64,000 nucleotides of DNA, from the NCBI GenBank assembly GCA_030390025.1, contig CM059432.1, forward strand, positions 74,650,001-74,714,000. Reading direction: 5' to 3'. Under the pieces are notes generated by a model. That model ran no database searches, was not told the DNA's origin, and saw only the letters and a program-made list of their open reading frames with translations. Shown here piece by piece: positions 1 to 64,000 of this stretch. Made by a program: the position numbers and the translations under genes. How positions within the stretch are numbered: the first letter of the stretch is position 1; each line of letters opens with the position of its first letter. The stretch is from Squalus acanthias (taxonomy: Eukaryota).

Positions 1-1441
1 CGGTGGTAGACCCAGCCATGATGACAGCAGTCAGAGCTTGCGTGGCATCAAGCTGAGACTGCACGAGAGTAGTCTGAGATTGAATGCCAGCAACCATAGA
101 CTGCATTACAGCACTAAGACGTTGCATCGCTTCTGCCTGTGCTGCAATGGAAGCTGCCAGATTGCCCATCACACGTGGCACCAGTTCTGGGTCGCCAAAG
201 TCTCTCTGGGAGTCTACCATCCTTTCCAGACAGGAAATGATGGGCTCCATGGTGTGCGCAGAGCTTTGTACAATGTTGGAGGCGGACTCCTCCATGCTCC
301 TTACCACTGCCGACAGGCTCTCGGGCACCCTTGCCATTGCACCTATCATCTCCGTGTGCATGCCCATCACCCTTCTTCCAAAGGCCTCCCCATCGAGGTC
401 CTCATCTGAGTCCTGTGCAGCAGAACTCGCCCTCCGGGGAGCTGGCCCCCAAGCTACCCATTCCCCCTGGCCTTGCTGCAGCCCACTCGTCCCTGGTGCC
501 TCACCCTGTGCAGATCCCGCTACTATACTAGCCTCTAAAGAATGCGTAGTGCCAGTATCTGAGCTGGTGCCTGCGGGTGAGACATGCAGTGACGCGGTGT
601 CTTCTTCCTCCTCCTCTTCTCCCACCTCGCTCTCAACGGTGCCCTCAGGGACAGGCTGCTCAGGTACTTGCTCATTATCTGAAAGCATAAACGCACAAGA
701 TTCGGGTTAAGGTGAGGGGAGGGGGCAGGAAGGGAGAAATGCATGCATACAGCATGATTAGCTGGAAAGTGCAAAACACTTGTGGGGTGAGGGGTAAGTG
801 GGATGTGAGAAGAAGGAGTAGGGATGAACATACCGTTATTGTCTTCACGGCGCCCACCAACTGGCACCCTATAATCTCCAGCACTCTATTTTCCAGCACA
901 GACAGTGGTTGGGTGTCGGCTTGTCCCCCGCCTGTGCGCTCCTGCTCCCTCCTGTTGTGAGCCACCTTGGCCTGCAGGAGAAAGGAAAGTGTGTGAGTGA
1001 GTGTGGAGCAATGTGTTTGGGTGATGTGCCTGCCATAGTTGAATAGCTGTCCTTGCGTGCAAGGTGTGAGATTTGGGTGTGAGTGTTGGTAGGTAGGGAT
1101 TGTTGGTGGGTGAGTGCTGGGGGTGTGGTGCTTTGGGCAGTGTGAGCAGACTATGGTTCAGATGGTGGTATGTAGCATTTGTTGAGGCATTGACTCACCC
1201 TGACCACCCGAGTGAGGTTGTTAAATTTCTTCCTGCACTGTGTGTGGGTCCTGGGGACCACAATGCTGCCCGAGACCTGATGGGCAACCTCCCTCCACAT
1301 GTCACGGAAGACTTGCGGCGAGGGCCTCCTGCCATTTGCCAGGTAGAGCATTGCCCTCTGTCTCTCCACAGCAGACACCAACTCCTCCAATACTTGGTCC
1401 AAATATCTGCGGGCTCTCTCACTGGGGCGTGCATCTGCCAT
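1..1441 (-). pseudogene. Harbinger Myb/SANT-like DNA-binding protein gene, 3 exons (1441-1199, 971-834, 678-<1), probable frameshift in exon 2
   Basis: MADARPSERARRY..MWREVA..RTHTQCRKKFNNL; GTGAGT donor; CTGCAG acceptor then AKVAHNRREQERTGGG; TTTCAG acceptor then an acidic/coiled-coil exon open to the window edge. Exon 2 ends in phase 0 where exon 3 needs phase 1. Confidence 0.8.
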
Positions 1442-1791
1442 AAGTACAGCTGGTTGAGTCGTCCGGCTCCTTGGACTTGGCCTGCTGCTACTTGCTGACA
1501 CAGGCTCACAGGCAGCAATGCTGAGAATGAGGTTCTGCAGCATGAATGAACCTCCCTGTAAGAACTGGAAAGAGCCTGTGGCAATGATGACTTATGATTA
1601 GACTGCACCTGATATTGGTCAGTGCTTTGTAACGCCACTGAGCTAGGCCGTTAGTGCTTGATTTAGCGCTCCCATCCTTTGAGCGATGACACTGAATTTT
1701 GCGTGCAGCGAGATTCATTAGCGCCTGGAGCTAAATCTCAGACTTTTCCAAAGTTAGCGCCCACTCCTGGGCTATAATGAATTTCTCCCCC
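1..1791 (-). mobile_element. PIF/Harbinger DNA transposon H1 (partial, runs off window start)
   Basis: Ends in GAATTTCTCCCCC (1779-1791) followed by TAA. Subterminal TTAGCGC motifs. Carries a Myb/SANT gene homologous to that of 7382-11691. Confidence 0.85.
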
Positions 1792-4214
1792 TAAACGTCT
1801 CAGTATTGCAGAGGGAATTGATGTCTTACCACCATCTCACTTTGAGGAATGGATTACAGTGATAAAATAAAGTTGGTGCTGGCTCAGATATTTATGATCC
1901 GACTGCTCAGACCCGTTGAATTGTGTTAATCTGAGAATTAAACAAATGATTGCTTGGTGAGGATAATTTTTGATCCAACAATAAAGAAAACTGGAAGATT
2001 GGCAGCTGTGCATAGAATGACTTATTTAGACTGCATTCACACATCGAAGGGATAAATCTTTAAAAAAAAATAATTATGCATTCATATCTGTTAGATTTAC
2101 CTTCATTTCTGATTTTTGTAAGCCCAGAGGGTGATTTAGTTCTCCTCATTACAGCATGTCAGCTTGAAAAGCCACCCATCTAGAAAATGTCCTTAGCAAA
2201 TAAAGGAAGAGGTGAGCAAAGATTACATTTTGCAGCTGATAAAGCTGAAATGGGATTTTAACTCCATGATGTAATATAAAGAGAACCAGCTGTAAGAAAG
2301 TTTTTAAACTGAGCTTCAGCCACTAAGGAATAAAACATGTTAGTGTTTCAGTTCCATACGACAGTCAAACATCCCTTTAAAATTGCACATTGTCTTTTCT
2401 TTATACCAAACCATTGATTTAAAATATCATCCTACTTCCATGATTCACTCCTCCAGCATTCTATTTTGGCTTGGACTACCCTGAGGAATTTATCTCCCTA
2501 AGGGGATTTTTAGATCGCTGGTCTCAGAGCTGCTGCGAGTGAATTTGGAAACTATTTGGTTTCATTGATTCTGTATACCTGGTTAGAAGACAGACTGAGA
2601 GGATGAGGACTGCATGGCTGCAAGTTTTATTATGTTGCTGCATCAGCCAAAAATAACACTGGTTATGACGTTATTGTATAAATACCAATCGAATAATTTA
2701 TTTTAAGGCATCTTCTCCCTGCCATCTCCTTGTGCCACACACCATCCACAGTCACGAGGATGGGCAGGCAATCTCTCTCATTCCTCAGCCAATGCTCTTC
2801 CAAAAGCAGCACAACAGCCTGGATGCCTCTCCCTGTGATTTTCCCTCTGCTTCCTGTGGGGAAGCATCTGGTCTCCACTTTTCACTGTTCCACATTGTCC
2901 GATATCAGGAACTCAATGAGTGAGAGCTAACAGGCAGGAAGAAACCTCTCACCTTTCCACAGAGTAGTATTTTAACACTCGCCATGTTGCGCCACCCACA
3001 GAAAAACACCTTCATGTTCCATGTATTTAAACGGCAGGAGTGGCAGTGACTATTGCTCATCATACTGCTGAGCTGACTGCACAGGGCAAATTTCAATTCA
3101 TAAATACATAAAAATGAAATGATCATTAATTTTGCAGCTATGACATTGACAGAGGACGCACTAAAAATAATGTCGCTTGTTAACTGTTACAAAATTAGAT
3201 AATATTTTTCCCAGCTACTGATCTTATGCAAATTGGAGCTTCATGGGAGGTCCTAGTTCCTTGATATGCTGGCACTAATTTGCATGAAAATTGTTTTTTT
3301 TCCAAAGGCAACACACACAGATGATAATTGATCGTGTGAAATCAATAGACTGCATTTTCAGTTGCTGTGGAAGGAAACTAGTGAGGGCTCAGGTGGTTCA
3401 ATAGTCTAAAGGTCAGAAGGTTTCAGCATTGTGGCCTGTGCTCATTAAGAAAAACAGATGTCACAATAACATCTCATTATTAATATTGATAATCAAAACA
3501 TATAATGTAAACCATCTTGAAAAATATTAACTGCAAAATATACCAGCTATACAAAATATCGTAACTCAGAAATGTATGTAGTGGAGATTTAAAACAAACT
3601 GAATGCTGGAAATCTGGGAAAAGAATGTCCATACACAATGGGATATTTTAAAAGGTTTTTTTTGGTGTTGATTGAAATACCACATTCCTTATATTCCAAG
3701 CATATGTTAAGCTCGAGACTTCAACATCCAAGAGTTCAAGTTTTACTCTGGTGCATTGGCAGATTGCACTGTGTATTCGAGCTGCCCTCAATCTCTGTCC
3801 TTCATCAAATTGAAGGGGGTGGGGGGGGGAAATTGGACCTCACTGCACCAATTTTTTTGGCTCGAAACAAAGGGGAACAACAAGGTAGAATTTCACAGGT
3901 TTCCAAGGGTGCCTGAAACACAAGCAACGCCATTTTGGCTTAGACGATATTCATGTGCCCCTGGCAGCTATTTCAAACAGGCATTAGCTTTAAATATGCT
4001 AATGAGGGGCTTAAAGCCTGTTTCGTCTTCACTGAGTGGAGAATGCGCCGGCCGTATCTCTGAGAGACCTAACCAAGGGCTCTTAAAGAAATATATAAAA
4101 ATATATTGAAAGCTAGTTAAAATCAGAGCTTTAACTTCAACGACAGAAGTGCAATGAGGAAAGTAAATAAGCTATATTTTAGAAATAGGATGAAGATATG
4201 GAAAAAGTGGTTCT

Positions 4215-4600
4215 CCACATGGTCGAGTGGGTACTTCCTAGTGTAACACTAATTTATATAGAACAGAAGGTCCCAGGATTCATTCCCAGTGTGTGCTAAA
4301 TTAGCTAACCTCAGCCAGGGAGGTAGTAGGGATGCTACAGTTCACCTCAAAGCCCAGGATAAAGAAAAATCAGCCACAGTTCCCTCTCTTGAATTCCATC
4401 GTGGTCCTGCTGGACAGTATATATGAGTAAAGTGAGGCCATCAGAGGATCACCCTCAGATGTGATGCCTTCCATGGTTAAATAGGCTGCCGGCACTCACT
4501 GTCAAGGCTCCCATGTAAAGAAAGGTCATTTGGGTGAGGTACTGGAGGACTAGTGGCACGTGTGACCCTGCAAGGCACAGCAGATCAGGCAAAAATGGGG
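4215..4600 (+). mobile_element. Old, diverged SINE-like interspersed repeat
   Basis: Degenerate tRNA-like head (GGTCGAGTGGGTA..GAAGGTCCCAGGATTCATTCCC) and a body resembling an abundant elasmobranch repeat, recognised from memory. Boundaries approximate. Confidence 0.45.
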
Positions 4601-7600
4601 AGAAAATAGAATAGAAAAAAACGACAGGAATATACTTCCTCAGTTAAATTGAGATTTTGTATTTTCATCAGCACAAGGAAATGTCATTGGCCAATCAAAC
4701 CTATTCTAACAAGCACAACCTAATCAAGCAAAAATGCAGAACACTTAGATGTTTACTATTGAGCTTTGATTCTTCTAGCCTCTTGTCTAAGTCAAATATT
4801 TTGCTTACATTTACATTTTATCTTTGACTTTTAGCATTTTAAAGACCTGGATCACGTATCACTTCAATTTTAATGTGAGTGGAGCTTTCCCTTTCATAAG
4901 TTGGAGGCCTAATCAGTGGAATCACGAGGGGAGAGCATCCAAGTCTTTGCCTGTTATCCTTACTTTTCTCTGAAGCCTCTCCAACTCTCAAAAAACTACA
5001 CACAATAATACAAATAAAGTGTCAAGGTCAAAATAAGTTCTTTAAATTTACAGTCAAATGCCTTTGAGGTGTCCCCTGGTATTTGATTAGCTTTTACTTG
5101 GTAATTCTTTTAACAAACAAATCAATCTTATATTTATTTACATTTTGTCTCGTTCCAGCTGCTGCTGTCCAAATCTATCAGATCTCTCTCTCTCTCTCTT
5201 AGGGTTATATTGTCCTATTTTGTCAAAGAAACAGATTAAATGCCCATTTTTCATTGTATTCTATGACCTGCTTGCAAAATCCCAAGGACATATGGTTTTG
5301 AAGTGTGGATTGTTGAGAATCCAATTTCATTATTGGTAATTAAACACTAGCAGTAAATCACAACAAACCTGCAATATGATCTTTTAATACTGTTGCATTT
5401 TTTTTTCAAAAATGGCTCAACAACCAAAAGCCTGATTTAGTGACCTGTATGTACTTGTGAACAGTATAATGGAGAAACAGAATGACATTGTTGGTGCAGG
5501 AGGATGATTGCCAAACTTGATGTGGAGGCAACATGCATGGTCACAGACAATGGGACCTTTATGTTAACAACTTGGAGGATCTGGAGGGAGGCCTTGAAAA
5601 AAGTTGCATAATTTAAAGAACATAAAGGCAACAGTACAGTAACAGCATAAGACATGCATGGACATGAAAGTCAAACAGCTTTCATACAGTGTTCTCAATT
5701 TTCTACTCACTTCTACTTTTACACTAAAATTAATAAATATAGGAAGGTATAGCAATTGGTTTCGATGCACACTGGTCTTATGCTGGAAAGGCAAAACTGG
5801 CACATAACTGCATAGCCCAGTATTAAACAGCATAATTTTTATCAGCATAATTATTTTTGGACAACCAGGTGTGTGGAAACCCATCACCATGAGTCTCCAA
5901 ACAAAGCTACTGAGATATCTACACAGGTTCTCTTCACCTTATATGGAGTGAAAATTCTCTCCCGATAGAGACACATTCTACTTACCTAAGTCCCAAGAGC
6001 CTAGGCACAGGTTGGCAAAAGCCGAGGCTTAGGGAACCCATGTGTGTCATGCGGTACTTATGGAGTTTAACCCTGCAGCTTACTAGCCAGGACCACCTTG
6101 TCCATTAGGACATTGACTTACAGAATGATTTGGAGCCAAGTAGGAAGAATTCTTGCTCCCAGTGTTATAATTCTGTGATTCTAGGTTTACCCCTCCAGCT
6201 CCCATTAATGAACTAGACTGAGTGGTTATTCATCAATAGTGCCCTAGATTACTGCAGACATGCCATACCCCATACACAGTGGTTCCACCACTGGAAGTAT
6301 GGAGTTTATCTCTCTGCAACTCAATAATGGCGGTCTGCACAGAGCAGGATTAATCGGAGTCGACTTGAACAGCGTGTTTTATTTGGGAATTTGGAAAGAG
6401 TGGGAATTTGGAGATGTGGGGGAAGGAGTTGCTGTTTTTTGCCGACACTACTTGTAATGCTTTGTGTTACAGGTAGATATATAATTTCAGTACCCTTAAC
6501 TTAATCTAGATCAAGCAAGTAGTCAAGAAACTAAACTGTAAACTAAGTTACCTAATTACAAATTTAATTAAATTTAATTAAATAAAACAAGGTCATATAG
6601 GGATGGCAGTGCAAGTGGTGTGCCGCAACAGCAGCATGTGGGAGTTTGTGGAGAGCAATGTGATCCCGGACAACCACGTTTGCAGTAAGTTCCTGCATCT
6701 TGAGGACCTTCAGATCAGAGTTTTTGAGCTGGAGTCTGAGGTGCAGACATTGCGGGGCATCAGGGATGGGGAGAGTTACCTGGACACTTTGATCCAGGAG
6801 GCAGTCACACCCCTTAGGTTAGGTAGTGGTACAGGTCTGGTTAGTGATCAGGGACAGGAGGGTGTGACTGCAACTTAGGCAGGTAAGGGGAGCACAGGTG
6901 CAGTGCTGGAGGAGTCTTAGCCTTTGCCCTTGTCTAACAGGTATGAGGTTCTTGCTGCCTGTGTGGATGAGGGAAAAGCCTACAGGATGGATGAGCAAGC
7001 TAACCATGGTACCATGGTGCAGGAGGCCATTCAAGTGGGGGGAGTGAAATGGAATGTAGTTGTGGTAGGGGACAGTATAGTCAGGGGGATAGATTCTGAT
7101 CTCTGCAGCCGTGACCGAGAGTCCCGAAGGTTCTGTTTCCTACCCGGTGCCAGGGTTAAAGACATCTCCACGCGGCTGGAGAAGAACTTGGAGTGGGAGG
7201 GGGAGGATCCAGTTGTCGTGGTCCACGTAGGAACCAACGACATAGGTAGGACTAGGAATTAAGTTCTGCTGAGGGAGTTTGAGGAGCGAGGATCCAAATT
7301 AAAAAGCAGAACCTCAAAGGTAATAATCTCTGGATTGTTACCTGAGCCACGCGCAAATTGGCATAGGGACAAACAGATTAGGGGGTAAAAATTCACTTGG
7401 TTGCGCCTCCCGTTAGCGCCTTAAGAGGGCGCTAATGGGGCGCTAAGCCGCTAACGCCCGGGCGCAGCGATGTTTGCGCCGCTCGAGAACTTAACTTGAG
7501 ATTGTGCGGCGGCGCTAAAACTTACCGCTGCGACCACCTGCGCGCGCAGATTATGACGTCATTCCATGGTGCAACGCCCTTGGGGCGCCCCGGAGCGGAA

Positions 7601-7893
7601 ATTGAGTGGCGCCCCCTGCCTTACCGCCTGGCGCTTCCAACGACCGGAAGACTGGAACGCTATCAATCGGTGTGGGGCTGGGGGGGGGCGCTATTTAAAG
7701 GGGGCCTCTTCCTGTCTTTTTCTGTGGTCGACATTTATGCACCACTCGTTCTGAGAGAGAGAGAGAGATTCGGAGAGAGAGAGAGAGAGACTTCTACATT
7801 GACTCAACGCTTTGTGAGGTAGTTTTGCCTATTCATCCTAACTTTGTTGCTACTTTAGTTGCTGTACCTCATTACTTTTCTGGCAAAGAGAAT

Positions 7894-8924
7894 ATGGGGG
7901 CTGCACTGATTGGGGGCGTCGTCCTGCTCCAGCTGAATCGGAGGATACAGAGACGCAGACAGAGAGTGGCAATGATGGCCAGACGGAGGAGGGCCATCAG
8001 GCGCATGTACAGGAGAGCTTACCCTCCCAGGGTATATCGTGAACAGCTCTCCTACATCCATATGTCCGAGGAGCTGTGTTTGCGAAGGCTGCGATTCAGC
8101 AAGGAGGTGGTCACTGAGCTCTGCCACCTGCTGCAGCCAGATCTGCAGCCTCAGCTGAGGTCCAGGACGTCTCTGTCGGTGGCAGTGAAGGTCACAGTGG
8201 CTTTGAACTTCTACGCCACTGGCTCATTCCAAGCTGCTGTTGGGGACCTCGCCAATATCTCCCAGTTCGCGGTGCATCGCTGCATCCGGCAGGTCACCAA
8301 TGCCCTCTTCAGAAGGAGACGAGAGTTCATCTCTTTCCCTATGACCCCAGACAAGCAGCGTGACCGTACTCTGGGCTTTGCGAGGGTAGCGGGCTTCCCC
8401 ATGGTGCAGGGCGCCATTGACTGCACGCATGTGGCTTTGCGTGCTCCGCGAGAGAATGCAGAGGAATTCAGGAACAGAAAGGGGTTCCATTCCTTGAATG
8501 TCCAGTTGGTCTGTGACCACAGACAGGTGATACTCGCTGTCAATGCCCACTATCCTGGCAGCTGCCACGATGCTTTCATCCTGCGCCAGACTACTGTGGC
8601 AGAAGTTTTCGAGGCACTGCATCAGCCAGTTGGTTGGCTTCTCGGGGACAAGGGGTACGCATTGAGCACCTGGCTGATGACACCGCTCCGTACGCCAAAC
8701 ACCCCTGCTGAGCTGCGGTACAATGAAAGCCATCAAGCAACCAGGAACATTATTGAGCGCACAATCGGCGTGCTGAAACAACGGTTCCGCTGTCTGGACC
8801 ATTCCGGAGGAGCCCTGCAGTACTCGCCTGAGCAAGTATCGAACTTCGTAGTCGTGTGCTGCATGTTGCACAACATGGCAATCCTCAGGACCCAGCCAAT
8901 GCCACCAGGCCTTGTAGCACCACC

Positions 8925-8955
<31 letters not shown>

Positions 8956-9054
8956 GAGGACGATGATCATCAGCAGCACCAAGGCGGGAGGGCGGCCCAC
9001 AATGGTCAAACTGCAAGGGCCGTCCGTCAACGGCTAATAGCAAGCCGCTTCTAG
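7894..9054 (+). CDS. Harbinger DDE transposase (HARBI1-like family), 386 aa, single exon
   Basis: Uninterrupted ORF from ATG 7894; ALNFYATGSFQ HTH region, [51 protein letters not shown]; acidic C-tail. Confidence 0.95.
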
Positions 9055-9348
9055 GGCCCCTGCCATTGCTACCAACATTAATCAACCCAGCACGCAACCC
9101 CTAAGCCGGCCAAGGCACCAATAATTCCAACCACCAGCCATGTATATTTTGAATACAGAAACTTATTTATTTTACAAACTCTGTGTGTGTCAATTCCTCA
9201 TGACAAACTCATAGAAATAAACACAAAAAAACAGTCAATAACATAACTGGTTCTCACAACCTGGAGATAATGTCCAAAACACTAAACAAAAGTTGGACCA
9301 TGAACCTCGACCTTTAATAAAAAAATGACCAGCATTTTGTCACACCTC

Positions 9349-11333
9349 CTACTTTTTGCCCTTCGAGGGTGATCTCCTTCCCTTGCGCACTTCCCCCCTT
9401 CTAACCCTACTGCTCCTCCGTAATGGGACCTCAGTGGCTGCAGCAAGGCTGGTGGAAGGCTGCTGCTCGTCAGACCCTGACACTGCAGATGCCCCTGAAG
9501 GACGGCCTCGACCACTTCTGGGCCTGGAGGGCCCGGCTGCAGACTGCACCAACTCTGCATGGGCGGCAGCAGTCTGTCCTACAGGCGGTGGCAAGTGCAG
9601 TGGAGAAGTGACAGTGTTGGCAGCAGGAATGCTGTCATCGTGCGAGAGGACAGCAACTCCCTGCTCGCCCGACACACTGGCACTCCCACGGGGCAGCACT
9701 TCAGCATCCGGAGCAATCTGCCGGAGAACAGATTGCTGGCCTGCTGCGGCGCGGTGACAGCCCCAGGGACATGTGCACGAACCATCGAGGTTGGCAGCAG
9801 TTTGTGCTCGCGTGGCCTCCATCTGAGTCTGTATGAGAGCAGTCAGAGGTGGGATCACGGCAGCCAGTGACTGAATTGCAGCACTAAGCGTTAGTGTGGC
9901 ATCCGCCTGTGCTACAGCGAAATGCTCCACACTCCTTGCCAGTGACTCAATGCATTCGGGCACCCTTCCCACTGCACCCATGAGCTCAGTGTGCATGCCC
10001 ACCGCCTGGGTGTTCATTTCTGCAATCAGCCGCTCCTCCTCTGCGTCCATTGCAGTAGGAGTGTCTGGCATACTCTCCCTCTGGGGAGAAGGCCCCCGTT
10101 CTTCCCTACCCCCCCCATGGCGTTGCTGCAGCCCGCTGGGTCCTGGAGCTTCACCATCATCAGCCCCTTCCCCCCTGCTCCCCTCCGGGGAAGGCGTGTT
10201 CCCAGTGTGGGCATGGGCTTCCTCGGGAGAGGGTGGCACTGATGCTCTGGCTTCCTCTTCCTCCTCAGCTGCAGCATCACTCCCAGTGGCAGCTTCAGGG
10301 CCCGTCTCCTCAGCTGGTGAATCACCATCTGAAAGCAGGGAGGTACAAGAGTGGCTTTAGCGTGAGGACAGGGTGGCAGTAAGGGAGGAATAAGTGCAGC
10401 GAGTTAGCAAGTTGTATTGAAAGTGTCAAAGGCTGGTGTTGTGAGGGACAAGTGGAAGGACAGAGGACAAAAAGGTGATGACCTTACCATTGCTGTCCAG
10501 AACGGGGTCGGCGTCTCCAGTGGCGACGGGACCGATCACCCGGCTTGCCACAATCCTGTGGACGCGCTCCTCCAGATCGCTGAGGGGTTGCAGCTGAGGC
10601 CGGCCTCCACCTGTCCGTTGCTGCTGTCTCCGATTATGCGCCAGCTTGGCCTGTAAGAAAAAGGACAGCATCTGAGTAAATATACAACCATGGTCTTGCC
10701 TGATGTGCCTCCCATAGGTGAATAGCCCTTACTGTATACAGCCATGGTCTTGCCTGATGTGCCTCCCATAGGTGAATAGCCCTTACTGTATACAGCCATG
10801 GTCTTGCTTGATGTGCCTCCCATAGGTGAATAGCCCTTACTGTATACAGCCATGGTCTTGCCTGATGTGCCTCCCATAGGTGAATAGCCCTTACTGTATG
10901 CAGCCATGGTCTTGCCTGATGCGCCTCCCATAGGTGAATAGCCCTTACTGTATGCAAAGTGTGGAATGTGTGTGTGTGTTTGATGAAAGGGCCATAGGTG
11001 TTGCATGAGTGTTGTGCATTGGGGTTTTAAGACCCTCTGGCCATAGAGTGAGGTTGAGATGGAGGGATGGAGAGGTATTGAGAAAAAGCCACTCACCCTG
11101 ACGACCCGAGTGAGGTCGTTGAACTTTTTGCGGCATTGAGTATGGGTCCTGGGCACCATGCTCCTGGAGGAGACGCTCTGAGCCACCTCCCTCCACACTC
11201 TTCTGAACTTGCGTGGCAAAGGCCTCCTGCCACTCTCAGGGAACAGCAGACATCGTCTGCGCTCCACTGCGCCAACCAGAGCATCCAAGGCCCGCTCGGT
11301 GAAGCGATGAGCTCGTTCTCTCACCCTCTCCAT
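9349..11333 (-). CDS. Harbinger Myb/SANT-like partner protein, 3 exons (11333-11097, 10650-10488, 10328-9349), 459 aa
   Basis: MERVRERAHRFTERALDALV..VWREVA..RTHTQCRKKFNDL; canonical GTGAGT/TTACAG and GTAAGG/TTTCAG sites; 237+163+980=1380 nt stays in frame; basic NLS-like C-terminus. Confidence 0.9.
10681..10950. repeat. 54-bp minisatellite, 5 copies, in intron 1 of the H2 Myb gene
   Basis: Unit TATACAGCCATGGTCTTGCCTGATGTGCCTCCCATAGGTGAATAGCCCTTACTG, near-identical copies. Confidence 0.95.
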
Positions 11334-12239
11334 GCTTGGCAGCAAAATGGATTCACAGGTCTCTCCAGGCCGAGATTCAAGGCTGCAATGAGCAGGGTGT
11401 GGCTGGGGAGCAAGTGGCCCCCCCCGCTTTAAGAAGTGTCCGGCGCCAGTGTGTCTGTGTTCCCTCGCTAACTGGCAGCAGCTGTGCTGCGCTCGCGCGC
11501 TGAGTTAGCGCCTCACTCCTTGGCCTTTGCGCCTTAAGACAGGTGTGCAGCGCCTGCTTTAGCGCTCCACTCACCTCCCGGGGCGGTAAAAGTGAAGTTT
11601 CCTGTCAGTGCCGATAATTAGCGCCAGGCGCTAATATTTGCGTCCAGACGATATTTGCGCCCCAAATGGGGCGCGACCTAATTTCTACCCCTAGAGGTTT
11701 AAATGCGTGGCTCAAAGATTGATGCGGGAGGAAGGGGTTTTAGTTGATGGGGCACTGGTGCCAGTACTGGGGAAAGAGGGAGCTGTTCCGTTGGGACGGG
11801 CTCCACTGAAACTGGGCTGGGACCAGGGTCCTGGTGAATCAAATAACTAGGGCAGTAGACAGGGAAGATTCAGGAAAGAGTAAATTTAAAAGCAGCGAGA
11901 GAAATGTCTAGACTCTGGAGCAGAGTAGAGTTTTGGGAAAAATAAGCAGAGTGGGTCAGGAAGGGACAGAGAGAGTAACAAAGGTAATAAGGCATCAGTG
12001 ATTAAGGTGACATCAGTGATAAATAGAAATAAGTCAATGCTAAAGGCACTATATCTGAATGCGCGAAGCATTAGCAACAAAATAGATGAATTAATAGCGC
12101 CGATAGAAATGAACAGGTTTAACTAATAGCCATAACGGAGATGTGGTTGCAAAGAGGCCAAGGTTGGTAACTAAATATTCCAGAATACTTAACTTTTAGA
12201 AGAGATAGGCAAAATGGAAAAGGAGGAGGGGTAGACCTA

Positions 12240-12365
12240 CATAAGAACTAGAAGCAGGAATAGGCCACTTGGCCCCTCGAGCCTGCTCTGCCATTCAATG
12301 GCTGACCTTGGGCTCAAAGTCACTTCCCTGCCCGCTCCCCATAAGAACATAAGAAATAGGAGCAT
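12240..12365 (-). mobile_element. Two short inverted CR1-type 3' tail fragments inserted in CR1 #1
   Basis: CATAAGAAC..AGGAATAGGCCACTTGGCCCCTCGAGCCTGCTC is the reverse complement of the CR1 3' end; a second ATAAGAACATAAGAAATAGGAGCA follows. Confidence 0.75.
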
Positions 12366-12404
12366 TCTGATAATAAAGGATAGGATGAAGATAGTAGAGA
12401 GAAA

Positions 12405-13165
12405 GGGGTAAAAATTGAGTCGCGCCCCATTTGGGGCGCTAACCTCGCCGGGGCGCGACTTTTAGCGCCCCGAAAAAATTAGCGGCCCCGCGCCGGAACT
12501 TCAGTGGTTGCGCCCCAAGAGGGAAGCGGGGCGCCACTGGAAGCACCCCGCATCCCTCTTGGGGCGCTGCGAGTGAATATCCTGGCGCTACGTGCCGCAG
12601 CGCCATGCGCTGCGGCACGTCGCGCCGCGGTATTGCAGGCCTTCCTCCCCTTCTTAAAGGGGAGGGCCCCTGCGCAGCGCGAACCGGGGCCCAGCTGGGC
12701 CCCCAGGGATCGGGAGTGCCGGCAAAAGAGCCCGGCACTCAAGAGAAGTGCCGGGCTCTTGGAGCGCAGCCGGCACTTCACGGTGGGGGGGCTTCACGGG
12801 GGCCGGGGGCAGGTGCTGGCAGGCGGCCAGCAACAAAAATGGCCGCCTGCCACCTCCCCTTTAAATATCGCCGCCCCGGCCGCACGTACGCCTCCCTGAA
12901 CCCGTCGGACATAGCGTCTGGCAGTAAATCAGGGGGCGCGACTGAAGATCGCGGCTGGAGCGCGAGCGGGGTGCTGCGCACGGCGATGACGTCATCGCCG
13001 GCGGCGCAGCACCACAGGGCGCTACCGGCTGGCGCCGCCGCTAACTTCCCGCTGAATTTTTCGGGAGGCGTGGGCGGCGCTGCGCCCGGGCGTTAGCTGC
13101 TTTACGCCCCATTAGCGCCCTCTTAAGGCGCTAACGGGAGGCGCAAGCAGCTGAATTTTTCCCCC
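12405..13165 (-). mobile_element. Harbinger MITE A (761 bp, very GC/CpG rich), H2-type ends
   Basis: GGGGTAAAAATT / AATTTTTCCCCC, AAA TSD; the right end matches the H2 left end in reverse; host frame ERK-DLSS restored. Confidence 0.92.
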
Positions 13166-13252
13166 AAAGGATCTTAGCTCTGAAAATCAAGAAGCGAGTG
13201 GTGATGACCTGGAATTCACTGCTGACAGAAGTGGTGGTAGTGGAGACACTCA

Positions 13253-14145
13253 GGGGTAGAAATTAGGTCGCGCCCCATTTGGGGCGCAAATATCGTCTGG
13301 ACGCAAATATAAGCGCCTGGCGCTAATTATCGGCACTGACTGGAAACTTCACTTTTACCGCCCTGGGAGGTGAGTGGAACGCTTAAGCAGGCGCTGCACA
13401 CCTGTCTTAAGGCGCAAAGGCCGAGCAGTGAGGCGCTAACTCAGAGCGCTGGCGAAGCTCATGTAATGTCAGTCAGCAATGGAACACACACACAATGGCA
13501 TGGGCCAGTTCTTAAAGGGGATGGTTAATCTTGCTTTCCATCCACATCCTGTTCATTGCAGCCTTGAATCTCGGCCTGGAGAGACTTGCACATCAAATGT
13601 GCTGGAAAGAACAATGGAGAGTACCAGGCAAAGAGCTCAGAGTGCAGCTCCCACAGTCTCTGCTAAATCGATACAAGGAATGGCAAATCAAAATGAACCT
13701 GCAAAGTGCTGCTCAGTACCCAAAACTCCTTCACACAACGTTGAATCTCTCCAGAAGTCTCTCCCTCTCTCTCTCAGAATGCGTAGTTCAAAAATGCCAC
13801 CAACAATAAAAGACAGGAAGAGGCCCCCTTTAAATAGCGCCCCCCCCAGCCCCACAGCGATTGATAGCGTTCCAGTCTTCTAGTCGTTGGAAGCGCCAGG
13901 CGGTAAGGCAGGGGGCGCCACTCAATTTCCGCGCCGGGGCGCCACAAGGGCGTTGCACCATGGAATGACGTCACAATCTGCGCGCGCAGGTGGTCGCAGC
14001 GGTAAGTTTTAGCGCCGCCGCACAATGTCAAGTTAAGTTCCCGAGCGGCGCAAACATCGCTGCGCCCGGGCGTTAGCGGCTTTGCGCCCCATTAGCGCCC
14101 TCTTAAGGCGCTAACGGGAGGCGCAACCAACTGAATTTTTACCCC
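13253..14145 (-). mobile_element. Harbinger MITE B (893 bp), non-autonomous relative of H2
   Basis: TIRs as in H2, TCA TSD; several hundred bp at both ends nearly identical to the H2 ends. Confidence 0.95.
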
Positions 14146-14305
14146 TCAATGTTTTCAAGGGGACACTGGATAGGCACTTGAGGGAAATAAACTTGCAGGG
14201 CTACGGGGATAGAGCGGGGGAATGGGACTGACTGGATTGCTCTACAGAGAGCTGGCATGGGCTCAATGGGCCGAATGGCCTCCTTCTGTGCCATTATGAC
14301 TCTAT

Positions 14306-15198
14306 GGGGTAAAAATTCAGTTGGTTGCGCCTCCCGTTAGCGCCTTAAGAGGGCGCTAATGGGGCGCAAAGCCGCTAACGCCCGGGCGCAGCGATGTTTG
14401 CGCCGCTCGGGAACTTAACTTGACATTGTGCGGCGGCGCTAAAACTTACCGCTGCGACCACCTGCGCGCGCAGATTGTGACGTCATTCCATGGTGCAACG
14501 CCCTTGTGGCGCCCCGGCGCGGAAATTGAGTGGCGCCCCCTGCCTTACCGCCTGGCGCTTCCAACGACCAGAAGACTGGAACGCTATCAATCGCTGTGGG
14601 GCTGGGGGGGGCGCCATTTAAAGGGGGCCTCTTCCTGTCTTTTATTGTTGGTGGCATTTTTGAACTACGCATTCAGAGAGAGAGAGGGAGAGACTTCTGG
14701 AGAGATTCAACATTGTGTGAAGGAGTTTTGGGTACTGAGCAGCACTTTGCAGGTTCATTTTGATTTGCCATTCCTTGTATCGATTTAGCAGAGACTGTGG
14801 GAGCTGCACTCTGAGCTCTTTGCCTGGTACTCTCCATTGTTCTTTCCAGCACATTTGATGTGCAAGTCTCTCCAGGCCGAGATTCAAGGCTGCAATGAAC
14901 AGGATGTGGATGGAAAGCAAGATTAACCATCCCCTTTAAGAACTGGCCCGTGCCATTGTGTGTGTGTTCCATTGCTGACTGACATTACATGAGCTTCGCC
15001 AGCGCTCTGAGTTAGCGCCTCACTGCTCGGCCTTTGCGCCTTAAGACAGGTGTGCAGCGCCTGCTTTAGCGCTCCACTCACCTCCCGGGGCGGTAAAAGT
15101 GAAGTTTCCAGTCAGTGCCGATAATTAGCGCCAGGCGCTAATATTTGCGTCCAGATGATATTTGCGCCCCAAATGGGGCGCGACCTAATTTCTACCCC
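14306..15198 (+). mobile_element. Harbinger MITE C (893 bp), inverted near-identical copy of MITE B
   Basis: GGGGTAAAAATT / AATTTCTACCCC, TAT TSD inside a TATGACTC tail. Confidence 0.95.
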
Positions 15199-16128
15199 TA
15201 TGACTCTAAGTAGAATCCGTTTGGATGGAGCTAAGAAACAGCAAGGGGCAGAAAACATTGGTGGGAGTTGTTTATAGGCCCCCAAACAGTAGTTGTAATG
15301 TAGGGCAGAGTATAAATCAGGAAATTAGAGGCGCATATAACAAGGGTAATACAGTAATCATGGGGGACTTTAATCTACATATAGACTGGGCAAACCAAAT
15401 TTGCAGTAATAGTGTGGAGGATGAATTCATGGAATTTATGCAAGATAGTTTTCTAGATCAGTATGTTGAGGAACCAACAAGGGGACAGGCTATTTTAGAT
15501 CTAGCATTGTGCAATGAGAAAGGGTTAATTAATAACCTTGCAGTAAAGGGGCCTTTACAGAAGAGTGACCATAATATGATAGAATTTTATATTGAGTTTG
15601 AAAGTGATTTAGTTAAATCCAAAACTAGGGTCTTAAATCTAAACAAAGCAAACTACGTGGACATGAAGGGCGAGTTGGCTAAGGTAGATTGGGAAACTAC
15701 ATTAAAAGGCATGACGGTAGACAAGCAATGGCTAGCATTTAAAGAATTAATACATAATTTACAACAAATATACATTCCTTTGAGGCACAAAAACCCCACA
15801 GGAAAAGTGGTCCAACCATGGCTAACAAGAGAAGTTAAAGATAGTATTAGATCAAAGGAAGAGGCTTATAATGCTGCCAAAAAGAGTAGTAAGCCTGAGG
15901 ATTGGGAGTATTTTAGAATTCAGCAAAGGAGGGCCAAGAAATTGATAAAGAAAGGGAAAATAGAATGAGAGTAAACTAGCGAGAGACATAAAAACAAACT
16001 GTAAAAGCTTCTATAGGTATGTAAAAAGGAAAAGATTAGCAAAAGTAAATGTGGGTCCCTTACAGGCTGAGACAGGAGAGATTATAATGGAGAATAAGGA
16101 AATGGCAGAGAAATTAAACAAATACTTT

Positions 16129-16922
16129 GGGCTGGATTTTCTCAATGGAGATGTGCTGGAGGCGAGACTTCTGGTTTCTGGGTTTCAGTCCTGCCCTCAG
16201 CGACATCTGACCAACCCACGCAATTTTCCCTTGATTGGCCTTGTTAAGCCCACCGGCCAATTAAGGGAAAGCCGGTGACAGATGACATCAGCGTATGACG
16301 CTTCATCTGTCGAAATTTTTTTGACAGATGAATTGTCAGCGTTTGACAGCTTTGAGAAGCTGTCAAACACTGACAATCTCTGTTCTAAGGTGAGCCCTTG
16401 CACACTGGCTCACCAAGACCTTTCTCCTCAGCAGAAAGCAGATGGCTGCTGCATCTGAGAATGCAGCAGCCATTCTGTCATCTCTGCCGTTGACATGAGG
16501 CACCTCCGGATCCTCAAAGGTGGAAGTCTGCAGAAAGAAGCAAAGGTAAGGAAACTTTTTCCAACACTTTACACTCTCCTCTCATACTTACCTCTCCACA
16601 CTTGCACCCATCACTCACCTCTACAGCTGACATTTCGACCCCTCTCACCCCCGCAGACTCACTGCTCGCTTCGCTGACCCTGGTGGGGTTTCCCGACGTC
16701 GGGCAGCCCGCATCAGCAGGCGTAAAATGGTGAAAAGCCTCTTAACTGCCTGTTAACTAACTGTTAACAGGCAGTTAATTGGCTCTAATCCCCTTCCCAC
16801 CTCCCGGGAAGATGGTTCGGAGGCGGGTTGGGAGTGGGGTTGGGACCTGCTCCCAATTTTTCCTATTTTCCCAGCAATCCCACCGCCAAACCCACCTCCT
16901 CAGGGCTGGTAAAATCCATCCC
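16129..16922. mobile_element. Harbinger-type MITE D (794 bp), GGGCTGG-type ends
   Basis: GGGCTGGATTTT / AAAATCCATCCC, TTT TSD; host frame NKYF-VSVFT restored. Confidence 0.9.
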
Positions 16923-18755
16923 TTTGTGTCTGTCTTCACAGAAGAAGACGCAAAAACTTCCCGGAATTAGTGAAGAACCAAGGATCTAGCGAGAATGAGG
17001 AACTGAAAGAAATTAGTATTATTAAAAAATTAGTATTGGAGAAATTAATTGGACTGAAAGCCGATAAATCCCCCTGGACCTGATGGCCTACATCCTAGGT
17101 TTTTAAAAGAGGTGGCTATAGAGATAGTGGATGCATTGGCTGTCATTTTCCAAAATTCCATAGATCCTGGAATGGTTCCCTTGGATTGGAAGGTAGCAAA
17201 TGTAACCCCACTATTTAAGAAAGGAGGGAGAGAGAAAATGGGGAACTACAGACCAGTTAGCCTGACATCAGTAGTAGGGAAAATGCTAGAATCTATTATT
17301 AAGGACGTGGTAACAGGGCACTTAGAAAATAATAATAGGATTGGGCAGAATCAACACGGATTTATGAAAGGGAAATCGTGTTTGACGAATCTGTTAGAGT
17401 TTTTTGAGGTTGTAACTAACAGAATAGATAAGGGGGAACCAGTGGATGTGGTGTATTTGGATTTTCAGAAGGGATTCGATAAGGTGTCACACAAGAGGTT
17501 ATTAAACAAAATTAGGGCTCATGGGATGGGGGGTAATATACTAGCATGGATTGAGGATTTGTTAACGGACAGAAAACAGAGAGTAGGAATAAACGGGTCA
17601 TTTTTGGGTTGGCAGGCTGTAACTAGTGGGGCACTACAAAGATCAGTGCTTGGGCCTCAGCTATTCACAATCCATATCAATGATTTGGATGAGGGGGCCA
17701 AATGTAATATATTCAAGTTTGCTGATGATACAAAGCTAGGTGGGAATGTAAGTTGTGAGGAGGATGCAAGGAGGCTTCAAGGGGATATAGACAGGCTAAA
17801 TGAGTGAGCAAGAACATGGCAAATGGAATATAATGTGGATAAATGTGAAGTTATCCACTTCAGTAGGAAAAATAGAAAAGCAGATTATTTTTTAAATGGT
17901 GAGAGATTGGGAAATGTTGGTGTTCAGAGGGACCTGGGTGTCCTTGTACACGAATCACTGAAAGTTAACATGGAGGTACAGCAAGCAATTAGGAAAGCAA
18001 ATGGTATGTTGGCCTTTATTACAAGAAGATTTGAGTATAAGAGTAAAGATGTCTTAATGCAATTATATAGGGTCCTGGTGAGACCGCACCTGGAGTATTG
18101 TGTACAGTTTTGGTCTCCTTACCTAAGGAAGGATATACTTGCCATAGAGGGAGTGCAACGAAGGTTCACCAGACTGATTCCTGGGATGGGGGGATTGTCT
18201 GATGAGGACAGATTGAGTCGACTAGGCCAATATTCTCTAGAGTTTAGAAAAATGAGAGGTGATCTCCTTGAAACATACAAAATTCTTACAGGGCTTGACA
18301 GGGTAGATGCAGGGAGAATGTTATCCCTGGCTGGGAGTCTAGAACCAGGGGTCACAATCTCAGAATAAGGGGTCGGCCATTTAGGACTGAGATGAGAAGT
18401 TTCTTCACTCAGAGGGTGGTGAATCTTTGGAATTCTCTACCCCAGACAGCTGTGGAGGCTCAGTCATTGAGTATATTCAAGACAGAGATCGATGGATTTT
18501 TGAATGTTGAGGGAATCAAGGGATATGGGGATAGTGCAGGAAAGTGGAGATGAGGTAGAAGATCAGCCATGATCTTATTGAATGGCGGAGCAGGCTCAAA
18601 GGGTCAAATGGCCTACTCCTGCTCCTATTTCTTATGTTCTTATGGTCTTATGATAGGCACTGAAATCTGGATATGTGAGCACACATTCTCATACTCAGCC
18701 TCCAAATAACAACTTCCAGCAGCGGTCATTCCAAGACTGAGAGGTTCCTTTTCAG

Positions 18756-18908
18756 GAGTGCGGTTTAAACAGAGTGCCGCGAGTTGGGCGAGTCAGGGAG
18801 TCTTGTGAGGAGTGGAAGGAGGAGCTCCCTTGCTTCGCCTTTGTTGGCGAGATACAGGCTGCGAGATTCTCAGCTCAGCTCAGCTCAGCTCGGTGCTGTG
18901 TGAACGGG
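18756..18908 (+). repeat. Shared 5'-leader cassette, copy 1 (lacks the TATA-containing upstream half)
   Basis: GAGTGCGGTTTAAACAGAGTG..GAGGAGTGGAAGGAGGAGCTCCCTTGCTTCGCCTTTGTT..(CTCAG)n..GTGTGAACGGG matches 23223-23369 and 25917-26006. Confidence 0.9.
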
Positions 18909-21900
18909 ACTGAGTGCAGTTTGAACAGAGTGCTGAGAAGAGGAGAGGAGAGGAAAGGTCTCTCTCTGTGCCTAGGAGAAGAAGACAGAGCCACGAAGGA
19001 CAGAGTGGAGACCCTTTCCACCTCCACCACGCCTGTTGCTACTACAACTATTACTGCTGAGGTGCCAGGAGAGAGGAGAGGAGAGAGAGGAGAGACCTAC
19101 GTCAACTGGGGGAGGTGAGGTCGGGGATTAATCCAATCCCGCTCGGCTGCAGGGAGGCCAGCCTCCGGCACGTCTTCTCCTTCCGGCGCCAGCTATTTAT
19201 CCAGCTGGTGCGGGAGGAGGACACAGAGGGCGCGTTTGTCGTCCAACACGAGGGGACTGCCTACCGCTTCTGGATGTCGGACGGTGTGCGGTGCCACGCC
19301 TGCAAGGAGGTGGGGCACATAAGAAGGAACTGCCCCACCTCCAAGGCCGCCAAAACATGAGTCACCTCTCCAACATTTCCGGCGGGGTGGCTATCTTGCT
19401 GGCCCCGCATTTTCAGCCGGAGATCTTGGGGGTCAAGGAGCATGTGCCGGGCCGCTTGCTCCAGGTTACTGTTCGCCTGGGGGGCGTGCCACTCCATTTA
19501 GTGAACGTGTACACCCCCCAGGCCGGTGCGCAGCAAGTGCGCTTCTTCAAAGAAGTGTCCGCTCTTCTGGGCACCGTCAACGTCGGCGAGTGCGTCATCC
19601 TCGGGGGGGATTTTAATTGTACCCTTGAGGCGAGGGACCGTTCCGGTCTCCCGCGAAGCCTGGCGGCGACAGTGAAGTTGAGGGACCTGGTCGGGTCCCT
19701 CGACTTGGTGGACATCTGGCGGAATCTCCATCCCGACTCCAGCACCTTCACTTGGGTGGGGTCTGGAGGAGGAAGGTCCAGAATCGACCACCTTTATATT
19801 TCCCGGGTGTACGTCTCCTGCGTTCCGGCGGCTTCCATGCGGCCGGTGCCGTGCACGGACCACCACCTGGTGTGGGCGGAGCTCGCTCCGTTGCGCGCGC
19901 CGGGGGAATCCGCGTACTGGCATTTTAACAACCTACTGCTGGAGGATGAGCGGTTCCGGGATTCGTTTCGTCGGTTCTGGGCCGACTGGCGAAGGAAGCT
20001 GGGGGGCTTCCCCTCCTTGAGGCTATGGTGGGACGTGGGCAAGGCTCACGTCCATTTCTTCTGTCACGAGTACGCGAGGGGGTTGACCAAGAGGCGGGAG
20101 GCCTGGGTCGGGCGGTTGGAGAAAGAAGTGCTCGACCTGGAGTCCCGTCTCGGTCAAGTCGTCGAAGACCCGGCCCTGCGGAAGGTGTACGAAGAGAAGA
20201 AGGGCGCGCTCAAGGACCTGCAGCTCGTCGGGTCCCGAGACGCGTACGTGAGGTCGCAGATCCAGTTCCTCCGGGAACTGGACCGCGGCTCCCCCTTCTT
20301 CTACTCGCTGGAAAAAGGACGGGGGGTCCGTAAGCAGCTCTTGGGGCTGCTGGCCGACGACGAGGGAATCAGCGCGGAGACCCGGGCCTATTACGGGGCT
20401 CTGTTCTCTCCGGATCCGTCCAGCGAAGATGCGCGCAGAGATTTGTGGGAGGACCTGCCGAAGGTCGGCCCGGAGGTCGCCGAGAAATTGGAAGCTCCGC
20501 TAAGCCTGGCGGAGCTGACCGGCGCCCTGTGCCAGCTCTCGAGGGGAAAGTCCCCGGGGCTGGACGGGCTGACTGTGGAGTTCCACAGGGCGTTCTGGGA
20601 CGTCTTGGGGGGCGACTATACGCGGGACCTGGGGGAAAGTCTGGCGACCGGGTAGATGCCCCTCTCTTGGCGCAGGGTGGTCATCGTCCTGCTGCCCAAG
20701 AGGGGTGATCTCCACCTCTTAAAAAACTGGCACCCGGTCTCTCTCCTCAGCACGGACTATAAAATTTTTGCCAGGGCTATGTCTGCCCGCCTTGGCACCG
20801 TGCTGGCCCACATGATCCACCCCGACCAGTCCTACACGGTCCCGGGCCGGACCATCCATGACAACATCCATCTGGTCCGGGACCTGGTCCACCTTTCCCA
20901 GAGGGCTGGTCTGTCGGTCGCCTTCCACTCCCTGGATCAGGAGAAGGCGTTCGACAGGGTGGATCACGAGTATCTTTTCGGAACTCTGCGCGCATTCGGG
21001 TTCGGGACGCATTTCGTCGCCCGGATCCGACTTCTGTACGCCGCCGCGGAGTGTCTGATTAAAGTTAACTGGTCTTTGACGGCGCCCCTTCGCTTCGGGA
21101 AGGGGGTACGTCAGGGATGCCCCATATCCGGTCAGTTATACACCGTTTGCGTGGAGCCTTTCCTGCGCCTCTTGCGGAAGAGGTTGACGGGACTGGCTCT
21201 GCAAGGGCCGGGCGTGGAGGTCGTCCTCTTGGCTTACGCCGATGACGTGCTCCTCATGGTTACGGATCCCATCGACTTGCGGAGGATGCGAGAATGCCAG
21301 CAGATTTACTCGGACGCATCCTCCGCCAGGATCAACTGGGAGAAATGTTCTGGACTCCTGGTGGGCCAATGGTGGGTGGACCCCCTGCCGGAGGAGTTCA
21401 GGCCCTTGGAGCACAACGCACCTCCTCTACTTGGGAGTCTACCTCGGCCCTGCTGAGGACACCTGGCCGGCGAACTGGCAAGAGCTGGAGGCCAAATTCA
21501 CCGCTCGCCTAGGACGCTGGACGGGGTTGCTCCGAGTGTTGTCCTACAGGGGTCGAGCGCTGGTCATAAACCAGCTGGTGGCCGCCATGTTGTGGTACCG
21601 GTTGGTCACTTTGATCCCTCCCCCTGCGTTTGTCGCCAAGATACAGAAGATGCTCATCGACTTCTTCTGGGACAAAAGGAAGCACTGGGTCTCTGCCGCG
21701 GTTCTGTGTCTCCCGCTTAGGGAGGGCGGTCAGGCGCTGGTGTGCATTCGCACCCAGGCGGCGACTTTCCGTCTTCAGACGCTGCAGAGGTACCTTTACG
21801 TCGAGAATCCTCCCAGATGGTGTGCGCTGGTGACGTATTTCTTCCGCCAGATGCACGGCCTCAACTACGACACGCAGCTCCTGTTTGTGGAATTGGGCCG

Positions 21901-23110
21901 CACGCGTGCCTACCTGTGGGAGCTGCCTGTCTTCTACCAGGAACTGCTATGGGTCTGGAACCAGGTCGCCTCCAGGCGGAGTTCTCCCCCGTCAGGAGCC
22001 GCTGCTCAGGAATCCGCACCTCCACGTCCGACGGATCGGGTGGCTGGTGGAGGGCAGGGCTGTGCCTGGCAAGGTGACCAGAGTCAGGGACCTGCTCGAT
22101 GGCAGAGGAGCGGGCTGGATGGCGCCGGAGGAGTTGGCGCGGCGCCTCTCCTGGGTCGATGTCTGGTGCGCGACCAAAGCCATCGAGTCGCTAAAAGTGG
22201 CACTGGGCCCGGACTCCACTAGGTGTATCGAGGAGGCTGAAGCACGTGTGGCGATCCCGTCCGAACTGACCTCCGTTCGGACGGAATTCCTCATCGGCGC
22301 GCGGCCCCGAAACCCCTCTCGGGAACCGGCGCCTCACAACTTGAGCCGTCTCGGGGAAATGCCCTCTGTGCCCTTCAGTTCTGCACGGAGGGGTTTCCTG
22401 TACGGGCTGCTGCTGCACACTTTCCAGTTTGTCATCTTCGCCTGCCGTCCGGACACGCCTTGGCGTGCCATCTTGCCGTCCGGCGGAGGCGAAGGTCCCC
22501 AATGGAGGGCTCTCTACGCGGGAGTCCTCCCCTTTTCTATTGGGGACCTGGCCTGGAGGGTGTTGCACGGAGCAGTCCCGTGCAATCAGTTTTTAAGTAG
22601 GTTCACGGACTCCCAGGCCGCCTGTCTTTTTTGCGGCCTCGAGGAGTCCGTGTTCCACGTGTACGCACAATGTGAGAGGTTGCAGCCCCTCTTTGAATAT
22701 TTGAAGGGGCTGCTCCTCGCTTTTTGGTTGCACTTCAGTCCCACGCTCCTGATCTATGGTCACCCGGTGCGGAGGGGAGAGGGCAGGTTGGAGGACCTCC
22801 TCGTAGGACTGCTCCTGGGCCTGGCCAAAGTGGCCATTAACAGGTCCAGGCAGCGGGCGGTCGAGGGGGTCGTTCGGCCCAATTGCCTGCCTCTCTTCCA
22901 TGGCTATGTTCGCGCCCGGGTGGCCCTGGAGATGGAGCACGCGGTGTCCACCGGCACGCTTGAAGCCTTCCGAGACCGGTGGGTACCGCAGGAACTGGAG
23001 TGCATCGTCTCCCCGGACAATGTTATTTTAGTTTAATGAGATAAGTTTCATTTGAAGTTTTGTTAATTTACAGTCGTTTTATGTTGACTCAAAAAGAGTT
23101 ACAAAAGAGT
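18909..23110 (+). mobile_element. Tx1-clade (L1 group) non-LTR retrotransposon, internally deleted
   Basis: ORF1 remnant with CCHC knuckle CHACKEVGHIRRNC joined to ORF2; short T-rich 3'UTR ending AAAAAGAGTTACAAAAGAGT. Confidence 0.9.
19357..23036 (+). pseudogene. Tx1-type ORF2 (APE + RT + C-terminal zinc finger); one stop (20653) and frameshifts near 21410 and 22000
   Basis: GGVAILL, GGDFN, SRID, TDH, WHFNNLLL, KSPGLDGL, DQEKAFDRV, GVRQGCPISG, YADD, CLFCGLEESVFHVYAQC. Confidence 0.92.
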
Positions 23111-23369
23111 TACAATTCAGAGCAGCTGAAGGCAGTTAATTAGGGAAACTAGATAAACTGGTTCTCCTGTAGCAGAACCCAGCAAGCTCCTTTGTTTCAG
23201 GGCCTATAAAAACAGGCTTTGCAGTGCGATTTAAACAGAGTGCTGTGAGTTGGAGGAGTCAGGGAGTAAGGTGAGGAGTGGAAGGAGGAGCTCCCTTGCT
23301 TCGCCTTTGTTGGAGAGACACAGGCTGTGAGAATATCAGCTCAGCTCAGCTCGGTGCTGTGTGAACGGG
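23111..23369 (+). promoter_or_regulatory. Shared TATA-promoter/leader cassette, copy 2
   Basis: TACAATTCAGAGCAGCTGAAGG..CCTATAAAAAC (TATA 23205-23211)..AAACAGAGTG; 18 bp shorter than copy 3 just downstream of the TATA. Promoter function inferred. Confidence 0.7.
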
Positions 23370-23873
23370 TGAGCGAGCATACCCCGGCTGCTTGCGGGGA
23401 ATGCTAGTACAGAGGGCCTGGTACAGAAGGCCCGGGGCGGGAAGGCTGTGAGATTCTCAGCTTAGCTTGGTGCTGTGTGAACGGGCTGTTCCACACCCCG
23501 GCTGCTCGCAGGTAATGCCAGTGCGGAGGGCCCAGTGCAGAAGGTCCAGGGTGAAAGACCCAGAGGAGAGTGGCCTAGGTGGGAGGCCCAGCACGGGGAA
23601 CCCCAGGCGGGGGGCCTAGGGTGGCCTAGGTGGGAGGCCCAGCATGGGGAACCCCAGGCGGGGGGCCGAGGGTGGAGCGGCTAGTCGGCAGAGGTGGAGT
23701 TGGGAGATGCTGTGGGTGAGCATGCTGCACTGGTTCTAAAAGTTCAAGAATGGTGTCGGGCCCGAATGAGTTCCAGCGGCCCTGTATGTGCCCTGTCTGG
23801 CGGCAGCTGTGAGGCTTTTTCTTGGTGACGGGATCGGGTTCGTGCGCCGCCATTTTGGTGGAGGAAAGACAAA

Positions 23874-24134
23874 GGGCTGGATTTTGATACAGGGGCGGGT
23901 TGGGGTCGTGTTATCCACCCGCCTGCAATTGGATGTGGGAGATTGATGCAATTTTCACTTAATTGGGCAATTGAGTTCCAGCATGTGGGAACCCATGAAC
24001 TAATTAGTGGTTTCAGTCTGAAAGTCACCTCTGATGATGTCATCATTGCAGGTCAGAGACTGCCTGGCTTTTGCTATGAGAGGACCAGGATGCAAAATGA
24101 GCACGCACACACACACACACAGAGACAGAGAGAC

Positions 24135-24188
<54 letters not shown>

Positions 24189-24406
24189 AAAGCCAAAGCC
24201 AAAGCCAAAGCCAAAGCCAATGCAGGGCTTGTTAAGGGCTTTAATGGCCTCTCCCGCCTCTTGCAGGCGGGACGGAGTCGGGAACACCGCACATGATTTT
24301 ATCAAAATTGCGTGAGGCGGGATGTGGTCGGGGACCCCGAAATCTGCAACTTTAACCCCCCCCACGCCTCCAAACCCGACTCCACGGGTCATTGGAAATC
24401 CAGCCC
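23874..24406 (+). mobile_element. Harbinger MITE E (533 bp), relative of H3
   Basis: GGGCTGGATTTTGATAC.. / AAATCCAGCCC, AAA TSD; both arms align by eye to the H3 ends; centre is microsatellite. Confidence 0.9.
24102..24220. repeat. Compound microsatellite (CA)n-(GAGACAGA)n-(GA)n-(GCCAAA)n
   Basis: Directly visible. Confidence 0.95.
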
Positions 24407-25021
24407 AAACTGTTTCCATCTGTAGCATGGCGCGTGAGCGGTCACAAGATGGAAAATGTGAACGGTTAAAAGTGGAAAAAAAAAGGAAAATTAAAGGAAG
24501 ATAAAAGACAAAACTAAGTCATATCGGTGAGGAATAATGAATATTTTTTGATGACTGGGTCCTGTGAGCGATAACAGCAAGTAGAAGAAAATCTGAGTTT
24601 TCTGTCTTTTTTACGGGATTAAGAAAGTGGATGATTTCTTTTCCGTGGAAAAGCTGAAGACTGTGGACAAGGACTGTGACATCACATGGTTTGACAAACA
24701 TCAAGTGAAAACGAGGAGTTATTAGATTGCCAATAGGACTGGCATAGAACTGGTATTTACTTGTTTTGTCGAAAAAAGTTTCAGGTTTTCTGGTTGAAAG
24801 CAATCTACTTGAAGTTTTAATTGATTTCTGATAAGGTTATGGGATTTTGCAGATTGTGTTGTTAATTAGTGTTTATGTAGAATTTGCTTTGAGATTATTG
24901 TCTAGTAAATGGTATGTCTTATAAAAAGGAAGAAAATAAGTTAATGGGGGGAAAATTAAAAGGAAGAAACATTGGTAAGAAATTTATGGCTGGCTTTCGG
25001 GGGGGAAAAAATGTCCTTATT

Positions 25022-25440
25022 GAACGAACGAACGAACGAACGATTGCACGCATGCATATTGGAACTTACGCTTGATCGAAGGAACAATCATTTGGCTAGC
25101 GATTGAACGAGCGAATGCACACATGCACGCACTTAGACAAATGGTACGCACGCACGCATACATATTGGAACTTACACTCGATCGAACGAACGACGTTTAG
25201 TCGCGGGCCGGGCAATGAATGATCGAACGGACGAGCGAACGCAAGCATGCACATTGGAACTTATACTCGATCGAACGAACGGTCGTTGGCCTCTGAACGA
25301 GCGAACGCACGCATGCACGCACTTAGACAAACGATACGCATGCACATTGGAACTTACGCTCGATCAAACGAACGAACGCTTGAGTGAACGAACGAACGAT
25401 TGAATGAACGATCGTATGAACGATTGAATGAACAAACGAT
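25022..25440. repeat. CpG-rich complex tandem repeat: (GAAC)n plus four copies of a ~36-nt motif
   Basis: GCATGCACATTGGAACTTACGCTCGATCGAACGAAC-like motif near 25050, 25156, 25245 and 25338. Confidence 0.85.
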
Positions 25441-25786
25441 GCTAGTAGGACTGGCATAAAATGGGTAGTAGTATATTTGTAGCATTTAATTGAATTATGA
25501 TGGTGCTATGTGATTTGTACACTGAGGTGTCAAACTGTTTTCTTTTATGTGGCGTTTACCTTGAGATTTATTGTTTTAAATCTACAAAGTTTGTGAGATT
25601 ATTCAAGGGTATTTGTACTGTAAACTTTGATTTATTTGTAAAATGTTATTAATGTATTTATATTGTTAATCGTAAAGCTGTTCTTAAGGCTTTATTGTTT
25701 GTTGTGATCAATGAATGTAATGGTCTACTATGTAATTGATGAGCTGTGTAAGTACTATTGTACTTGAATAAAAGATTTACAAGGCC

Positions 25787-26006
25787 TACAATTCAGAGCA
25801 GCTGAAGGCAGTCAATTAGGGAAACTAGATTAAACTGGTTCTCCTGTAGCAGAACCCAGCAAGCTCCTTTGTTTCAGGGCCTATAAAAACAGGCTTTGCA
25901 GTGCGATTTTTGCACTGAGTGCGGTTTAAACAGAGTGCTGCGTGTTGGGTGAGTCAGGGAGTAAGGTGAGGAGTGGAAGGAGGAGCTCCCTTGCTTCGCC
26001 TTTGTT
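25787..26006 (+). promoter_or_regulatory. Shared TATA-promoter/leader cassette, copy 3, in front of CR1 #2
   Basis: Same TACAATTCAGAGC start; TATAAAA at 25882; GCACTGAGT with A at 25914 (TATA+32), a plausible start site. Confidence 0.75.
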
Positions 26007-26294
26007 TTTCCTAACTTTTCACCCTGTAGGAATTGGTTCTTACTTTACACCAAGGAAAGAGTCTGAGAGCAGGAGCAGTCCAACAACAACTGAAAAACCG
26101 CTAAAGTGATGTCACAACTAGGGAAGGAGCTGATTCGTAAGTAGGACCAGGTGAGTGTTTCTACAGTCCAGTCGTTAAAGTAAAAGTAAGGTCTCTAGTT
26201 TAGAGTAAGTAGTGTTTAAAGGGAAGTAAGGTCCCTAGTGTATTTAATATTCTTTAATTTAAAGGAAGTAAAGGGAGTAAATTAAGGGTAGGAC

Positions 26295-27240
26295 ATGGCA
26301 GGGCAGCTCGGCAACGTGGAGTGCTCCTCCTGTGCTATGTAGGAAGTCAGGGACACTTTAGGTGTCCAGGGTGAACACATGTGCAGGAAGTGTCTCCAGC
26401 TGCAGCTACTCGAAATCCACGTTTCAGAGCTGGCGCTGCGGCTGGAGTCACTGTGGAACATCCGCGAAGCTGAGATCTTCGTGGATAGCACGTTTAACGA
26501 GGTGGTCACACCACAGGTAAAGAGTGCACAGGCAGACAGGGAATGGGTGACCGCCAGACAGAGTAAAAGAACTAGGAAGGTAGTGCAGGAGTCCCCTGGG
26601 TCCATCTCCCTCTCCGACAGATTTTTCGTTTTGGATACTGCTGGGGGAGATGGTTTCTCAGGGGAATGCAGCAAGAGCCAAGTCCATGGCACTACGAGTG
26701 GCTCAGCTGCACAGGAGGGGAGGAAAGAGTGGGAGAGCAATAGTGATAGGGGATTCTATCGTAAGGGGAACAGATAGATGGTTCTGTGGCTGCAGACGTG
26801 ACTACAGGATGGTATGTTGCCTCCCTGGTGCCAGGGTCAAGGATGTCACTGAACGGCTGCAGGGCATTTTGAAGGGGGAGGGCGAACAGTCAGAGGTCGT
26901 GGTTCACATTGGTACCAACGACATGGGTAGAAAGAGGGATGAGGTCCTGCAACAAGAATTTAGGGAGCTAGGTAGCAGATTAAAAAGCAAGACCTCAAAG
27001 GTTGTAATCTCTGGATTACTCCCGGTGCCACGTGCTAGTGAGTATAGGAATAGGAGGATAGAGCAGATGAATGTGTGGCTAAAGAGTTGGTGCAGGAGGG
27101 AGGGCTTTAGTTTCCTGGATCACTGGGTCTGCTTCTGGGGAAGGTGGGACCTGTACAAGTCGGACGGGTAGCACCGGAACGGGACCAACATCCTTGCGGG
27201 GAGGTTTGCTGGTACTGATGGGGGGGGGTTTAAACTAACT
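26295..27240 (+). pseudogene. CR1 #2 ORF1 (zinc finger/zipper + SGNH esterase)
   Basis: MAGQLGNVECSSCAM*..CRKCLQLQLL; IGDSIVRG; HIGTND; DLYKSDG; stop and frameshift present. Confidence 0.88.
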
Positions 27241-27357
27241 TCGCAGGAGGATGGGATACGGAGTGGAGCTATAGTAGGGGGTGATGCACAGCCAAATATA
27301 GAGGAAAAAGCAAGTCAGCCTGGAAGGCAGAGCAAATATGTAACGGCACAAGGGAGT

Positions 27358-30300
27358 ATGGCAAGGCTGGATGGCATTTATTTTAATGCAAGGAGTCTTG
27401 CGAGTAAGGCAGATGAATTGAAGGTGTTGATGAACACATGGGAGTATGATATTGTTGCTATCACAGAGACATGGTTGAGGGAGGGTCAGGACTGGCAGCT
27501 CAATATTCTGGGGTATAGAATCTTCAGGTGACAGAGGGGGGTGTAAAAGAGGAGGGGGTGTCACAATATTAATCAAGGAGTCAATTACTGCTGTACGGAG
27601 GGATGATATCTTAGCAGGTTCCTCTAATGAGGCCATATGGGTAGAACTTACAAAACAAAAAGGGGGCCAGCACTTTGCTGGGAGTGTACTATAGGCCCCC
27701 AAACAGTCAGGGGGAGATAGAGGAACTGATATGTAGGCAAATCTCAGAAGTGTAGAAATAATAGGGTAATACTAGTAGGGGATTTCAACTTCCCCAATAT
27801 TAACTGGGATAGTCAGAGTGTGAAAGGCTTAGAGGGTGCGGAATTCTTAAAGTGCATCCAGGGGAGCTTTTTGAGCCAGCATGTAGAAAGTCCTACAAGA
27901 GAGGGGGCGGTAATGGACCTAATTCTAGGGAATGTAGCCGGGCAAGTGGTAGAAGTGTCAGTAGGAGAGCATTTTGGTGACCGTGACCATAATTCGGTGA
28001 GATTTAAGGTAGTCATGGTAAAGGACAAAGATGGACCGGAAATAAAGGTTCTAAATTGGGGGAAGGCCGATTTTAATATGATAAGGCAGGATCTGGCCAA
28101 AGTGGACTGGGATCAGCTACTTGTAGGAAAATCCACATCAGAGCAGTGGGAGTCCTTCAGAAAGGAAATAGAGAGAGTACAACGCCAACATGTTCCCGTA
28201 AAGGTCAAGGGTGGGACCAACAAGCCCAGGGAACCCTGGATGTCAAGGGATATACAAGAATGGATTAGGGAAAAAGGGAGGCTTTTGGCAGATACAAAGG
28301 ACTAAACAGTGGAAGCCCCAGAGGAGTATAGAAAGTGCAGGGGGGCACTTAAAAAATAAATTAGGAGAGCGAAGAGGGGGCATGAAAAAACACTGGCGGG
28401 CAAAATAAAGGAAAATCCCAAGGTGTTTTATAAGTATATTAAGGGCAAGAGGATAACCAGGGAAAGAGTAGGGCCCATTCGGAACTAAAGTGGCAATGTG
28501 TGTGTAGAGCCGGAAGATGTGGGTGAGGTTGAAATGAATATTTTGCATCTGTGTTTACTATGGAAAAGGACGATGTAGGCATAGAAATCAGGCAGCGGGA
28601 TTGTGATATACTTGAACAAATTAGTATTGGGAGGGAGGAGGTACTAGCGCTTTTAGCGGGCTTAAAAGTGGATAAATCCCCAGGCCCAGACGAGATGTAT
28701 CCCAGGCTGCTGCGTGAGGCAAGGGAGGAGATTGCAGGGGCTCTGACACAAATTTTCAGAACCTCTCTGGCCACAGGGGAGGTGCCAGAGGACTGGAGAA
28801 CAGCTAACATAGTACCATTATTCAAGAAGGGTAGTAGGGATAAACCAGGGAATTACAGGCCAGTGAGCCTAACATCAGTGGTAGGGAAATTATTGGAAAA
28901 AATTCTGAGGGACAGAATTAGTCTCCACTTGGAGAGGCAAGGATTAATCAAGAATAGTCAGCATAGCTTTGTCAGGGGGAGATCGTGTCTAACCAATTTG
29001 ATTGAATTTTTCGAGGGGGTGACTAGGTGTGTGGATGAGGGTAGTGCAGTTGATGTAGTCTACATGGACTTCAGTAAGGCTTTTGACAAAGTCCCGCATG
29101 GGAGACTGGTCAAGAAGGTAAGAGCCCATGGGATCCAGGGCAATTTGGCACATTAGATTCAAAATTGGCTTAGTGGCAGGAGGCAGAGGGTGATGGTCGA
29201 AGGTTGTTTTTGTGACTGGAAGCTTGTGTCCAGTGGTGTACTGCAGGGATTGGTGCTGGGTCCCTTTCTGTTTGTAGTGTACATTAATGATTTAGATATG
29301 AATGTAGGAGGTATGATCAGTAAGTTCGCAGATGACACGAAAATTGGTGGAGTGGTAAATAGTGAGGAGGGAAGCCTCAGGCTACAGGACGATCTAGACG
29401 GGTTTGTTAGATGGGCAGAACAATGGCAAATGGAATTTAACCCTGAAAAGTGTGAGGTGATGCATTCTGGGAGGACTAACAAGGCAAGGGAATACACAAT
29501 GAATGGTAGGACCCTAGGAAGGACAGAGGATCAGAGGGACCTTGGTGTGCATGTACATAGATCCCTGAAGGCAGCAGGACAGGTAGATAAGGTGGTTAAA
29601 AAGGCATATGGGATATTTGCCTTCATTAGCCGAGGCATAGAATATAAGAGCAGGGAGGTTATGATGGAGCTGTACAAAACGCTAGTTACATAGAAACATA
29701 GAAGATAGGAGCAGGAGTAGGCCATTCGGCCTCTCGAGCCTGCTCCGCCATTCGATGAGATCATGGCTGATCATCCAAACTCAGTACCCTGTACCTGCCT
29801 TCTCCCCATATCCCTTGATACCTTTAGCTTTAAGAAATATATCTAACTCATTCTTGAATATATTTCATGACTTGGCCTCAACTACCTTCTGTGGTAGAGA
29901 ATTCCACAGGTTCACCACTCTCTGGGTGAAGAAATTCCTCCTCATTTCTGTCCTAAATGGCTTACCCCTTATCCTTAGATTATGACCCCTGGTTCTGGAC
30001 TCTCCGACCATCGGGAACATTCTTCCTGCATCTAGTTTGTCCAGTCCTGTCAGAATTTTATATGTTTCGATGAGATCCCCTCTCATTCTTCTATACTCCA
30101 GCAGGTATAAACCCAATCGACCCAATCTCTCCTCATATGTCATTCCTGCCATCCCAGGTATCAGCCTTGTGAATCTTCGCTGAACTCCCTCCATGGCATG
30201 AACATCCTTCTTAGGCCACAGCTGGAATACTGTGTGCAGTTCTGGTCGTCACACTATAGGAAGGATGTGATTGCATTGGAGAGGGTGCAGAGGAGATTCA

Positions 30301-30689
30301 CCAGGATGTTACCTGGGCTGGAGCGCTTCAGCTATGAAGAGAGACTGGACAGGCTGGGGTTGTTTTCTTTAGAGCAGAGAAGGTTGAGGGGGGACCTGAT
30401 TGAGGTGTACAAAATTATGAGGAGCATAGATAGGGTAGATAGAAAGGAACTTTTCCCCTTAGTAGAGGGATCAATAACCAGGGGGCATAGTTTCAAGTTA
30501 AGGGGCAGGAGGGTTAGAGGGGATTTGAAGAAAAACCTTTTCACCCAGAGGGTGGTTGGAATCTGGAACTCACTGCCTGAAAGGGTGGTAGAGGCAGGAA
30601 CCCTCACAACATTCAAGAAGCATTTAGATGAGCACTTGAAACGCCATAGCATACAAGGCTACGGACCAAGTGCTGGAAAATGGGATTAG
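27358..30689 (+). pseudogene. CR1 #2 ORF2 (APE + RT), with frameshifts, stops and an insertion
   Basis: YFNARSL, ITETWL, GDFN, DKSPGPD, YMDFSKAFD, FADDTKI, RPQLEYCVQFWS, GYGPSAGKWD*. Confidence 0.92.
29689..30210 (-). mobile_element. 5'-truncated CR1 3' fragment inserted antisense in CR1 #2
   Basis: MEGVQRRFTRLIPG..WNSLPQ on minus strand, (TTTCTATG)n tail, TTA TSD; host frame KTLV-RPQLEY restored. Confidence 0.9.
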
Positions 30690-31048
30690 AATAGACAGGG
30701 CTTGATGGCTGGCGTGGACACGATGGGCTGAAGGGCCTCTTTCTGTGCTGTATAACTCTATGACTCTATGGGCTGGATTTTGATACTGGGGCGGGCTGGG
30801 GTCGTGTAATCCGCATTTCGTGTTAGCTTCCCGATTCTAAATCGATGTGGGAGAATTATGCCATTTTAACCTAATTGGCCAATTGAGTTCCAATGTGTGG
30901 GAACCCATGGCCAGTGAGTTTTTCCAGTCTGAAAGTCGCCTCCGATGATGTCATCATTGCTGCTGCATTTAAGGTCTGCAACAAGTCTTGCTTCTTCTGC
31001 AGACTGCCAAGCTTTTGCCCTTGCATGTTAGAGGCACCTGCAGGAAGA

Positions 31049-33035
31049 ATGGCCAGCCAGAGACCTAGGTCTGCACCTCGATTTGATGACGTTGCCCTGC
31101 AGGCTTTAGTAGAGGGAGCAAGAGCAAACAAAGAGGTGCTCTTCCCTTCTTCAGGGAGGAGGAAGCCTCCCCAGCCAACCAAGGCTGTGTGGATCCAGGT
31201 GGCAGAGGAGGTCAACTCTTTGTCAATAACCCGCAGAACCTGGCTTCAGTGCAGGAAGAGGCTTCATGACCTTCTGCGCACTGGAAAAGTGAGTATGAAT
31301 TTCCCATCACCCTCAATCTGATCCCCATTGCCTCTCCTCACCAGCACTCAGCTTTAGCAATCTCTTCCTCCACATCCCACTTGACACTGACATCCCTGCA
31401 CCCTTACCCATTCCCTCTCTCTCTATGGTCACATTCACCTAACTATTCGCCTATGCAGCCCTCACACTCCCTATCACTGTGATGCAATTACAACTTACAA
31501 CACACAGGGAGGGCCCTTGGTCTTGCCACCTCACTCCATCTTTGTCTCCTTCTAAGCATCTATGCTATGGATTCTCTACACTCACTCCTTCATTCTCACT
31601 CAAACTCCACTTGTCTCCCTCATTGCAGGAAAAGAGAGCTCACAATAAGAGGGAAAGAGTGAGGACAGGAGGAGGGCCACCCTCAGTAGCCCAGCTCACC
31701 ACCTGGGATGGGATGAGGCGGTCCTGGAGATGGTGGGAGTGGAGGAATATTCCCAAGTGGGGGACGGACAGACGGGTGCATCACAGCAAGCCGGTGACAG
31801 AATAGTTTTCCATCTCTCTCAATGACATTGCATGAGTCGCTGATAATGATTCTGAAGCTCTAACAGATGGACTTATGATCATCTGCAATATGCAATGTGT
31901 AACCTTGGCCTCACATCTCTGACTCTTTCCTTTACTCCCCCCCCCAGGACCATCGCAAGCACCCGTCCCCACTATCCAGGAGGAAGAGCATGAGCCTCAA
32001 GACTCCTCAGAGGAAGCTGCAACCTCTGAGGGCGCAGCGTCAGCAGAATTCAGCGCACCCAGCACCAGCGCAGACACTCACACCTCCGAGGGAACATTGC
32101 GAGATAGAGTAGTGTTGTCACCTGGTGTATCACAGCTCACAAGTGAGCATCAGCAGATAGTGGAGACAGGGACAGCAGTGGAGAGTCCTAGTCGGAGGGC
32201 GCAGGACTCTCCCAGCTCGGCTCAGCTGCATGTCGACCCTCTGCCTCTGGGTCCATCCATAAGATCAGCAGTGCTGGAACTCCAGGAACAGATGCAGGAG
32301 TCTCTGGCAGGTTTTGTCTCCAGGGTCGCTGCGAGTGTGGAGCGAATGGAGGAGTCCATTGCGAACATGAGCAGAGCCTTTGTGGAGTCATTAGCGCATG
32401 AACGCATCACCACGGAAAGGATGGCAACGTCCGTGCAAATGATGGCAACCTCCGTCGAAAGGATGGCTACAGTAGACGATAAGATATCTGCGGCCATGGA
32501 GGAGATAAGTCGCCAGAGTGCAGAAAACATGGTGAGTGTTCAGAATAGAATGACATCTCTGGAGGAGCGATGGTCATCTATTGAACACAGAAACCAAACC
32601 TTCATGGAAGTCCTTCTGAGTAGGACTTCCAGTGCAGATACGGGTCCCCATGGCCCCCCTGATGTGCAGCAAGGTGCTCTCAATCCACTTGCAAGCGCTG
32701 AGGTGGACCTGACCCATGAGAGGGATGTTGTTTGCAGAGAACAAGGAAGTGGGGGCTCCTCTCCAAGCGCTCACACTTCCATGCCACTGACAAGTCCTCG
32801 GTCAAAGCCCCACCAGAGTTCGCACCCAACTGAGATCGGCGTCTCAACTCCTGCACAGCCGCAGGAGCAGCAGACTGTTGGCGAGCTCTCTCAGGTTCGC
32901 AATCACAGAGGACGCCCGCCAAAGGTGTCGAGACAGGAGCAGCAAGAAAGTGAGCAACGGGCCTCCACATCTGCTGAAGCCACAGGGGAAGCACCACGTA
33001 GGAGCACGTGTAAGAGAAAGATAGTGCACAAATAG
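31049..33035 (+). pseudogene. H3 Myb/SANT-like gene, 3 exons (31049-31288, 31629-31793, 31948-33035); 5-bp GGGAT duplication frameshifts exon 2
   Basis: MASQRPRSAPRFDDVALQALV..VWIQVA..RTWLQCRKRLHDL; EKRAHNKRERVRTGGG; coiled-coil-like exon 3. Exon 2 returns to 3n+1 length if the duplication is removed. Confidence 0.85.
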
Positions 33036-33292
33036 TCACAAGGGTAGTCACTTGGGTGAATTTTGATGTTTTATGTTAAAAAGCCATCAGATGATTACAG
33101 TAAATAAAAAATCTGATGGCTACTGCTGTAGTTGTGGCGTGCGTCATTTCGCGAATGGGACTTCCACATTGAGGGCTTAGGATTACTTGCAATTGTCAGT
33201 ATGGTGTTCAAATTGCTAGGAATCCGCTGGTTCTTGGCCATTGTCGATGCTCAGGTAAGAAGCTGCGAGGCAAAAGTGCTTGATTGGCTAGG

Positions 33293-34554
33293 CTAAGCAA
33301 ATCTGGCCAAGATGAGTGCGTTCCTTGCATCCTGGGCAGCAATGTTCTCGCGTACTGCTGCCGCTGGTTGATGGGCCTCTGCAAGATGTTTGTTTTCGCT
33401 CTCCTCCTCCTCCTCCTCCTCCTCCTCATCTGAGGAGGCTATGTGACGAGCCACTTGGTCCTCAGGAATCTGCAAGCCACGACGCTGTGCCATGTTGTGA
33501 AGTGCACAGCAAACCACGACGATTCTGGAGACCCTGGCTGCTGAGTACTGCAGGGCTCCACCTGATCTATCCAGGCATCTGAAGCGCATCTTCAGCAAAC
33601 CGATGGTTTGCTCAATTATGGCTCTGGTGGAAATGTGGCTGGAGTTGTAGCTCTCCTCAGCTTCGTTGGATGGGCTCCTCAACGGCGACATTAGCCACGT
33701 TTTCAGGGGATAGCCCTTGTCTCCAAGTAGCCATCCGTTAAGTTGGTCTGGCGGACTGAATAGCGGAGGCACACTAGACTGGTGCTGTATGAAGGAGTCA
33801 TGGCAACTGCCAGGGTACTTGGCACAAACATGCAAAATTTCCTTCTTGTGGTCACACACCAGCTGCATGTTGAGGGAGTGGAAGCCCTTGCGGTTGACAA
33901 AAATACCTGGATTGCGATGGGGTGCCTTAAGGGCCACGTGTGCAGTCAACGATGCCCTGCACCCTTGGAAAGCCTGCCAGATTAGCTAATCCAACCGCAC
34001 GCGCCGTAAGACTTGCTTGATCCTTGGTGAAATGGATGTGATTGTGCGCGATGGCAAAGAAGGCAAAGGTTACCTGCGTGATGCAAGTGTGTGCGGCCCC
34101 CTGGGAGATGCCGCTGATGTCTGCTGCTGATCCCTGGAATGAGCCTGAGGCAAAAAAGTTGAGTGCGGTGGTGACTTTGATGGCCACTGGTAAGGGTTGT
34201 CCACCTGGTCTTCTGGGCTCCAGGTCTTGTTGCAGCATTGTGCAGATGCCACCCACTACCTCTCGAAAGTCGGAGCCGCCTTTGGCACTGCTGCTCAGAC
34301 ATGTTAAGGTAGCTGACCCTGTGTCTGTAGACCCTGTTTGGGGGGTATCTCCTGCGCCGACGGGCTTCCATGTGCTGGCCCCTTCTGGCCTGTGCAGCTT
34401 CAGGTGGGTGAACAGCAGCTTGGCGCTCCTGTTGTTGCTGCTGCTGTTGGTGCTGCTGCTGTTGGTGCTGCTGTTGTTCATGGTTCTGCTGGTGCCGCGG
34501 CTGGTCTTCGTCCTCATCTGATGTCCAGAAGGGAAGGAAATAAATGGCTCCCAT
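33293..34554 (-). pseudogene. H3 DDE transposase with two frameshifts (near 34262 and 33940); N-terminal polyQ, C-terminal polyE
   Basis: [70 protein letters not shown]. Confidence 0.92.
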
Positions 34555-35229
34555 GCTTCTGGTATATGCCTCAGTTGAGGAAGCGCTCAGTCAAGGTGGC
34601 GAGAGGGGTTTCCCAGGAGGTCACACTGGAGATGGGTGTCAGGCTCCAAACTTCCACAGCTGTGGTTATGCCTTCTAAAAGTTCCCCCAGACCTGAGACA
34701 GCAAAGTCCTGCCACCTGCAAATGATGGCTGATCAAATCTCCTAATTAATGGTTGCGCTGCAGCTGAAAGTCAGCAATCCAATTGTGCTCCCGCCAGGTT
34801 TCACTGTCATGTTTCAGAACAGGCGTGCTTCACATGGGAAAAGGGTTAAAATCACAAAGGCTTATCAAAATGGCATTATAGAGGCAATTTAGTGCTTGTT
34901 AAGGGCCTTAACGGCCTATCCCGCCTCTTGGAGGCGGGACGGAGATGGGACCAGTAGACAAGATTTAATGAAAATTGCTTGGAGGTGGGATGGAGGCGGG
35001 GTTGGGCCCGCCCGCCAGTTTTTGCAATTTTAACCATCCACACGCCTCCAATCCCGCCTCAACGGCGCGATGAAATTCGAGCCCTATGACTCTGAGACAT
35101 CCACTTTCAGCATGGTGGAAGGACCAGTGCAATTCAGCTTGTGATGTGTCAGCCATCTTGTTGTTCTAGACATCCAAGTCCAATGCTGCACACTTATTGC
35201 TCATCAATAAGTGCTTAATTCAGATGCTC

Positions 35230-35288
35230 ATAGAATCATAGAATCACAGCACAGAATAAGGCCATTTGGCCTGTCGAGCCTGTGCCGT
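35230..35288 (-). mobile_element. Short inverted CR1/SINE 3' tail
   Basis: CATAGAATCATAGAATC..AGGCCATTTGGCCTGTCGAGCCTG. Confidence 0.65.
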
Positions 35289-35949
35289 GTAGGAAGAATT
35301 CCTGCTCTCAGTGTTATAATTTTATGATTCTAGGTTTACCCCTCATGAGGGACTGCGGCAAAGAGATAAGCATTCCATGAGGCTCAGTGACAGGGCACTG
35401 TAGGTTGGAGTCATCCCTTCCTGCAACTATTTTGCCACAAGTTAATTTCACAGCTTGATCCTGGATCTTGCACAAAGGAGGCCCTTCCATTGTATGCCTA
35501 ATAGTTCTGAACTATGAAGGAGAACTGTTTTGACACATGGGAATCAAATTTCCCCAGGCCCTCTGGCAAACTCCCACCACAGAAGCCTTGTGAACTAGGC
35601 CAAGACCTGGATACACCAGGCCACAGCCTTCTCCACCAGTTTCCAGAAGACCTTGTCTAGGGCAAAATCTCAGTCCACTCCACACAAGGTCACTTACATC
35701 AAGGGGTACGGCTGGGAGATGGGTCTCCTAGGCTGGGAGTTTACTTGGCCCTGGCTTGATGGGAGAGTCGTGGCCAGTACAGTTAGTGAAAGGAGGCATA
35801 CTGGCCATTGGAGGGGTGAAAGTGCAGTCTTAGATCATGGACTGGACTGCTGAAGAAAAGGTAAGAACATTTTGATTTGCTGGGCATCACAGAAGTAATT
35901 TGTTAGGGCCGGCTCCCTTCAGTTAGGCCAGCCTCCGCTGCAACTAATA

Positions 35950-36800
35950 GCCTCCTTGGCCAGCTGGGCGCATGAGATGTGCCCTTAGTATTACGGGTGT
36001 CTACCAACAATATTTCAAAAGGTGACTCCGCCAAACCCTATATACTCTGGTCGGCACTCATACCAGGATATCAATCCTGTGGATTTTTGCCCTATGCCAT
36101 CTATGCCACAAACATAATCTGTGTTGAAACTTTGCTGTTATTGATGAAAGGCAAAAAAATGCCTACTCTCCTTCTCAGAGGGATCCTGAAGGACTGTGCC
36201 CAGGCTGAAGTTTCATCCACCAGAATCTCAGGTACTGATACAAATTAATGGAGAGACTTGTAACTTTGAATCAAATCAGGATCCACTATTGAGCTGTGCA
36301 AAACCATAATATCACATTTGAGGCACGCAAGAGCATATCTCACCAATTAGCCCATTGTTCAAGATAGTGAGTCCATTAGATCCTCAGATGCATTTACCAA
36401 CTATACAATATCATCGTCAAAAGAAGTACCGTAATTCTTAAAATAATAGCCAGAGCAGACATTCCAAATGCATCCATTACAATGCCACCCAACACATCAT
36501 TGATGACGACATTGAATAGGATGGTTGATAGTGAATAGCCTTCCCTCCCTCCTCTTTCAAGAGCTCAGTGAGTCTGTCATCTAACATTGCAAGGACCTTG
36601 AAGCTGACATATCCAGGATGCAATCAATATTCCCAACAGCTTCCAGCTTTTTCACATCGGTCACATGATCAAAGCCTGATGAAAATAACATAAGTGGGTT
36701 TCCCCTGAGAGTCACAGTCTTCTGCAACCTTGTATAAGCTGTACATATTCCTGCGATCCTGCCCCACACATTCCTCCTAAGACTAGCGTATTCCTTTCTG
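35950..36800 (-). mobile_element. Highly decayed non-LTR retrotransposon RT fragment
   Basis: Minus strand gives GFDHV, then LSTILFNVVINDV, then FDDD in RT motif order. Boundaries uncertain. Confidence 0.5.
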
Positions 36801-36879
36801 ATTACTCTGCAGAGCTCTAATGTATTCAGTATACATGCTGCAACAGCCCAAAGAACACCTTAAAAGCTACATATATCAC

Positions 36880-39800
36880 ACGACGGCATAGTGGTAATAT
36901 CACTGGGTTAGTAATTCAGACAGACCTGGACTAATGATCCAGAGACGTGAGTTCAAATCCCACCACGACAGCTGGGGAATTTAAATTCAGTTAATTAAAT
37001 AAAAATCTGGAATAAAAAGCTAGTATCAGTAATGGTAACCATGAAACTATCGGATTGTCGTAAAAACCCATCTGGTTCACTAATGTCATTTTGGGAAGGA
37101 AATCTGCTGTCCTTACCTGGTCTGGCCTATATGTGACTCCAGACCCACAGCAATGTGGTTGACTCTTAACTGCCCTCTGAAATGGCCTAGCAAGTCACTC
37201 AGTTGTAACTAACTGCTACGAAACAAAATAATAAGAATGAAACCGGACAGACCACTCGGCACTGGCAACGGCACACCCAGCCCAGTCAACCCTGCAAAGT
37301 CCTCCTCACCAACATCTGGGGACTTGTGCCAAAATTGGGAGAGCTGTCCCACAGACTAGTCAAGCAACCGCCTGATATAGTCATACTCACAGAATCATAC
37401 CTTTCAGCCAATGTCCCGAACTCCTCCATCACCATCCCTGGGTATGTCCTGTCCCAGCGGCAGGACAGACCCACCAGGGGTGGCCCTGGAAGTCCTCAAC
37501 ATTGACTCCGGACCCCCTGAAGTCTCATGGCTTCAGGTCAAGCAGGGGCAAGGAAACCTCCTGCTGATTACCACCTACCACCCTCCCTCAGCTGATGAAT
37601 CAGTAATCCTCCATGTTGAAGAAGCACTGAGAGCAGCAAGGGCCACAGAATGTACTTTGGGTGTGGGACTTCAATTTCCATCACCAAGAATGGCTTGGTA
37701 GCACCACTACTGACCGAGCCAGGTGGTGAGTGAACCAACACGAGGGGAAAAACCTACTTGACCTCGTCCTCACCAATCTACCTGTCGCAGATGCATCTGT
37801 CCATGACAGCATTGGCAGCAGTGACCACCGCACAGTCATTGTGGAGACGAAGTCCTGTCTTCACACTGAGAACACACTCCATCATGTTGTGTGGCACTAC
37901 CACCGTGCTAAATGGGATAGATTCAGAACAGATCTAGCAGCTCAAAACTGGGCCTCCATGAGGCGCTGTGGGCCATCAGCAGCAGCAGAATTGTATTCCA
38001 CCTCAATCTGTAACCTCATGGCCCAGCATATCCCTCACTCTACCATTACCACCAACCCTGGTTCAACAACGAGTGTACAGAAGCAGCACCAGGCTTACAT
38101 AAAAATGAGGTGCCAACCTGGGGAAGCATGCTAAAAAGTGGAAGCAGCATGCTATAGACAGGGCTAAGCGATCCCACAATCAACGGATCAGATCAAAGCT
38201 CTGCAGTCCTGCCACATCCAGTCGTGAATAGTGGTGGACCATTAAACAACTAACGGGAGGCGGAGGCTCCAAGAATATCCCCATCCTCAATGATGGTGGA
38301 GCCCAGCATGTGAGTGCAAAGGTCAAGGCTGAAGCGTTTGCAACCATCTTCAGCCAGAAGTGCCGAGTGGATGATCCCGAGGTCCCCACCATCACAGAAG
38401 CCAGTCTTCAGCCAATTCGATTCACTCCACATGATATCAAGAAACGGCTGAGCGTACTGGATACAGCAAAGGCTATGGGCCTCGACAACATCCCGGCTAT
38501 CATGCTGCAGAACTAGCCGCGCCTCTAGCCAAGCTGTTCCAGTACAGCTACAACACTGGCATCTATCCGACAATGTGGAAAACTGCCCAGGTATGTCCTG
38601 TCCACAAAAAGCAGGACAAATCCAACCTGGCCAATTACCGCTCCATCAGTCTACTCTCAATCATCAGCAAAGTAATGGAAGGTGTCAGCGACAGTGCTAT
38701 CAAGCGGCATTTACTCACCAATAACCTGCTCACTGATGCCCAGTTTGGGTTCCGCCAAGACCACTCAGCTCCCGACCTTATTACAGCCTTGGTCCAAACA
38801 TGGACAAAGGAGCTGAATTCCAGAGGTGAGGTGAGAGTGACTGCCCTTGACATCAAGGCAGCATTTGACCGAGTCTGGCATCAAGGAGCCCTAGTAAAAC
38901 TGAAGTCAGGGGGAAAACACTCCACTGGCTGGAGTCATACCTAGCACAAAGTAAGATGGTTGTGGTGGTTGAAGGTCAATCATCACAGCCCCAGGACAAC
39001 GCTGCAGGAGTTCCTCAGGGCAGTGTCCTAGGCCCAACCATCTTCAGCTGCTTCATCAATGACCTTCCTTCCAACATAAAGTCAGAAATGGGGATGTTCG
39101 CTGATGACTGCACAGTGTTCAGCGCCATTCACAACTCCACAGATAATGAAGCATTCCATGCCCGCATGCAACAAGACCTGGACGACGTTCAGGCTTGGGC
39201 TGACAAGTGGCAGGTAACATTCGCGCCACAGAAGTGCCAGGCAATGACTATCTCCAACAAGCGAGAGTCTAACCACCTCCCCTTGACATTCAATGGCATT
39301 ACCATCACCGAATCCCCCACTATCAACATCCTGGGGTGTCACCATTAACCAGAAACTTAACTGGACCAGCCACATAAAGACTGTGGCAACAAGAGCAGGT
39401 CAGAGGCTAGGTATTCTGCGGCGAGTGTCTCACCTCCTGACTCCCCAAAGCCTTTCCACCATCTACAAGGCACAAGTAAGGAGTGTGATGAAATACTCTC
39501 CACTTGCCTGGATGAGTGCAGTTCCAACAACACTCAAGAAGCTCGACACCATCCAGGACAAAGCAGCCCGCTTGATTGGCACCCCATGCACCATCTTAAA
39601 CATTCACTCCCTCCACCACCGGCGTACCGTGGCTGCAGTGTGTACCATCTACAAGATGCACTGCAGCAACTTGCCAAGGCTTCTTCGGCAGCACCTCCCA
39701 AACCCGCGACCTCTTCCACCTAGAAGGAAAAGGACAGCAGGCGCATGGGAACACCACCACCTCCAAGTTCCCCTCCAAGTCACACACCACCCTGACTTAG

Positions 39801-40002
39801 AAATATATCGCCGATCCTTCATCGTCGCTGGGTCAAAATCCTGGAACTCCCTACCTAACAGCACTGTGGGAGTACCATCACCACACAGACTGCAGCGGTT
39901 CAAGAAGGCAGCTCACCACCACCTTCTCAAGAGCAATTAGGGATGGGCAATAAATGCTGGCATTGCCAGCGATGCCCAGATCCTATAAATGAATAAAAAA
40001 AA
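36880..40002 (+). mobile_element. ORF1-less CR1-like LINE with a tRNA-derived (SINE-like) head
   Basis: A box CGGCATAGTGG (36884-36894), B box GAGTTCAAATCC (36949-36960), then one APE-RT region and an A-rich tail. Confidence 0.88.
37290..39940 (+). pseudogene. APE + RT region of the tRNA-headed LINE, frameshifted, with small deletions
   Basis: [78 protein letters not shown]. Confidence 0.9.
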
Positions 40003-40682
40003 GTTTCCTCTTAGTTTTGAGTCTCATTAGAATTCCGTACTCTGAAACATCAATGGTATGTGTGCCTCAAAACAGAAAATCATTGGCCACATTATCCAAA
40101 ATTGTGTCTGCCCACCTAGCACAATGAGATTTGAAGTATGTGCAGACTAGGTAATGTTTTAATTTTTTATGCACAGAGGATTGTTAGGTCATTGAGTGCC
40201 GTACCAGAAACATCGAATAATGAACTGCCCCCTTCCCAGCTATCAACTTTAGTTTAATGAGAACTATAGTCTAGCTATAAACACAAGTAAGGTGTTGGGG
40301 AAAAGCTTGAATCATAACAGTCACCAGCTCCACTGAAGCAACCAGCAGCAGATACAAATTCTGCAGGACAATCATAGGGAGCTTGAGAAAGATGTACAGG
40401 GTCATGCACAGAGCACAAAGGATGAAAGGATATCAGTGGTGTGAGCTGATTAGTCTTCTCCAGGCAGAAGATTCAGCAGACTGAGTTCCCCTCCTGTGTT
40501 GTAAGGGGTCTGCTTTCCAACAGAGGATACTGGAGTACATGGTCCACTTGGTCACTTGCCTCTGTACATACAGCACAGGAAGTAGGTATGGTTGTTCGTA
40601 CCAATGATTCTCTGCATTGAGTTAGTGACAACCCAGAGGCACATGCAGTTGAGACCTCAGTAGATTATAGATTTAAAGCTAT

Positions 40683-41063
40683 GCTGACACTCCAGTACAG
40701 TGCTGAGGGAGTGCTGCACTGTTGGCGGTGCCATCTTTCGGATGAGACGTTAAACCGAGGCCCCATCTTCTCTCTCAGGTGGACGTAAAAGATCCCATGG
40801 CACTATTTCGAAGAAGAGCAGAGGAGTTATCCCCAGTGTACTGGCCAATATTTATCCCTCAACCAACATAACAAAAACAGATTATCTGGTCATTATCACA
40901 TTGCTGTTTGTGGGACCTTGCTGTGCGCAAATTGGCTGCCGCGTTTCCCACATTACAACAGTGACTACACTTCAAAAAGTACTTCATTGGCTGTAAAGCA
41001 CTTTGAGACGTCCGGTGGTCGTGAAAGGCGCTATATAAATGCAAGTCTTTCCTTTCTTTCTTT
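40683..41063 (+). mobile_element. Deu-domain SINE (SacSINE1/AmnSINE1-like), 5' truncated, L2-type tail
   Basis: GGATGAGACGTTAAACCGAGG..AAAGATCCCATGGCACTATT..GGCGCTATATAAATGCAAG(TCTT)n; inverted second copy at 45134-45569. Confidence 0.8.
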
Positions 41064-42104
41064 TATACATCTGTCATACTTTCATAGTACAGAAAATAAA
41101 ATGTAAATTGTCCGGTCATAAGCCTAATAGAATATGTGCAGTTCTCTCCACAAATACACAGGTAAAGTGAATAAATAATTGTAAATGTGTCCCGTAGGAA
41201 ACAGTGTCCAATTGTAGAACTCAATGGAAGAACTCGGCAACAAAACCCTTATACAGTCATCCTCCTACCTCCAGTGGCTGGTCTGCTGCTTGTAGTTACC
41301 CACTGGCTTGAGATTCAACAGTGCATATGCAGGAGTCATCACTACCCATTGGTTGGGTAGAATGTGAGGAGTGGCCAATTGTTGAATATCTCAATGGTCT
41401 GTATTGCAAGGGCTTCATGCCTGGAGTGTGGGCTGGACTTGACATGGCCTGTGATGAGCTGCCATGTGTCTTTGGAAGTGAATTTGGGCCGCCATGAGTT
41501 GGCTGCACGGGGCTGAAGCTGTGGGTTAGCCGAGTAAGGGGATCTCATCTATGGTTGCAGGGCTAGGACTAATAGGCCTGATGTTGCTGGGACATGGTGC
41601 AAGCTACATCTCAGCATAAGAACTGAACATCCCACAGATGCAAAGGTTTGTAGAGTCTGGCTACACTCCTGGGCCGATAACAATTTTTTTCTCCAACGTA
41701 CGATCCCCTCCTCCCGAGGGAAATTAACTGGCCCATATTCAGTAACTTCTCACAATGACACAGGTGAGGCTGGAAACAAAACAATATAGGGGAATCACAG
41801 GCACAAACACACATCCTATTGGTGTGCAGCACCATGTGTTGTCACTCCAAAATGCTGAACCAGATGGTGTACAACCTTGTATCCTCTTTGACTCACAGCT
41901 GAGCTTCAAATATATAATCATGAAAACCTCGAATTCCAACCCTCCTGCATTACTACAGAAACCCTTATCCACAATTTTGTTACATCTAGACTCAATTTCT
42001 GCAATGTATTCTCAGCAACCTCCCAAGCTCCACCTTCACAAGTTCAACTCATTCAAATCCCTGCCACCCACATCCTGTTCTACTTGCCCATCATCTCCAT
42101 CCTT

Positions 42105-44193
42105 GCTGGATTTCCAGAAGGCATTCGATAAGGTGCCACATAAAAGGTTACTACACAAGATAAGAGCTCACGGGGTTGGGGGTAATATATTAGCATGGAT
42201 AGAGGACTGGCTAACTAACAGAAAACAGAGAGTTGGGATAAATGGGTAATTTTCAGGTTGTCAAACTGTAACTAGTGGGGTGCCGCAGGGATCGGTGCTG
42301 GGGCCTCAACTATTTACAATCTATATTAATGAATTGGATGAAGGGACTGAGCGTAATGTAGCCAAATTTGCTGATGATACAAAGATAGTTGGGAAAGCAA
42401 TAGTGTGGAGAAGGCAAAGAATCTCCAAAGGGATATAGATAGGCTAAGTGAGTGGACAAAAACCTGGCAGATAGAGTTTAATGTGGGAAAATGCGAGGTT
42501 ATCCACTTTGGTAGGAAAAATAAAAAAGCAAATTATTATTTAAATGGGGAGAGATTACAAAATGCTGAGGTACAGAGGGATCTGGGGGTCCTTGTACATG
42601 AATCACAAAAAGTTAGCATGCAGGTACAGCAAGTAATTAGGAAGGCAAATGGAGTGTTGGCCTTTATTGCAAAGGGAATGGACTATAAAAGTAGGGAAGT
42701 TCTGTTACAACTGTACAGGGTGTTGGTGAGACCACACCTGGAGTACTGCGTACAGTTTTGGTCTCCTTATTTAAGGAAGGATATACTTGCATTGGAGGCA
42801 GTTCAGAGAAGGTTCACAAGGTTGATTCCGGAGATGAAGGGGTTATCTTATGAAGAAAGGTTGAGCAGGTTGGGCCTATACTCATTAGAGTTTAGAAGAA
42901 TGAGAGGAGATCTTATTGAAACATATAGGGGGAGAAATTCAGTATCGTCCCATTTGGGGCGCGATTATCGGCCGGGCGCAAAGTTTAGCGCCTGGCGCTA
43001 ATTATCGCCTCTGACTGCAAACTTGGCTTTTATCGCCCCGGAGGTGATTAGAGCGCTAAATCAGGCGCTGCACACCTGTCTTAAGGCGCAAAGGCCGAGG
43101 AGCTAGGCGCTATCTCAGAGCGCTGGCGAAGCTCATGTGATGTCAGTCAGCAATGGAACACAGACACACTGGCGCCGGCCAGTTCTTAAAGGGGAGGGTC
43201 AATCTTTCTCTCCATCCACACCCTGTTCATTGCAGCCTTGAATCTAGGCCTGGAGAGACCTGTACATCAAATCTGTTGGAAAGAACAATGGAGAGGCCCA
43301 GGGAAAGAGCTCAGAGTGCAGCCCCCATAATCTCTTCTAAATCGATGCAAGGAAGATCAAATAAAAAAGAACCTGCAAAGTGCTGCTCAGTACCCAAAAC
43401 TACTCAACACAGATTTGAATATCGCCTGCAGTCTCTCTCTCTCACTCAGAATGCGTGGTGAAAAAATTTCGCCGACAAAAAAAGGCAGGAAGCGGTCGCC
43501 TTTAAATAGCGCTCCCCCAGTCCCTTCCCAACTGCAAAACGCTCCCCTCAACCTGTCATTGCGAGTGGCAGGCGGTAAGACAGGGGGCGCCACTCAATAT
43601 CCGGTCCGGGGCGCTACCGTGGCGTTGCGCACTCGACTGACGTCATGATCTGTGGGCGCAGGAGATCGTGGCGGTAGTGTTTAGCGCTGCTGCAAAATGT
43701 CTAGTCAATTTCGTGAGCGGCGCAAACATTGCCGCGCACGGGCGCTAGTTGCTTTGCGCCCCATTAGCGCCCTCTCAAGGCGCTAATGGGAGGCGCAAAC
43801 CAACCGAATTTTTCCCCCATAAGATTCTGAAGGGGCTTGACAGGGTAGATGCAGAGAGGATGTTTCCCCTCGTGGGGGAATCTAGAACTAGGGGGCATAA
43901 TTTCAGAATAAGGGGGCACCCTTTTAAATCGGAAATAAGGAGGAATTTCTTCTCTCAGAGGGTCGTGAATCTTTGGAATTTTCTTCCCCAGAGAGCTGTG
44001 GAGGCTGGGTCATTGAATATATTTAAGGTGGAGATAGACAGATTTTTGAACGATAAGGGAGTCAAGGGTTATGGGGAGCGGGCAGGGAAGTGGAGTTGAG
44101 GCCAAGATTAGATCAGCCATGATCTTATTGAACGGTGGAGCAGGCTCGAGGGGCCAAATGACCTACTCCTGCTCCTACGTCTTATGTTCTTAT
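42105..44193 (+). mobile_element. 5'-truncated CR1 #3 (RT to 3' tail), interrupted by MITE F
   Basis: LDFQKAFDKVPH, FADDTK, RPHLEYCVQFWSP, ETY-KILKG, TCTTATGTTCTTAT tail. Confidence 0.92.
42928..43818 (-). mobile_element. Harbinger MITE F (891 bp), diverged subfamily of B/C
   Basis: GGGGGAGAAATT / AATTTTTCCCCC, ATA TSD, colinear with MITE B. Confidence 0.93.
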
Positions 44194-44689
44194 GCCAACT
44201 TCCATTGGCTCCCTGCCCACAAATGCATTGAAATCAAAATCCTTGCCTTCATTGACAAAGCCCTAATGCCTCACTACATCCTACTCTGCAACCTCAACAG
44301 CCTTTTGTCCCAGCCTGTGCCCTTCAGTACTCCATCTCTAGCCTCTTGTGCGTCTTTCCATCTCTACTCCACCATTGGTAGCAGAGCTATGTCATTTTAG
44401 CCTTACTTCTTGGACCTTTAAAAGCCTCCTCAAATTCTGTCCTTTGACTATGCTTTCGGTAATCTCTCCTAATTCTATTTTCTATCGGCCATCTTGTAGA
44501 ATGTTTTCTACATTAAAGGTGCTATGTAAATGTGTGTTGTTATTGCACTACTGTGGACCGTATTTCAAGTTGTGTACTTAAAAATCATTGTCTGCTTTAA
44601 ATTAATTTCACAGTTACTTCAGCCAGTTGTACCAAATATGGAAAATAAAATGAATTAAAACAAAATACATATCTCTAAATATGATGGAA

Positions 44690-44816
44690 GATTGGATACT
44701 AAGGGAATCAAGGGATATGGGGATAGGACGGGAAAGTGGAGTTGATGTAGAAGATCAGCCATGATTTTGATCGAGGGGCTGTATGGCCTAATCCTACTAC
44801 TATTTCTTATGTTCTT
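44690..44816 (+). mobile_element. Short CR1 3' tail fragment
   Basis: GGAATCAAGGGATATGGGGATAG..TATTTCTTATGTTCTT. Confidence 0.8.
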
Positions 44817-44842
44817 CAGGCAAGGCCACCAACTAAGATAAT

Positions 44843-46044
44843 GGCCCGGAATTTGCTGTCCTGGCAGAACTGGCAGCGTTCGCTGTCATTTCGCCTTCGA
44901 AACTGACCGCAACTTCAGGATTTAGCGAATGCGCAGTTTAACGCGGAAATCCAGAAGTTGCGGTCTGTCATTCACTGCTCCAACACAGGCTGCATTGTGC
45001 CCCCCCCACCCCCTCACCCCCAGAGCCGGCAATCAGTGTAATCTATCAAATCATGGAAACTGACAAAAACTTCGGGAAGAATATGTGGTATTAGATGATT
45101 AATAACACTAGCTGTGGCTTTGGGTTGGAAGATAAAGAAAGACTTGCATTTATATAGCGCCTTTCACGACTACCGGATGTCTCAAAGCGCTTTACAGCCA
45201 ATGAAGTACTTTTGGAGTGTAGTCACTGTTGTAATGTGGGAAACGCACACAGCAAGGTCGCACAAACAGCACTGTGATAATGACCAGATAAACTGTTTTT
45301 GTTATGTTGATTGAGGGATAAATATTGGCCAGGACACCAGGGATAACTCCCCTACTCTTCTTCGAAATAGTGCCATGGGATCTTTTACGTCCACCTGAGA
45401 GAGCAAACGGGGCCTTGGTTTAACATCTCATCCAAAAGACAGCACCTGTGACAGTGCAGCACTCCCTTAGCACTGCAGTGGAGTGTTAGCCTAGATTTAT
45501 GTGCTCAAGAACCCACAACCTTCTGACTCAGTGGCAAGAGTGCTAACCACTGAGCCACAGCTGACACTGTTAAATACTGCTGTTAAATTCCCCATTAACA
45601 GTTAAACCCTTTTGGATTAGGTGTAATTGGGGTTTTAACAGTGTATTGACTGCTAAACAAAGGCTATGGCCCTGAAAAACTAATTTTAATTTTGTGGAAT
45701 GTTTTAATTTTTTTTAAAGTTTGTTCATCTTTATTTCAAGTTTGCCTTTTCCCCACGTGAGAGCTCCATCTTTGTTTTGCTCTCCCTAACATTTTAAAAA
45801 GTTACAATCAAAGGAGCTTACCCACTTCGCTGTCTGTGAGAATTCTACGTTTTGATTGGCTGCTTAGACAGCTTGTTGACGTCATAGCAGCTCTTTGCTG
45901 GGAATTCCCATTAACTTGCGTTGATTTCAATTACGTCTTGAAAAAGCCAAACTTCTCATCACAGAGATCGCAAGAACTTTGTGGGAAGCTTACTTCAGGG
46001 TCAGCGGCAAACGCCTTTGCTTCACCGCTGACCGCAAATGGGCC
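44843..46044. mobile_element. Older TIR element (MITE-like) hosting a SINE
   Basis: Imperfect inverted ends GGCCCGGAATTTGCTGTC.. / ..GACCGCAAATGGGCC; flanks AAT / AAC. Confidence 0.55.
45134..45569 (-). mobile_element. Deu-domain SINE with tRNA-like head
   Basis: Minus strand GTGGCTCAGTGGTTAGCACTCTTGCC..GAAGGTTGTGGGTTC head; body matches 40683-41063. Confidence 0.82.
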
Positions 46045-46707
46045 AACCTTGGCAAAACCTCCTTCAAAATACTCAGGCCCAGAGGTCAAAGGAAACTATG
46101 CTCACACACTGCAACAAGCAGTCCCTGCCTTAAAACATTTCATTTCTGCTAAAAAAAAGAAACAATTGTATTACAAAACTACAATTCTTTAGAAATTCAA
46201 TTTATTTGAATCGGGTAGGAATATGGTTTGTTTCGGTAAATTCAGGAATAGCCCGTATTTAAGTGAAGTAGCAGTGTCTGAATTGATGATATGGTTCGTC
46301 TTTTAGATATTGGAAAATGGGTTTCCATTAATGTTAATATTAATTGGGTCTAATTGAATGGAACTAACTCAGAACTAACTGACACTCAGGGTGCATTCAC
46401 AATATAAATCAAATATCAGAGCAAGGAGCTTTCAGCTTTCCACCAATGCTAAACCTATGGGCCTGGGTTTTCCACTTCTGCGCTTGCCAGCCTCTGACTT
46501 TCCTATCCATTAATAAGAATGCGAGGAAAATTGTAGAAGTCGACAAGCCCCGTGCAGTGTAATTTCAGTGTGAAGACCTGAACTGACTCCCAAGAGAAGT
46601 GCAACTCCCGACTGCCACGCTGCTTTGTTCCATTGTCCACTGGACTCAGGTTACAACTGTAGCAGCAATACAAAGTGAAACCAGTACACACAGAGGCCAT
46701 GGTTATA

Positions 46708-47896
46708 AACAACAACAACAACTTGCATTTATATAGCACCTTTAATGTAGTAAAACGTCCCAAAGCGCTTCACAGAAGCATTATCAAACAATTTGACATC
46801 AAGTAACATAAGGAGATATTAGAAAAGGCGACCATAGCTTGGTCAAAGAGGTAGGTTTTAAGGAGCATCTTAAAGGAGGAGAGAGAGGTAGAGAGGTGGA
46901 GATGTTTAGAGAGAGGATTCCAGAGCTTGGGGCCTAGGCAGCTGAAGGCCCAACTGCCAATGGTGGAGTGATGAAAATTGAGGATGCGCAAGAGGCCAGA
47001 ATTAGAGGAGCGCCGAGATCTTGAGGGTTGTAGGGCTGGAGGAGGTTACAGAGATAGGGAGGGGCGAAGCCATGGAGGGATTTGAAAACAAGGATGAGTC
47101 TATTAAATCGAGGCGTTGCTGGACTGGGAGCCAATGTAGGTCAGCAAGCACTGACATGATGGTTGAATGGGACTTGGTGCGAATTAGGACATGGGCAGCA
47201 GAGTTTTGGATGAGCTCAAGTTTACGGAGGGTGCAAGATAGGAGGCCAGCCTGGAGAGCATTGGAATAGTCAAGTCTGGAGGTAACAAAGGCATGGATGA
47301 GGGTGTCAGCAGCAGATGAGCTGAGGCAGGGCCAGAGACGGGCGACGTTATAGAGGTGGACGCAGGTGGTCTTGGTAATGCAGAGGATATGGGGTTGGAA
47401 GCTCAGCTCAGGGTCAAATAGGACGCCAAGTTTGCGAACAATGAGGAGAAACTTCTTCACTCATAGGGTGATGAATCTTTGGAATTCTCTACCCCAGAGG
47501 GCTGTGGATGCTGAGTAGTTGAGTATATTCAAGACAGAGAGCGATAGATTTTTGGATACTAAGAGAATCAAGGGATATGGGGATAGTGCAGGAAGGTGGA
47601 GTTGAGGTAGAAGATCAGTCATGATCTTAATGAATGGCAGAGTAGGCTCAAAGGGCAGAATGGCCTACTCCTGCTCCTATTTCTGATGTTCTTATGTTCT
47701 TACAATCTGGTTCAGCCTGAGACAGTGGCCAGGGAGAGGGATGGAGTTGCTGGCTAGGGAACAGAGTTTGTGGTGAGGATCAAAGACAATGGCTTCGGTC
47801 TTTTCAATATTGGAGGAAATTTCTGCTCATCTGATACTGAATGTCTGACAAGCAGGGTGACAAATCAAAGGCAGTGGAGGGGGTCAAGAGAGGTGT
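46708..47896 (-). mobile_element. L2 LINE 3' fragment, interrupted by a CR1 fragment
   Basis: LGVLFDPELSF, LIHAFVTSRLDYSNA, LELIQNSAA, LHWLPV; tail ATATAAATGCAAG(TTG)n. Confidence 0.88.
47441..47701 (+). mobile_element. CR1 3' fragment inserted in L2
   Basis: MRRNFFTHRVMNLWNSLP..TTCTTATGTTCTT; ACAAT on both sides. Confidence 0.85.
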
Positions 47897-50800
47897 AAAT
47901 AATGTAAATATATCCTAAATCCTTACCAGAGAGCTGGTTTATAAGAAAATGATTAAACCTGGCCCCTAAAACAGTTAATTAAGTTGTTCTAAATGAATTT
48001 TACAATGTTTATCACGTTACAAAGGGAAAGATGTAAAATGTCAAATGACAGGTGTGTTATTATATCTGATTTGTTTGCTTAGTTCTGGTCCTGCACCATT
48101 TGACTGGCAGCTGCTGAAGACCAACGTAATTGAATGCATAGCACTGTATTTACCATGCGTTAATACATGTTATCTTGGCGAACACAATATCTCGCATTTA
48201 ACAACAATGAAGTGTTCCAGGATAACACTTCATAAATCTCCTGATAATTAGTCTTGCGATAAATCCATTTGTAGCGAGAGCAGTAATAAATGGCTAGTGT
48301 TCCAACTCATTTATCAGATCATCCTCTCACCTTTCGTTAGCAGTTAGAATGTTATTAATAATTGAAGGTAATTATTCTCCAAGATAATCCATAGTTAAAA
48401 AATAAATGAAACATTTGTAACTACATGGTATTGTTTTATATAACAAAATGTTATTTTATTACTGTTATACGAATTAACATGGGCCCCAATTAAATCTCTG
48501 TATGAATGGTTCTTATTTTGTAACAGTGCCAAATAATCTTTCCTTGCTGCTGTATTACAAAAAAGGAATAAGTACAGTACTCGCACTTCAGTTGTGTTAA
48601 AGTCTGATAACCATAGATAAAAGTTTGGAAAAGGTACTCTCCACTATAAAAATCACATTTATTTGCGAGTTCTAAGCATCCGTCTAATTGCGTTGATCCC
48701 GCTGATGTGTACATCCATGGAAATATCCTGATTGTAAGAAAGTCAGCCCATTGGAATAAATCAACGTGATCAATCGGCCAGGAAAGAACATTTCTGTTCA
48801 TTGTTAAACTCCTCATAACGCGAGTATGAGTGGGAGCAGCCAGACTGCAATCCACTGGGACTTGTCACTTACAGGCAGAACAAGCCGAGACCAAACGGAC
48901 TTCAGTACAAGGGGTCAGTACAAGGGATTAGTACAAGGGAGCAGGACGAGGGATGAATACAAGGGATCAATCTGAGGGATTAATAGAAGGGATAAATACC
49001 AGGGATCAGGACAAGGGATCAGGACAAGTGAACAATACAAGTGTTCAATACCAGGGATCAGGAAAAGGGATCAGGACAAGGGATCAACACAATTGATCAA
49101 TACAAAGGACTAATAGAATGGATCGGTACAAGGGATCAATAAAAGGGATCAATACAAGGGACCAAATGAAGGGATCAATAGAAGGGATCAATAAAAGGGA
49201 TCAGGACAAGGGTTCAGTACATGTGGATCAATGCAAGGAAACAATACAACGGATAAATAGAAGGGATCAATAGAAGGGATCAGTAGAAGGGATCAATACA
49301 AGGGATCAATAGAAGGGATCAATACAAGGGATCAGGACAGGGGATCAATACAAGGGATCAATAGTAGGAACCAATACAAGGGATCAATACAAAAGATTAA
49401 TAGAAGGGATCGATACAAAAGATTAATAGAAGGGATCGATACAAAAGATTAATAGAAGGGATGAGTAAAAGGGATCAATACAATTTATCAATACAAGGGA
49501 TCAATACAAGGGATGAGTACAAGGAATTAATAGAAGAGATCAATACAAACGATCAACACAAGTGATCAATACAAGGGATCAGGAAAAGGGATCAACACAA
49601 TTGATCAATACACGGGATCAATACAAGGGATCTGGGCAGGGGGTCAATACAATGGATCAATAGCAGGAATCAAAACAAGGGATCAATACAAAGGACTAAT
49701 AGAAGGGATCAATACAAGGGATCAATACAAGGGGATCATTAAAGGAATCAATACAACAGATCAATAGAAGCGATTTAGAAGGGATCAATAGAAGCGATCA
49801 CTACAAGGGATCAATATAAGGGATCAATAAAAGGGATCAATAGAAGGGATCAATACAAGGGATCAATAATAGGAATCAATACAAGGGATCAGTACAAGCG
49901 ATCCATACATGGCATCAATACAAGGGATCAGGAAATGGCTTCAATATAAGGGATCAATAGAAGAGATCAATACAAGGGATCAATACAAGGGAACAATACA
50001 AGGGATTAGTACAAGGGATCAATAGAAGGAATCAATACAAAGGCTCAAAACAAGAGATCAATACAAGGGTTCAGTACAAGGGATCAATAAAAGGGATCAA
50101 TACAAGAGACAAAATTAAGGGATCAATAAATGGCATCAATAAAATGAATTAATACAAGGGATCAATACAAGGAATCAATACAATGGAGAAAGAGAAGTGA
50201 TCAAGAGAAGGGATCAATAGAAGGGATCAATAGAAGGGATCAACACAAGGGATCACTACAAGGGATCAATAGAAGGGACTAATACCAGGGATTAATAGAA
50301 GGGATCTATACAAGGGATCAATACAAGGGATCAATGGAAGGGAGCAATAGAAGGGATCAATACAAGGGATCAATACAAGGGATCAATACAAGGAATCAAT
50401 ACAAAGGATCAATAGAAGCGATCAATACAAGGGATCTATACAAGTGATCAATAGAAGGGATCAATACAAGGGATCAATACAAGGGATCAATACAAGGGAT
50501 CAATAGAAGTGATCAGTTTAAGGGATCAGTACAAGGGATCAATAGAAGGGATAAATACAAGGGAGCAATACAAGGGATCAATACAAGGGAACAATACAAG
50601 GGATCAGTACAAGGGATCAATACAAGGGATCAGTACAAGTGATCGATACAAGGAATCAATACAACGGATCAATAGAAGGGATCAATAGAAGGGATCAATA
50701 GAAGGGATCAATGCAAGGGATCAACAGAAGGGATCAATACAAGGGATCAATACAAGGGATCAACAGAAGGGATCAATAAAAGTGATCAATACAAGGGATT

Positions 50801-51585
50801 AATAGAAGGGACTAACATAAGGGATTAATAGAAGATATCTATACAAGGGATCAATACAAGGGATCAATACAAGGGATCTATACAAGGGATCAATACAAGG
50901 GATCAATAAAAGGAATCAATAAAATGGATCAATACATGGAATCAATACAACAGATCAATAGAAGTGATCAATACAAGGGAGCAATACAAGGGACCAATAG
51001 AAGGGACTAATAGAAGGGATCAATACAAGTGTTTAATACAAGTGATCAAGAGAAGGGATCAATACAAGTGATCAGGACAGGGGATCAGGACAAGTGATCA
51101 GGACAAGTGATCAGGACAAGGGATCAATACAAGGGATGAGTACAAGGGATCAATACAATGGATCAGTACAAGGGATCAGTACAAGTGATCAATGCAAGGG
51201 ATCAATAGAAGTGATCAATAGAAGGGATCAATACAAGGGATCAATAAAAGGGATCAATAGAAGGGATCAATACAAGGGATCAATACAAGAGACTAATAGA
51301 AGGGATCAATACAAGGGATCAATACAAGGGATCATTACTTGCAATCAATACAAGGGATCAGTACATGCGATCCATACATGGCATCAATACAAGGGATCAG
51401 GAAATGGCTTCAATATAAGGGATCAATAGAAGAGATCAATACAAGGGATCAATACAAGGGAACAATACAAGGGATTAGTACAAGGGATCAGCACAAGACA
51501 TCAATACAAGGGATCAATACAAGGGATCAATACAAGGGATCAATACAAGGGATCAATACAAAGGCTCAAAACAAGAGATCAATAC

Positions 51586-51677
51586 GGGGATAGGGTGGGA
51601 TATGTGTCGATGCAGGCTCGATGGGCCGAAATGGCCTCTACCTGCACTGTGGGAATTCTGTATGCTGTATTCTGTGT
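51586..51677 (+). mobile_element. 92-bp CR1/SINE 3' tail inserted in the satellite, copy 1
   Basis: GGCTCGATGGGCCGAAATGGCC stem-loop, (TTCTGTAT)-like tail, AATAC TSD; empty site visible near 50055. Confidence 0.85.
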
Positions 51678-54600
51678 AATACAAGGGTTCAGTACAAGGG
51701 ATCAATAAAAGGGATCAATACAAGAGACAAAATGAAGGGATCAATAAATGGCATCAATAAAATGAATTAATACAAGGGATCAATACAAGGAATCAATACA
51801 ATGGAGAAATAGAAGTGATCAAGAGAAGGGATCAATAGAAGGGATCAATACAACGGATCACTACAAGGGATCAATAGAAGGGACTAATACCAGGGGTTAA
51901 TAGAAGGGATCAGTACAAGGGATCAATACTAGGGATCAATGGAAGGGAGCAATAGAAGGGATCAATACAAGGGATCAATAAAATGGATCAGTATAAGTGG
52001 TCAATACAAGGGATCTATACAAGGAATCAATACAAGGAATCAACACAAAGGATCAATAGAAGCGATCATTTCAAGTGATCAGTACAAGGGATCAATACAA
52101 GGGATCTATACAAGTGATCAATAGAAGGGATCAATACAAGGAATCAACACAAAGGATCAATAGAAGCGATCATTTCAAGTGATCAGTACAAGGGATCAAT
52201 ACAAGGGATCTATACAAGTGATCAATAGAAGGGATCAATACAAGACAGAAATAGAAGGGATCAATACAAGGGATCTATACACGTGATCAATAGAAGGGAT
52301 CAATGCAAGGGATCAATACAAGGGATCAATACAAGGGTTGAATACAAGAGTCAATACAAGGGATCAATACAAGGGATCTGTACAAGGGGATCAATACAAG
52401 GAATCAATACAATGGATCAATAGATGGGATCAATGGAAGGGATCAATACAAGGGATCAATACAAGGGATCAATAATAGGAATCAATACAAGGGATCAATA
52501 CAAGGGATCAATACAAGGAATCAATAGAAGGGATCAATACAAGGAATCAATACAAGGCACAAATAGAAGGGATCAATACAAGGGATCTGTACAAGTGATC
52601 AATAGAAGGGATCAATACAAGACAGAAATAGAAGGGATCAATACAAGGGATCTATACAAGTGATCAATAGAAGTGATCAATGCAAGGGATCAATACAAGG
52701 GATCAATTCAAGGGTTGAATACAAGAGTCAATACAAGGGATCAATACAAGGGATCTGTACAAGGGGATCAATACAAGGAATCAATACAATGGATCAATAG
52801 ACGGGATCAATGGAAGGGATCAATACAAGGGATCAATACAAGGGATCAATAATAGGAATCAATACAAGGGATCAATACAAGGAATCAATAGAAGGGATCA
52901 ATACAAGGAATCAATACAAGGCACAAATAGAAGGGATCAATACAAGGGATCTGTACAAGGGGATCAATACAAGGAATCAATACAACAGATCAATAGAAGG
53001 GATCAAAAGAAAGGGATCAATAGAAGTGATCAATACAAGGGATCAATACAAGGGATCAATAGCAGGGATCAATACAAGGGATCAATACAAGGGATCAATA
53101 CAAGGAATCAATAGAAGGGATCAATATAAGGAATCAATACAAGGCACAAATAGAAGGGATCAATATAAATGATCAATAGAACAGATCAATACAAGGGATT
53201 AATAGAAGGGACCAATACAAGGGATCAGTACAAGGGGATCAATACAAGGAATCAATACAATGGATCAATAGAAGGGATCAATAGAAGGGATCAATAGAAG
53301 GGCTTAATACAAGGGATCAATACAAGGGACCAACAGAAGGGATCAATACAAGTGATCAGTACAAGGGATTAATAGAAGGGACTAATATAAGGGATTAATA
53401 GAAGGGATCAATACAAGGGATCAATAAAAGGAATCAATAAAATGGATCAATACATGGAATCAATACAAGTGATCAATAGAAGTGATCAGTTCAAGGGATC
53501 AGTACAAGGGATCAATACAAGGGATTAATAGAAGGGATCAATACAAGGGATCACTACAAAGGATCAGTACAAGGGATCAATAAAAGTGATCAATAGAAGG
53601 GATCAATACAAGGTATCAATACAAGTGACTAATAGAAGGGATCAATACAAGTGATCAATTGAATGGAGCAACAAAATGGATCAGTACAAGGGTTCAATAC
53701 AAGGGAGCAATAGAAGGGATCAATACAAGGGATCAATAGCAGGGATCAATACAAGGGATCACTACAAGGGATCAGTACAAGGGATCAATAAAAGGGTTCA
53801 ATAGAAGGGATCAATACAAGGGATCAATACAAGGGACTAATAGAAGGGACCAATACAAGTGATCAATTGAAGGGAGCAACAGAATGGATCAGTACAAAGG
53901 TTCAATACAAGTGATCAATAGAAGGGATCAATACAAGGGATCATTACTTGCTATCAATACAAGGGATCAGTACAAGCGATCCATACATAGCATCAATACA
54001 AGGGATCAGGAAATGGCTTCAATATAAGGGATCAATAGAAGAGATCAATAGAAGGAATCAATACAAAGGCTCAAGACAAGAGATCAATACAAGGATTCAG
54101 TACAAGGGATCAATAAAAGGGATCAATACAAGAGACAAAATGAAGGGATCAATAAATGGCATCAATAAAATGAATTAATACAAGGGATCAATACAAGGAA
54201 TCAATACAATGGAGAAATAGAAGTGATCAAGAGAAGGGATCAATAGACGGGATCAATAGAAGTGATCAATACAAGGGATCACTACAAGGGATCAATAGAA
54301 GGGTCTAATACCAGGGATTAATAGAAGGGATCTATACAAGGGATCAATAGAAGAGATCAATACAAGGGATCAATACAAGGGAACAATACAAGGGATTAGT
54401 ACAAGGGATCAATAGAAGGAATCCACACAAAGGCTCAAAACAAGAGATCAATACAAGGATTCAGTACAAGGGATCAATAAAAGGGATCAATACAAGAGAC
54501 AAAATGAAGGGATCAATAAATGGCATCAATAAAATGAATTAATACAAGGGATCAATACAAGGAATCAATACAATGGAGAAAGAGAAGTGATCAAGAGAAG

Positions 54601-57600
54601 GGATCAATAGAAGGGATCAATAGAAGGGATCAATACAAGGGATCACTACAAGGGATCAATAGAAGGACTAATACCAGGGATTAATAGAAGGGATCTATAC
54701 AAGGGATCAATACAAGGGATCAATGGAAGGGAGCAATAGAAGGGATCAATACAAGGGATCAATACAAGGGATCAATACAAGGAATCAATACAAAGGATCA
54801 ATAGAAGCGATCAATACAAGGGATCTATACAAGTGATCAATACAAGGGATCAATACAAGGGATCAATACAAGGGATCAATAGAAGTGATCAGTTCAAGGG
54901 ATCAGTAAAAGGGATCAATAGAAGGGATTAATACAAGGGAGCAATACAAGGGATCAATACAAGGGAACAATACAAGGGATCAGTACAAGGGATCAATACA
55001 AGGGATCAGTACAAGTGATCGATACAAGGAATCAATACAACGGATCAATAGAAGGGATCAATAGAAGCGATCAATAGAGGGGATCAATGCAAGGGATCAA
55101 CAGAAGGGATCAATACAAGGGATCAATACAAGGGATCAACAGAAGGGATCAATAAAAGTGATCAATACAAGGGATTAATAGAAGGGACTAACATAAGGGA
55201 TTAATAGAAGATATCTATACAAGGGATCAATACAAGGGATCAATACAAGGGATCAATAAAAGGAATCAATAAAATGGATCAATACATGGAATCAATACAA
55301 CAGATCAATAGAAGTGATCAATACAATGGAGAAATACAAGGGACTAATAGAAGTGACTAATAGAAGGGATCAATACAAGTGTTTAATACAAGTGATCAAG
55401 AGAAGGGATCAATACAAGGGATCAATAAAAGGGATCAATACAGGAGACAAAATTAAGGGATCAATAAATGGCATCAATAAAATGAATTAATACAAGGGAT
55501 CAATACAAGGAATCAATACAATGGAGAAAGAGAAGTGATCAAGAGAAGGGATCAATAGAAGGGATCAATAGAAGGGATCAATACAAGGGATCACTACAAG
55601 GGATCAATAGAAGGGACTAATACCAGGGATTAATAGAAGGGATCTATACAAGGGATCAATACAAGGGATCAATGGAAGGGAGCAATAGAAGGGATCAATA
55701 CAAGGAATCAATACAAAGGATCAATAGAAGCGATCAATACAAGGGATCTATACAAGTGATCAATAGAAGGGATCAATACAAGGGATCAATACAAGGGATC
55801 AATAGGAGTGATCAGTTCAAGGGATCAGTACAAGGGATCAATAGAAGGGATTAATACAAGGGAGCAATACAAGGGATCAATACAAGGGAACAATACAAGG
55901 GATCAGTACAAGGGATCAATACAAGGGATCAGTACAAGTGATCGATACAAGGAATCAATACAACGGATCAATAGAAGGGATCAATAGAAGGGATCAATAG
56001 AGGGGATCAATGCAAGGGATCAACAGAAGGGATCAATACAAGGGATCAATACAAGGGATCAACAGTAGAGATCAATAAAAGTGATCAATACAAGGGATTA
56101 ATAGAAGGGACTAACATAAGGGATTAATAGAAGATATCTATACAAGGGATCAATACAAGGGATCAATACAAGGGATCTATGCAAGGGATCAATACAAGGG
56201 ATCAATAAAAGGAATCAATAAAATGGATCAATACATGGAATCAATACAACAGATCCACAGAAGTGATCAATACAAGGGAGAAATACAAGGGACCAATAGA
56301 GGTGACTAATAGAAGGGATCAATACAAGTGTTTAATACAAGTGATCAAGAGAAGGGATCAATACAAGTGATCAGGACAGGGGATCAGGACAAGTGATCAG
56401 GACAAGGGATCAATACAAGGGATGAATACAAGGGATCAATACAATGGATCAGTACAAGGGTTCAATAGAAGGGAGCAATAGAAGGGATCAATACAAGGGA
56501 TCAATAGCAGGGATCAATACAAGGGATCACTACAAGGGATCAGTACAAGGGATCAATAAAAGGGATCAATAGAAGGGATCAATACAAGGGATCAATACAA
56601 GGGACTAATAGAAGGGATCAATACAAGTGATCAATTGAAGGGAGCAACAGAATGGATCAGTACAAGGGTTCAATACAAGTGATCAATAGAAGGGATCAAT
56701 ACAAGGGATCATTACTTGCTATCAATACAAGGGATCAGTACAAGCGATCCATACATAGCATCAATACAAGGGATCAGGAAATGGCTTCAATATAAGGGAT
56801 CAATAGAAGAGATCAATAGAAGGAATCAATACAAAGGCTCAAAACAAGAGATCAATACAAGGATTCAGTACAAGGGATCAATAAAAGGGATCAATACAAG
56901 AGACAAAATGAAGGGATCAATAAATGGCATCAATAAAATGAATTAATACAAGGGATCAATACAAGGAATCAATACAATGGAGAAAGAGAAGTGATCAAGA
57001 GAAGGGATCAATAGAAGGGATCAATAGAAGGGATCAATAGAAGGGATCAATACAAGGGATCACTACAAGGGATCAATAGAAGGGACTAATACCAGGGATT
57101 AATAGAAGGGATCTATACAAGGGATCAATACAAGGGATCAATGGAAGGGAGCAATAGAAGGGATCAATACAAGGGATCAATACAAGGGATCAATACAAGG
57201 AATCAATACAAAGGATCAATAGAAGCGATCAATACAAGGGATCTATACAAGTGATCAATAGAAGGGATCAATACAAGGGATCAATACAAGGGATCAATAG
57301 AAGTGATCAGTTCAAGGGATCAGTACAAGGGATCAATAGAAGGGATTAATACAAGGGAGCAATACAAGGGATCAATACAAGGGAACAATACAAGGGATCA
57401 GTACAAGGGATCAATACAAGGGATCAGTACAAGTGATCGATACAAGGAATCAATACAACGGATCAATAGAAGGGATCAATAGAAGGGATCAATAGAGGGG
57501 ATCAATGCAAGGGATCAACAGAAGGGATCAATACAAGGGATCAATACAAGGGATCAACAGTAGAGATCAATAAAAGTGATCAATACAAGGGATTAATAGA

Positions 57601-60600
57601 AGAGACTAACATAAGGGATTAATAGAAGATATCTATACAAGGGATCAATACAAGGGATCAATACAAGGGATCTATGCAAGGGATCAATACAAGGGATCAA
57701 TAAAAGGAATCAATAAAATGGATCAATACATGGAATCAATACAACAGATCCACAGAAGTGATCAATACAAGGGAGAAATACAAGGGACCAATAGAGGTGA
57801 CTAATAGAAGGGATCAATACAAGTGTTTAATACAAGTGATCAAGAGAAGGGATCAATACAAGTGATCAGGACAGGGGATCAGGACAAGTGATCAGGACAA
57901 GGGATCAATACAAGGGATGAATACAAGGGATCAATACAATGGATCAGTACAAGGGTTCAATACAAGGGAGCAATAGAAGGGATCAATACAAGGGATCAAT
58001 AGCAGGGATCAATACAAGGGATCACTACAAGGGATCAGTACAAGGGATCAATAAAAGGGATCAATAGAAGGGATCAATACAAGGGATCAATACAAGGGAC
58101 TAATAGAAGGGATCAATACAAGTGATCAATTGAAGGGAGCAACAGAATGGATCAGTACAAGGGTTCAATACAAGTGATCAATAGAAGGGATCAATACAAG
58201 GGATCATTACTTGCTATCAATACAAGGGATCAGTACAAGCGATCCATACATAGCATCAATACAAGGGATCAGGAAATGGCTTCAATATAAGGGATCAATA
58301 GAAGAGATCAATAGAAGGAATCAATACAAAGGCTCAAAACAAGAGATCAATACAAGGATTCAGTACAAGGGATCAATAAAAGGGATCAATACAAGAGACA
58401 AAATGAAGGGATCAATAAATGGCATCAATAAAATGAATTAATACAAGGGATCAATACAAGGAATCAATACAATGGAGAAAGAGAAGTGATCAAGAGAAGG
58501 GATCAATAGAAGGGATCAATAGAAGGGATCAATACAAGGGATCACTACAAGGGATCAATAGAAGGACTAATACCAGGGATTAATAGAAGGGATCTATACA
58601 AGGGATCAATACAAGGGATCAATGGAAGGGAGCAATAGAAGGGATCAATACAAGGGATCAATACAAGGGATCAATACAAGGAATCAATACAAAGGATCAA
58701 TAGAAGCGATCAATACAAGGGATCTATACAAGTGATCAATACAAGGGATCAATACAAGGGATCAATAGAAGTGATCAGTTCAAGGGATCAGTAAAAGGGA
58801 TCAATAGAAGGGATTAATACAAGGGAGCAATACAAGGGATCAATACAAGGGAACAATACAAGGGATCAGTACAAGGGATCAATACAAGGGATCAGTACAA
58901 GTGATCGATACAAGGAATCAATACAACGGATCAATAGAAGGGATCAATAGAAGCGATCAATAGAGGGGATCAATGCAAGGGATCAACAGAAGGGATCAAT
59001 ACAAGGGATCAATACAAGGGATCAACAGAAGGGATCAATAAAAGTGATCAATACAAGGGATTAATAGAAGGGACTAACATAAGGGATTAATAGAAGATAT
59101 CTATACAAGGGATCAATACAAGGGATCAATACAAGGGATCAATAAAAGGAATCAATAAAATGGATCAATACATGGAATCAATACAACAGATCAATAGAAG
59201 TGATCAATACAATGGAGAAATACAAGGGACTAATAGAAGTGACTAATAGAAGGGATCAATACAAGTGTTTAATACAAGTGATCAAGAGAAGGGATCAATA
59301 CAAGTGATCAGGACAGGGGATCAGGACAAGTGATCAGGACAAGGGATCAATACAAGGGATGAATACAAGGGATCAATACAATGGATCAGTACAAGGGTTC
59401 AATACAAGGGAGCAATAGAAGGGCTCAATAGAAGGGATCAATAGAAGGGATCAATACAAGGGATCACTACAAGGGATCAGTACAAGGGATCAATAAAAGG
59501 GATCAATAGAAGGGATCAATACAAGGGATCAATACAAGGGACTAATAGAAGGGATCAATACAAGTGATCAATTGAAGGGAGCAACAGAATGGATCAGTAC
59601 AAGGGTTCAATACAAGTGATCAATAGAAGGGATCAATACAAGGGATCATTACTTGCTATCAATACAAGGGATCAGTACAAGCGATCCATACATAGCATCA
59701 ATACAAGGGATCAGGAAATGGCTTCAATATAAGGGATCAATAGAAGAGATCAATAGAAGGAATCAATACAAAGGCTCAAAACAAGAGATCAATACAAGGA
59801 TTCAGTACAAGGGATCAATAAAAGGGATCAATACAAGAGACAAAATGAAGGGATCAATAAATGGCATCAATAAAATGAATTAATACAAGGGATCAATACA
59901 AGGAATCAATGCAATGGAGAAAGAGAAGTGATCAAGAGAAGGGATCAATAGAAGGGATCAATAGAAGGGATCAATACAAGGGATCACTACAAGGGATCAA
60001 TAGAAGGGACTAATACCAGGGATTAATAGAAGGGATCTATACAAGGGATCAATACAAGGGATCAATGGAAGGGAGCAATAGAAGGGATCAATACAAGGGA
60101 TCAATACAAGGGATCAATACAAGGAATCAATACAAAGGATCAATAGAAGCGATCAATACAAGGGATCTATACAAGTGATCAATAGAAGGGATCAATAGAA
60201 GGGATCAATAGAGGGGATCAATGCAAGGGATCAACAGAAGGGATCAATACAAGGGATCAATACAAGGGATCAACAGAAGGGATCAATAAAAGTGATCAAT
60301 ACAAGGGATTAATAGAAGGGACTAACATAAGGGATTAATAGAAGATATCTATACAAGGGATCAATACAAGGGATCAATACAAGGGATCTATACAAGGGAT
60401 CAATACAAGGGATCAATAAAAGGAATCAATAAAATGGATCAATACATGGAATCAATACAACAGATCAATAGAAGTGATCAATACAAGGGAGAAATACAAG
60501 GGACCAATAGAAGTGACTAATAGAAGGGATCAATACAAGTGCTTAATACAAGTGATCAAGAGAAGGGATCAATACAAGTGATCAGGACAGGGGATCAGGA

Positions 60601-61094
60601 CAAGTGATCAGGACAAGGGATCAATACAAGGGATGAATACAAGGGATCAATACAATGGATCAGTACAAGGGATCAGTACAAGTGATCAATGCAAGGGATC
60701 AATAGAAGTGATCAATAGAAGGGATCAATACAAGGGATCAATAAAAGGGATCAATAGAAGGGATCAATACAAGGGATCAATACAAGAGACTAATAGAAGG
60801 GATCAATACAAGGGATCAATACAAGGGATCAATACAAGGGATCATTACTTGCAATCAATACAGGGATCAGTACAAGCAATCCATACATGGCATCAATACA
60901 AGGGATCAGGAAATAGCTTCAATATAAGGGATCAATAGAAGAGATCAATACAAGGGATCAATACAAGGGAACAATACAAGGGATTAGTACAAGGGATCAG
61001 CACAAGATATCAATACAAGGGATCAATACAAGGGATCAATACAAGGGATCAATAGAAGGAATCAATACAAAGGCTCAAAACAAGAGATCAATAT

Positions 61095-61186
61095 GGGGAT
61101 AGGGTGGGATATGTGTCGGTGCAGGCTCGATGGGCCGAAATGGCCTCTACCTGCACTGTGGGAAATCTGTATGCTGTATTCTGTGT
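61095..61186 (+). mobile_element. Same 92-bp insertion, copy 2 (amplified with the array)
   Basis: Same flanks and length; about three substitutions including the TSD. Confidence 0.85.
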
Positions 61187-64000
61187 AATACAAGGGTTCA
61201 GTACAAGGGATCAATAAAAGGGATCAATACAAGAGACAAAATGAAGGGATCAATAAATGGCATCAATAAAATGAATTAATACAAGGGATCAATACAAGGA
61301 ATCAATACAATGGAGAAATAGAAGTGATCAAGAGAAGGGATCAATAGAAGGGATCAATAGAAGGGATCAATACAACGGATCACTACAAGGGATCAATAGA
61401 AGGGACTAATACCAGGGATTAATAGAAGGGATCAATACAAGGGATCAATGGAAGGGAGCAATAGAAGGGATCAATACAAGGGATCAATAAAATGGATCAG
61501 TATAAGTGGTCAATACAAGGAATCAATACAAGGGATCAATACAAGGGATCAATACAAGGAATCAACACAAAGGATCAATAGAAGCGATCATTTCAAGTGA
61601 TCAGTACAAGGGATCAATACAAGGGATCTATACAAGTGATCAATAGTAGGGATCAATACAAGACAGAAATAGAAGGGATCAATACAAGGGATCTATACAA
61701 GTGATCAATAGAAGGGATCAATGCAAGGGATCAATACAAGGGATCAATACAAGGGTTGAATACAAGAGTCAATACAAGGGATCAATACAAGGGATCTGTA
61801 CAAGGGGATCAATACAAGGAATCAATACAATGGATCAATAGACGCGATCAATGGAAGGGATCAATACAAGGGATCAATACAAGGGATCAATAGCAGGAGT
61901 CAATACAAGGGATCAATACAAGGGATCAATACAAGGAATCAATAGAAGGGATCAATACAAGGAATCAATACAAGGGATCAATACAAGGGATCAATACAAG
62001 GAATCAACACAAAGGATCAATAGAAGCGATCATTTCAAGTGATCAGTACAAGGGATCAATACAAGGGATCTATACAAGTGATCAATAGTAGGGATCAATA
62101 CAAGACAGAAATAGAAGGGATCAATACAAGGGATCTATACAAGTGATCAATAGAAGGGATCAATGCAAGGGATCAATACAAGGGATCAATACAAGGGTTG
62201 AATACAAGAGTCAATACAAGGGATCAATACAAGGGATCTGTACAAGGGGATCAATACAAGGAATCAATACAATGGATCAATAGACGCGATCAATGGAAGG
62301 GATCAATACAAGGGATCAATACAAGGGATCAATAGCAGGAGTCAATACAAGGGATCAATACAAGGGATCAATACAAGGAATCAATAGAAGGGATCAATAC
62401 AAGGAATCAATACAAGGCACAAATAGAAGGGATCAATACAAGGGATCTGTACAAGGGGATCAATACAAGGAATCAATACAACGGATCAATAGAAGGGATC
62501 AATAGAAGGGATCAATAGAAGTGATCAATACAAGGGATCAATACAAGGGATCAATAGCAGGGATCAATACAAGGGATCAATACAAGGGATCAATACAAGG
62601 AATCAATAGAAGGGATCAATATAAGGAATCAATACGAGGCACAAATAGAAGGGATCAATATAAATGATCAATAGAACAGATCAATACAAGGGATTAATAG
62701 AAGGGACCAATACAAGGGATCAGTACAAGGGGATCAATACATTGAATCAATACAATGGATCAATAGAAGGGATCAATAGAAGGGATCAATAGAAGGGCTT
62801 AATACAAGGGATCAGTACAAGGGATCAATAAAAGGGATCAATAGAAGGGATCAATACAAGGGATCAATACAAGTGACTAATAGAAGGGATCAATACAAGT
62901 GATCAATTGAAGGGAGCAACAGAATGGATCAGTACAAGGGTTCAATACAAGGGAGCAATAGAAGGGATCAATACAAGGGATCAATAGCAGGGATCAATAC
63001 AAGGGATCACTACAAGGGATCAGTACAAGGGATCAATAAAAGGGATCAATAGAAGGGATCAATACAAGGGATCAATACAAGGGACTAATAGAAGGGATCC
63101 ATACAAGTGATCAATTGAAGGGAGCAACAGAATGGATCAGTACAAGGTTTCAATACAAGTGATCAATAGAAGGGATCAATACAAGGGATCATTACTTGCT
63201 ATCAATACAAGGGATCAGTACAAGCGATCCATACATAGCATCAATACAAGGGATCAGGAAATGGCTTCAATATAAGGGATCAATAGAAGAGATCAATAGA
63301 AGGAATCAATACAAAGGCTCAAAACAAGAGATCAATACAAGGATTCAGTACAAGGGATCAATAAAAGGGATCAATACAAGAGACAAAATGAAGGGATCAA
63401 TAAATGGCATCAATAAAATGAATTAATACAAGGGATCAATACAAGGAATCAATACAATGGAGAAATAGAAGTGATCAAGAGAAGGGATCAATAGACGGGA
63501 TCAATAGAAGGGATCAATACAAGGGATCACTACAAGGGATCAATAGAAGGGACTAATACCAGGGATTAATAGAAGGGATCTATACAAGGGATCAATACAA
63601 GGGATCACTGCAAGGGATCAATACAAGGGATCAATACAAGGTGATCAATACTAGGGATCAATACAAGGGATCAATACAATGGTTCAGTACAAGGGTTCAA
63701 TACAAGGGTTCAATACAAGGGATCATTGCAAGGGCTCAATACAAGGGATCAATGCAAGGGATCAATAGAAGGGATCAATACAAGTGATCAATAAAAGGGA
63801 TCAATAGAAGGGATCAATACAAGGGATCATTACTTGCAATCAATACAAGGGATCAGTACAAGCGATCCATACATGGCATCAATACAAGGGATCAGGAAAT
63901 GGCTTCAATATAAGGGATCAATAGAAGAGATCAATACAAGGGATCAATACAAGGGAACAATACAAGGGATTAGTACAAGGGATCAATAGAAGGAATCAAT

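Follow-up and report, generated by a model that had tools for sequence, protein, structure and literature searches.

The window analysed here, a stretch of 64,000 nucleotides from Squalus acanthias (contig CM059432.1, positions 74,650,001 to 74,714,000 of the forward strand), raises the question of how LINEs of different clades came to stand head to tail behind copies of the same leader cassette, and whether such a train can move as a unit. A preliminary description had placed three cassettes on the plus strand in a train running Tx1 LINE, cassette, non-coding unit, cassette, CR1 LINE. Alignment within the window found the three copies where it had placed them, and Pfam domains and named relatives showed the order to be correct. 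The features of the train (18756-35092) are given below, where U3 is the TATA-bearing part of the cassette, R its start region and M the non-coding unit.

18756..18845, plus strand: R copy 1 and 5' end of the train, starting 3 nt past the putative start site; the 5' ends of other copies pile up here
18846..18908, plus strand: link common to the 5' ends of Tx1 and M, native to the head of the M family
18909..18937, plus strand: older, diverged R-like tag by sequence, start of the Tx1 5' UTR
18909..23100, plus strand: Tx1L-like LINE (APE, RT and zf-RVT by Pfam) with stops and frameshifts
23101..23111, plus strand: junction differing from that of other trains; 11 nt of the Tx1 tail are repeated in place of the start of the target site
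23112..23311, plus strand: cassette 2, U3 (TATA box 23205-23211) and R, with an 18-nt deletion
23312..25778, plus strand: M unit, with link, link-like repeats, tandem repeats, AT-rich 3' part and Tx1-type tail
23874..24406, strand not given: Harbinger-type MITE in M, a later insertion with AAA duplicated
25779..25789, plus strand: target site of Tx1, which truncated insertions duplicate
25779..25913, plus strand: U3 of cassette 3, TATAAAA at 25882-25888
25914..26006, plus strand: R of cassette 3, placed by the 5'-end pile-up; TGCACT at 25911-25916, TGAGTCA at 25950
26007..30769, plus strand: CR1 LINE by Pfam and relatives, with 5' UTR, ORF1, ORF2 and short-repeat 3' tail, stops and frameshifts
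about 29689-30212, minus strand: 3' fragment of another CR1 family, inserted antisense in the CR1
30770..35084, strand not given: full Harbinger-type DNA transposon (Myb/SANT ORF, DDE_Tnp_4) in the CR1 tail, TAT duplicated
35085..35092, plus strand: rest of the CR1 tail, with the actual 3' terminus of the train

R copy 1 matches the R of cassette 3 at 93% over 90 nt (18756-18845 against 25917-26006), cassettes 1 and 2 align at 88% (18757-18908 to 23223-23369), and cassettes 2 and 3 at 87% (23092-23311 to 25770-26006). As had been described, copies 2 and 3 contain a TATA box (TATAAAA at 23205 and 25882) and copy 1 begins at the equivalent of 25917, which is TATA+35 of copy 3. The shared cassette block starts at the 11-bp target site (25779-25789), a further 58-nt link is common to copies 1 and 2 and absent from copy 3, and in cassette 2 the interval from TATA box to R is missing 18 nt, the putative start site included. 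TGCACT at 25911-25916 is initiator-like. In some copies elsewhere (L035, L055, L060) U3 is joined directly to the equivalent of the R-like tag at 18909..18937.

Two points of the preliminary description required amendment. The three units had been called unrelated, which does not hold for the middle one, as its 5' link is common to Tx1 and its tail is of Tx1 type. The CR1 is indeed the last unit, but its tail is split by the Harbinger element (30770-35084) and the train therefore ends at about 35092 rather than at 30769; the Harbinger element itself is not a train component. Other CR1 copies are uninterrupted where the window CR1 holds the antisense fragment (29689..30212), and the MITE (23874-24406) is absent from other M copies. 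A long target duplication around the window train was considered and rejected, the flanks matching by eye at 14/19 positions and being too decayed to count.

CR1 elements characteristically end in a 3' tail of short tandem repeats and show little or no target duplication. Tails of this type close the window train and 14 others, and the flanks overlap by 1-3 nt in trains T131, T155 and T159, so that by its tail the last unit is a canonical CR1. Its ORF1 from 26295 encodes a predicted GDSL/SGNH esterase (Lipase_GDSL_2, E 9.8e-12) and its ORF2 carries APE and RVT_1 by Pfam; the related proteins, from birds, turtles and elasmobranchs (41-71% identity), include none named CR1 by its source. Under the rule that an esterase ORF1 marks canonical CR1, stated in the available part of PMC13343379, this ORF1 and the APE-RT ORF2 likewise point to canonical CR1, as judged from similarity ranking. 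Pfam identified APE, RVT_1 and zf-RVT domains in the first LINE, and the ORF2 of a sister copy had as best named match the Xenopus Tx1 149-kDa protein (50% identity over 89%), a similarity ranking that probably places it in the Tx1L lineage of the Tx1 clade. RT identity between the two LINEs is 26%, as of two distant clades. Fuller Tx1 copies measure about 7.2 kb, and relative to such a copy the window Tx1 has internal deletions of about 1.2 kb near 19094 and about 1.6 kb near 19358.

M measures about 2.1 kb from cassette to cassette without the MITE, with internal tandem repeats (25021-25440) and AATAAA in its AT-rich 3' part. Six-frame reading of three copies gave low-complexity or antisense frames only, and one window frame overlapping M had no Pfam match; as far as tested, M appears to be non-coding. 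Rfam yielded no match in 18600-26400 at E up to 0.1, which led us to reject a SINE with an RNA-gene head (tRNA, 5S, 7SL or snRNA). An LTR retrotransposon or TRIM was rejected as well, since 18/20 M tails continue into U3-R-CR1 and a dispersed truncated copy stops at its tail, showing a 13-bp duplication and lacking a cassette; M resembles an LTR pair only in the within-element identity of its cassettes, and the integrase-type duplication of 4-6 bp was not found. With its 13-bp duplication at a T|AC site the dispersed copy resembles 11/16 dispersed Tx1 copies, and M is probably mobilised by Tx1 and thus Tx1-dependent.

The cassette forms the 5' leader in a CR1 family and consists of U3, which bears the TATA box, and the start region R behind it. 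Genomic 5' ends cluster at TATA+30 to +39, and the cassette is a putative promoter. In this family the leader often reads R'-x-U3-R, where R' is a variant of R and x a 92-nt spacer absent from the window; U3-R'-x-U3-R and 95-bp monomer leaders also occur. Sixteen of 30 CR1 5' UTR loci start within the first 12 nt of the R module, five of them joined there to another leader, and 5/30 CR1 copies carry a different leader, which indicates that U3 is not the sole 5' module of the family. Contigs from four runs (four organisms) cover all 30 bins of the Tx1 tail-U3-R-CR1 stretch at at least 88%, some bridging U3-R and R-CR1, a result silent on expression or junction conservation; among the 32 matches listed (45,052 more are unlisted) none bridges the Tx1 tail-U3 junction by 31 letters, which is likewise silent on conservation.

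A first look at the genome returned candidates, which are not copy numbers, for the cassette (1186), Tx1 5' end (441), Tx1 tail (2601), R'-x (1279), CR1 UTR (1913) and M tail (506). Of the 20 Tx1 5' ends that were traced across 20 kb, every one leads into CR1 sequence, 14 reach the CR1 3' end, and five show the window order with other flanks. The junctions of 113 distinct cassettes were M-CR1 (26), Tx-CR1 (26), x-CR1 (25), x-Tx (11), Tx-M (10), Tx-Tx (6), x-M (4) and M-Tx (1), with other upstream sequence in four, and composite trains reach about 16 kb. Five of 15 trains are flanked by adjacent halves of one older repeat, indicating that each was inserted in one piece with the CR1 tail at its end; two of these (T131 and T149) start in R with Tx1 directly behind, and the other ten trains had no informative flank. 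The earlier proposal that the whole train moved together, with the CR1 tail last, is supported by this recurrence and by the split-flank sites, and the intermediate would be RNA. Co-phylogeny of Tx1 and CR1 in 14 trains by shared derived sites gave no signal (rho -0.155, p 0.92), the tree of the CR1 halves being star-like, and a correlation of their distances in 14 trains (rho 0.46, p 0.024) may stem simply from their common age.

It had been allowed that a unique locus, with cassette-less copies elsewhere, would speak for a one-off local duplication. A wider form of this reading is a one-off event, either local duplication or chance nesting, with copies made by segmental duplication if at all. 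Decay and numerous later insertions mark the window copy, and a few sampled loci are near-duplicates (L037/L038, L062/L064), as such an origin might produce. The arrangement recurs, however, with the same junctions on many contigs amid unrelated flanks, with an exact R start and an exact CR1-tail end, and we regard a one-off event as extremely improbable. Segmental duplication as the source of trains is ruled out by recurrence with unrelated and split flanks.

The U3 boundary is a preferred insertion site of Tx1. At this site 12 junctions of truncated Tx1, with 11-12 breakpoints, show target duplications of 11-12 bp; in one of them a private variant is present in both copies of the duplication. 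Exact Tx1 tails directly abutted the exact target site in 60/191 cases (control 0), although the 191 may include some unrelated matches as a backwards control of the exact-tail search gave 36; together with the 12 junctions, this upholds the earlier suggestion that passengers dock at the CR1 promoter cassette. All seven genome-wide exact matches of the site next to non-U3 sequence were truncated Tx1. Among sampled Tx1 tails 14/30 lay at the site (the window and one duplicate pair included) and 16/30 away from it, 11 of these 16 with 12-28-bp target duplications, so that targeting is a preference. The flank share exceeds the >20% of one repeat by which target-specific Tx1 elements are recognised in the available part of PMC4494074, CR1 amplification accounting for part of it. 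Deletion of full-length trains was rejected as the origin of the truncated copies, as their left breakpoints are fixed within 2 nt and their Tx1 breakpoints vary. None of the 12 truncated insertions was of M type, so target-primed docking of M is suggested by its tail and the one dispersed copy. Of 30 Tx1 5' loci 18 begin in R and 12 have U3 upstream (5'-end counts leave out a walk that misplaces the U3-bearing loci L049, L161 and L186), and intact 5' ends of Tx1 or M with a short target duplication gave 0 matches genome-wide.

We favour the reading, with a probability of roughly 0.65, that Tx1 targets this site, that homology in R lets full-length passengers copy the promoter and that CR1 carries the train. 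The CR1 family would have an external TATA promoter (U3), its RNA starting in R about 31 nt downstream. In a first step, to which the junctions attest, the Tx1 machinery would nick the x/U3 boundary and insert Tx1 RNA, 5'-truncated products receiving the usual duplication of 11-12 bp but not the promoter. RNAs of full-length Tx1 and M would start with R, so that in a second step their cDNA end could pair with the target's R about 135 nt downstream of the nick, and the junction would be finished by copying U3 from the target to give x-U3-R-passenger-U3-R-CR1 with two identical cassettes. As the passenger tail rebuilds the target site, more units could stack. In a third step, to which the structure of the trains attests, a transcript from the upstream U3 would read through passenger and CR1, and the CR1 machinery would retrotranspose the whole RNA from its own tail to give R-passenger-U3R-(M-U3R)-CR1. 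Full-length Tx1 would thus owe both promoter and transport to CR1, and the window train is best explained as a second-generation train that has since decayed.

Cassettes within a train are near-identical, as are LTR pairs. U3 copies differed by 1.9% within trains (14 pairs), by 6.0% between trains (514 pairs) and by 3.2% when the trains compared had one haplotype in common (permutation p 1e-4). The U3 haplotype was the same in 14/14 within-train pairs against 159/514 between-train pairs, and rare variants were shared by 12/17 within-locus pairs against 486/6311 other pairs. This agrees with the earlier idea that each passenger acquires a copy of the cassette. First and internal R copies showed a weak similarity (7.2% vs 8.2%, p 0.011). 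Changes within trains numbered 18 in U3 against 29.9 expected from train age (P 0.014), a deficit that fits later docking in place and also gene conversion.

Conversion is central to a scenario in which the CR1 leader was taken up by Tx1 and M on one or a few occasions, and gene conversion with unequal exchange then homogenised the cassettes and shuffled the modules. It would account for cassettes somewhat more alike within trains than age predicts, for a freely varying module order and for the failure to find truncated M at the site, yet it would require a 220-bp repeat to be converted in full across 2-7 kb in 14/14 pairs and several haplotypes, and it leaves unexplained both the 12 target-duplicated junctions at one site and the lack of full-length short-duplication junctions. 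We consider it improbable. Trains could also be assembled at the RNA level, reverse transcriptase at the 5' R jumping to the internal R of the same or another train RNA, or Tx1 RNA carrying R'-x-U3 and annealing upstream of the nick as in melanogaster-type R1. Tx1 targeting and CR1 transport are retained here, and only the origin of the second cassette differs. R behaves as a recombination hot spot, first R copies often carrying 1-3 nt of R' type; L195 has a stack of R-link tags, the unrelated 95-bp monomer leader joins at the R start, partial U3 precedes R' in several loci, and a comparable jump is proposed for TART in the available part of PMC1636488. Jumps between loci, however, predict two-source cassettes, whereas 14/14 pairs share a haplotype, many with near-private variants; jumps within one RNA predict a passenger tail upstream of the first U3, where several trains have x, and M-M dimers, whereas no M-U3R-M junction occurs among the 113 cassettes. 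We judge RNA-level assembly unlikely, if slightly less so than capture and conversion.

The favoured reading of docking, promoter copying and CR1 transport can be set beside systems already known, as far as the available parts of the cited papers describe them. Tx1-clade elements target other transposons, Xenopus Tx1L inserting into Tx1D and crocodilian Tx1-Mar and SINEU into Mariner-N4_AMi, and Tx1-8_Crp and Tx1-4_AMi insert in LTR retrotransposons (PMC4494074). The clade, a preferred site in a mobile element, duplications, tandem stacking, a non-autonomous partner with a similar site and truncated copies that show independence are common to both (PMC4494074). In the shark, unlike the systems described there, the target is the promoter leader of another LINE, and full-length copies have a duplicated cassette and are then moved by the target element; for crocodilian Tx1 hitchhiking was tested and rejected (PMC4494074). 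Drosophila HeT-A/TAHRE and TART likewise form head-to-tail non-LTR arrays running LTR-like from promoter to promoter (PMC5537684, PMC1636488), and a template jump between direct repeats is proposed for TART (PMC1636488), but those arrays are telomeric with the promoter in the element's own 3' UTR (PMC5537684, PMC1636488), whereas the present trains are dispersed, combine two clades and move whole. Here the promoter lies in the CR1 leader, beyond the passenger tail and target duplication, and thus differs from that of HeT-A, which the neighbour provides from its own 3' UTR; dispersed copies of Tx1 and M stop short of U3, and U3 also follows x.

Melanogaster-type R1 shares truncated copies with target duplications, full-length copies with a homology-guided 5' junction and array growth by insertion into a duplicated site (PMC2718515), and R1 arrays and R2/R1 hybrid SIDEs share interspersed non-autonomous units and a 5' module of one element serving the body of another (PMC2718515, PMC3414825). 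R1 homology lies upstream of the nick, with a 9-bp deletion or 16-27-nt duplications in an immobile host-gene target, 28S rDNA (PMC2718515), whereas in the present trains the homology is downstream of the nick and the repeated segment comprises about 135 nt of promoter plus R. Bdelloid rotifer terminons are also very long multi-unit retroelements, but consist of Penelope/Athena RTs at telomeres, with no Tx1 or CR1 parts and no targeted docking in the account available (PMC5537684). Vertebrate CR1-group 5' subunit arrays likewise set tandem modules near the 5' end, but in elements without ORF1 (PMC13343379), whereas here ORF1 is an esterase and the module is common to another clade. Mouse L1 promoter monomers, too, are tandem modules near the 5' end.

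We give about even odds to a more general view in which the cassette is a self-copying, cross-clade promoter module. Full-length Tx1 would persist only as CR1 cargo, docking before a CR1 promoter that is duplicated from the target through the shared R, an LTR-like step in non-LTR elements, while the CR1 machinery spreads the modular trains. Of such passengers the R'-x leader of the CR1 itself may be the smallest, and it may be a renewal route of the external promoter. One LINE would then use another LINE of a distant clade as promoter donor and vehicle, in hundreds of modular copies in which each step left a readable junction. For the old idea that tandem non-LTR elements can give rise to LTR-like terminal repeats, the trains would be a dispersed example in a vertebrate, and they would offer a testable route by which LINEs exchange and renew their 5' promoters. 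In repeat libraries such trains would be split or discarded as chimeras, which may explain the absence of reports. The reading also implies that CR1 machinery can retrotranspose RNAs of 12-16 kb with more than 10 kb of 5' cargo.

Self-comparison of the window confirmed three copies of the U3-R cassette (the CR1 5' leader, where U3 is the TATA-bearing part, from the target site to the putative start site, and R the start region) at 87–93% identity. TATA boxes were located at 23205 and 25882, and the first copy begins at TATA+35, as the preliminary description had stated. The first unit of the train carries APE, RT and zf-RVT domains and the last unit an esterase ORF1, APE and RT. Xenopus Tx1 protein was 50% identical over 89% of length to ORF2 of a fuller sister Tx1 copy, CR1 ORF2 matched bird, turtle and elasmobranch proteins, and the Tx1 and CR1 RTs shared 26% identity across 219 residues. 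An LTR element was considered for the cassette-unit-cassette order and rejected. This copy, in a host genome of 3.7 Gb, is decayed, with two deletions in the Tx1 unit, a MITE inside the non-coding middle unit (M), an antisense CR1 fragment within the train and a CR1 tail interrupted by a Harbinger. Three CR1-like reverse transcriptases on short contigs with bacterial names (P0121, P0159, P0220; 70–71% identity to the window CR1) are probably host contamination in those assemblies. Elsewhere in the window, a near-perfect inverted repeat occupies 13252–15199 (arms of 894 nt, 99% complementary, spacing 160 nt) and a large 13-bp tandem satellite of more than 1,000 registers fills the window end (about 48800–64000).

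Tx1/M/CR1 cassette trains form a modular system that extends across the genome. Searching with the cassette gave 40 full-length genomic matches of at least 95%, several of them paired about 2.1 kb apart, and 20 of the 40 best Tx1 5'-end matches, chosen on large contigs, were traced across 20 kb; these samples, like the cassettes tabulated below, are top matches and are biased towards young, complete copies. CR1 sequence lay downstream of Tx1 in all 20 traced loci and its 3' end was reached in 14. The order Tx1-U3R-M-U3R-CR1, which the preliminary description had proposed to look for with different flanks, recurred in that way at five of these loci (T125, T131, T137, T147 and T159), leaving a one-off event at the window a negligible probability. 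Cassette junctions also included a 92-nt spacer, x, that lies behind a short R' and is not present in the window.

Junctions of 113 distinct cassettes, upstream then downstream neighbour
M, then CR1: 26
Tx1, then CR1: 26
x, then CR1: 25
x, then Tx1: 11
Tx1, then M: 10
Tx1, then Tx1: 6
x, then M: 4
M, then Tx1: 1
other upstream sequence: 4

Cassettes within a train are near-identical. U3 distance was 1.9% within trains (14 pairs) in comparison to 6.0% between trains (514 pairs) and 3.2% between trains that have one haplotype (p 1e-4). Haplotypes agreed in 14/14 within-train pairs and in 159/514 between-train pairs, and rare variants were common to the cassettes of one train, such as two variants present in all three T159 cassettes. 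Cassette copying therefore occurred repeatedly, as several haplotypes were involved. Body divergence predicts 29.9 within-train U3 changes, and 18 were observed (P 0.014). Docking at a later time may account for this shortfall, and so may conversion; as an overall account of the cassettes, we nevertheless regard conversion with unequal exchange as improbable.

The position at which copies begin supports a putative transcription start in R. Among 30 Tx1 5' loci, 18 started in R and 12 had U3 upstream; among 30 loci found by the CR1 5' UTR alone, 16 began in the first 12 nt of R, 12 had U3 upstream and two began later. Five of the 16 R-starting CR1 loci were joined there to a different leader of ~95-bp tandem monomers without U3 (L170, L179, L180, L188 and L189, the monomers lying upstream of R). 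An initiator-like TGCACT occurs about 31 nt downstream of the TATA box.

Tx1 prefers the site before U3, an 11-mer at the x/U3 boundary (window 25779–25789). U3 followed 14 of 30 Tx1 tails, and 11 of the 16 tails without U3 had duplications of 12–28 bp at sites mostly beginning T|AC. The exact 11-mer stood directly behind 60 of 191 exact Tx1 tails genome-wide (control, 0). CR1 has amplified many of these cases, so the argument for independent insertion rests on truncated Tx1 copies, a test used in PMC4494074. A genome-wide pattern search for the target site followed by anything except U3 gave seven matches, all truncated Tx1, and sampled loci yielded 12 truncated junctions at the site, at 11–12 breakpoints and with left ends constant within 2 nt; at L008 a private variant was present in both copies of the target duplication. 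By rough estimate, from a TACA density of 6.8 per kb, no more than about 2,000 leader sites and 400–2,600 tails, 0.03–0.2 tail-at-site matches would be expected by chance. The short duplication occurs in truncated copies only, and a search for the site followed by R within 25 nt, as for a short duplication with full-length passengers, gave no match.

M is mobilised by the same kind of machinery as Tx1, a dispersed truncated M (L208) having a 13-bp duplication, but the 12 truncated insertions at the target site include no M, which counts against docking of M by the same route. At L203:1739–1765 an M tail runs into the target 11-mer and then into poly(A), which would fit polyadenylation of an M transcript at the docking site. 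An older M-like family (77–82% to M; L087, L089 and L203:1107–1383) has its own 100-nt head plus the link sequence common to Tx1 and M 5' ends; Tx1 tails lie immediately before this family, where the site is a related T|ACAC, and L089 resembles a tandem of a Tx1 3' part and the older unit. One truncated Tx1 end is repeated in tandem at L192:1523–1876 with the target 11-mer between copies, and three Tx1 tails are spaced 119–120 bp apart at G000:C7:40477382–40477640.

Trains insert as units. They terminate in the CR1 tail and lack a long duplication, and in 5 of 15 trains the flanks were adjacent halves of one older repeat; flanks of the remaining 10, the window included, were uninformative. T131 (14.3 kb, ordered as in the window) and T149 begin in R and continue at once into Tx1, indicating that Tx1 was aboard at train insertion. 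Passengers of the other three split-repeat trains with the x leader may have docked after insertion. Tx1 subfamilies did not track CR1 variants, as expected from repeated docking or a star-like CR1 tree.

Nested insertions and rearrangements were also recorded. A Harbinger-type MITE in L220 ends at the same M position as the window MITE (23874–24406; 82% alike), possibly an insertion hot spot, and GG-starting DNA-transposon-like sequences in the CR1 tail repeat (window 30770–35084 and the 3' ends of T121, T129 and T145, 3 of 14 trains) suggest a favoured Harbinger site. An antisense Tx1 3' fragment at one M-tail position in L009/T147 and L172, on different contigs, is a nested insertion that sister trains have in common by descent. 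T127 and T135 (L127, L135), also on different contigs, both have two Tx1 copies separated by one rearranged block, made up of Tx1 tail and M 5' repeats, and in T123 and T139 an internal deletion fuses Tx1 ORF2 directly to the CR1 3' part, giving cross-clade hybrids.

We favour, at a probability of roughly two in three, a model where Tx1 docks at the site, U3 is copied from the target via R pairing and the train is carried by CR1. Judging from sequence, U3-R would act as promoter, the train would yield read-through RNA, and pairing between the R end of the cDNA and the R downstream in the target would let the target's U3 be copied. Switching at the RNA level is unlikely, if somewhat less so than conversion with unequal exchange.

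The closest working analogues are the HeT-A promoter-in-tandem (PMC5537684), the TART template-jump proposal (PMC1636488) and melanogaster-type R1 (PMC2718515), where truncated and full-length junctions differ. The train would operate as HeT-A does but is of another family type, as U3 here is not within the upstream unit. R2/R1 hybrids (PMC3414825) and Terminons (via PMC5537684) are more distant. A Tx1-CR1 promoter-sharing train was found neither in the literature searched, whose scope left out most subscription papers and Repbase Reports, nor in passages of PMC13343379, which surveyed the CR1-group elements of vertebrates in 2026, and novelty is unproven. Targeting of Tx1 insertion to other transposons is already known (PMC4494074). 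The Tx1-CR1 train phenomenon is real, recurrent and mechanistically informative, and to the known target specificity of Tx1 it adds a promoter-copying and hitchhiking step.

Follow-up and report, generated by a model that had tools for sequence, protein, structure and literature searches.

Transposon targeting by Tx1 elements is already known. Tx1L of Xenopus laevis (P0007) sits in the DNA transposon Tx1D (PMC4494074, PMC6719617), target truncation has also been reported for its group, and in crocodilians Tx1 groups insert into Mariner, LTR and Harbinger elements (PMC4494074). In that work, a family is regarded as target-specific when >20% of its flanks are of one sequence type (PMC4494074). 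The SINEU partners of these LINEs insert in tandem, some crocodilian Tx1 families share U1/U2-derived heads with SINEU, and transcription from the flanking sequence has been proposed for the crocodilian Tx1-Mar/SINEU pair (PMC4494074). The β-hairpin loop of the endonuclease has been tied to target probing (PMC1950540). In Drosophila, HeT-A and TART form arrays in which different non-LTR elements follow one another head-to-tail, and a promoter lies between the units (PMC1636488). SVA and U6-L1 chimeras, formed by 5' transduction or template switching, are composites whose 5' end coincides with a transcription start site located ahead of the element that mobilises them (PMC4494074).

The window, as we call the whole stretch of 64,000 nucleotides of Squalus acanthias DNA that was analysed, likewise contains a composite arrangement, but it differs from the SVA and U6-L1 chimeras, as described in PMC4494074, in that three retroelement units are joined by one repeated promoter-leader. 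The units lie head-to-tail in the order L-Tx1-P-L-X-P-L-CR1, where P is a 119-nt TATA cassette and L the shared leader; Tx1 is preceded by two further leader copies, which the first-pass annotation overlooked (Table 1). The best reading of the chain, which we hold to be evenly poised between right and wrong, is that a Tx1 subfamily targets the edge of the CR1 promoter. More tentative is the full scheme, in which Tx1 and a 2-kb non-coding partner would home to the 5' edge of the CR1 TATA promoter, carry the captured leader as head and build self-perpetuating chains of mixed-clade LINEs on one borrowed promoter, outside telomeres.

Table 1. Features of the chain and of the insertions nested in it (positions in the window)
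Feature	Position	Strand	Observation
Left copy of a possible, imperfect duplication of 17 nt round the whole chain	18739..18755	+	Right copy 35094-35110; doubtful
Leader L + extension L2, head of Tx1 unit, without P	18756..18908	+	84/90 identical to 25917-26006
Second leader start L'	18909..18935	+	Begins exactly at predicted +1 (ACTGAG); 25/27 identical to 25914-25940
GA-rich spacer, without Tx1 coding homology	18936..19096	+	tblastn of four ORF1 homologues begins only at 19097
Tx1 ORF1 fragment with CCHC knuckle	19097..19354	+	About residues 135-221 of homologue; 61-67% identity to P0048-P0051
Tx1 ORF2 (APE endonuclease, RT, zf-RVT)	19357..23036	+	Pfam; maps to Xenopus Tx1L P0007 residues 54-1294
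Short T-rich Tx1 3' UTR	23037..23090	+	48% T
Junction zone 1	23091..23110	+	A5 tract; AAAAGAGTTAC twice in tandem; 12/13 match to zone 2
Cassette P1	23111..23229	+	TATAAAAA at 23205-23212; 98.3% identical to P2 over 120 columns; covered in 4/4 runs
L + L2 of middle unit	23230..23551	+	18-nt deletion, initiator-like motif lost; 114-bp segment in 1.8 copies
Non-coding body of X	23552..25769	+	GC-rich repeats, two diverged T-rich blocks, AATAAA at 25767-25772
Harbinger-type MITE nested in X	23874-24406		AAA duplication
GAAC-rich repeats in X	25021-25439		
Junction zone 2	25770..25786	+	A4 tract, GATTTACAA, GGCC; from sequence
Cassette P2	25787..25913	+	TATAAAAA at 25882-25889
Leader L to 26006, then CR1-specific 5' UTR	25914..26294	+	Predicted start A25914 (TATA+32, in TTGCACT)
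Decayed CR1-type LINE	26295..35093	+	ORF1 with SGNH esterase, APE-RT ORF2, ATGACTCT tail
Antisense CR1 piece interrupting CR1	29689-30214		
Harbinger transposon interrupting CR1	30770-35084		TAT duplication

The element upstream of the first junction is the 3' end of a Tx1 LINE, as had been claimed from a first look at the letters. Its ORF2 carries the Pfam domains Exo_endo_phos, RVT_1 and zf-RVT (its 27.2 bits fall slightly short of the 27.5 cut-off) and maps to Xenopus Tx1L. The ORF1 fragment retains a zf-CCHC domain (Pfam, E 3.6e-05) and lacks both the 5' part and the C-terminal part; the GA-rich spacer in front of it was ruled out as the ORF1 start, as the tblastn matches of ORF1 homologues begin at 19097. 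The APE endonuclease lacks about its first 55 residues, a stop at 20653 and frameshifts near 21407 and 21995 interrupt ORF2, and the copy in the window is broken and dead, which counts against targeting. Contigs from sequencing runs carry other letters ahead of 19356. A quick tree with 26 rows, made up of the window protein and 25 of the 47 hits (P0002 was aligned and left out), puts the window protein in a five-row clade with Xenopus Tx1L, one sturgeon protein and two turtle proteins (SH-aLRT 100). The first-pass annotation had proposed to place the APE domain among target-specific Tx1 families; the element groups with Tx1L and is a close relative of it in the same subclade. The two are 44% identical over endonuclease and linker, and both combine an APE-RT ORF2 with a CCHC ORF1; in the window too, the proposed target is another transposon. 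They differ in that the candidate target in the window is no DNA transposon but a LINE promoter module, at its 5' edge, and in that no target-site duplication was seen. The glycine-rich β-hairpin loop of the endonuclease is also 3 residues shorter than that of Tx1L, a point against targeting. When the 5' cut at 19092-19107 was compared with six tail positions, none gave at least 4 net matches; with the leader start at 18756 as the Tx1 5' boundary, the duplication match is at most 7/10 or 12/21. A pattern search of metagenomes for the Tx1 C-terminus gave 598 matches and 0 confirmed loci.

The middle unit X shares the leader and the terminal motif with the Tx1 unit; L2 is common to these two units and absent from the CR1. 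X was dropped as a coding element, as tblastn with 47 Tx1/L1-type proteins gave nothing below E 0.4 and its 2 ORFs of at least 150 aa matched 0 Pfam families. Because it shares L+L2 with the Tx1 unit and has a T-rich 3' region, an AATAAA and a short A-tract, X is likely to be a non-autonomous partner of Tx1. Such a pair would resemble the crocodilian Tx1-Mar/SINEU system, in which a Tx1 LINE and a non-coding partner use a common target, insert in tandem and share 5' heads (Kojima 2015, PMC4494074). The crocodilian heads come from U1/U2 snRNA, with Mariner, LTR or Harbinger elements as targets (PMC4494074), whereas in the window the putative target supplies the head with its own leader, and the partner measures ~2 kb and has an AATAAA.

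The LINE that ends the chain contains the Pfam domains Lipase_GDSL_2, Exo_endo_phos_2 and RVT_1. The CR1 clade is marked by an ORF1 with an SGNH esterase, an APE-RT ORF2 and a short tandem-repeat tail, and the domains and the ATGACTCT tail of the element fit this clade. The 13-mer TACAATTCAGAGC is exact at 23111-23123 and 25787-25799, with no further copies of up to two mismatches elsewhere in the window, and forms the opening of P. The repeat that it opens covers 201/220 nt (196 matches, 5 mismatches, one 1-nt and one 18-nt indel). In both cassettes TATAAAAA starts 94-95 nt past TACAATTCAGAGC, which bears out the ~95 bp given earlier as the distance to the TATA. The start site is a sequence prediction from the computed TATA+32 offset; TTGCACT around A25914 presumably fits the initiator consensus. 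Of the two leader copies without P, one starts at +1 relative to the predicted start and the other, at 18756, at +4 (18756..18908 against 23243-23369: 116 matches, 10 mismatches). Together, P and L would serve a CR1 family as promoter and leader at its 5' end, with the start predicted at TATA+32. Neither metagenome contigs nor prokaryote genomes contained a locus that fits the cassette patterns (0 in each); two viral-contig matches to an 18-mer were rejected as chance, since BLAST at E 0.01 aligned neither to the window. Rfam returned 5 matches on 18000-27000, all far under the gathering score, and single-strand folding at the junctions was no better than in shuffles (z -0.03, 0.20, 0.12).

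According to the first-pass annotation, two unrelated 3' ends join the same nucleotide, at a cut at the start of TACAATTCAGAGC. Two 3' regions do abut one cassette in the sense orientation, which counts for targeting, and farther upstream the two ends are unrelated (alignment score equalled in 5000/5000 shuffles). The last ~20 nt, however, are not: both ends close with 4-5 A and AAAAGA(G/T)TTACAA, matching at 12/13, a score reached by 25/20000 shuffles and by 0/48651 25-mers of the window. The TTACAA reported for both ends is thus there; the statement that neither has a poly(A) was too strong, given short A-tracts at 23091-23095 and 25770-25773 (the latter overlapping AATAAA at 25767-25772). 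The 13-mer starts exactly at 23111 and 25787, but the BLAST repeat reaches 19 nt upstream of it, to 23092/25770. Because the upstream ends share AAAAGA(G/T)TTACAA, its position narrows no further than to about 23091-23116 at the first junction and 25770-25792 at the second. It likely lies at the A-tract and is not a provable single nucleotide; the proposed cut is probably off by ~15-20 nt. If AAAAGA.TTACAAGGCC ahead of P were constant among copies of P, this would put the junction at the A-tract.

We compared contigs from 4 of 20 sequencing runs (X1, X7, X8 and X11). P is bridged to the leader start in three of the four (X8, 23208->18756; X1, 23227->18926; X11, 23228->18913), is joined to L as a repeat with variants in several organisms, and occurs in a variant without 23152-23200 in contigs of all four runs. 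The case that had been set against targeting at the outset, that P is simply the fixed 5' module of a CR1, is therefore partly true, with P joined to L in three organisms. It is compatible with targeting of the edge and equally with end-to-end template jumping, which needs no sequence-specific endonuclease: the CR1 RNA would start at the A-tract before P, and the reverse transcriptase would jump to the A-tails of a second and a third leader-bearing RNA in one insertion event. The bridged contigs would mean that the module travels together, the A-tracts at both junctions suit annealing of the cDNA T-end to the start of an A-tail, Tx1 alone has no flanking duplication, and an X1 contig joins a CR1 tail (18643) to a leader start (18756), with a shorter side of 22 nt. 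Template jumps have been invoked for the SINEU heads (PMC4494074). We nevertheless consider this course unlikely: both captured RNAs bear the same leader, where random capture of polyadenylated RNA predicts otherwise, a start at TATA+32 would exclude P from the RNA, and the duplication around the whole chain is poor (12/17).

All five X1 contigs aligned across 23109 read C, as does junction 2, and none has the G of the window; a related junction therefore recurs in that organism, and these contigs may represent X-type or variant junctions and not Tx1 junctions. The window itself supplies one Tx1 end to set against the >20% flank criterion. No junction joint is among the 15 listed of 365 contig joints, and no loose end at 23091-23116 is among the 24 listed of 3095 loose contig ends. 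The depth at 23109 is 85.8 (X1), 0 (X7), 0 (X8) and 5.7 (X11), that at 23153 is 5852, 198, 6766 and 6388, respectively, and in each of the 4 runs the last Tx1 bin outstrips the cassette bin in depth by a factor of 7.5-17; this direction counts against family-wide targeting, but summed contig depth is not copy number, cannot rank the parts and was not used as evidence. Contigs break at repeat branch points, X1 is saturated, the cassette bin lies at the edge of the stretch, sequences of other Tx1 families map at 85% too, and clipping at 23111 is probable for any cassette preceded by GGCC-type sequence.

The chain begins at +4 of the predicted start, ends in the CR1 tail and measures 10981 nt without nested insertions. 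These features would suit a one-off origin, in which a single insertion at an A/T-rich site, with unequal recombination or duplication of P-L, gave a master chain and the CR1 machinery copied the whole as one ~11-kb RNA begun at a P farther upstream (5' transduction); the junctions would then reflect common ancestry and not targeting. Had the chain been copied whole, the two junctions at this single locus would not be independent, which counts against targeting. The ~20 nt that can be aligned upstream of both P copies also fit, as does the anchored flanking match, in which 12/17 positions are identical, a score that 39/20000 random pairs attain. We regard the one-off origin as distinctly unlikely, since a decayed duplication would hardly carry five mismatches in 17 nt (binomial p ~1e-4 at the ~3% divergence of the cassettes and 0.02 even at 10%), several end pairs were tried, and two different 3' regions before P are left unexplained.

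HeT-A arrays are telomeric, and HeT-A is endonuclease-independent. The chain shares with HeT-A/TART the head-to-tail order of different non-LTR elements and the promoter between units; in those arrays the promoter belongs to the 3' end of the upstream element (PMC1636488), whereas in the window it appears to be part of the downstream module. Were P the 3' end of Tx1 and X themselves, acting as promoter for the next element downstream, the true junction would lie at the start site (23229 / 25907-25917). The units would read leader-body-P, in keeping with an 18-nt deletion between AGTGCGATTT and AGTGCGGTTT that falls exactly at the P1/L boundary. We hold this to be very improbable: the AATAAA in X and the A-tract before P in both units place the 3' end ahead of P, contigs of three organisms bridge P to L, the short variant of P turns up in all 4 runs, and the listed contigs across 23109 lack the Tx1-side letter of the window.

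The cut had been attributed to a site-specific APE endonuclease, probably that of Tx1. The kinship with Tx1L and the two T-rich ends at one cassette speak for this; the missing Tx1 duplication and the five contigs without the letter of the window speak against it. If targeting of the CR1 promoter edge is right, the endonuclease of a Tx1 subfamily would nick preferentially at the 5' edge of the cassette, and the A-rich end of the RNA would prime on the exposed T-tract. The nick would likely face the A-tract that lies 15-20 nt ahead of TACAATTC, which would make AAAAGA.TTACAA..TACAATT part of the target and not of the tail. The tandem AAAAGAGTTAC could be a slip at initiation. Every unit would have picked up a leader, and each would therefore be transcribed, in the chain, from the cassette in front. 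The preference would be limited to one Tx1 subfamily and not extend to every Tx1 copy of the genome.

A LINE promoter as target, which would be the new part, was not found in full-text searches, which leave out most subscription papers and Repbase entries. Should the chain stem from template jumping or from one transduction, it would be an oddity among nested repeats. If targeting is true, the promoter of another LINE joins the known Tx1 landing sites, and an APE endonuclease from a vertebrate, its natural target new and its hairpin loop short, would help with the question of how such domains come to be sequence-specific. Targeting would also open a way for 5' promoter swaps among LINEs of different clades and a way to keep a TATA promoter that is otherwise expected to be lost at each retrotransposition.

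The stretch singled out by the first-pass annotation belongs to a chain of 16.4 kb (11.0 kb without nested insertions). The Tx1 unit of this chain is followed by a 119-nt TATA cassette (P1) with its leader (L) and a leader extension (L2), then by a non-coding middle unit (X), a second cassette and leader (P2-L), and a decayed CR1-type LINE with an esterase ORF1, an APE-RT ORF2 and an octamer tail. The leader copy that opens the chain is continued by L2, a 65-nt extension common to the Tx1 unit and X only. Homology to Tx1 proteins sets in at 19097, at about residue 135 of ORF1. Through a second deletion, ORF2 is joined at about its residue 55 to the zinc knuckle; this ORF2 carries one stop and two frameshifts. 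X has no coding homology in comparisons with Pfam and Tx1/L1-type proteins; a Harbinger-type MITE is nested in it, GAAC repeats are also present, and its T-rich end carries AATAAA. The predicted +1 of the putative CR1 promoter is A25914, in a TTGCACT that resembles the initiator consensus, 32 nt past the TATA. Two leader copies that lack P start at +4 and +1 of this predicted site, which suggests that they derive from RNA 5′ ends.

Features of the chain and of the surrounding window
Feature	Position	Remarks
54-bp tandem repeat	10681-10953	5.1 copies, 97%; in Myb/SANT ORF of another Harbinger element
Two 894-nt elements	13252-14145 and 14306-15199	98.9% identical, inverted, 160 nt between, within a CR1
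Leader copy opening the chain	from 18756	84/90 identical to CR1's L
Second leader start	18909	25/27 identical; GA-rich spacer next
TATAAAAA in P	starts 23205 (P1) and 25882 (P2)	
Two T-rich blocks in X	24728-24901 and 25440-25574	diverged, 69-82% in short stretches; GAAC-rich repeats between
End of CR1 ORF1	27229-27238	TTTAAAC then TAA, ORF2 runs on one base back; possible -1 frameshift site
Harbinger transposon	30770-35084	DDE_Tnp_4 and divergent second ORF; within CR1's ATGACTCT tail; TAT duplication
LINE	36880-40003	RT homology, AATAAA/A-rich end; apparent tRNA-like head, by eye
Third copy of 894-nt element	42925-43835	83% identical
Satellite	48902-64000	13-bp unit, about 1160 copies, strong A/G skew

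The 13-mer TACAATTCAGAGC lies at the two positions first reported, 23111 and 25787; allowing up to two mismatches gives no further site in the window. It heads a repeat of about 200 nt (196 matches, 5 mismatches), of which the first 119 nt are P (98.3% identical between copies) and the remainder is L. The two upstream ends had been described as unrelated, joined at the same nucleotide and free of poly(A). The likeness of the two copies starts 5′ of the 13-mer (repeat start by BLAST 23092/25770), so the junction cannot be fixed to a single nucleotide. Both ends contain AAAAGA(G/T)TTACAA, 12/13 identical, a score reached by 25 of 20000 shuffles, by none of 297 25-mers of the T-rich region of X and by none of 48651 window 25-mers. 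Further 5′ no kinship between the ends is detected (5000/5000 shuffles reach the score), and there the description holds. Two different 3′ regions therefore meet the same module, and the feature behind the proposed Tx1 target at a LINE promoter is real, its description being wrong in part. Each end also carries a short A-tract of 4-5 nt, the second overlapping AATAAA. An element with an A-tail would prime more naturally at this tract, 15-20 nt upstream of the site first proposed. A rather unlikely rival account of the junctions is template jumping, in which synthesis would pass from a P-bearing RNA, at its 5′ end, onto A-tailed RNAs.

Targeted insertion is the reading we favour, at about an even chance. 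A Tx1L-type subfamily and its putative partner X would insert preferentially where the putative CR1 promoter module has its 5′ edge, the A-rich end of their RNA would prime at the T-tract, both would carry the module's leader as head, and such insertions would build chains. The sequence shows the anatomy of the chain and the kinship of its Tx1; the position of the nick, the site preference, the role of X as partner and the activity of the promoter are inferences.

Parts of 22700-23400 are contained in 20 sequencing runs, four of which, with four organism labels, were aligned to 18600-23228, a span that stops short of X and P2. All four give cover in 30/30 bins. Contigs of three (X1, X8 and X11) bridge P to a leader start, a P variant without 23152-23200 (49 nt, directly 5′ of GGCCTATAAA) is present in 4/4, and 11, 2, 13 and 7 contigs have the additional T that distinguishes P2. 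P-L is thus a module repeated in variant forms rather than the product of a local duplication. Tandem promotion is described for HeT-A in the available part of PMC1636488; that P is Tx1's own 3′ end in that fashion is very improbable. At 23109, two letters 5′ of the 13-mer, 5/5 aligned X1 contigs read C, the letter of junction 2 (X end/P2), and junction 1 (Tx1 end/P1) of the window has G. These contigs may represent X-P junctions or variants of a single letter, or else Tx1-P junctions whose target is of the GGCC type. Neither the 15 listed joints (of 365) nor the 24 listed loose ends (of 3095) include one at the junction. Summed contig depth, which cannot rank parts, is lower for P than for the Tx1 end and very low over the junction, a trend that points away from a site preference shared by the Tx1 population as a whole. 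One X1 contig joins a CR1 3′ tail (18643) to a leader start (18756), the intervening letters being unread and the shorter side 22 nt. No further copies were found in the metagenome and viral contig collections or prokaryote genomes searched.

No target-site duplication was found around Tx1 alone. The 17 nt at 18739-18755 have an anchored 12/17 match immediately 3′ of the CR1 tail (39/20000 random pairs as good). A duplication around the whole chain is doubtful, because the match comes from a comparison of several pairs of ends and because 5 mismatches in 17 nt are improbable at the cassettes' 3% difference (p about 1e-4). That the chain is a one-off master, copied by CR1 as a single long RNA, is unlikely; such copying would be compatible with targeted insertion as a later step.

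The endonuclease-linker region of Tx1 matches a Heterodontus protein (70%), sturgeon (51%), turtle (48%) and Xenopus Tx1L (44%) sequences, which makes a shark host likely, and a quick tree of 26 rows places it in a 5-row clade with Tx1L (SH-aLRT 100). Its β-hairpin loop (19770-19800) is glycine-rich and three residues shorter than that of Tx1L. The Heterodontus homologue shares this short loop, unlike Tx1L and the sturgeon and turtle relatives. The available part of PMC1950540 links this loop to target probing and reports lower activity and an altered nicking pattern for short loops in L1 chimeras. Specificity is thereby neither proven nor excluded.

According to the available part of PMC4494074, Tx1 targets include Tx1D (restated in the accessible text of PMC6719617), U2, microsatellites, and Mariner, LTR and Harbinger elements; members of the group insert in tandem and have non-coding partners whose heads they share, and a family is termed target-specific when >20% of flanks agree. 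Full-text searches (Repbase and most subscription papers lay outside their scope) turned up no Tx1 family that targets the promoter of a LINE. The edge of the putative CR1 promoter is a plausible new target type within the known habit of the Tx1 clade, with specificity at the family level as yet putative.

What the first reader, a model, noticed from the sequence alone, without database searches (positions are those of the whole stretch)
36880..40002. Coding LINE with a tRNA-type Pol III head and a sense strand nearly free of TTTT
Seen: A and B boxes at the 5' end, ~400 bp of SINE-like leader, then APE-RT directly with no ORF1. Reading by eye I find one TTTT (37089-37092) in ~3.1 kb of sense strand against roughly 15 AAAA runs. 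The next TTTT lies just past the A-tail (40015). The neighbouring CR1 ORFs contain many T4+ runs. Established: vertebrate Pol III terminates at T4 or longer, and LINEs are normally Pol II transcripts. Inference: this may be an autonomous retrotransposon transcribed by Pol III and selected against terminators, which raises the question of how an uncapped RNA is translated. It may also be the parent of SINEs formed by internal deletion.
Basis: partly seen in the sequence, partly recalled or inferred. Interest (0 to 1): 0.78.

Follow-up and report, generated by a model that had tools for sequence, protein, structure and literature searches.

The report
Shark LINE with tRNA-type promoter
This is a broken copy of an abundant shark jumping gene (Zenon) that encodes its own copying enzyme but begins with a tRNA-type promoter, has almost no T-clusters and lacks a normal start codon, so it is likely made by RNA polymerase III, an enzyme normally reserved for short non-coding RNAs.

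Summary
Observation confirmed. The window holds a decayed copy of a 3.3-kb, single-ORF APE-RT LINE family of sharks and rays. Its first ~340 nt match, by eye, the published SquAca_Zenon-1 consensus (PMC13343379). That paper's main text never mentions tRNA or polymerase III.

The tRNA head is the family's only 5' end, and five shark and ray species share it. Zero TTTT alone is weak evidence (P 0.02-0.23 by null). Looser T-clusters (4 T in 5 nt, a post hoc statistic) are depleted under every null (1 vs 8-17 expected), far beyond 86 related ORFs. The frame has no AUG for about 280 codons. It is conserved from a GCT codon that could pair with a 7-nt anticodon-like loop 12 nt upstream of it, like the pseudoknot of a viral factorless IRES (weakly supported). 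Short head-plus-tail SINE-like copies are common: 62 copies, 51 junctions.

Best reading: an autonomous LINE transcribed by Pol III and translated without cap or AUG (0.6). No transcript or biochemical evidence exists. This scan already noted the family on other DNA (35 notes, at least 6 genomes).

The parts
36880..36975 (+). tRNA-derived head with a duplicated anticodon-arm-like hairpin; 5' end altered in this copy
   Evidence: Rfam tRNA E 0.077; sharp shared 5' start in family copies; same head in five published shark/ray Zenon consensuses
36884..36894 (+). A-box position, imperfect here (first T is C)
   Evidence: an A-box pattern in 61 of 88 distinct heads
36951..36959 (+). B box
   Evidence: B-box pattern in 67 of 88 distinct heads
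36976..37176 (+). Leader: AT-rich stretch with two AATAAA, then a ~120-nt core highly conserved across sharks and a ray; several short upstream ATGs
37089..37092 (+). The only TTTT; private to this copy
37177..37202 (+). Bulged hairpin with 7-nt anticodon-like loop CTAGCAA (37187-37193); its AGC is predicted to pair with GCT at 37215-37217
   Evidence: minimum-energy local fold in copies L072 and L077 but not in the window copy, z not significant; scan; loop variants
37206..37208 (+). In-frame TAA just upstream of the ORF
   Evidence: 78 of 83 distinct copies
37215..39940 (+). Single APE-RT frame (~970 codons in the family, first in-frame ATG near codon 282); broken in this copy
37237..37239 (+). 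Out-of-frame ATG opening a short overlapping frame; ATA in an older subfamily
   Evidence: ATG form in 67, ATA form in 8 of 83
39941..39994 (+). Short 3' UTR with AATAAA at 39949-39954; the last 60-135 nt of the element form the tail of the short copies
39995..40002 (+). A8 tail; no clear target-site duplication

Best explanation
The element is a dead copy of the elasmobranch Zenon LINE, whose family carries a tRNA-derived A/B-box head as its only 5' end, and it is likely transcribed full length by RNA polymerase III and likely translated without cap or AUG. Shown: head and ORF are one unit; the head is shared by five shark and ray species; the sense strand avoids T-clusters; the frame has no AUG for ~280 codons and is conserved from a GCT codon; short head-plus-tail copies with many different junctions exist. 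Inferred: an ancestral Zenon swapped its Pol II 5' UTR for a tRNA/SINE head in the elasmobranch lineage; selection then removed canonical and degenerate Pol III terminators over 3.3 kb; the transcript ends at a T-run at or just beyond the 3' end; the conserved leader recruits ribosomes internally, possibly through an anticodon-loop/codon pseudoknot that sets the frame; because promoter and RT-recognised tail sit on one RNA, internal deletions yield ready-made SINEs again and again.
For: Joined unit: 28 of 30 loci found with the head alone run into the ORF, the other 2 are head+tail (one of the 30 is the window). Among ORF-selected loci, 9 of 39 and 8 of 30 reach the first 13 nt of the head; the 53 rows whose main match starts later break at scattered points with no shared alternative 5' UTR. 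Five species share the head; hagfish and coelacanth Zenon do not (first 400 nt read by eye). T avoidance: T4 = 0 in majorities of 27 and 36 copies; TT o/e 0.71 vs 1.05 +/- 0.08, minimum 0.80, in 86 related ORFs; 4-T-in-5 windows in the ORF 1 vs 16.6 mono (0 of 1000), 10.1 codon (P 0.006), 9.4 synonymous (P 0.004), 7.7 dinucleotide (P 0.018), with A, C and G not depleted; synonymous T before T 8% vs 16-43% before other bases. Shark CR1 majorities show no T4 deficit. Human Pol III also stops at degenerate T-rich signals (PMC3141230). No AUG: first Met at codon 282-285, whereas 69 of 86 relatives have Met within 60 codons; GCT in the APE frame in 66 of 84 copies and, by eye, in five species' consensuses, with the frame broken upstream. 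Short copies: 62 distinct, 51 junction types; joined forms also in contigs of two other organisms (table 5).
Against: No transcript, cap, ChIP or inhibitor data. Bare T4 absence is not significant under codon, synonymous or dinucleotide nulls (P 0.14, 0.15, 0.23), and the 4-in-5 statistic was chosen after that result. Only one of 86 relatives is composition-matched (L371, T 20%), and it too is T-poor: T4 = 1 vs 3.7 expected, TT o/e 0.80, clusters 11 vs 17.5, while having an AUG start; its 5' end is missing. Three of nine short shark control ORFs show a mild cluster deficit (P 0.01-0.05 under some nulls). An AATAAA 40 nt before the A-tail fits Pol II equally well. There is no fixed terminator: a T4+ run precedes the A-tail in only 19 of 114 ends and may be slippage. 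The head scores below Rfam's tRNA cut-off. The leader does not fold better than shuffles and matches no Rfam IRES; the pseudoknot is only 3-4 bp and a second scan hit lies inside the ORF.
Confidence: 0.6

Rival explanations
1. Pol II (own cryptic promoter in the head/leader, or host read-through) makes the coding RNA. The tRNA head is a captured 5' module that serves Pol III only in the short derivatives, and T-poverty reflects lineage composition or avoidance of U-rich splicing/cleavage signals.
For: AATAAA before the A-tail; no fixed terminator; low-T relative L371 is also T-run-poor; many relatives have low Phe, 2.0-2.3% vs 1.9% here; LINEs and their bipartite derivatives are taken to be Pol II transcripts (PMC5786205).
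Against: Depletion is T-specific, C clusters are at expectation; two AATAAA lie in the first 140 nt; nine ATGs before the ORF and no in-frame AUG make cap-dependent scanning a poor fit; A and B boxes are kept.
Confidence: 0.25
2. The tRNA-like head is a processing signal, not a promoter: RNase P-type cleavage would release the element from a longer host transcript, as HDV-like ribozymes do for R2 and L1Tc, and the leader then acts as an IRES.
For: Sharp 5' end; precedent for processed, uncapped LINE RNAs with IRES-like 5' ends (review PMC6765202, passages).
Against: Does not explain the T-cluster avoidance; the head has a duplicated arm and no clean cloverleaf fold.
Confidence: 0.07
3. The long form is not autonomous: a SINE head became fused to a 5'-truncated, AUG-less Zenon ORF and the chimera is carried by an unseen headless partner.
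For: No in-frame AUG; no intact copy among those fetched (longest open piece 593 aa in L031-L099; best protein hits all have stops).
Against: The majority frame is open for ~970 codons; frame-preserving indels downstream of GCT across five species (by eye); no other 5' end among ORF-selected loci; T avoidance acts at synonymous sites.
Confidence: 0.08

Closest known systems
Elasmobranch Zenon LINEs (SquAca_Zenon-1, CarCar, RhiTyp, ScyCan, HypSab; Stuart et al. 2026, PMC13343379)
   Same: First ~340 nt match SquAca_Zenon-1 by eye, length ~3.3 kb, no ORF1, APE-RT, A-tail.
   Different: Nothing in sequence: this is that family. The paper's main text has no hit for 'tRNA' or 'polymerase III'; the head, T avoidance, AUG-less frame and SINE derivatives were not found there. 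Supplement cells were cut at 400 characters.
Persaeus SIDEs from lepidopteran Zenon (PMC6740152)
   Same: Repeated, independent internal deletions of Zenon that keep the 5' UTR plus ORF start and the 3' end.
   Different: Persaeus has no tRNA homology and no Pol III promoter; here the derivatives inherit one and so look like ordinary SINEs.
tRNA SINEs and bipartite SINEs (Kojima 2018, PMC5786205); shark HE1 and SacSINE1 (table in PMC3747384)
   Same: tRNA head with A/B boxes, body, LINE tail.
   Different: In that model the head is added to an already deleted non-coding LINE. Here the head sits on the full coding element.
R2 and L1Tc LINEs with HDV-like ribozymes (review PMC6765202)
   Same: LINE RNA proposed to be translated without a cap through a structured 5' end.
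   Different: Those are cut out of Pol I or Pol II co-transcripts by a ribozyme; none was detected here (Rfam).
Type 6 (dicistrovirus IGR) IRES (PMC10275262, PMC12221177)
   Same: Non-AUG start beside a pseudoknot that mimics an anticodon loop paired to a codon; a leader of similar size.
   Different: Only a 3-4 bp candidate pairing; GCU would be the paired codon rather than the first decoded one as in those viruses; no PKII/PKIII shown; no Rfam match.

Membership tests
Zenon (CR1 group), elasmobranch | Single APE-RT ORF, no ORF1 | tested here: met
   definition in PMC13343379
Zenon (CR1 group), elasmobranch | Poly-A tail | tested here: met
   A8 at 39995-40002; A-runs at 114 family ends
Zenon (CR1 group), elasmobranch | Sequence identity to named consensus | tested here: met
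   first ~340 nt agree with SquAca_Zenon-1, compared by eye; the rest of that consensus was not visible
Zenon (CR1 group), elasmobranch | RT phylogeny inside the Zenon clade | not tested
   no named reference proteins were in hand; no tree built
Pol III type 2 (tRNA-type) transcription unit | Internal A and B boxes downstream of a purine start | tested here: met
   majority A box 9-19, B box 74-82, start GGG; A box imperfect in the window copy
Pol III type 2 (tRNA-type) transcription unit | No internal T4 or degenerate terminator | tested here: met
Pol III type 2 (tRNA-type) transcription unit | Terminator at the 3' end | tested here: inconclusive
   T4+ before the A-tail in 19 of 114 ends; 0 of 124 at an internal T/A boundary; 129 of 1786 at any A5+ run; slippage not excluded
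Pol III type 2 (tRNA-type) transcription unit | Pol III-dependent, uncapped transcript | not testable with these tools
   only assembled contigs were available
SINE (tRNA-derived) | Short and non-coding | tested here: not met
   3.3 kb with a ~970-codon frame; met by the ~400-480 nt derivatives
Type 6 IGR IRES | Non-AUG start next to the structure | tested here: inconclusive
   no AUG and frame conserved from GCT; actual start not mapped
Type 6 IGR IRES | PKI anticodon-loop/codon pseudoknot | tested here: inconclusive
   hairpin and 3-4 bp pairing at the ORF boundary; 0.19 such hits per shuffled element, 2 in the real one; scan designed after seeing it; no compensatory change in the pairing
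Type 6 IGR IRES | PKII/PKIII ribosome-binding domains or Rfam IRES match | tested here: not met
   no Rfam IRES hit at E<=10 or 5; leader folding z between -0.5 and 0.3; pseudoknots were not modelled
Type 6 IGR IRES | Factor-independent ribosome binding | not testable with these tools
   needs toeprinting

The most novel reading that the evidence does not exclude
Sharks and rays carry an autonomous LINE that left the Pol II/cap system altogether: a 3.3-kb protein-coding Pol III transcript, purged of terminators, translated from a non-AUG codon by a tRNA-mimicking, dicistrovirus-like pseudoknot encoded in a vertebrate nuclear genome, which spawns new SINE families by simple internal deletion.
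Probability: 0.25. Interest if true: 0.92.

Novelty: new variant of a known kind. Interest (0 to 1): 0.7.

Why it matters
The textbook split is LINE = Pol II, coding, and SINE = Pol III, non-coding. A coding LINE on a tRNA promoter, kept across sharks and rays, would break that split, give a natural 3-kb Pol III mRNA, and offer a second route to SINE birth (deletion from a headed LINE rather than head capture by a tail). A factorless IRES-like element outside viruses would bear on an origin that the IRES literature calls unknown (PMC12221177). Each step is testable with short constructs.

Tried and rejected
Expression: no RNA holder listed on record; runs laid were contigs guessed as RNA, so start, strand and level could not be read. 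Target-site duplications: none above chance (mean 2.3 vs null 2.1 nt in 36 copies). A diverged second family in the genome, wanted for an independent T test, was not obtained: one search returned segmental duplicates of one old 3' fragment, and the protein search returned the same family. A recalled head-tail junction motif gave 1 exact hit. Viral contigs held no relative. Relaxed ARAGORN was uninformative, 224 calls in 110 sequences. The out-of-frame ATG as true start via frameshift was set aside because an older subfamily has ATA. In-frame ATGs in 13 of 83 copies come from indels (10) or CpG decay (3). Phe content (1.9%) is the lowest of 90 but not apart from GC-rich relatives. The stem counts are circular, because the pattern required the stem (127 of 195 leaders matched). 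PDB search gave only L1, R2 and group II intron RTs. Literature: nine answered searches plus one empty listed no paper describing a Pol III-transcribed autonomous LINE or a tRNA head on shark Zenon; only listings were seen for most, and Repbase/Dfam entries and subscription journals are not covered. Two papers were not held, so polyadenylation of Pol III SINE RNA via AAUAAA is recalled only.

Full report
Observation. The stretch 36880-40002 has one T4+ run (37089-37092), 16 A4+ runs and 20.4% T. A B box lies at 36951; the A box is imperfect here; the head scores as tRNA at E 0.077, under Rfam's cut-off. APE (weak) and RT (strong) pieces follow in shifting frames. Against the family majority the copy has 10 deletions totalling 193 nt, 10 frameshifting indels and ~4% substitutions, so it is dead, and its TTTT is a private A>T change.

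Family. The genome is 3.7 Gb. A head/ORF junction query had 3511 candidates, of which 40 were scored and all spanned the junction (selected for that, so not a test). Independent tests: with the head alone, 28 of 30 loci run into the ORF and 2 join directly to the tail. With an ORF DNA query 9 of 39, and with a distant protein query 8 of 30, reach the first 13 nt of the head. The 53 rows whose main match starts later break at scattered points. All-against-all comparison of their upstream 400 nt gave 9 pairs: one is the head itself, one pair sits behind similar repeat tails at different breakpoints (804 and 718), and none defines a second 5' UTR. Full-length copies are mostly 2-4% from the majority. 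The majority is ~3.3 kb with one open frame of 969-972 codons.

Identity. SquAca_Zenon-1 agrees by eye with my majority over the first ~340 nt; consensuses from three other sharks and a ray begin with the same head and leader; hagfish and coelacanth Zenon do not. The paper states that Zenon lacks ORF1 and has a poly-A tail, so the missing ORF1 is ordinary; its main text has no occurrence of 'tRNA' or 'polymerase III'. Contigs of four runs from four other organisms cover head, junction and ORF.

T avoidance. T4 = 0 in the majority. Expected in the ORF: 2.9 (mono, P 0.054), 1.7 (codon, P 0.14; synonymous, P 0.15) (27 copies). Whole element: 3.8 (P 0.023), 1.4 under a dinucleotide null (P 0.23) (36 copies). 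So bare T4 absence is weak. The deficit is graded, though: TT o/e 0.71, T3 7 vs 19.5, while AA, CC and GG are not low and three CR1 majorities have 5, 7 and 4 T4 runs in 1851, 1470 and 1391 nt. Human Pol III also terminates at degenerate T-rich signals (PMC3141230, abstract and section 13), so I then counted windows with 4 or more T in 5 nt, a post hoc choice. The ORF has 1, against 16.6, 10.1, 9.4 and 7.7 under mono, codon, synonymous and dinucleotide nulls (0 of 1000, P 0.006, 0.004, 0.018); A, C and G are at expectation (reference = majority of 5 copies). Synonymous T is 8% before T and 16-43% before other bases. Of 160 related loci from metagenome and genome contigs, 86 have an ORF of at least 750 aa: TT o/e 1.05 +/- 0.08 (minimum 0.80), cluster obs/exp 1.24 +/- 0.25 (minimum 0.63; shark 0.06). 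Against: these relatives are 24-37% identical and mostly T-richer; the one with 20% T (L371) has T4 = 1 and 11 clusters vs 17.5, with an AUG start; three of nine short shark control ORFs show a mild deficit.

Translation. The first in-frame Met is at codon 282-285, inside the linker after APE; 69 of 86 relatives have Met within 60 codons. Nine ATGs precede the ORF, and a TAA closes the frame just upstream in 78 of 83 copies. An out-of-frame ATG overlaps the ORF start but is ATA in an older subfamily. A GCT codon is in the APE frame in 66 of 84 decayed copies. By eye, the CarCar, ScyCan, RhiTyp and HypSab consensuses keep that frame downstream of GCT with indels in threes, while RhiTyp is one base short just upstream; the published SquAca-1 cell is one base off in an A-run where my majority is in frame. 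A bulged hairpin ending 12 nt before that GCT has the loop CTAGCAA, whose AGC could pair with it; the second loop base varies (T, C, G) while AGC is mostly kept. Support is thin: 3-4 bp, 0.19 chance hits per shuffled element with a second real hit inside the ORF, no compensatory change, no Rfam IRES match, leader folding no better than shuffles. The leader core is nonetheless nearly invariant: only a handful of differences over ~110 nt in four other organisms (40 of 50 rows shown). R2 and L1Tc give precedent for cap-independent LINE translation (PMC6765202, passages).

3' end. AATAAA lies 40 nt before the A-tail. A T-run of 1-10 precedes the A-tail; it is 4 or more in 19 of 114 ends, against 0 of 124 at an internal T/A boundary and 129 of 1786 at any A5+ run in the loci; the slope of A length on T length is -0.19, not significant. 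It may be a terminator relic or slippage. No target-site duplication exceeds chance.

SINE derivatives. Among all fetched loci of this genome, 62 distinct short copies join head positions 298-360 to tail positions 3167-3246, in 51 junction types; some recur (one type in six copies), many are single; 19 of 62 stop short of the GCT codon region. The searches favoured junctions in this range. Joined forms also appear in contigs of two other organisms. Repeated internal deletion is described for lepidopteran Zenon (Persaeus, PMC6740152, passages), where the products have no Pol III promoter. The standard model adds a tRNA head to an already deleted LINE (PMC5786205, passages); the many junctions here favour the opposite order, which is inference.

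Verdict. A known family with an apparently unreported anatomy, within the limits of the searches listed under Tried and rejected. Pol III-driven autonomous LINE: 0.6. Pol II with captured head: 0.25. Processing signal: 0.07. Non-autonomous chimera: 0.08. The full novel case including the IRES-like pseudoknot: 0.25. The scan has noted this family 35 times in at least 6 genomes; those notes are not independent support.

Noticed in passing
window 48902-64000: 13-bp tandem satellite, ~1160 copies, 79% matches, running off the window end; A-rich with no T4 on the + strand.
   Followed up: no
window 19132-23033: Tx1-like LINE ORF2 pieces next to CR1 leaders (clade name recalled); already the subject of note e1-8154296. 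Used only as a T4 control (10 runs).
   Followed up: partly
window 33296-34590 (-), also ~8200-10400: ORFs resembling Harbinger/PIF transposase and partner (motif recalled, not searched).
   Followed up: no
window ~40750-41100: A second, unrelated SINE that looks like SacSINE1/DeuSINE (recalled, not tested).
   Followed up: no
window 36904-36943: The head carries two tandem anticodon-arm-like hairpins, lengthening the A-B spacing to ~65 nt; the ray consensus is shorter here.
   Followed up: partly
window ~36965-36973 and ~37102-37110: A GGCAG motif just after the B box is complementary to a CTGCC motif in a leader loop in all five species' consensuses (by eye); possible long-range pairing.
   Followed up: no
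P0008, P0014: Unnamed relatives begin their basic N-terminal extension with M-A-T-K or A-T-K, like the A-T-K at the shark frame start; may mark a lost AUG, or be low-complexity chance.
   Followed up: no
full-length copies L031-L069: Most copies carry several 10-40 nt internal deletions despite only ~3% substitutions; the set was selected for likeness to the window copy.
   Followed up: no
L241-L270: An old 3' fragment (~80% identity) of the family sits in a segmental duplication array on several contigs.
   Followed up: partly
L110:399-495: Near-perfect ~95-nt palindrome hitting several miRNA models below cut-off; probably a small inverted-repeat element.
   Followed up: no
L370-L449: Many bacterial and archaeal MAGs hold intact animal-type LINE ORFs on short contigs, probably host contamination.
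   Followed up: no
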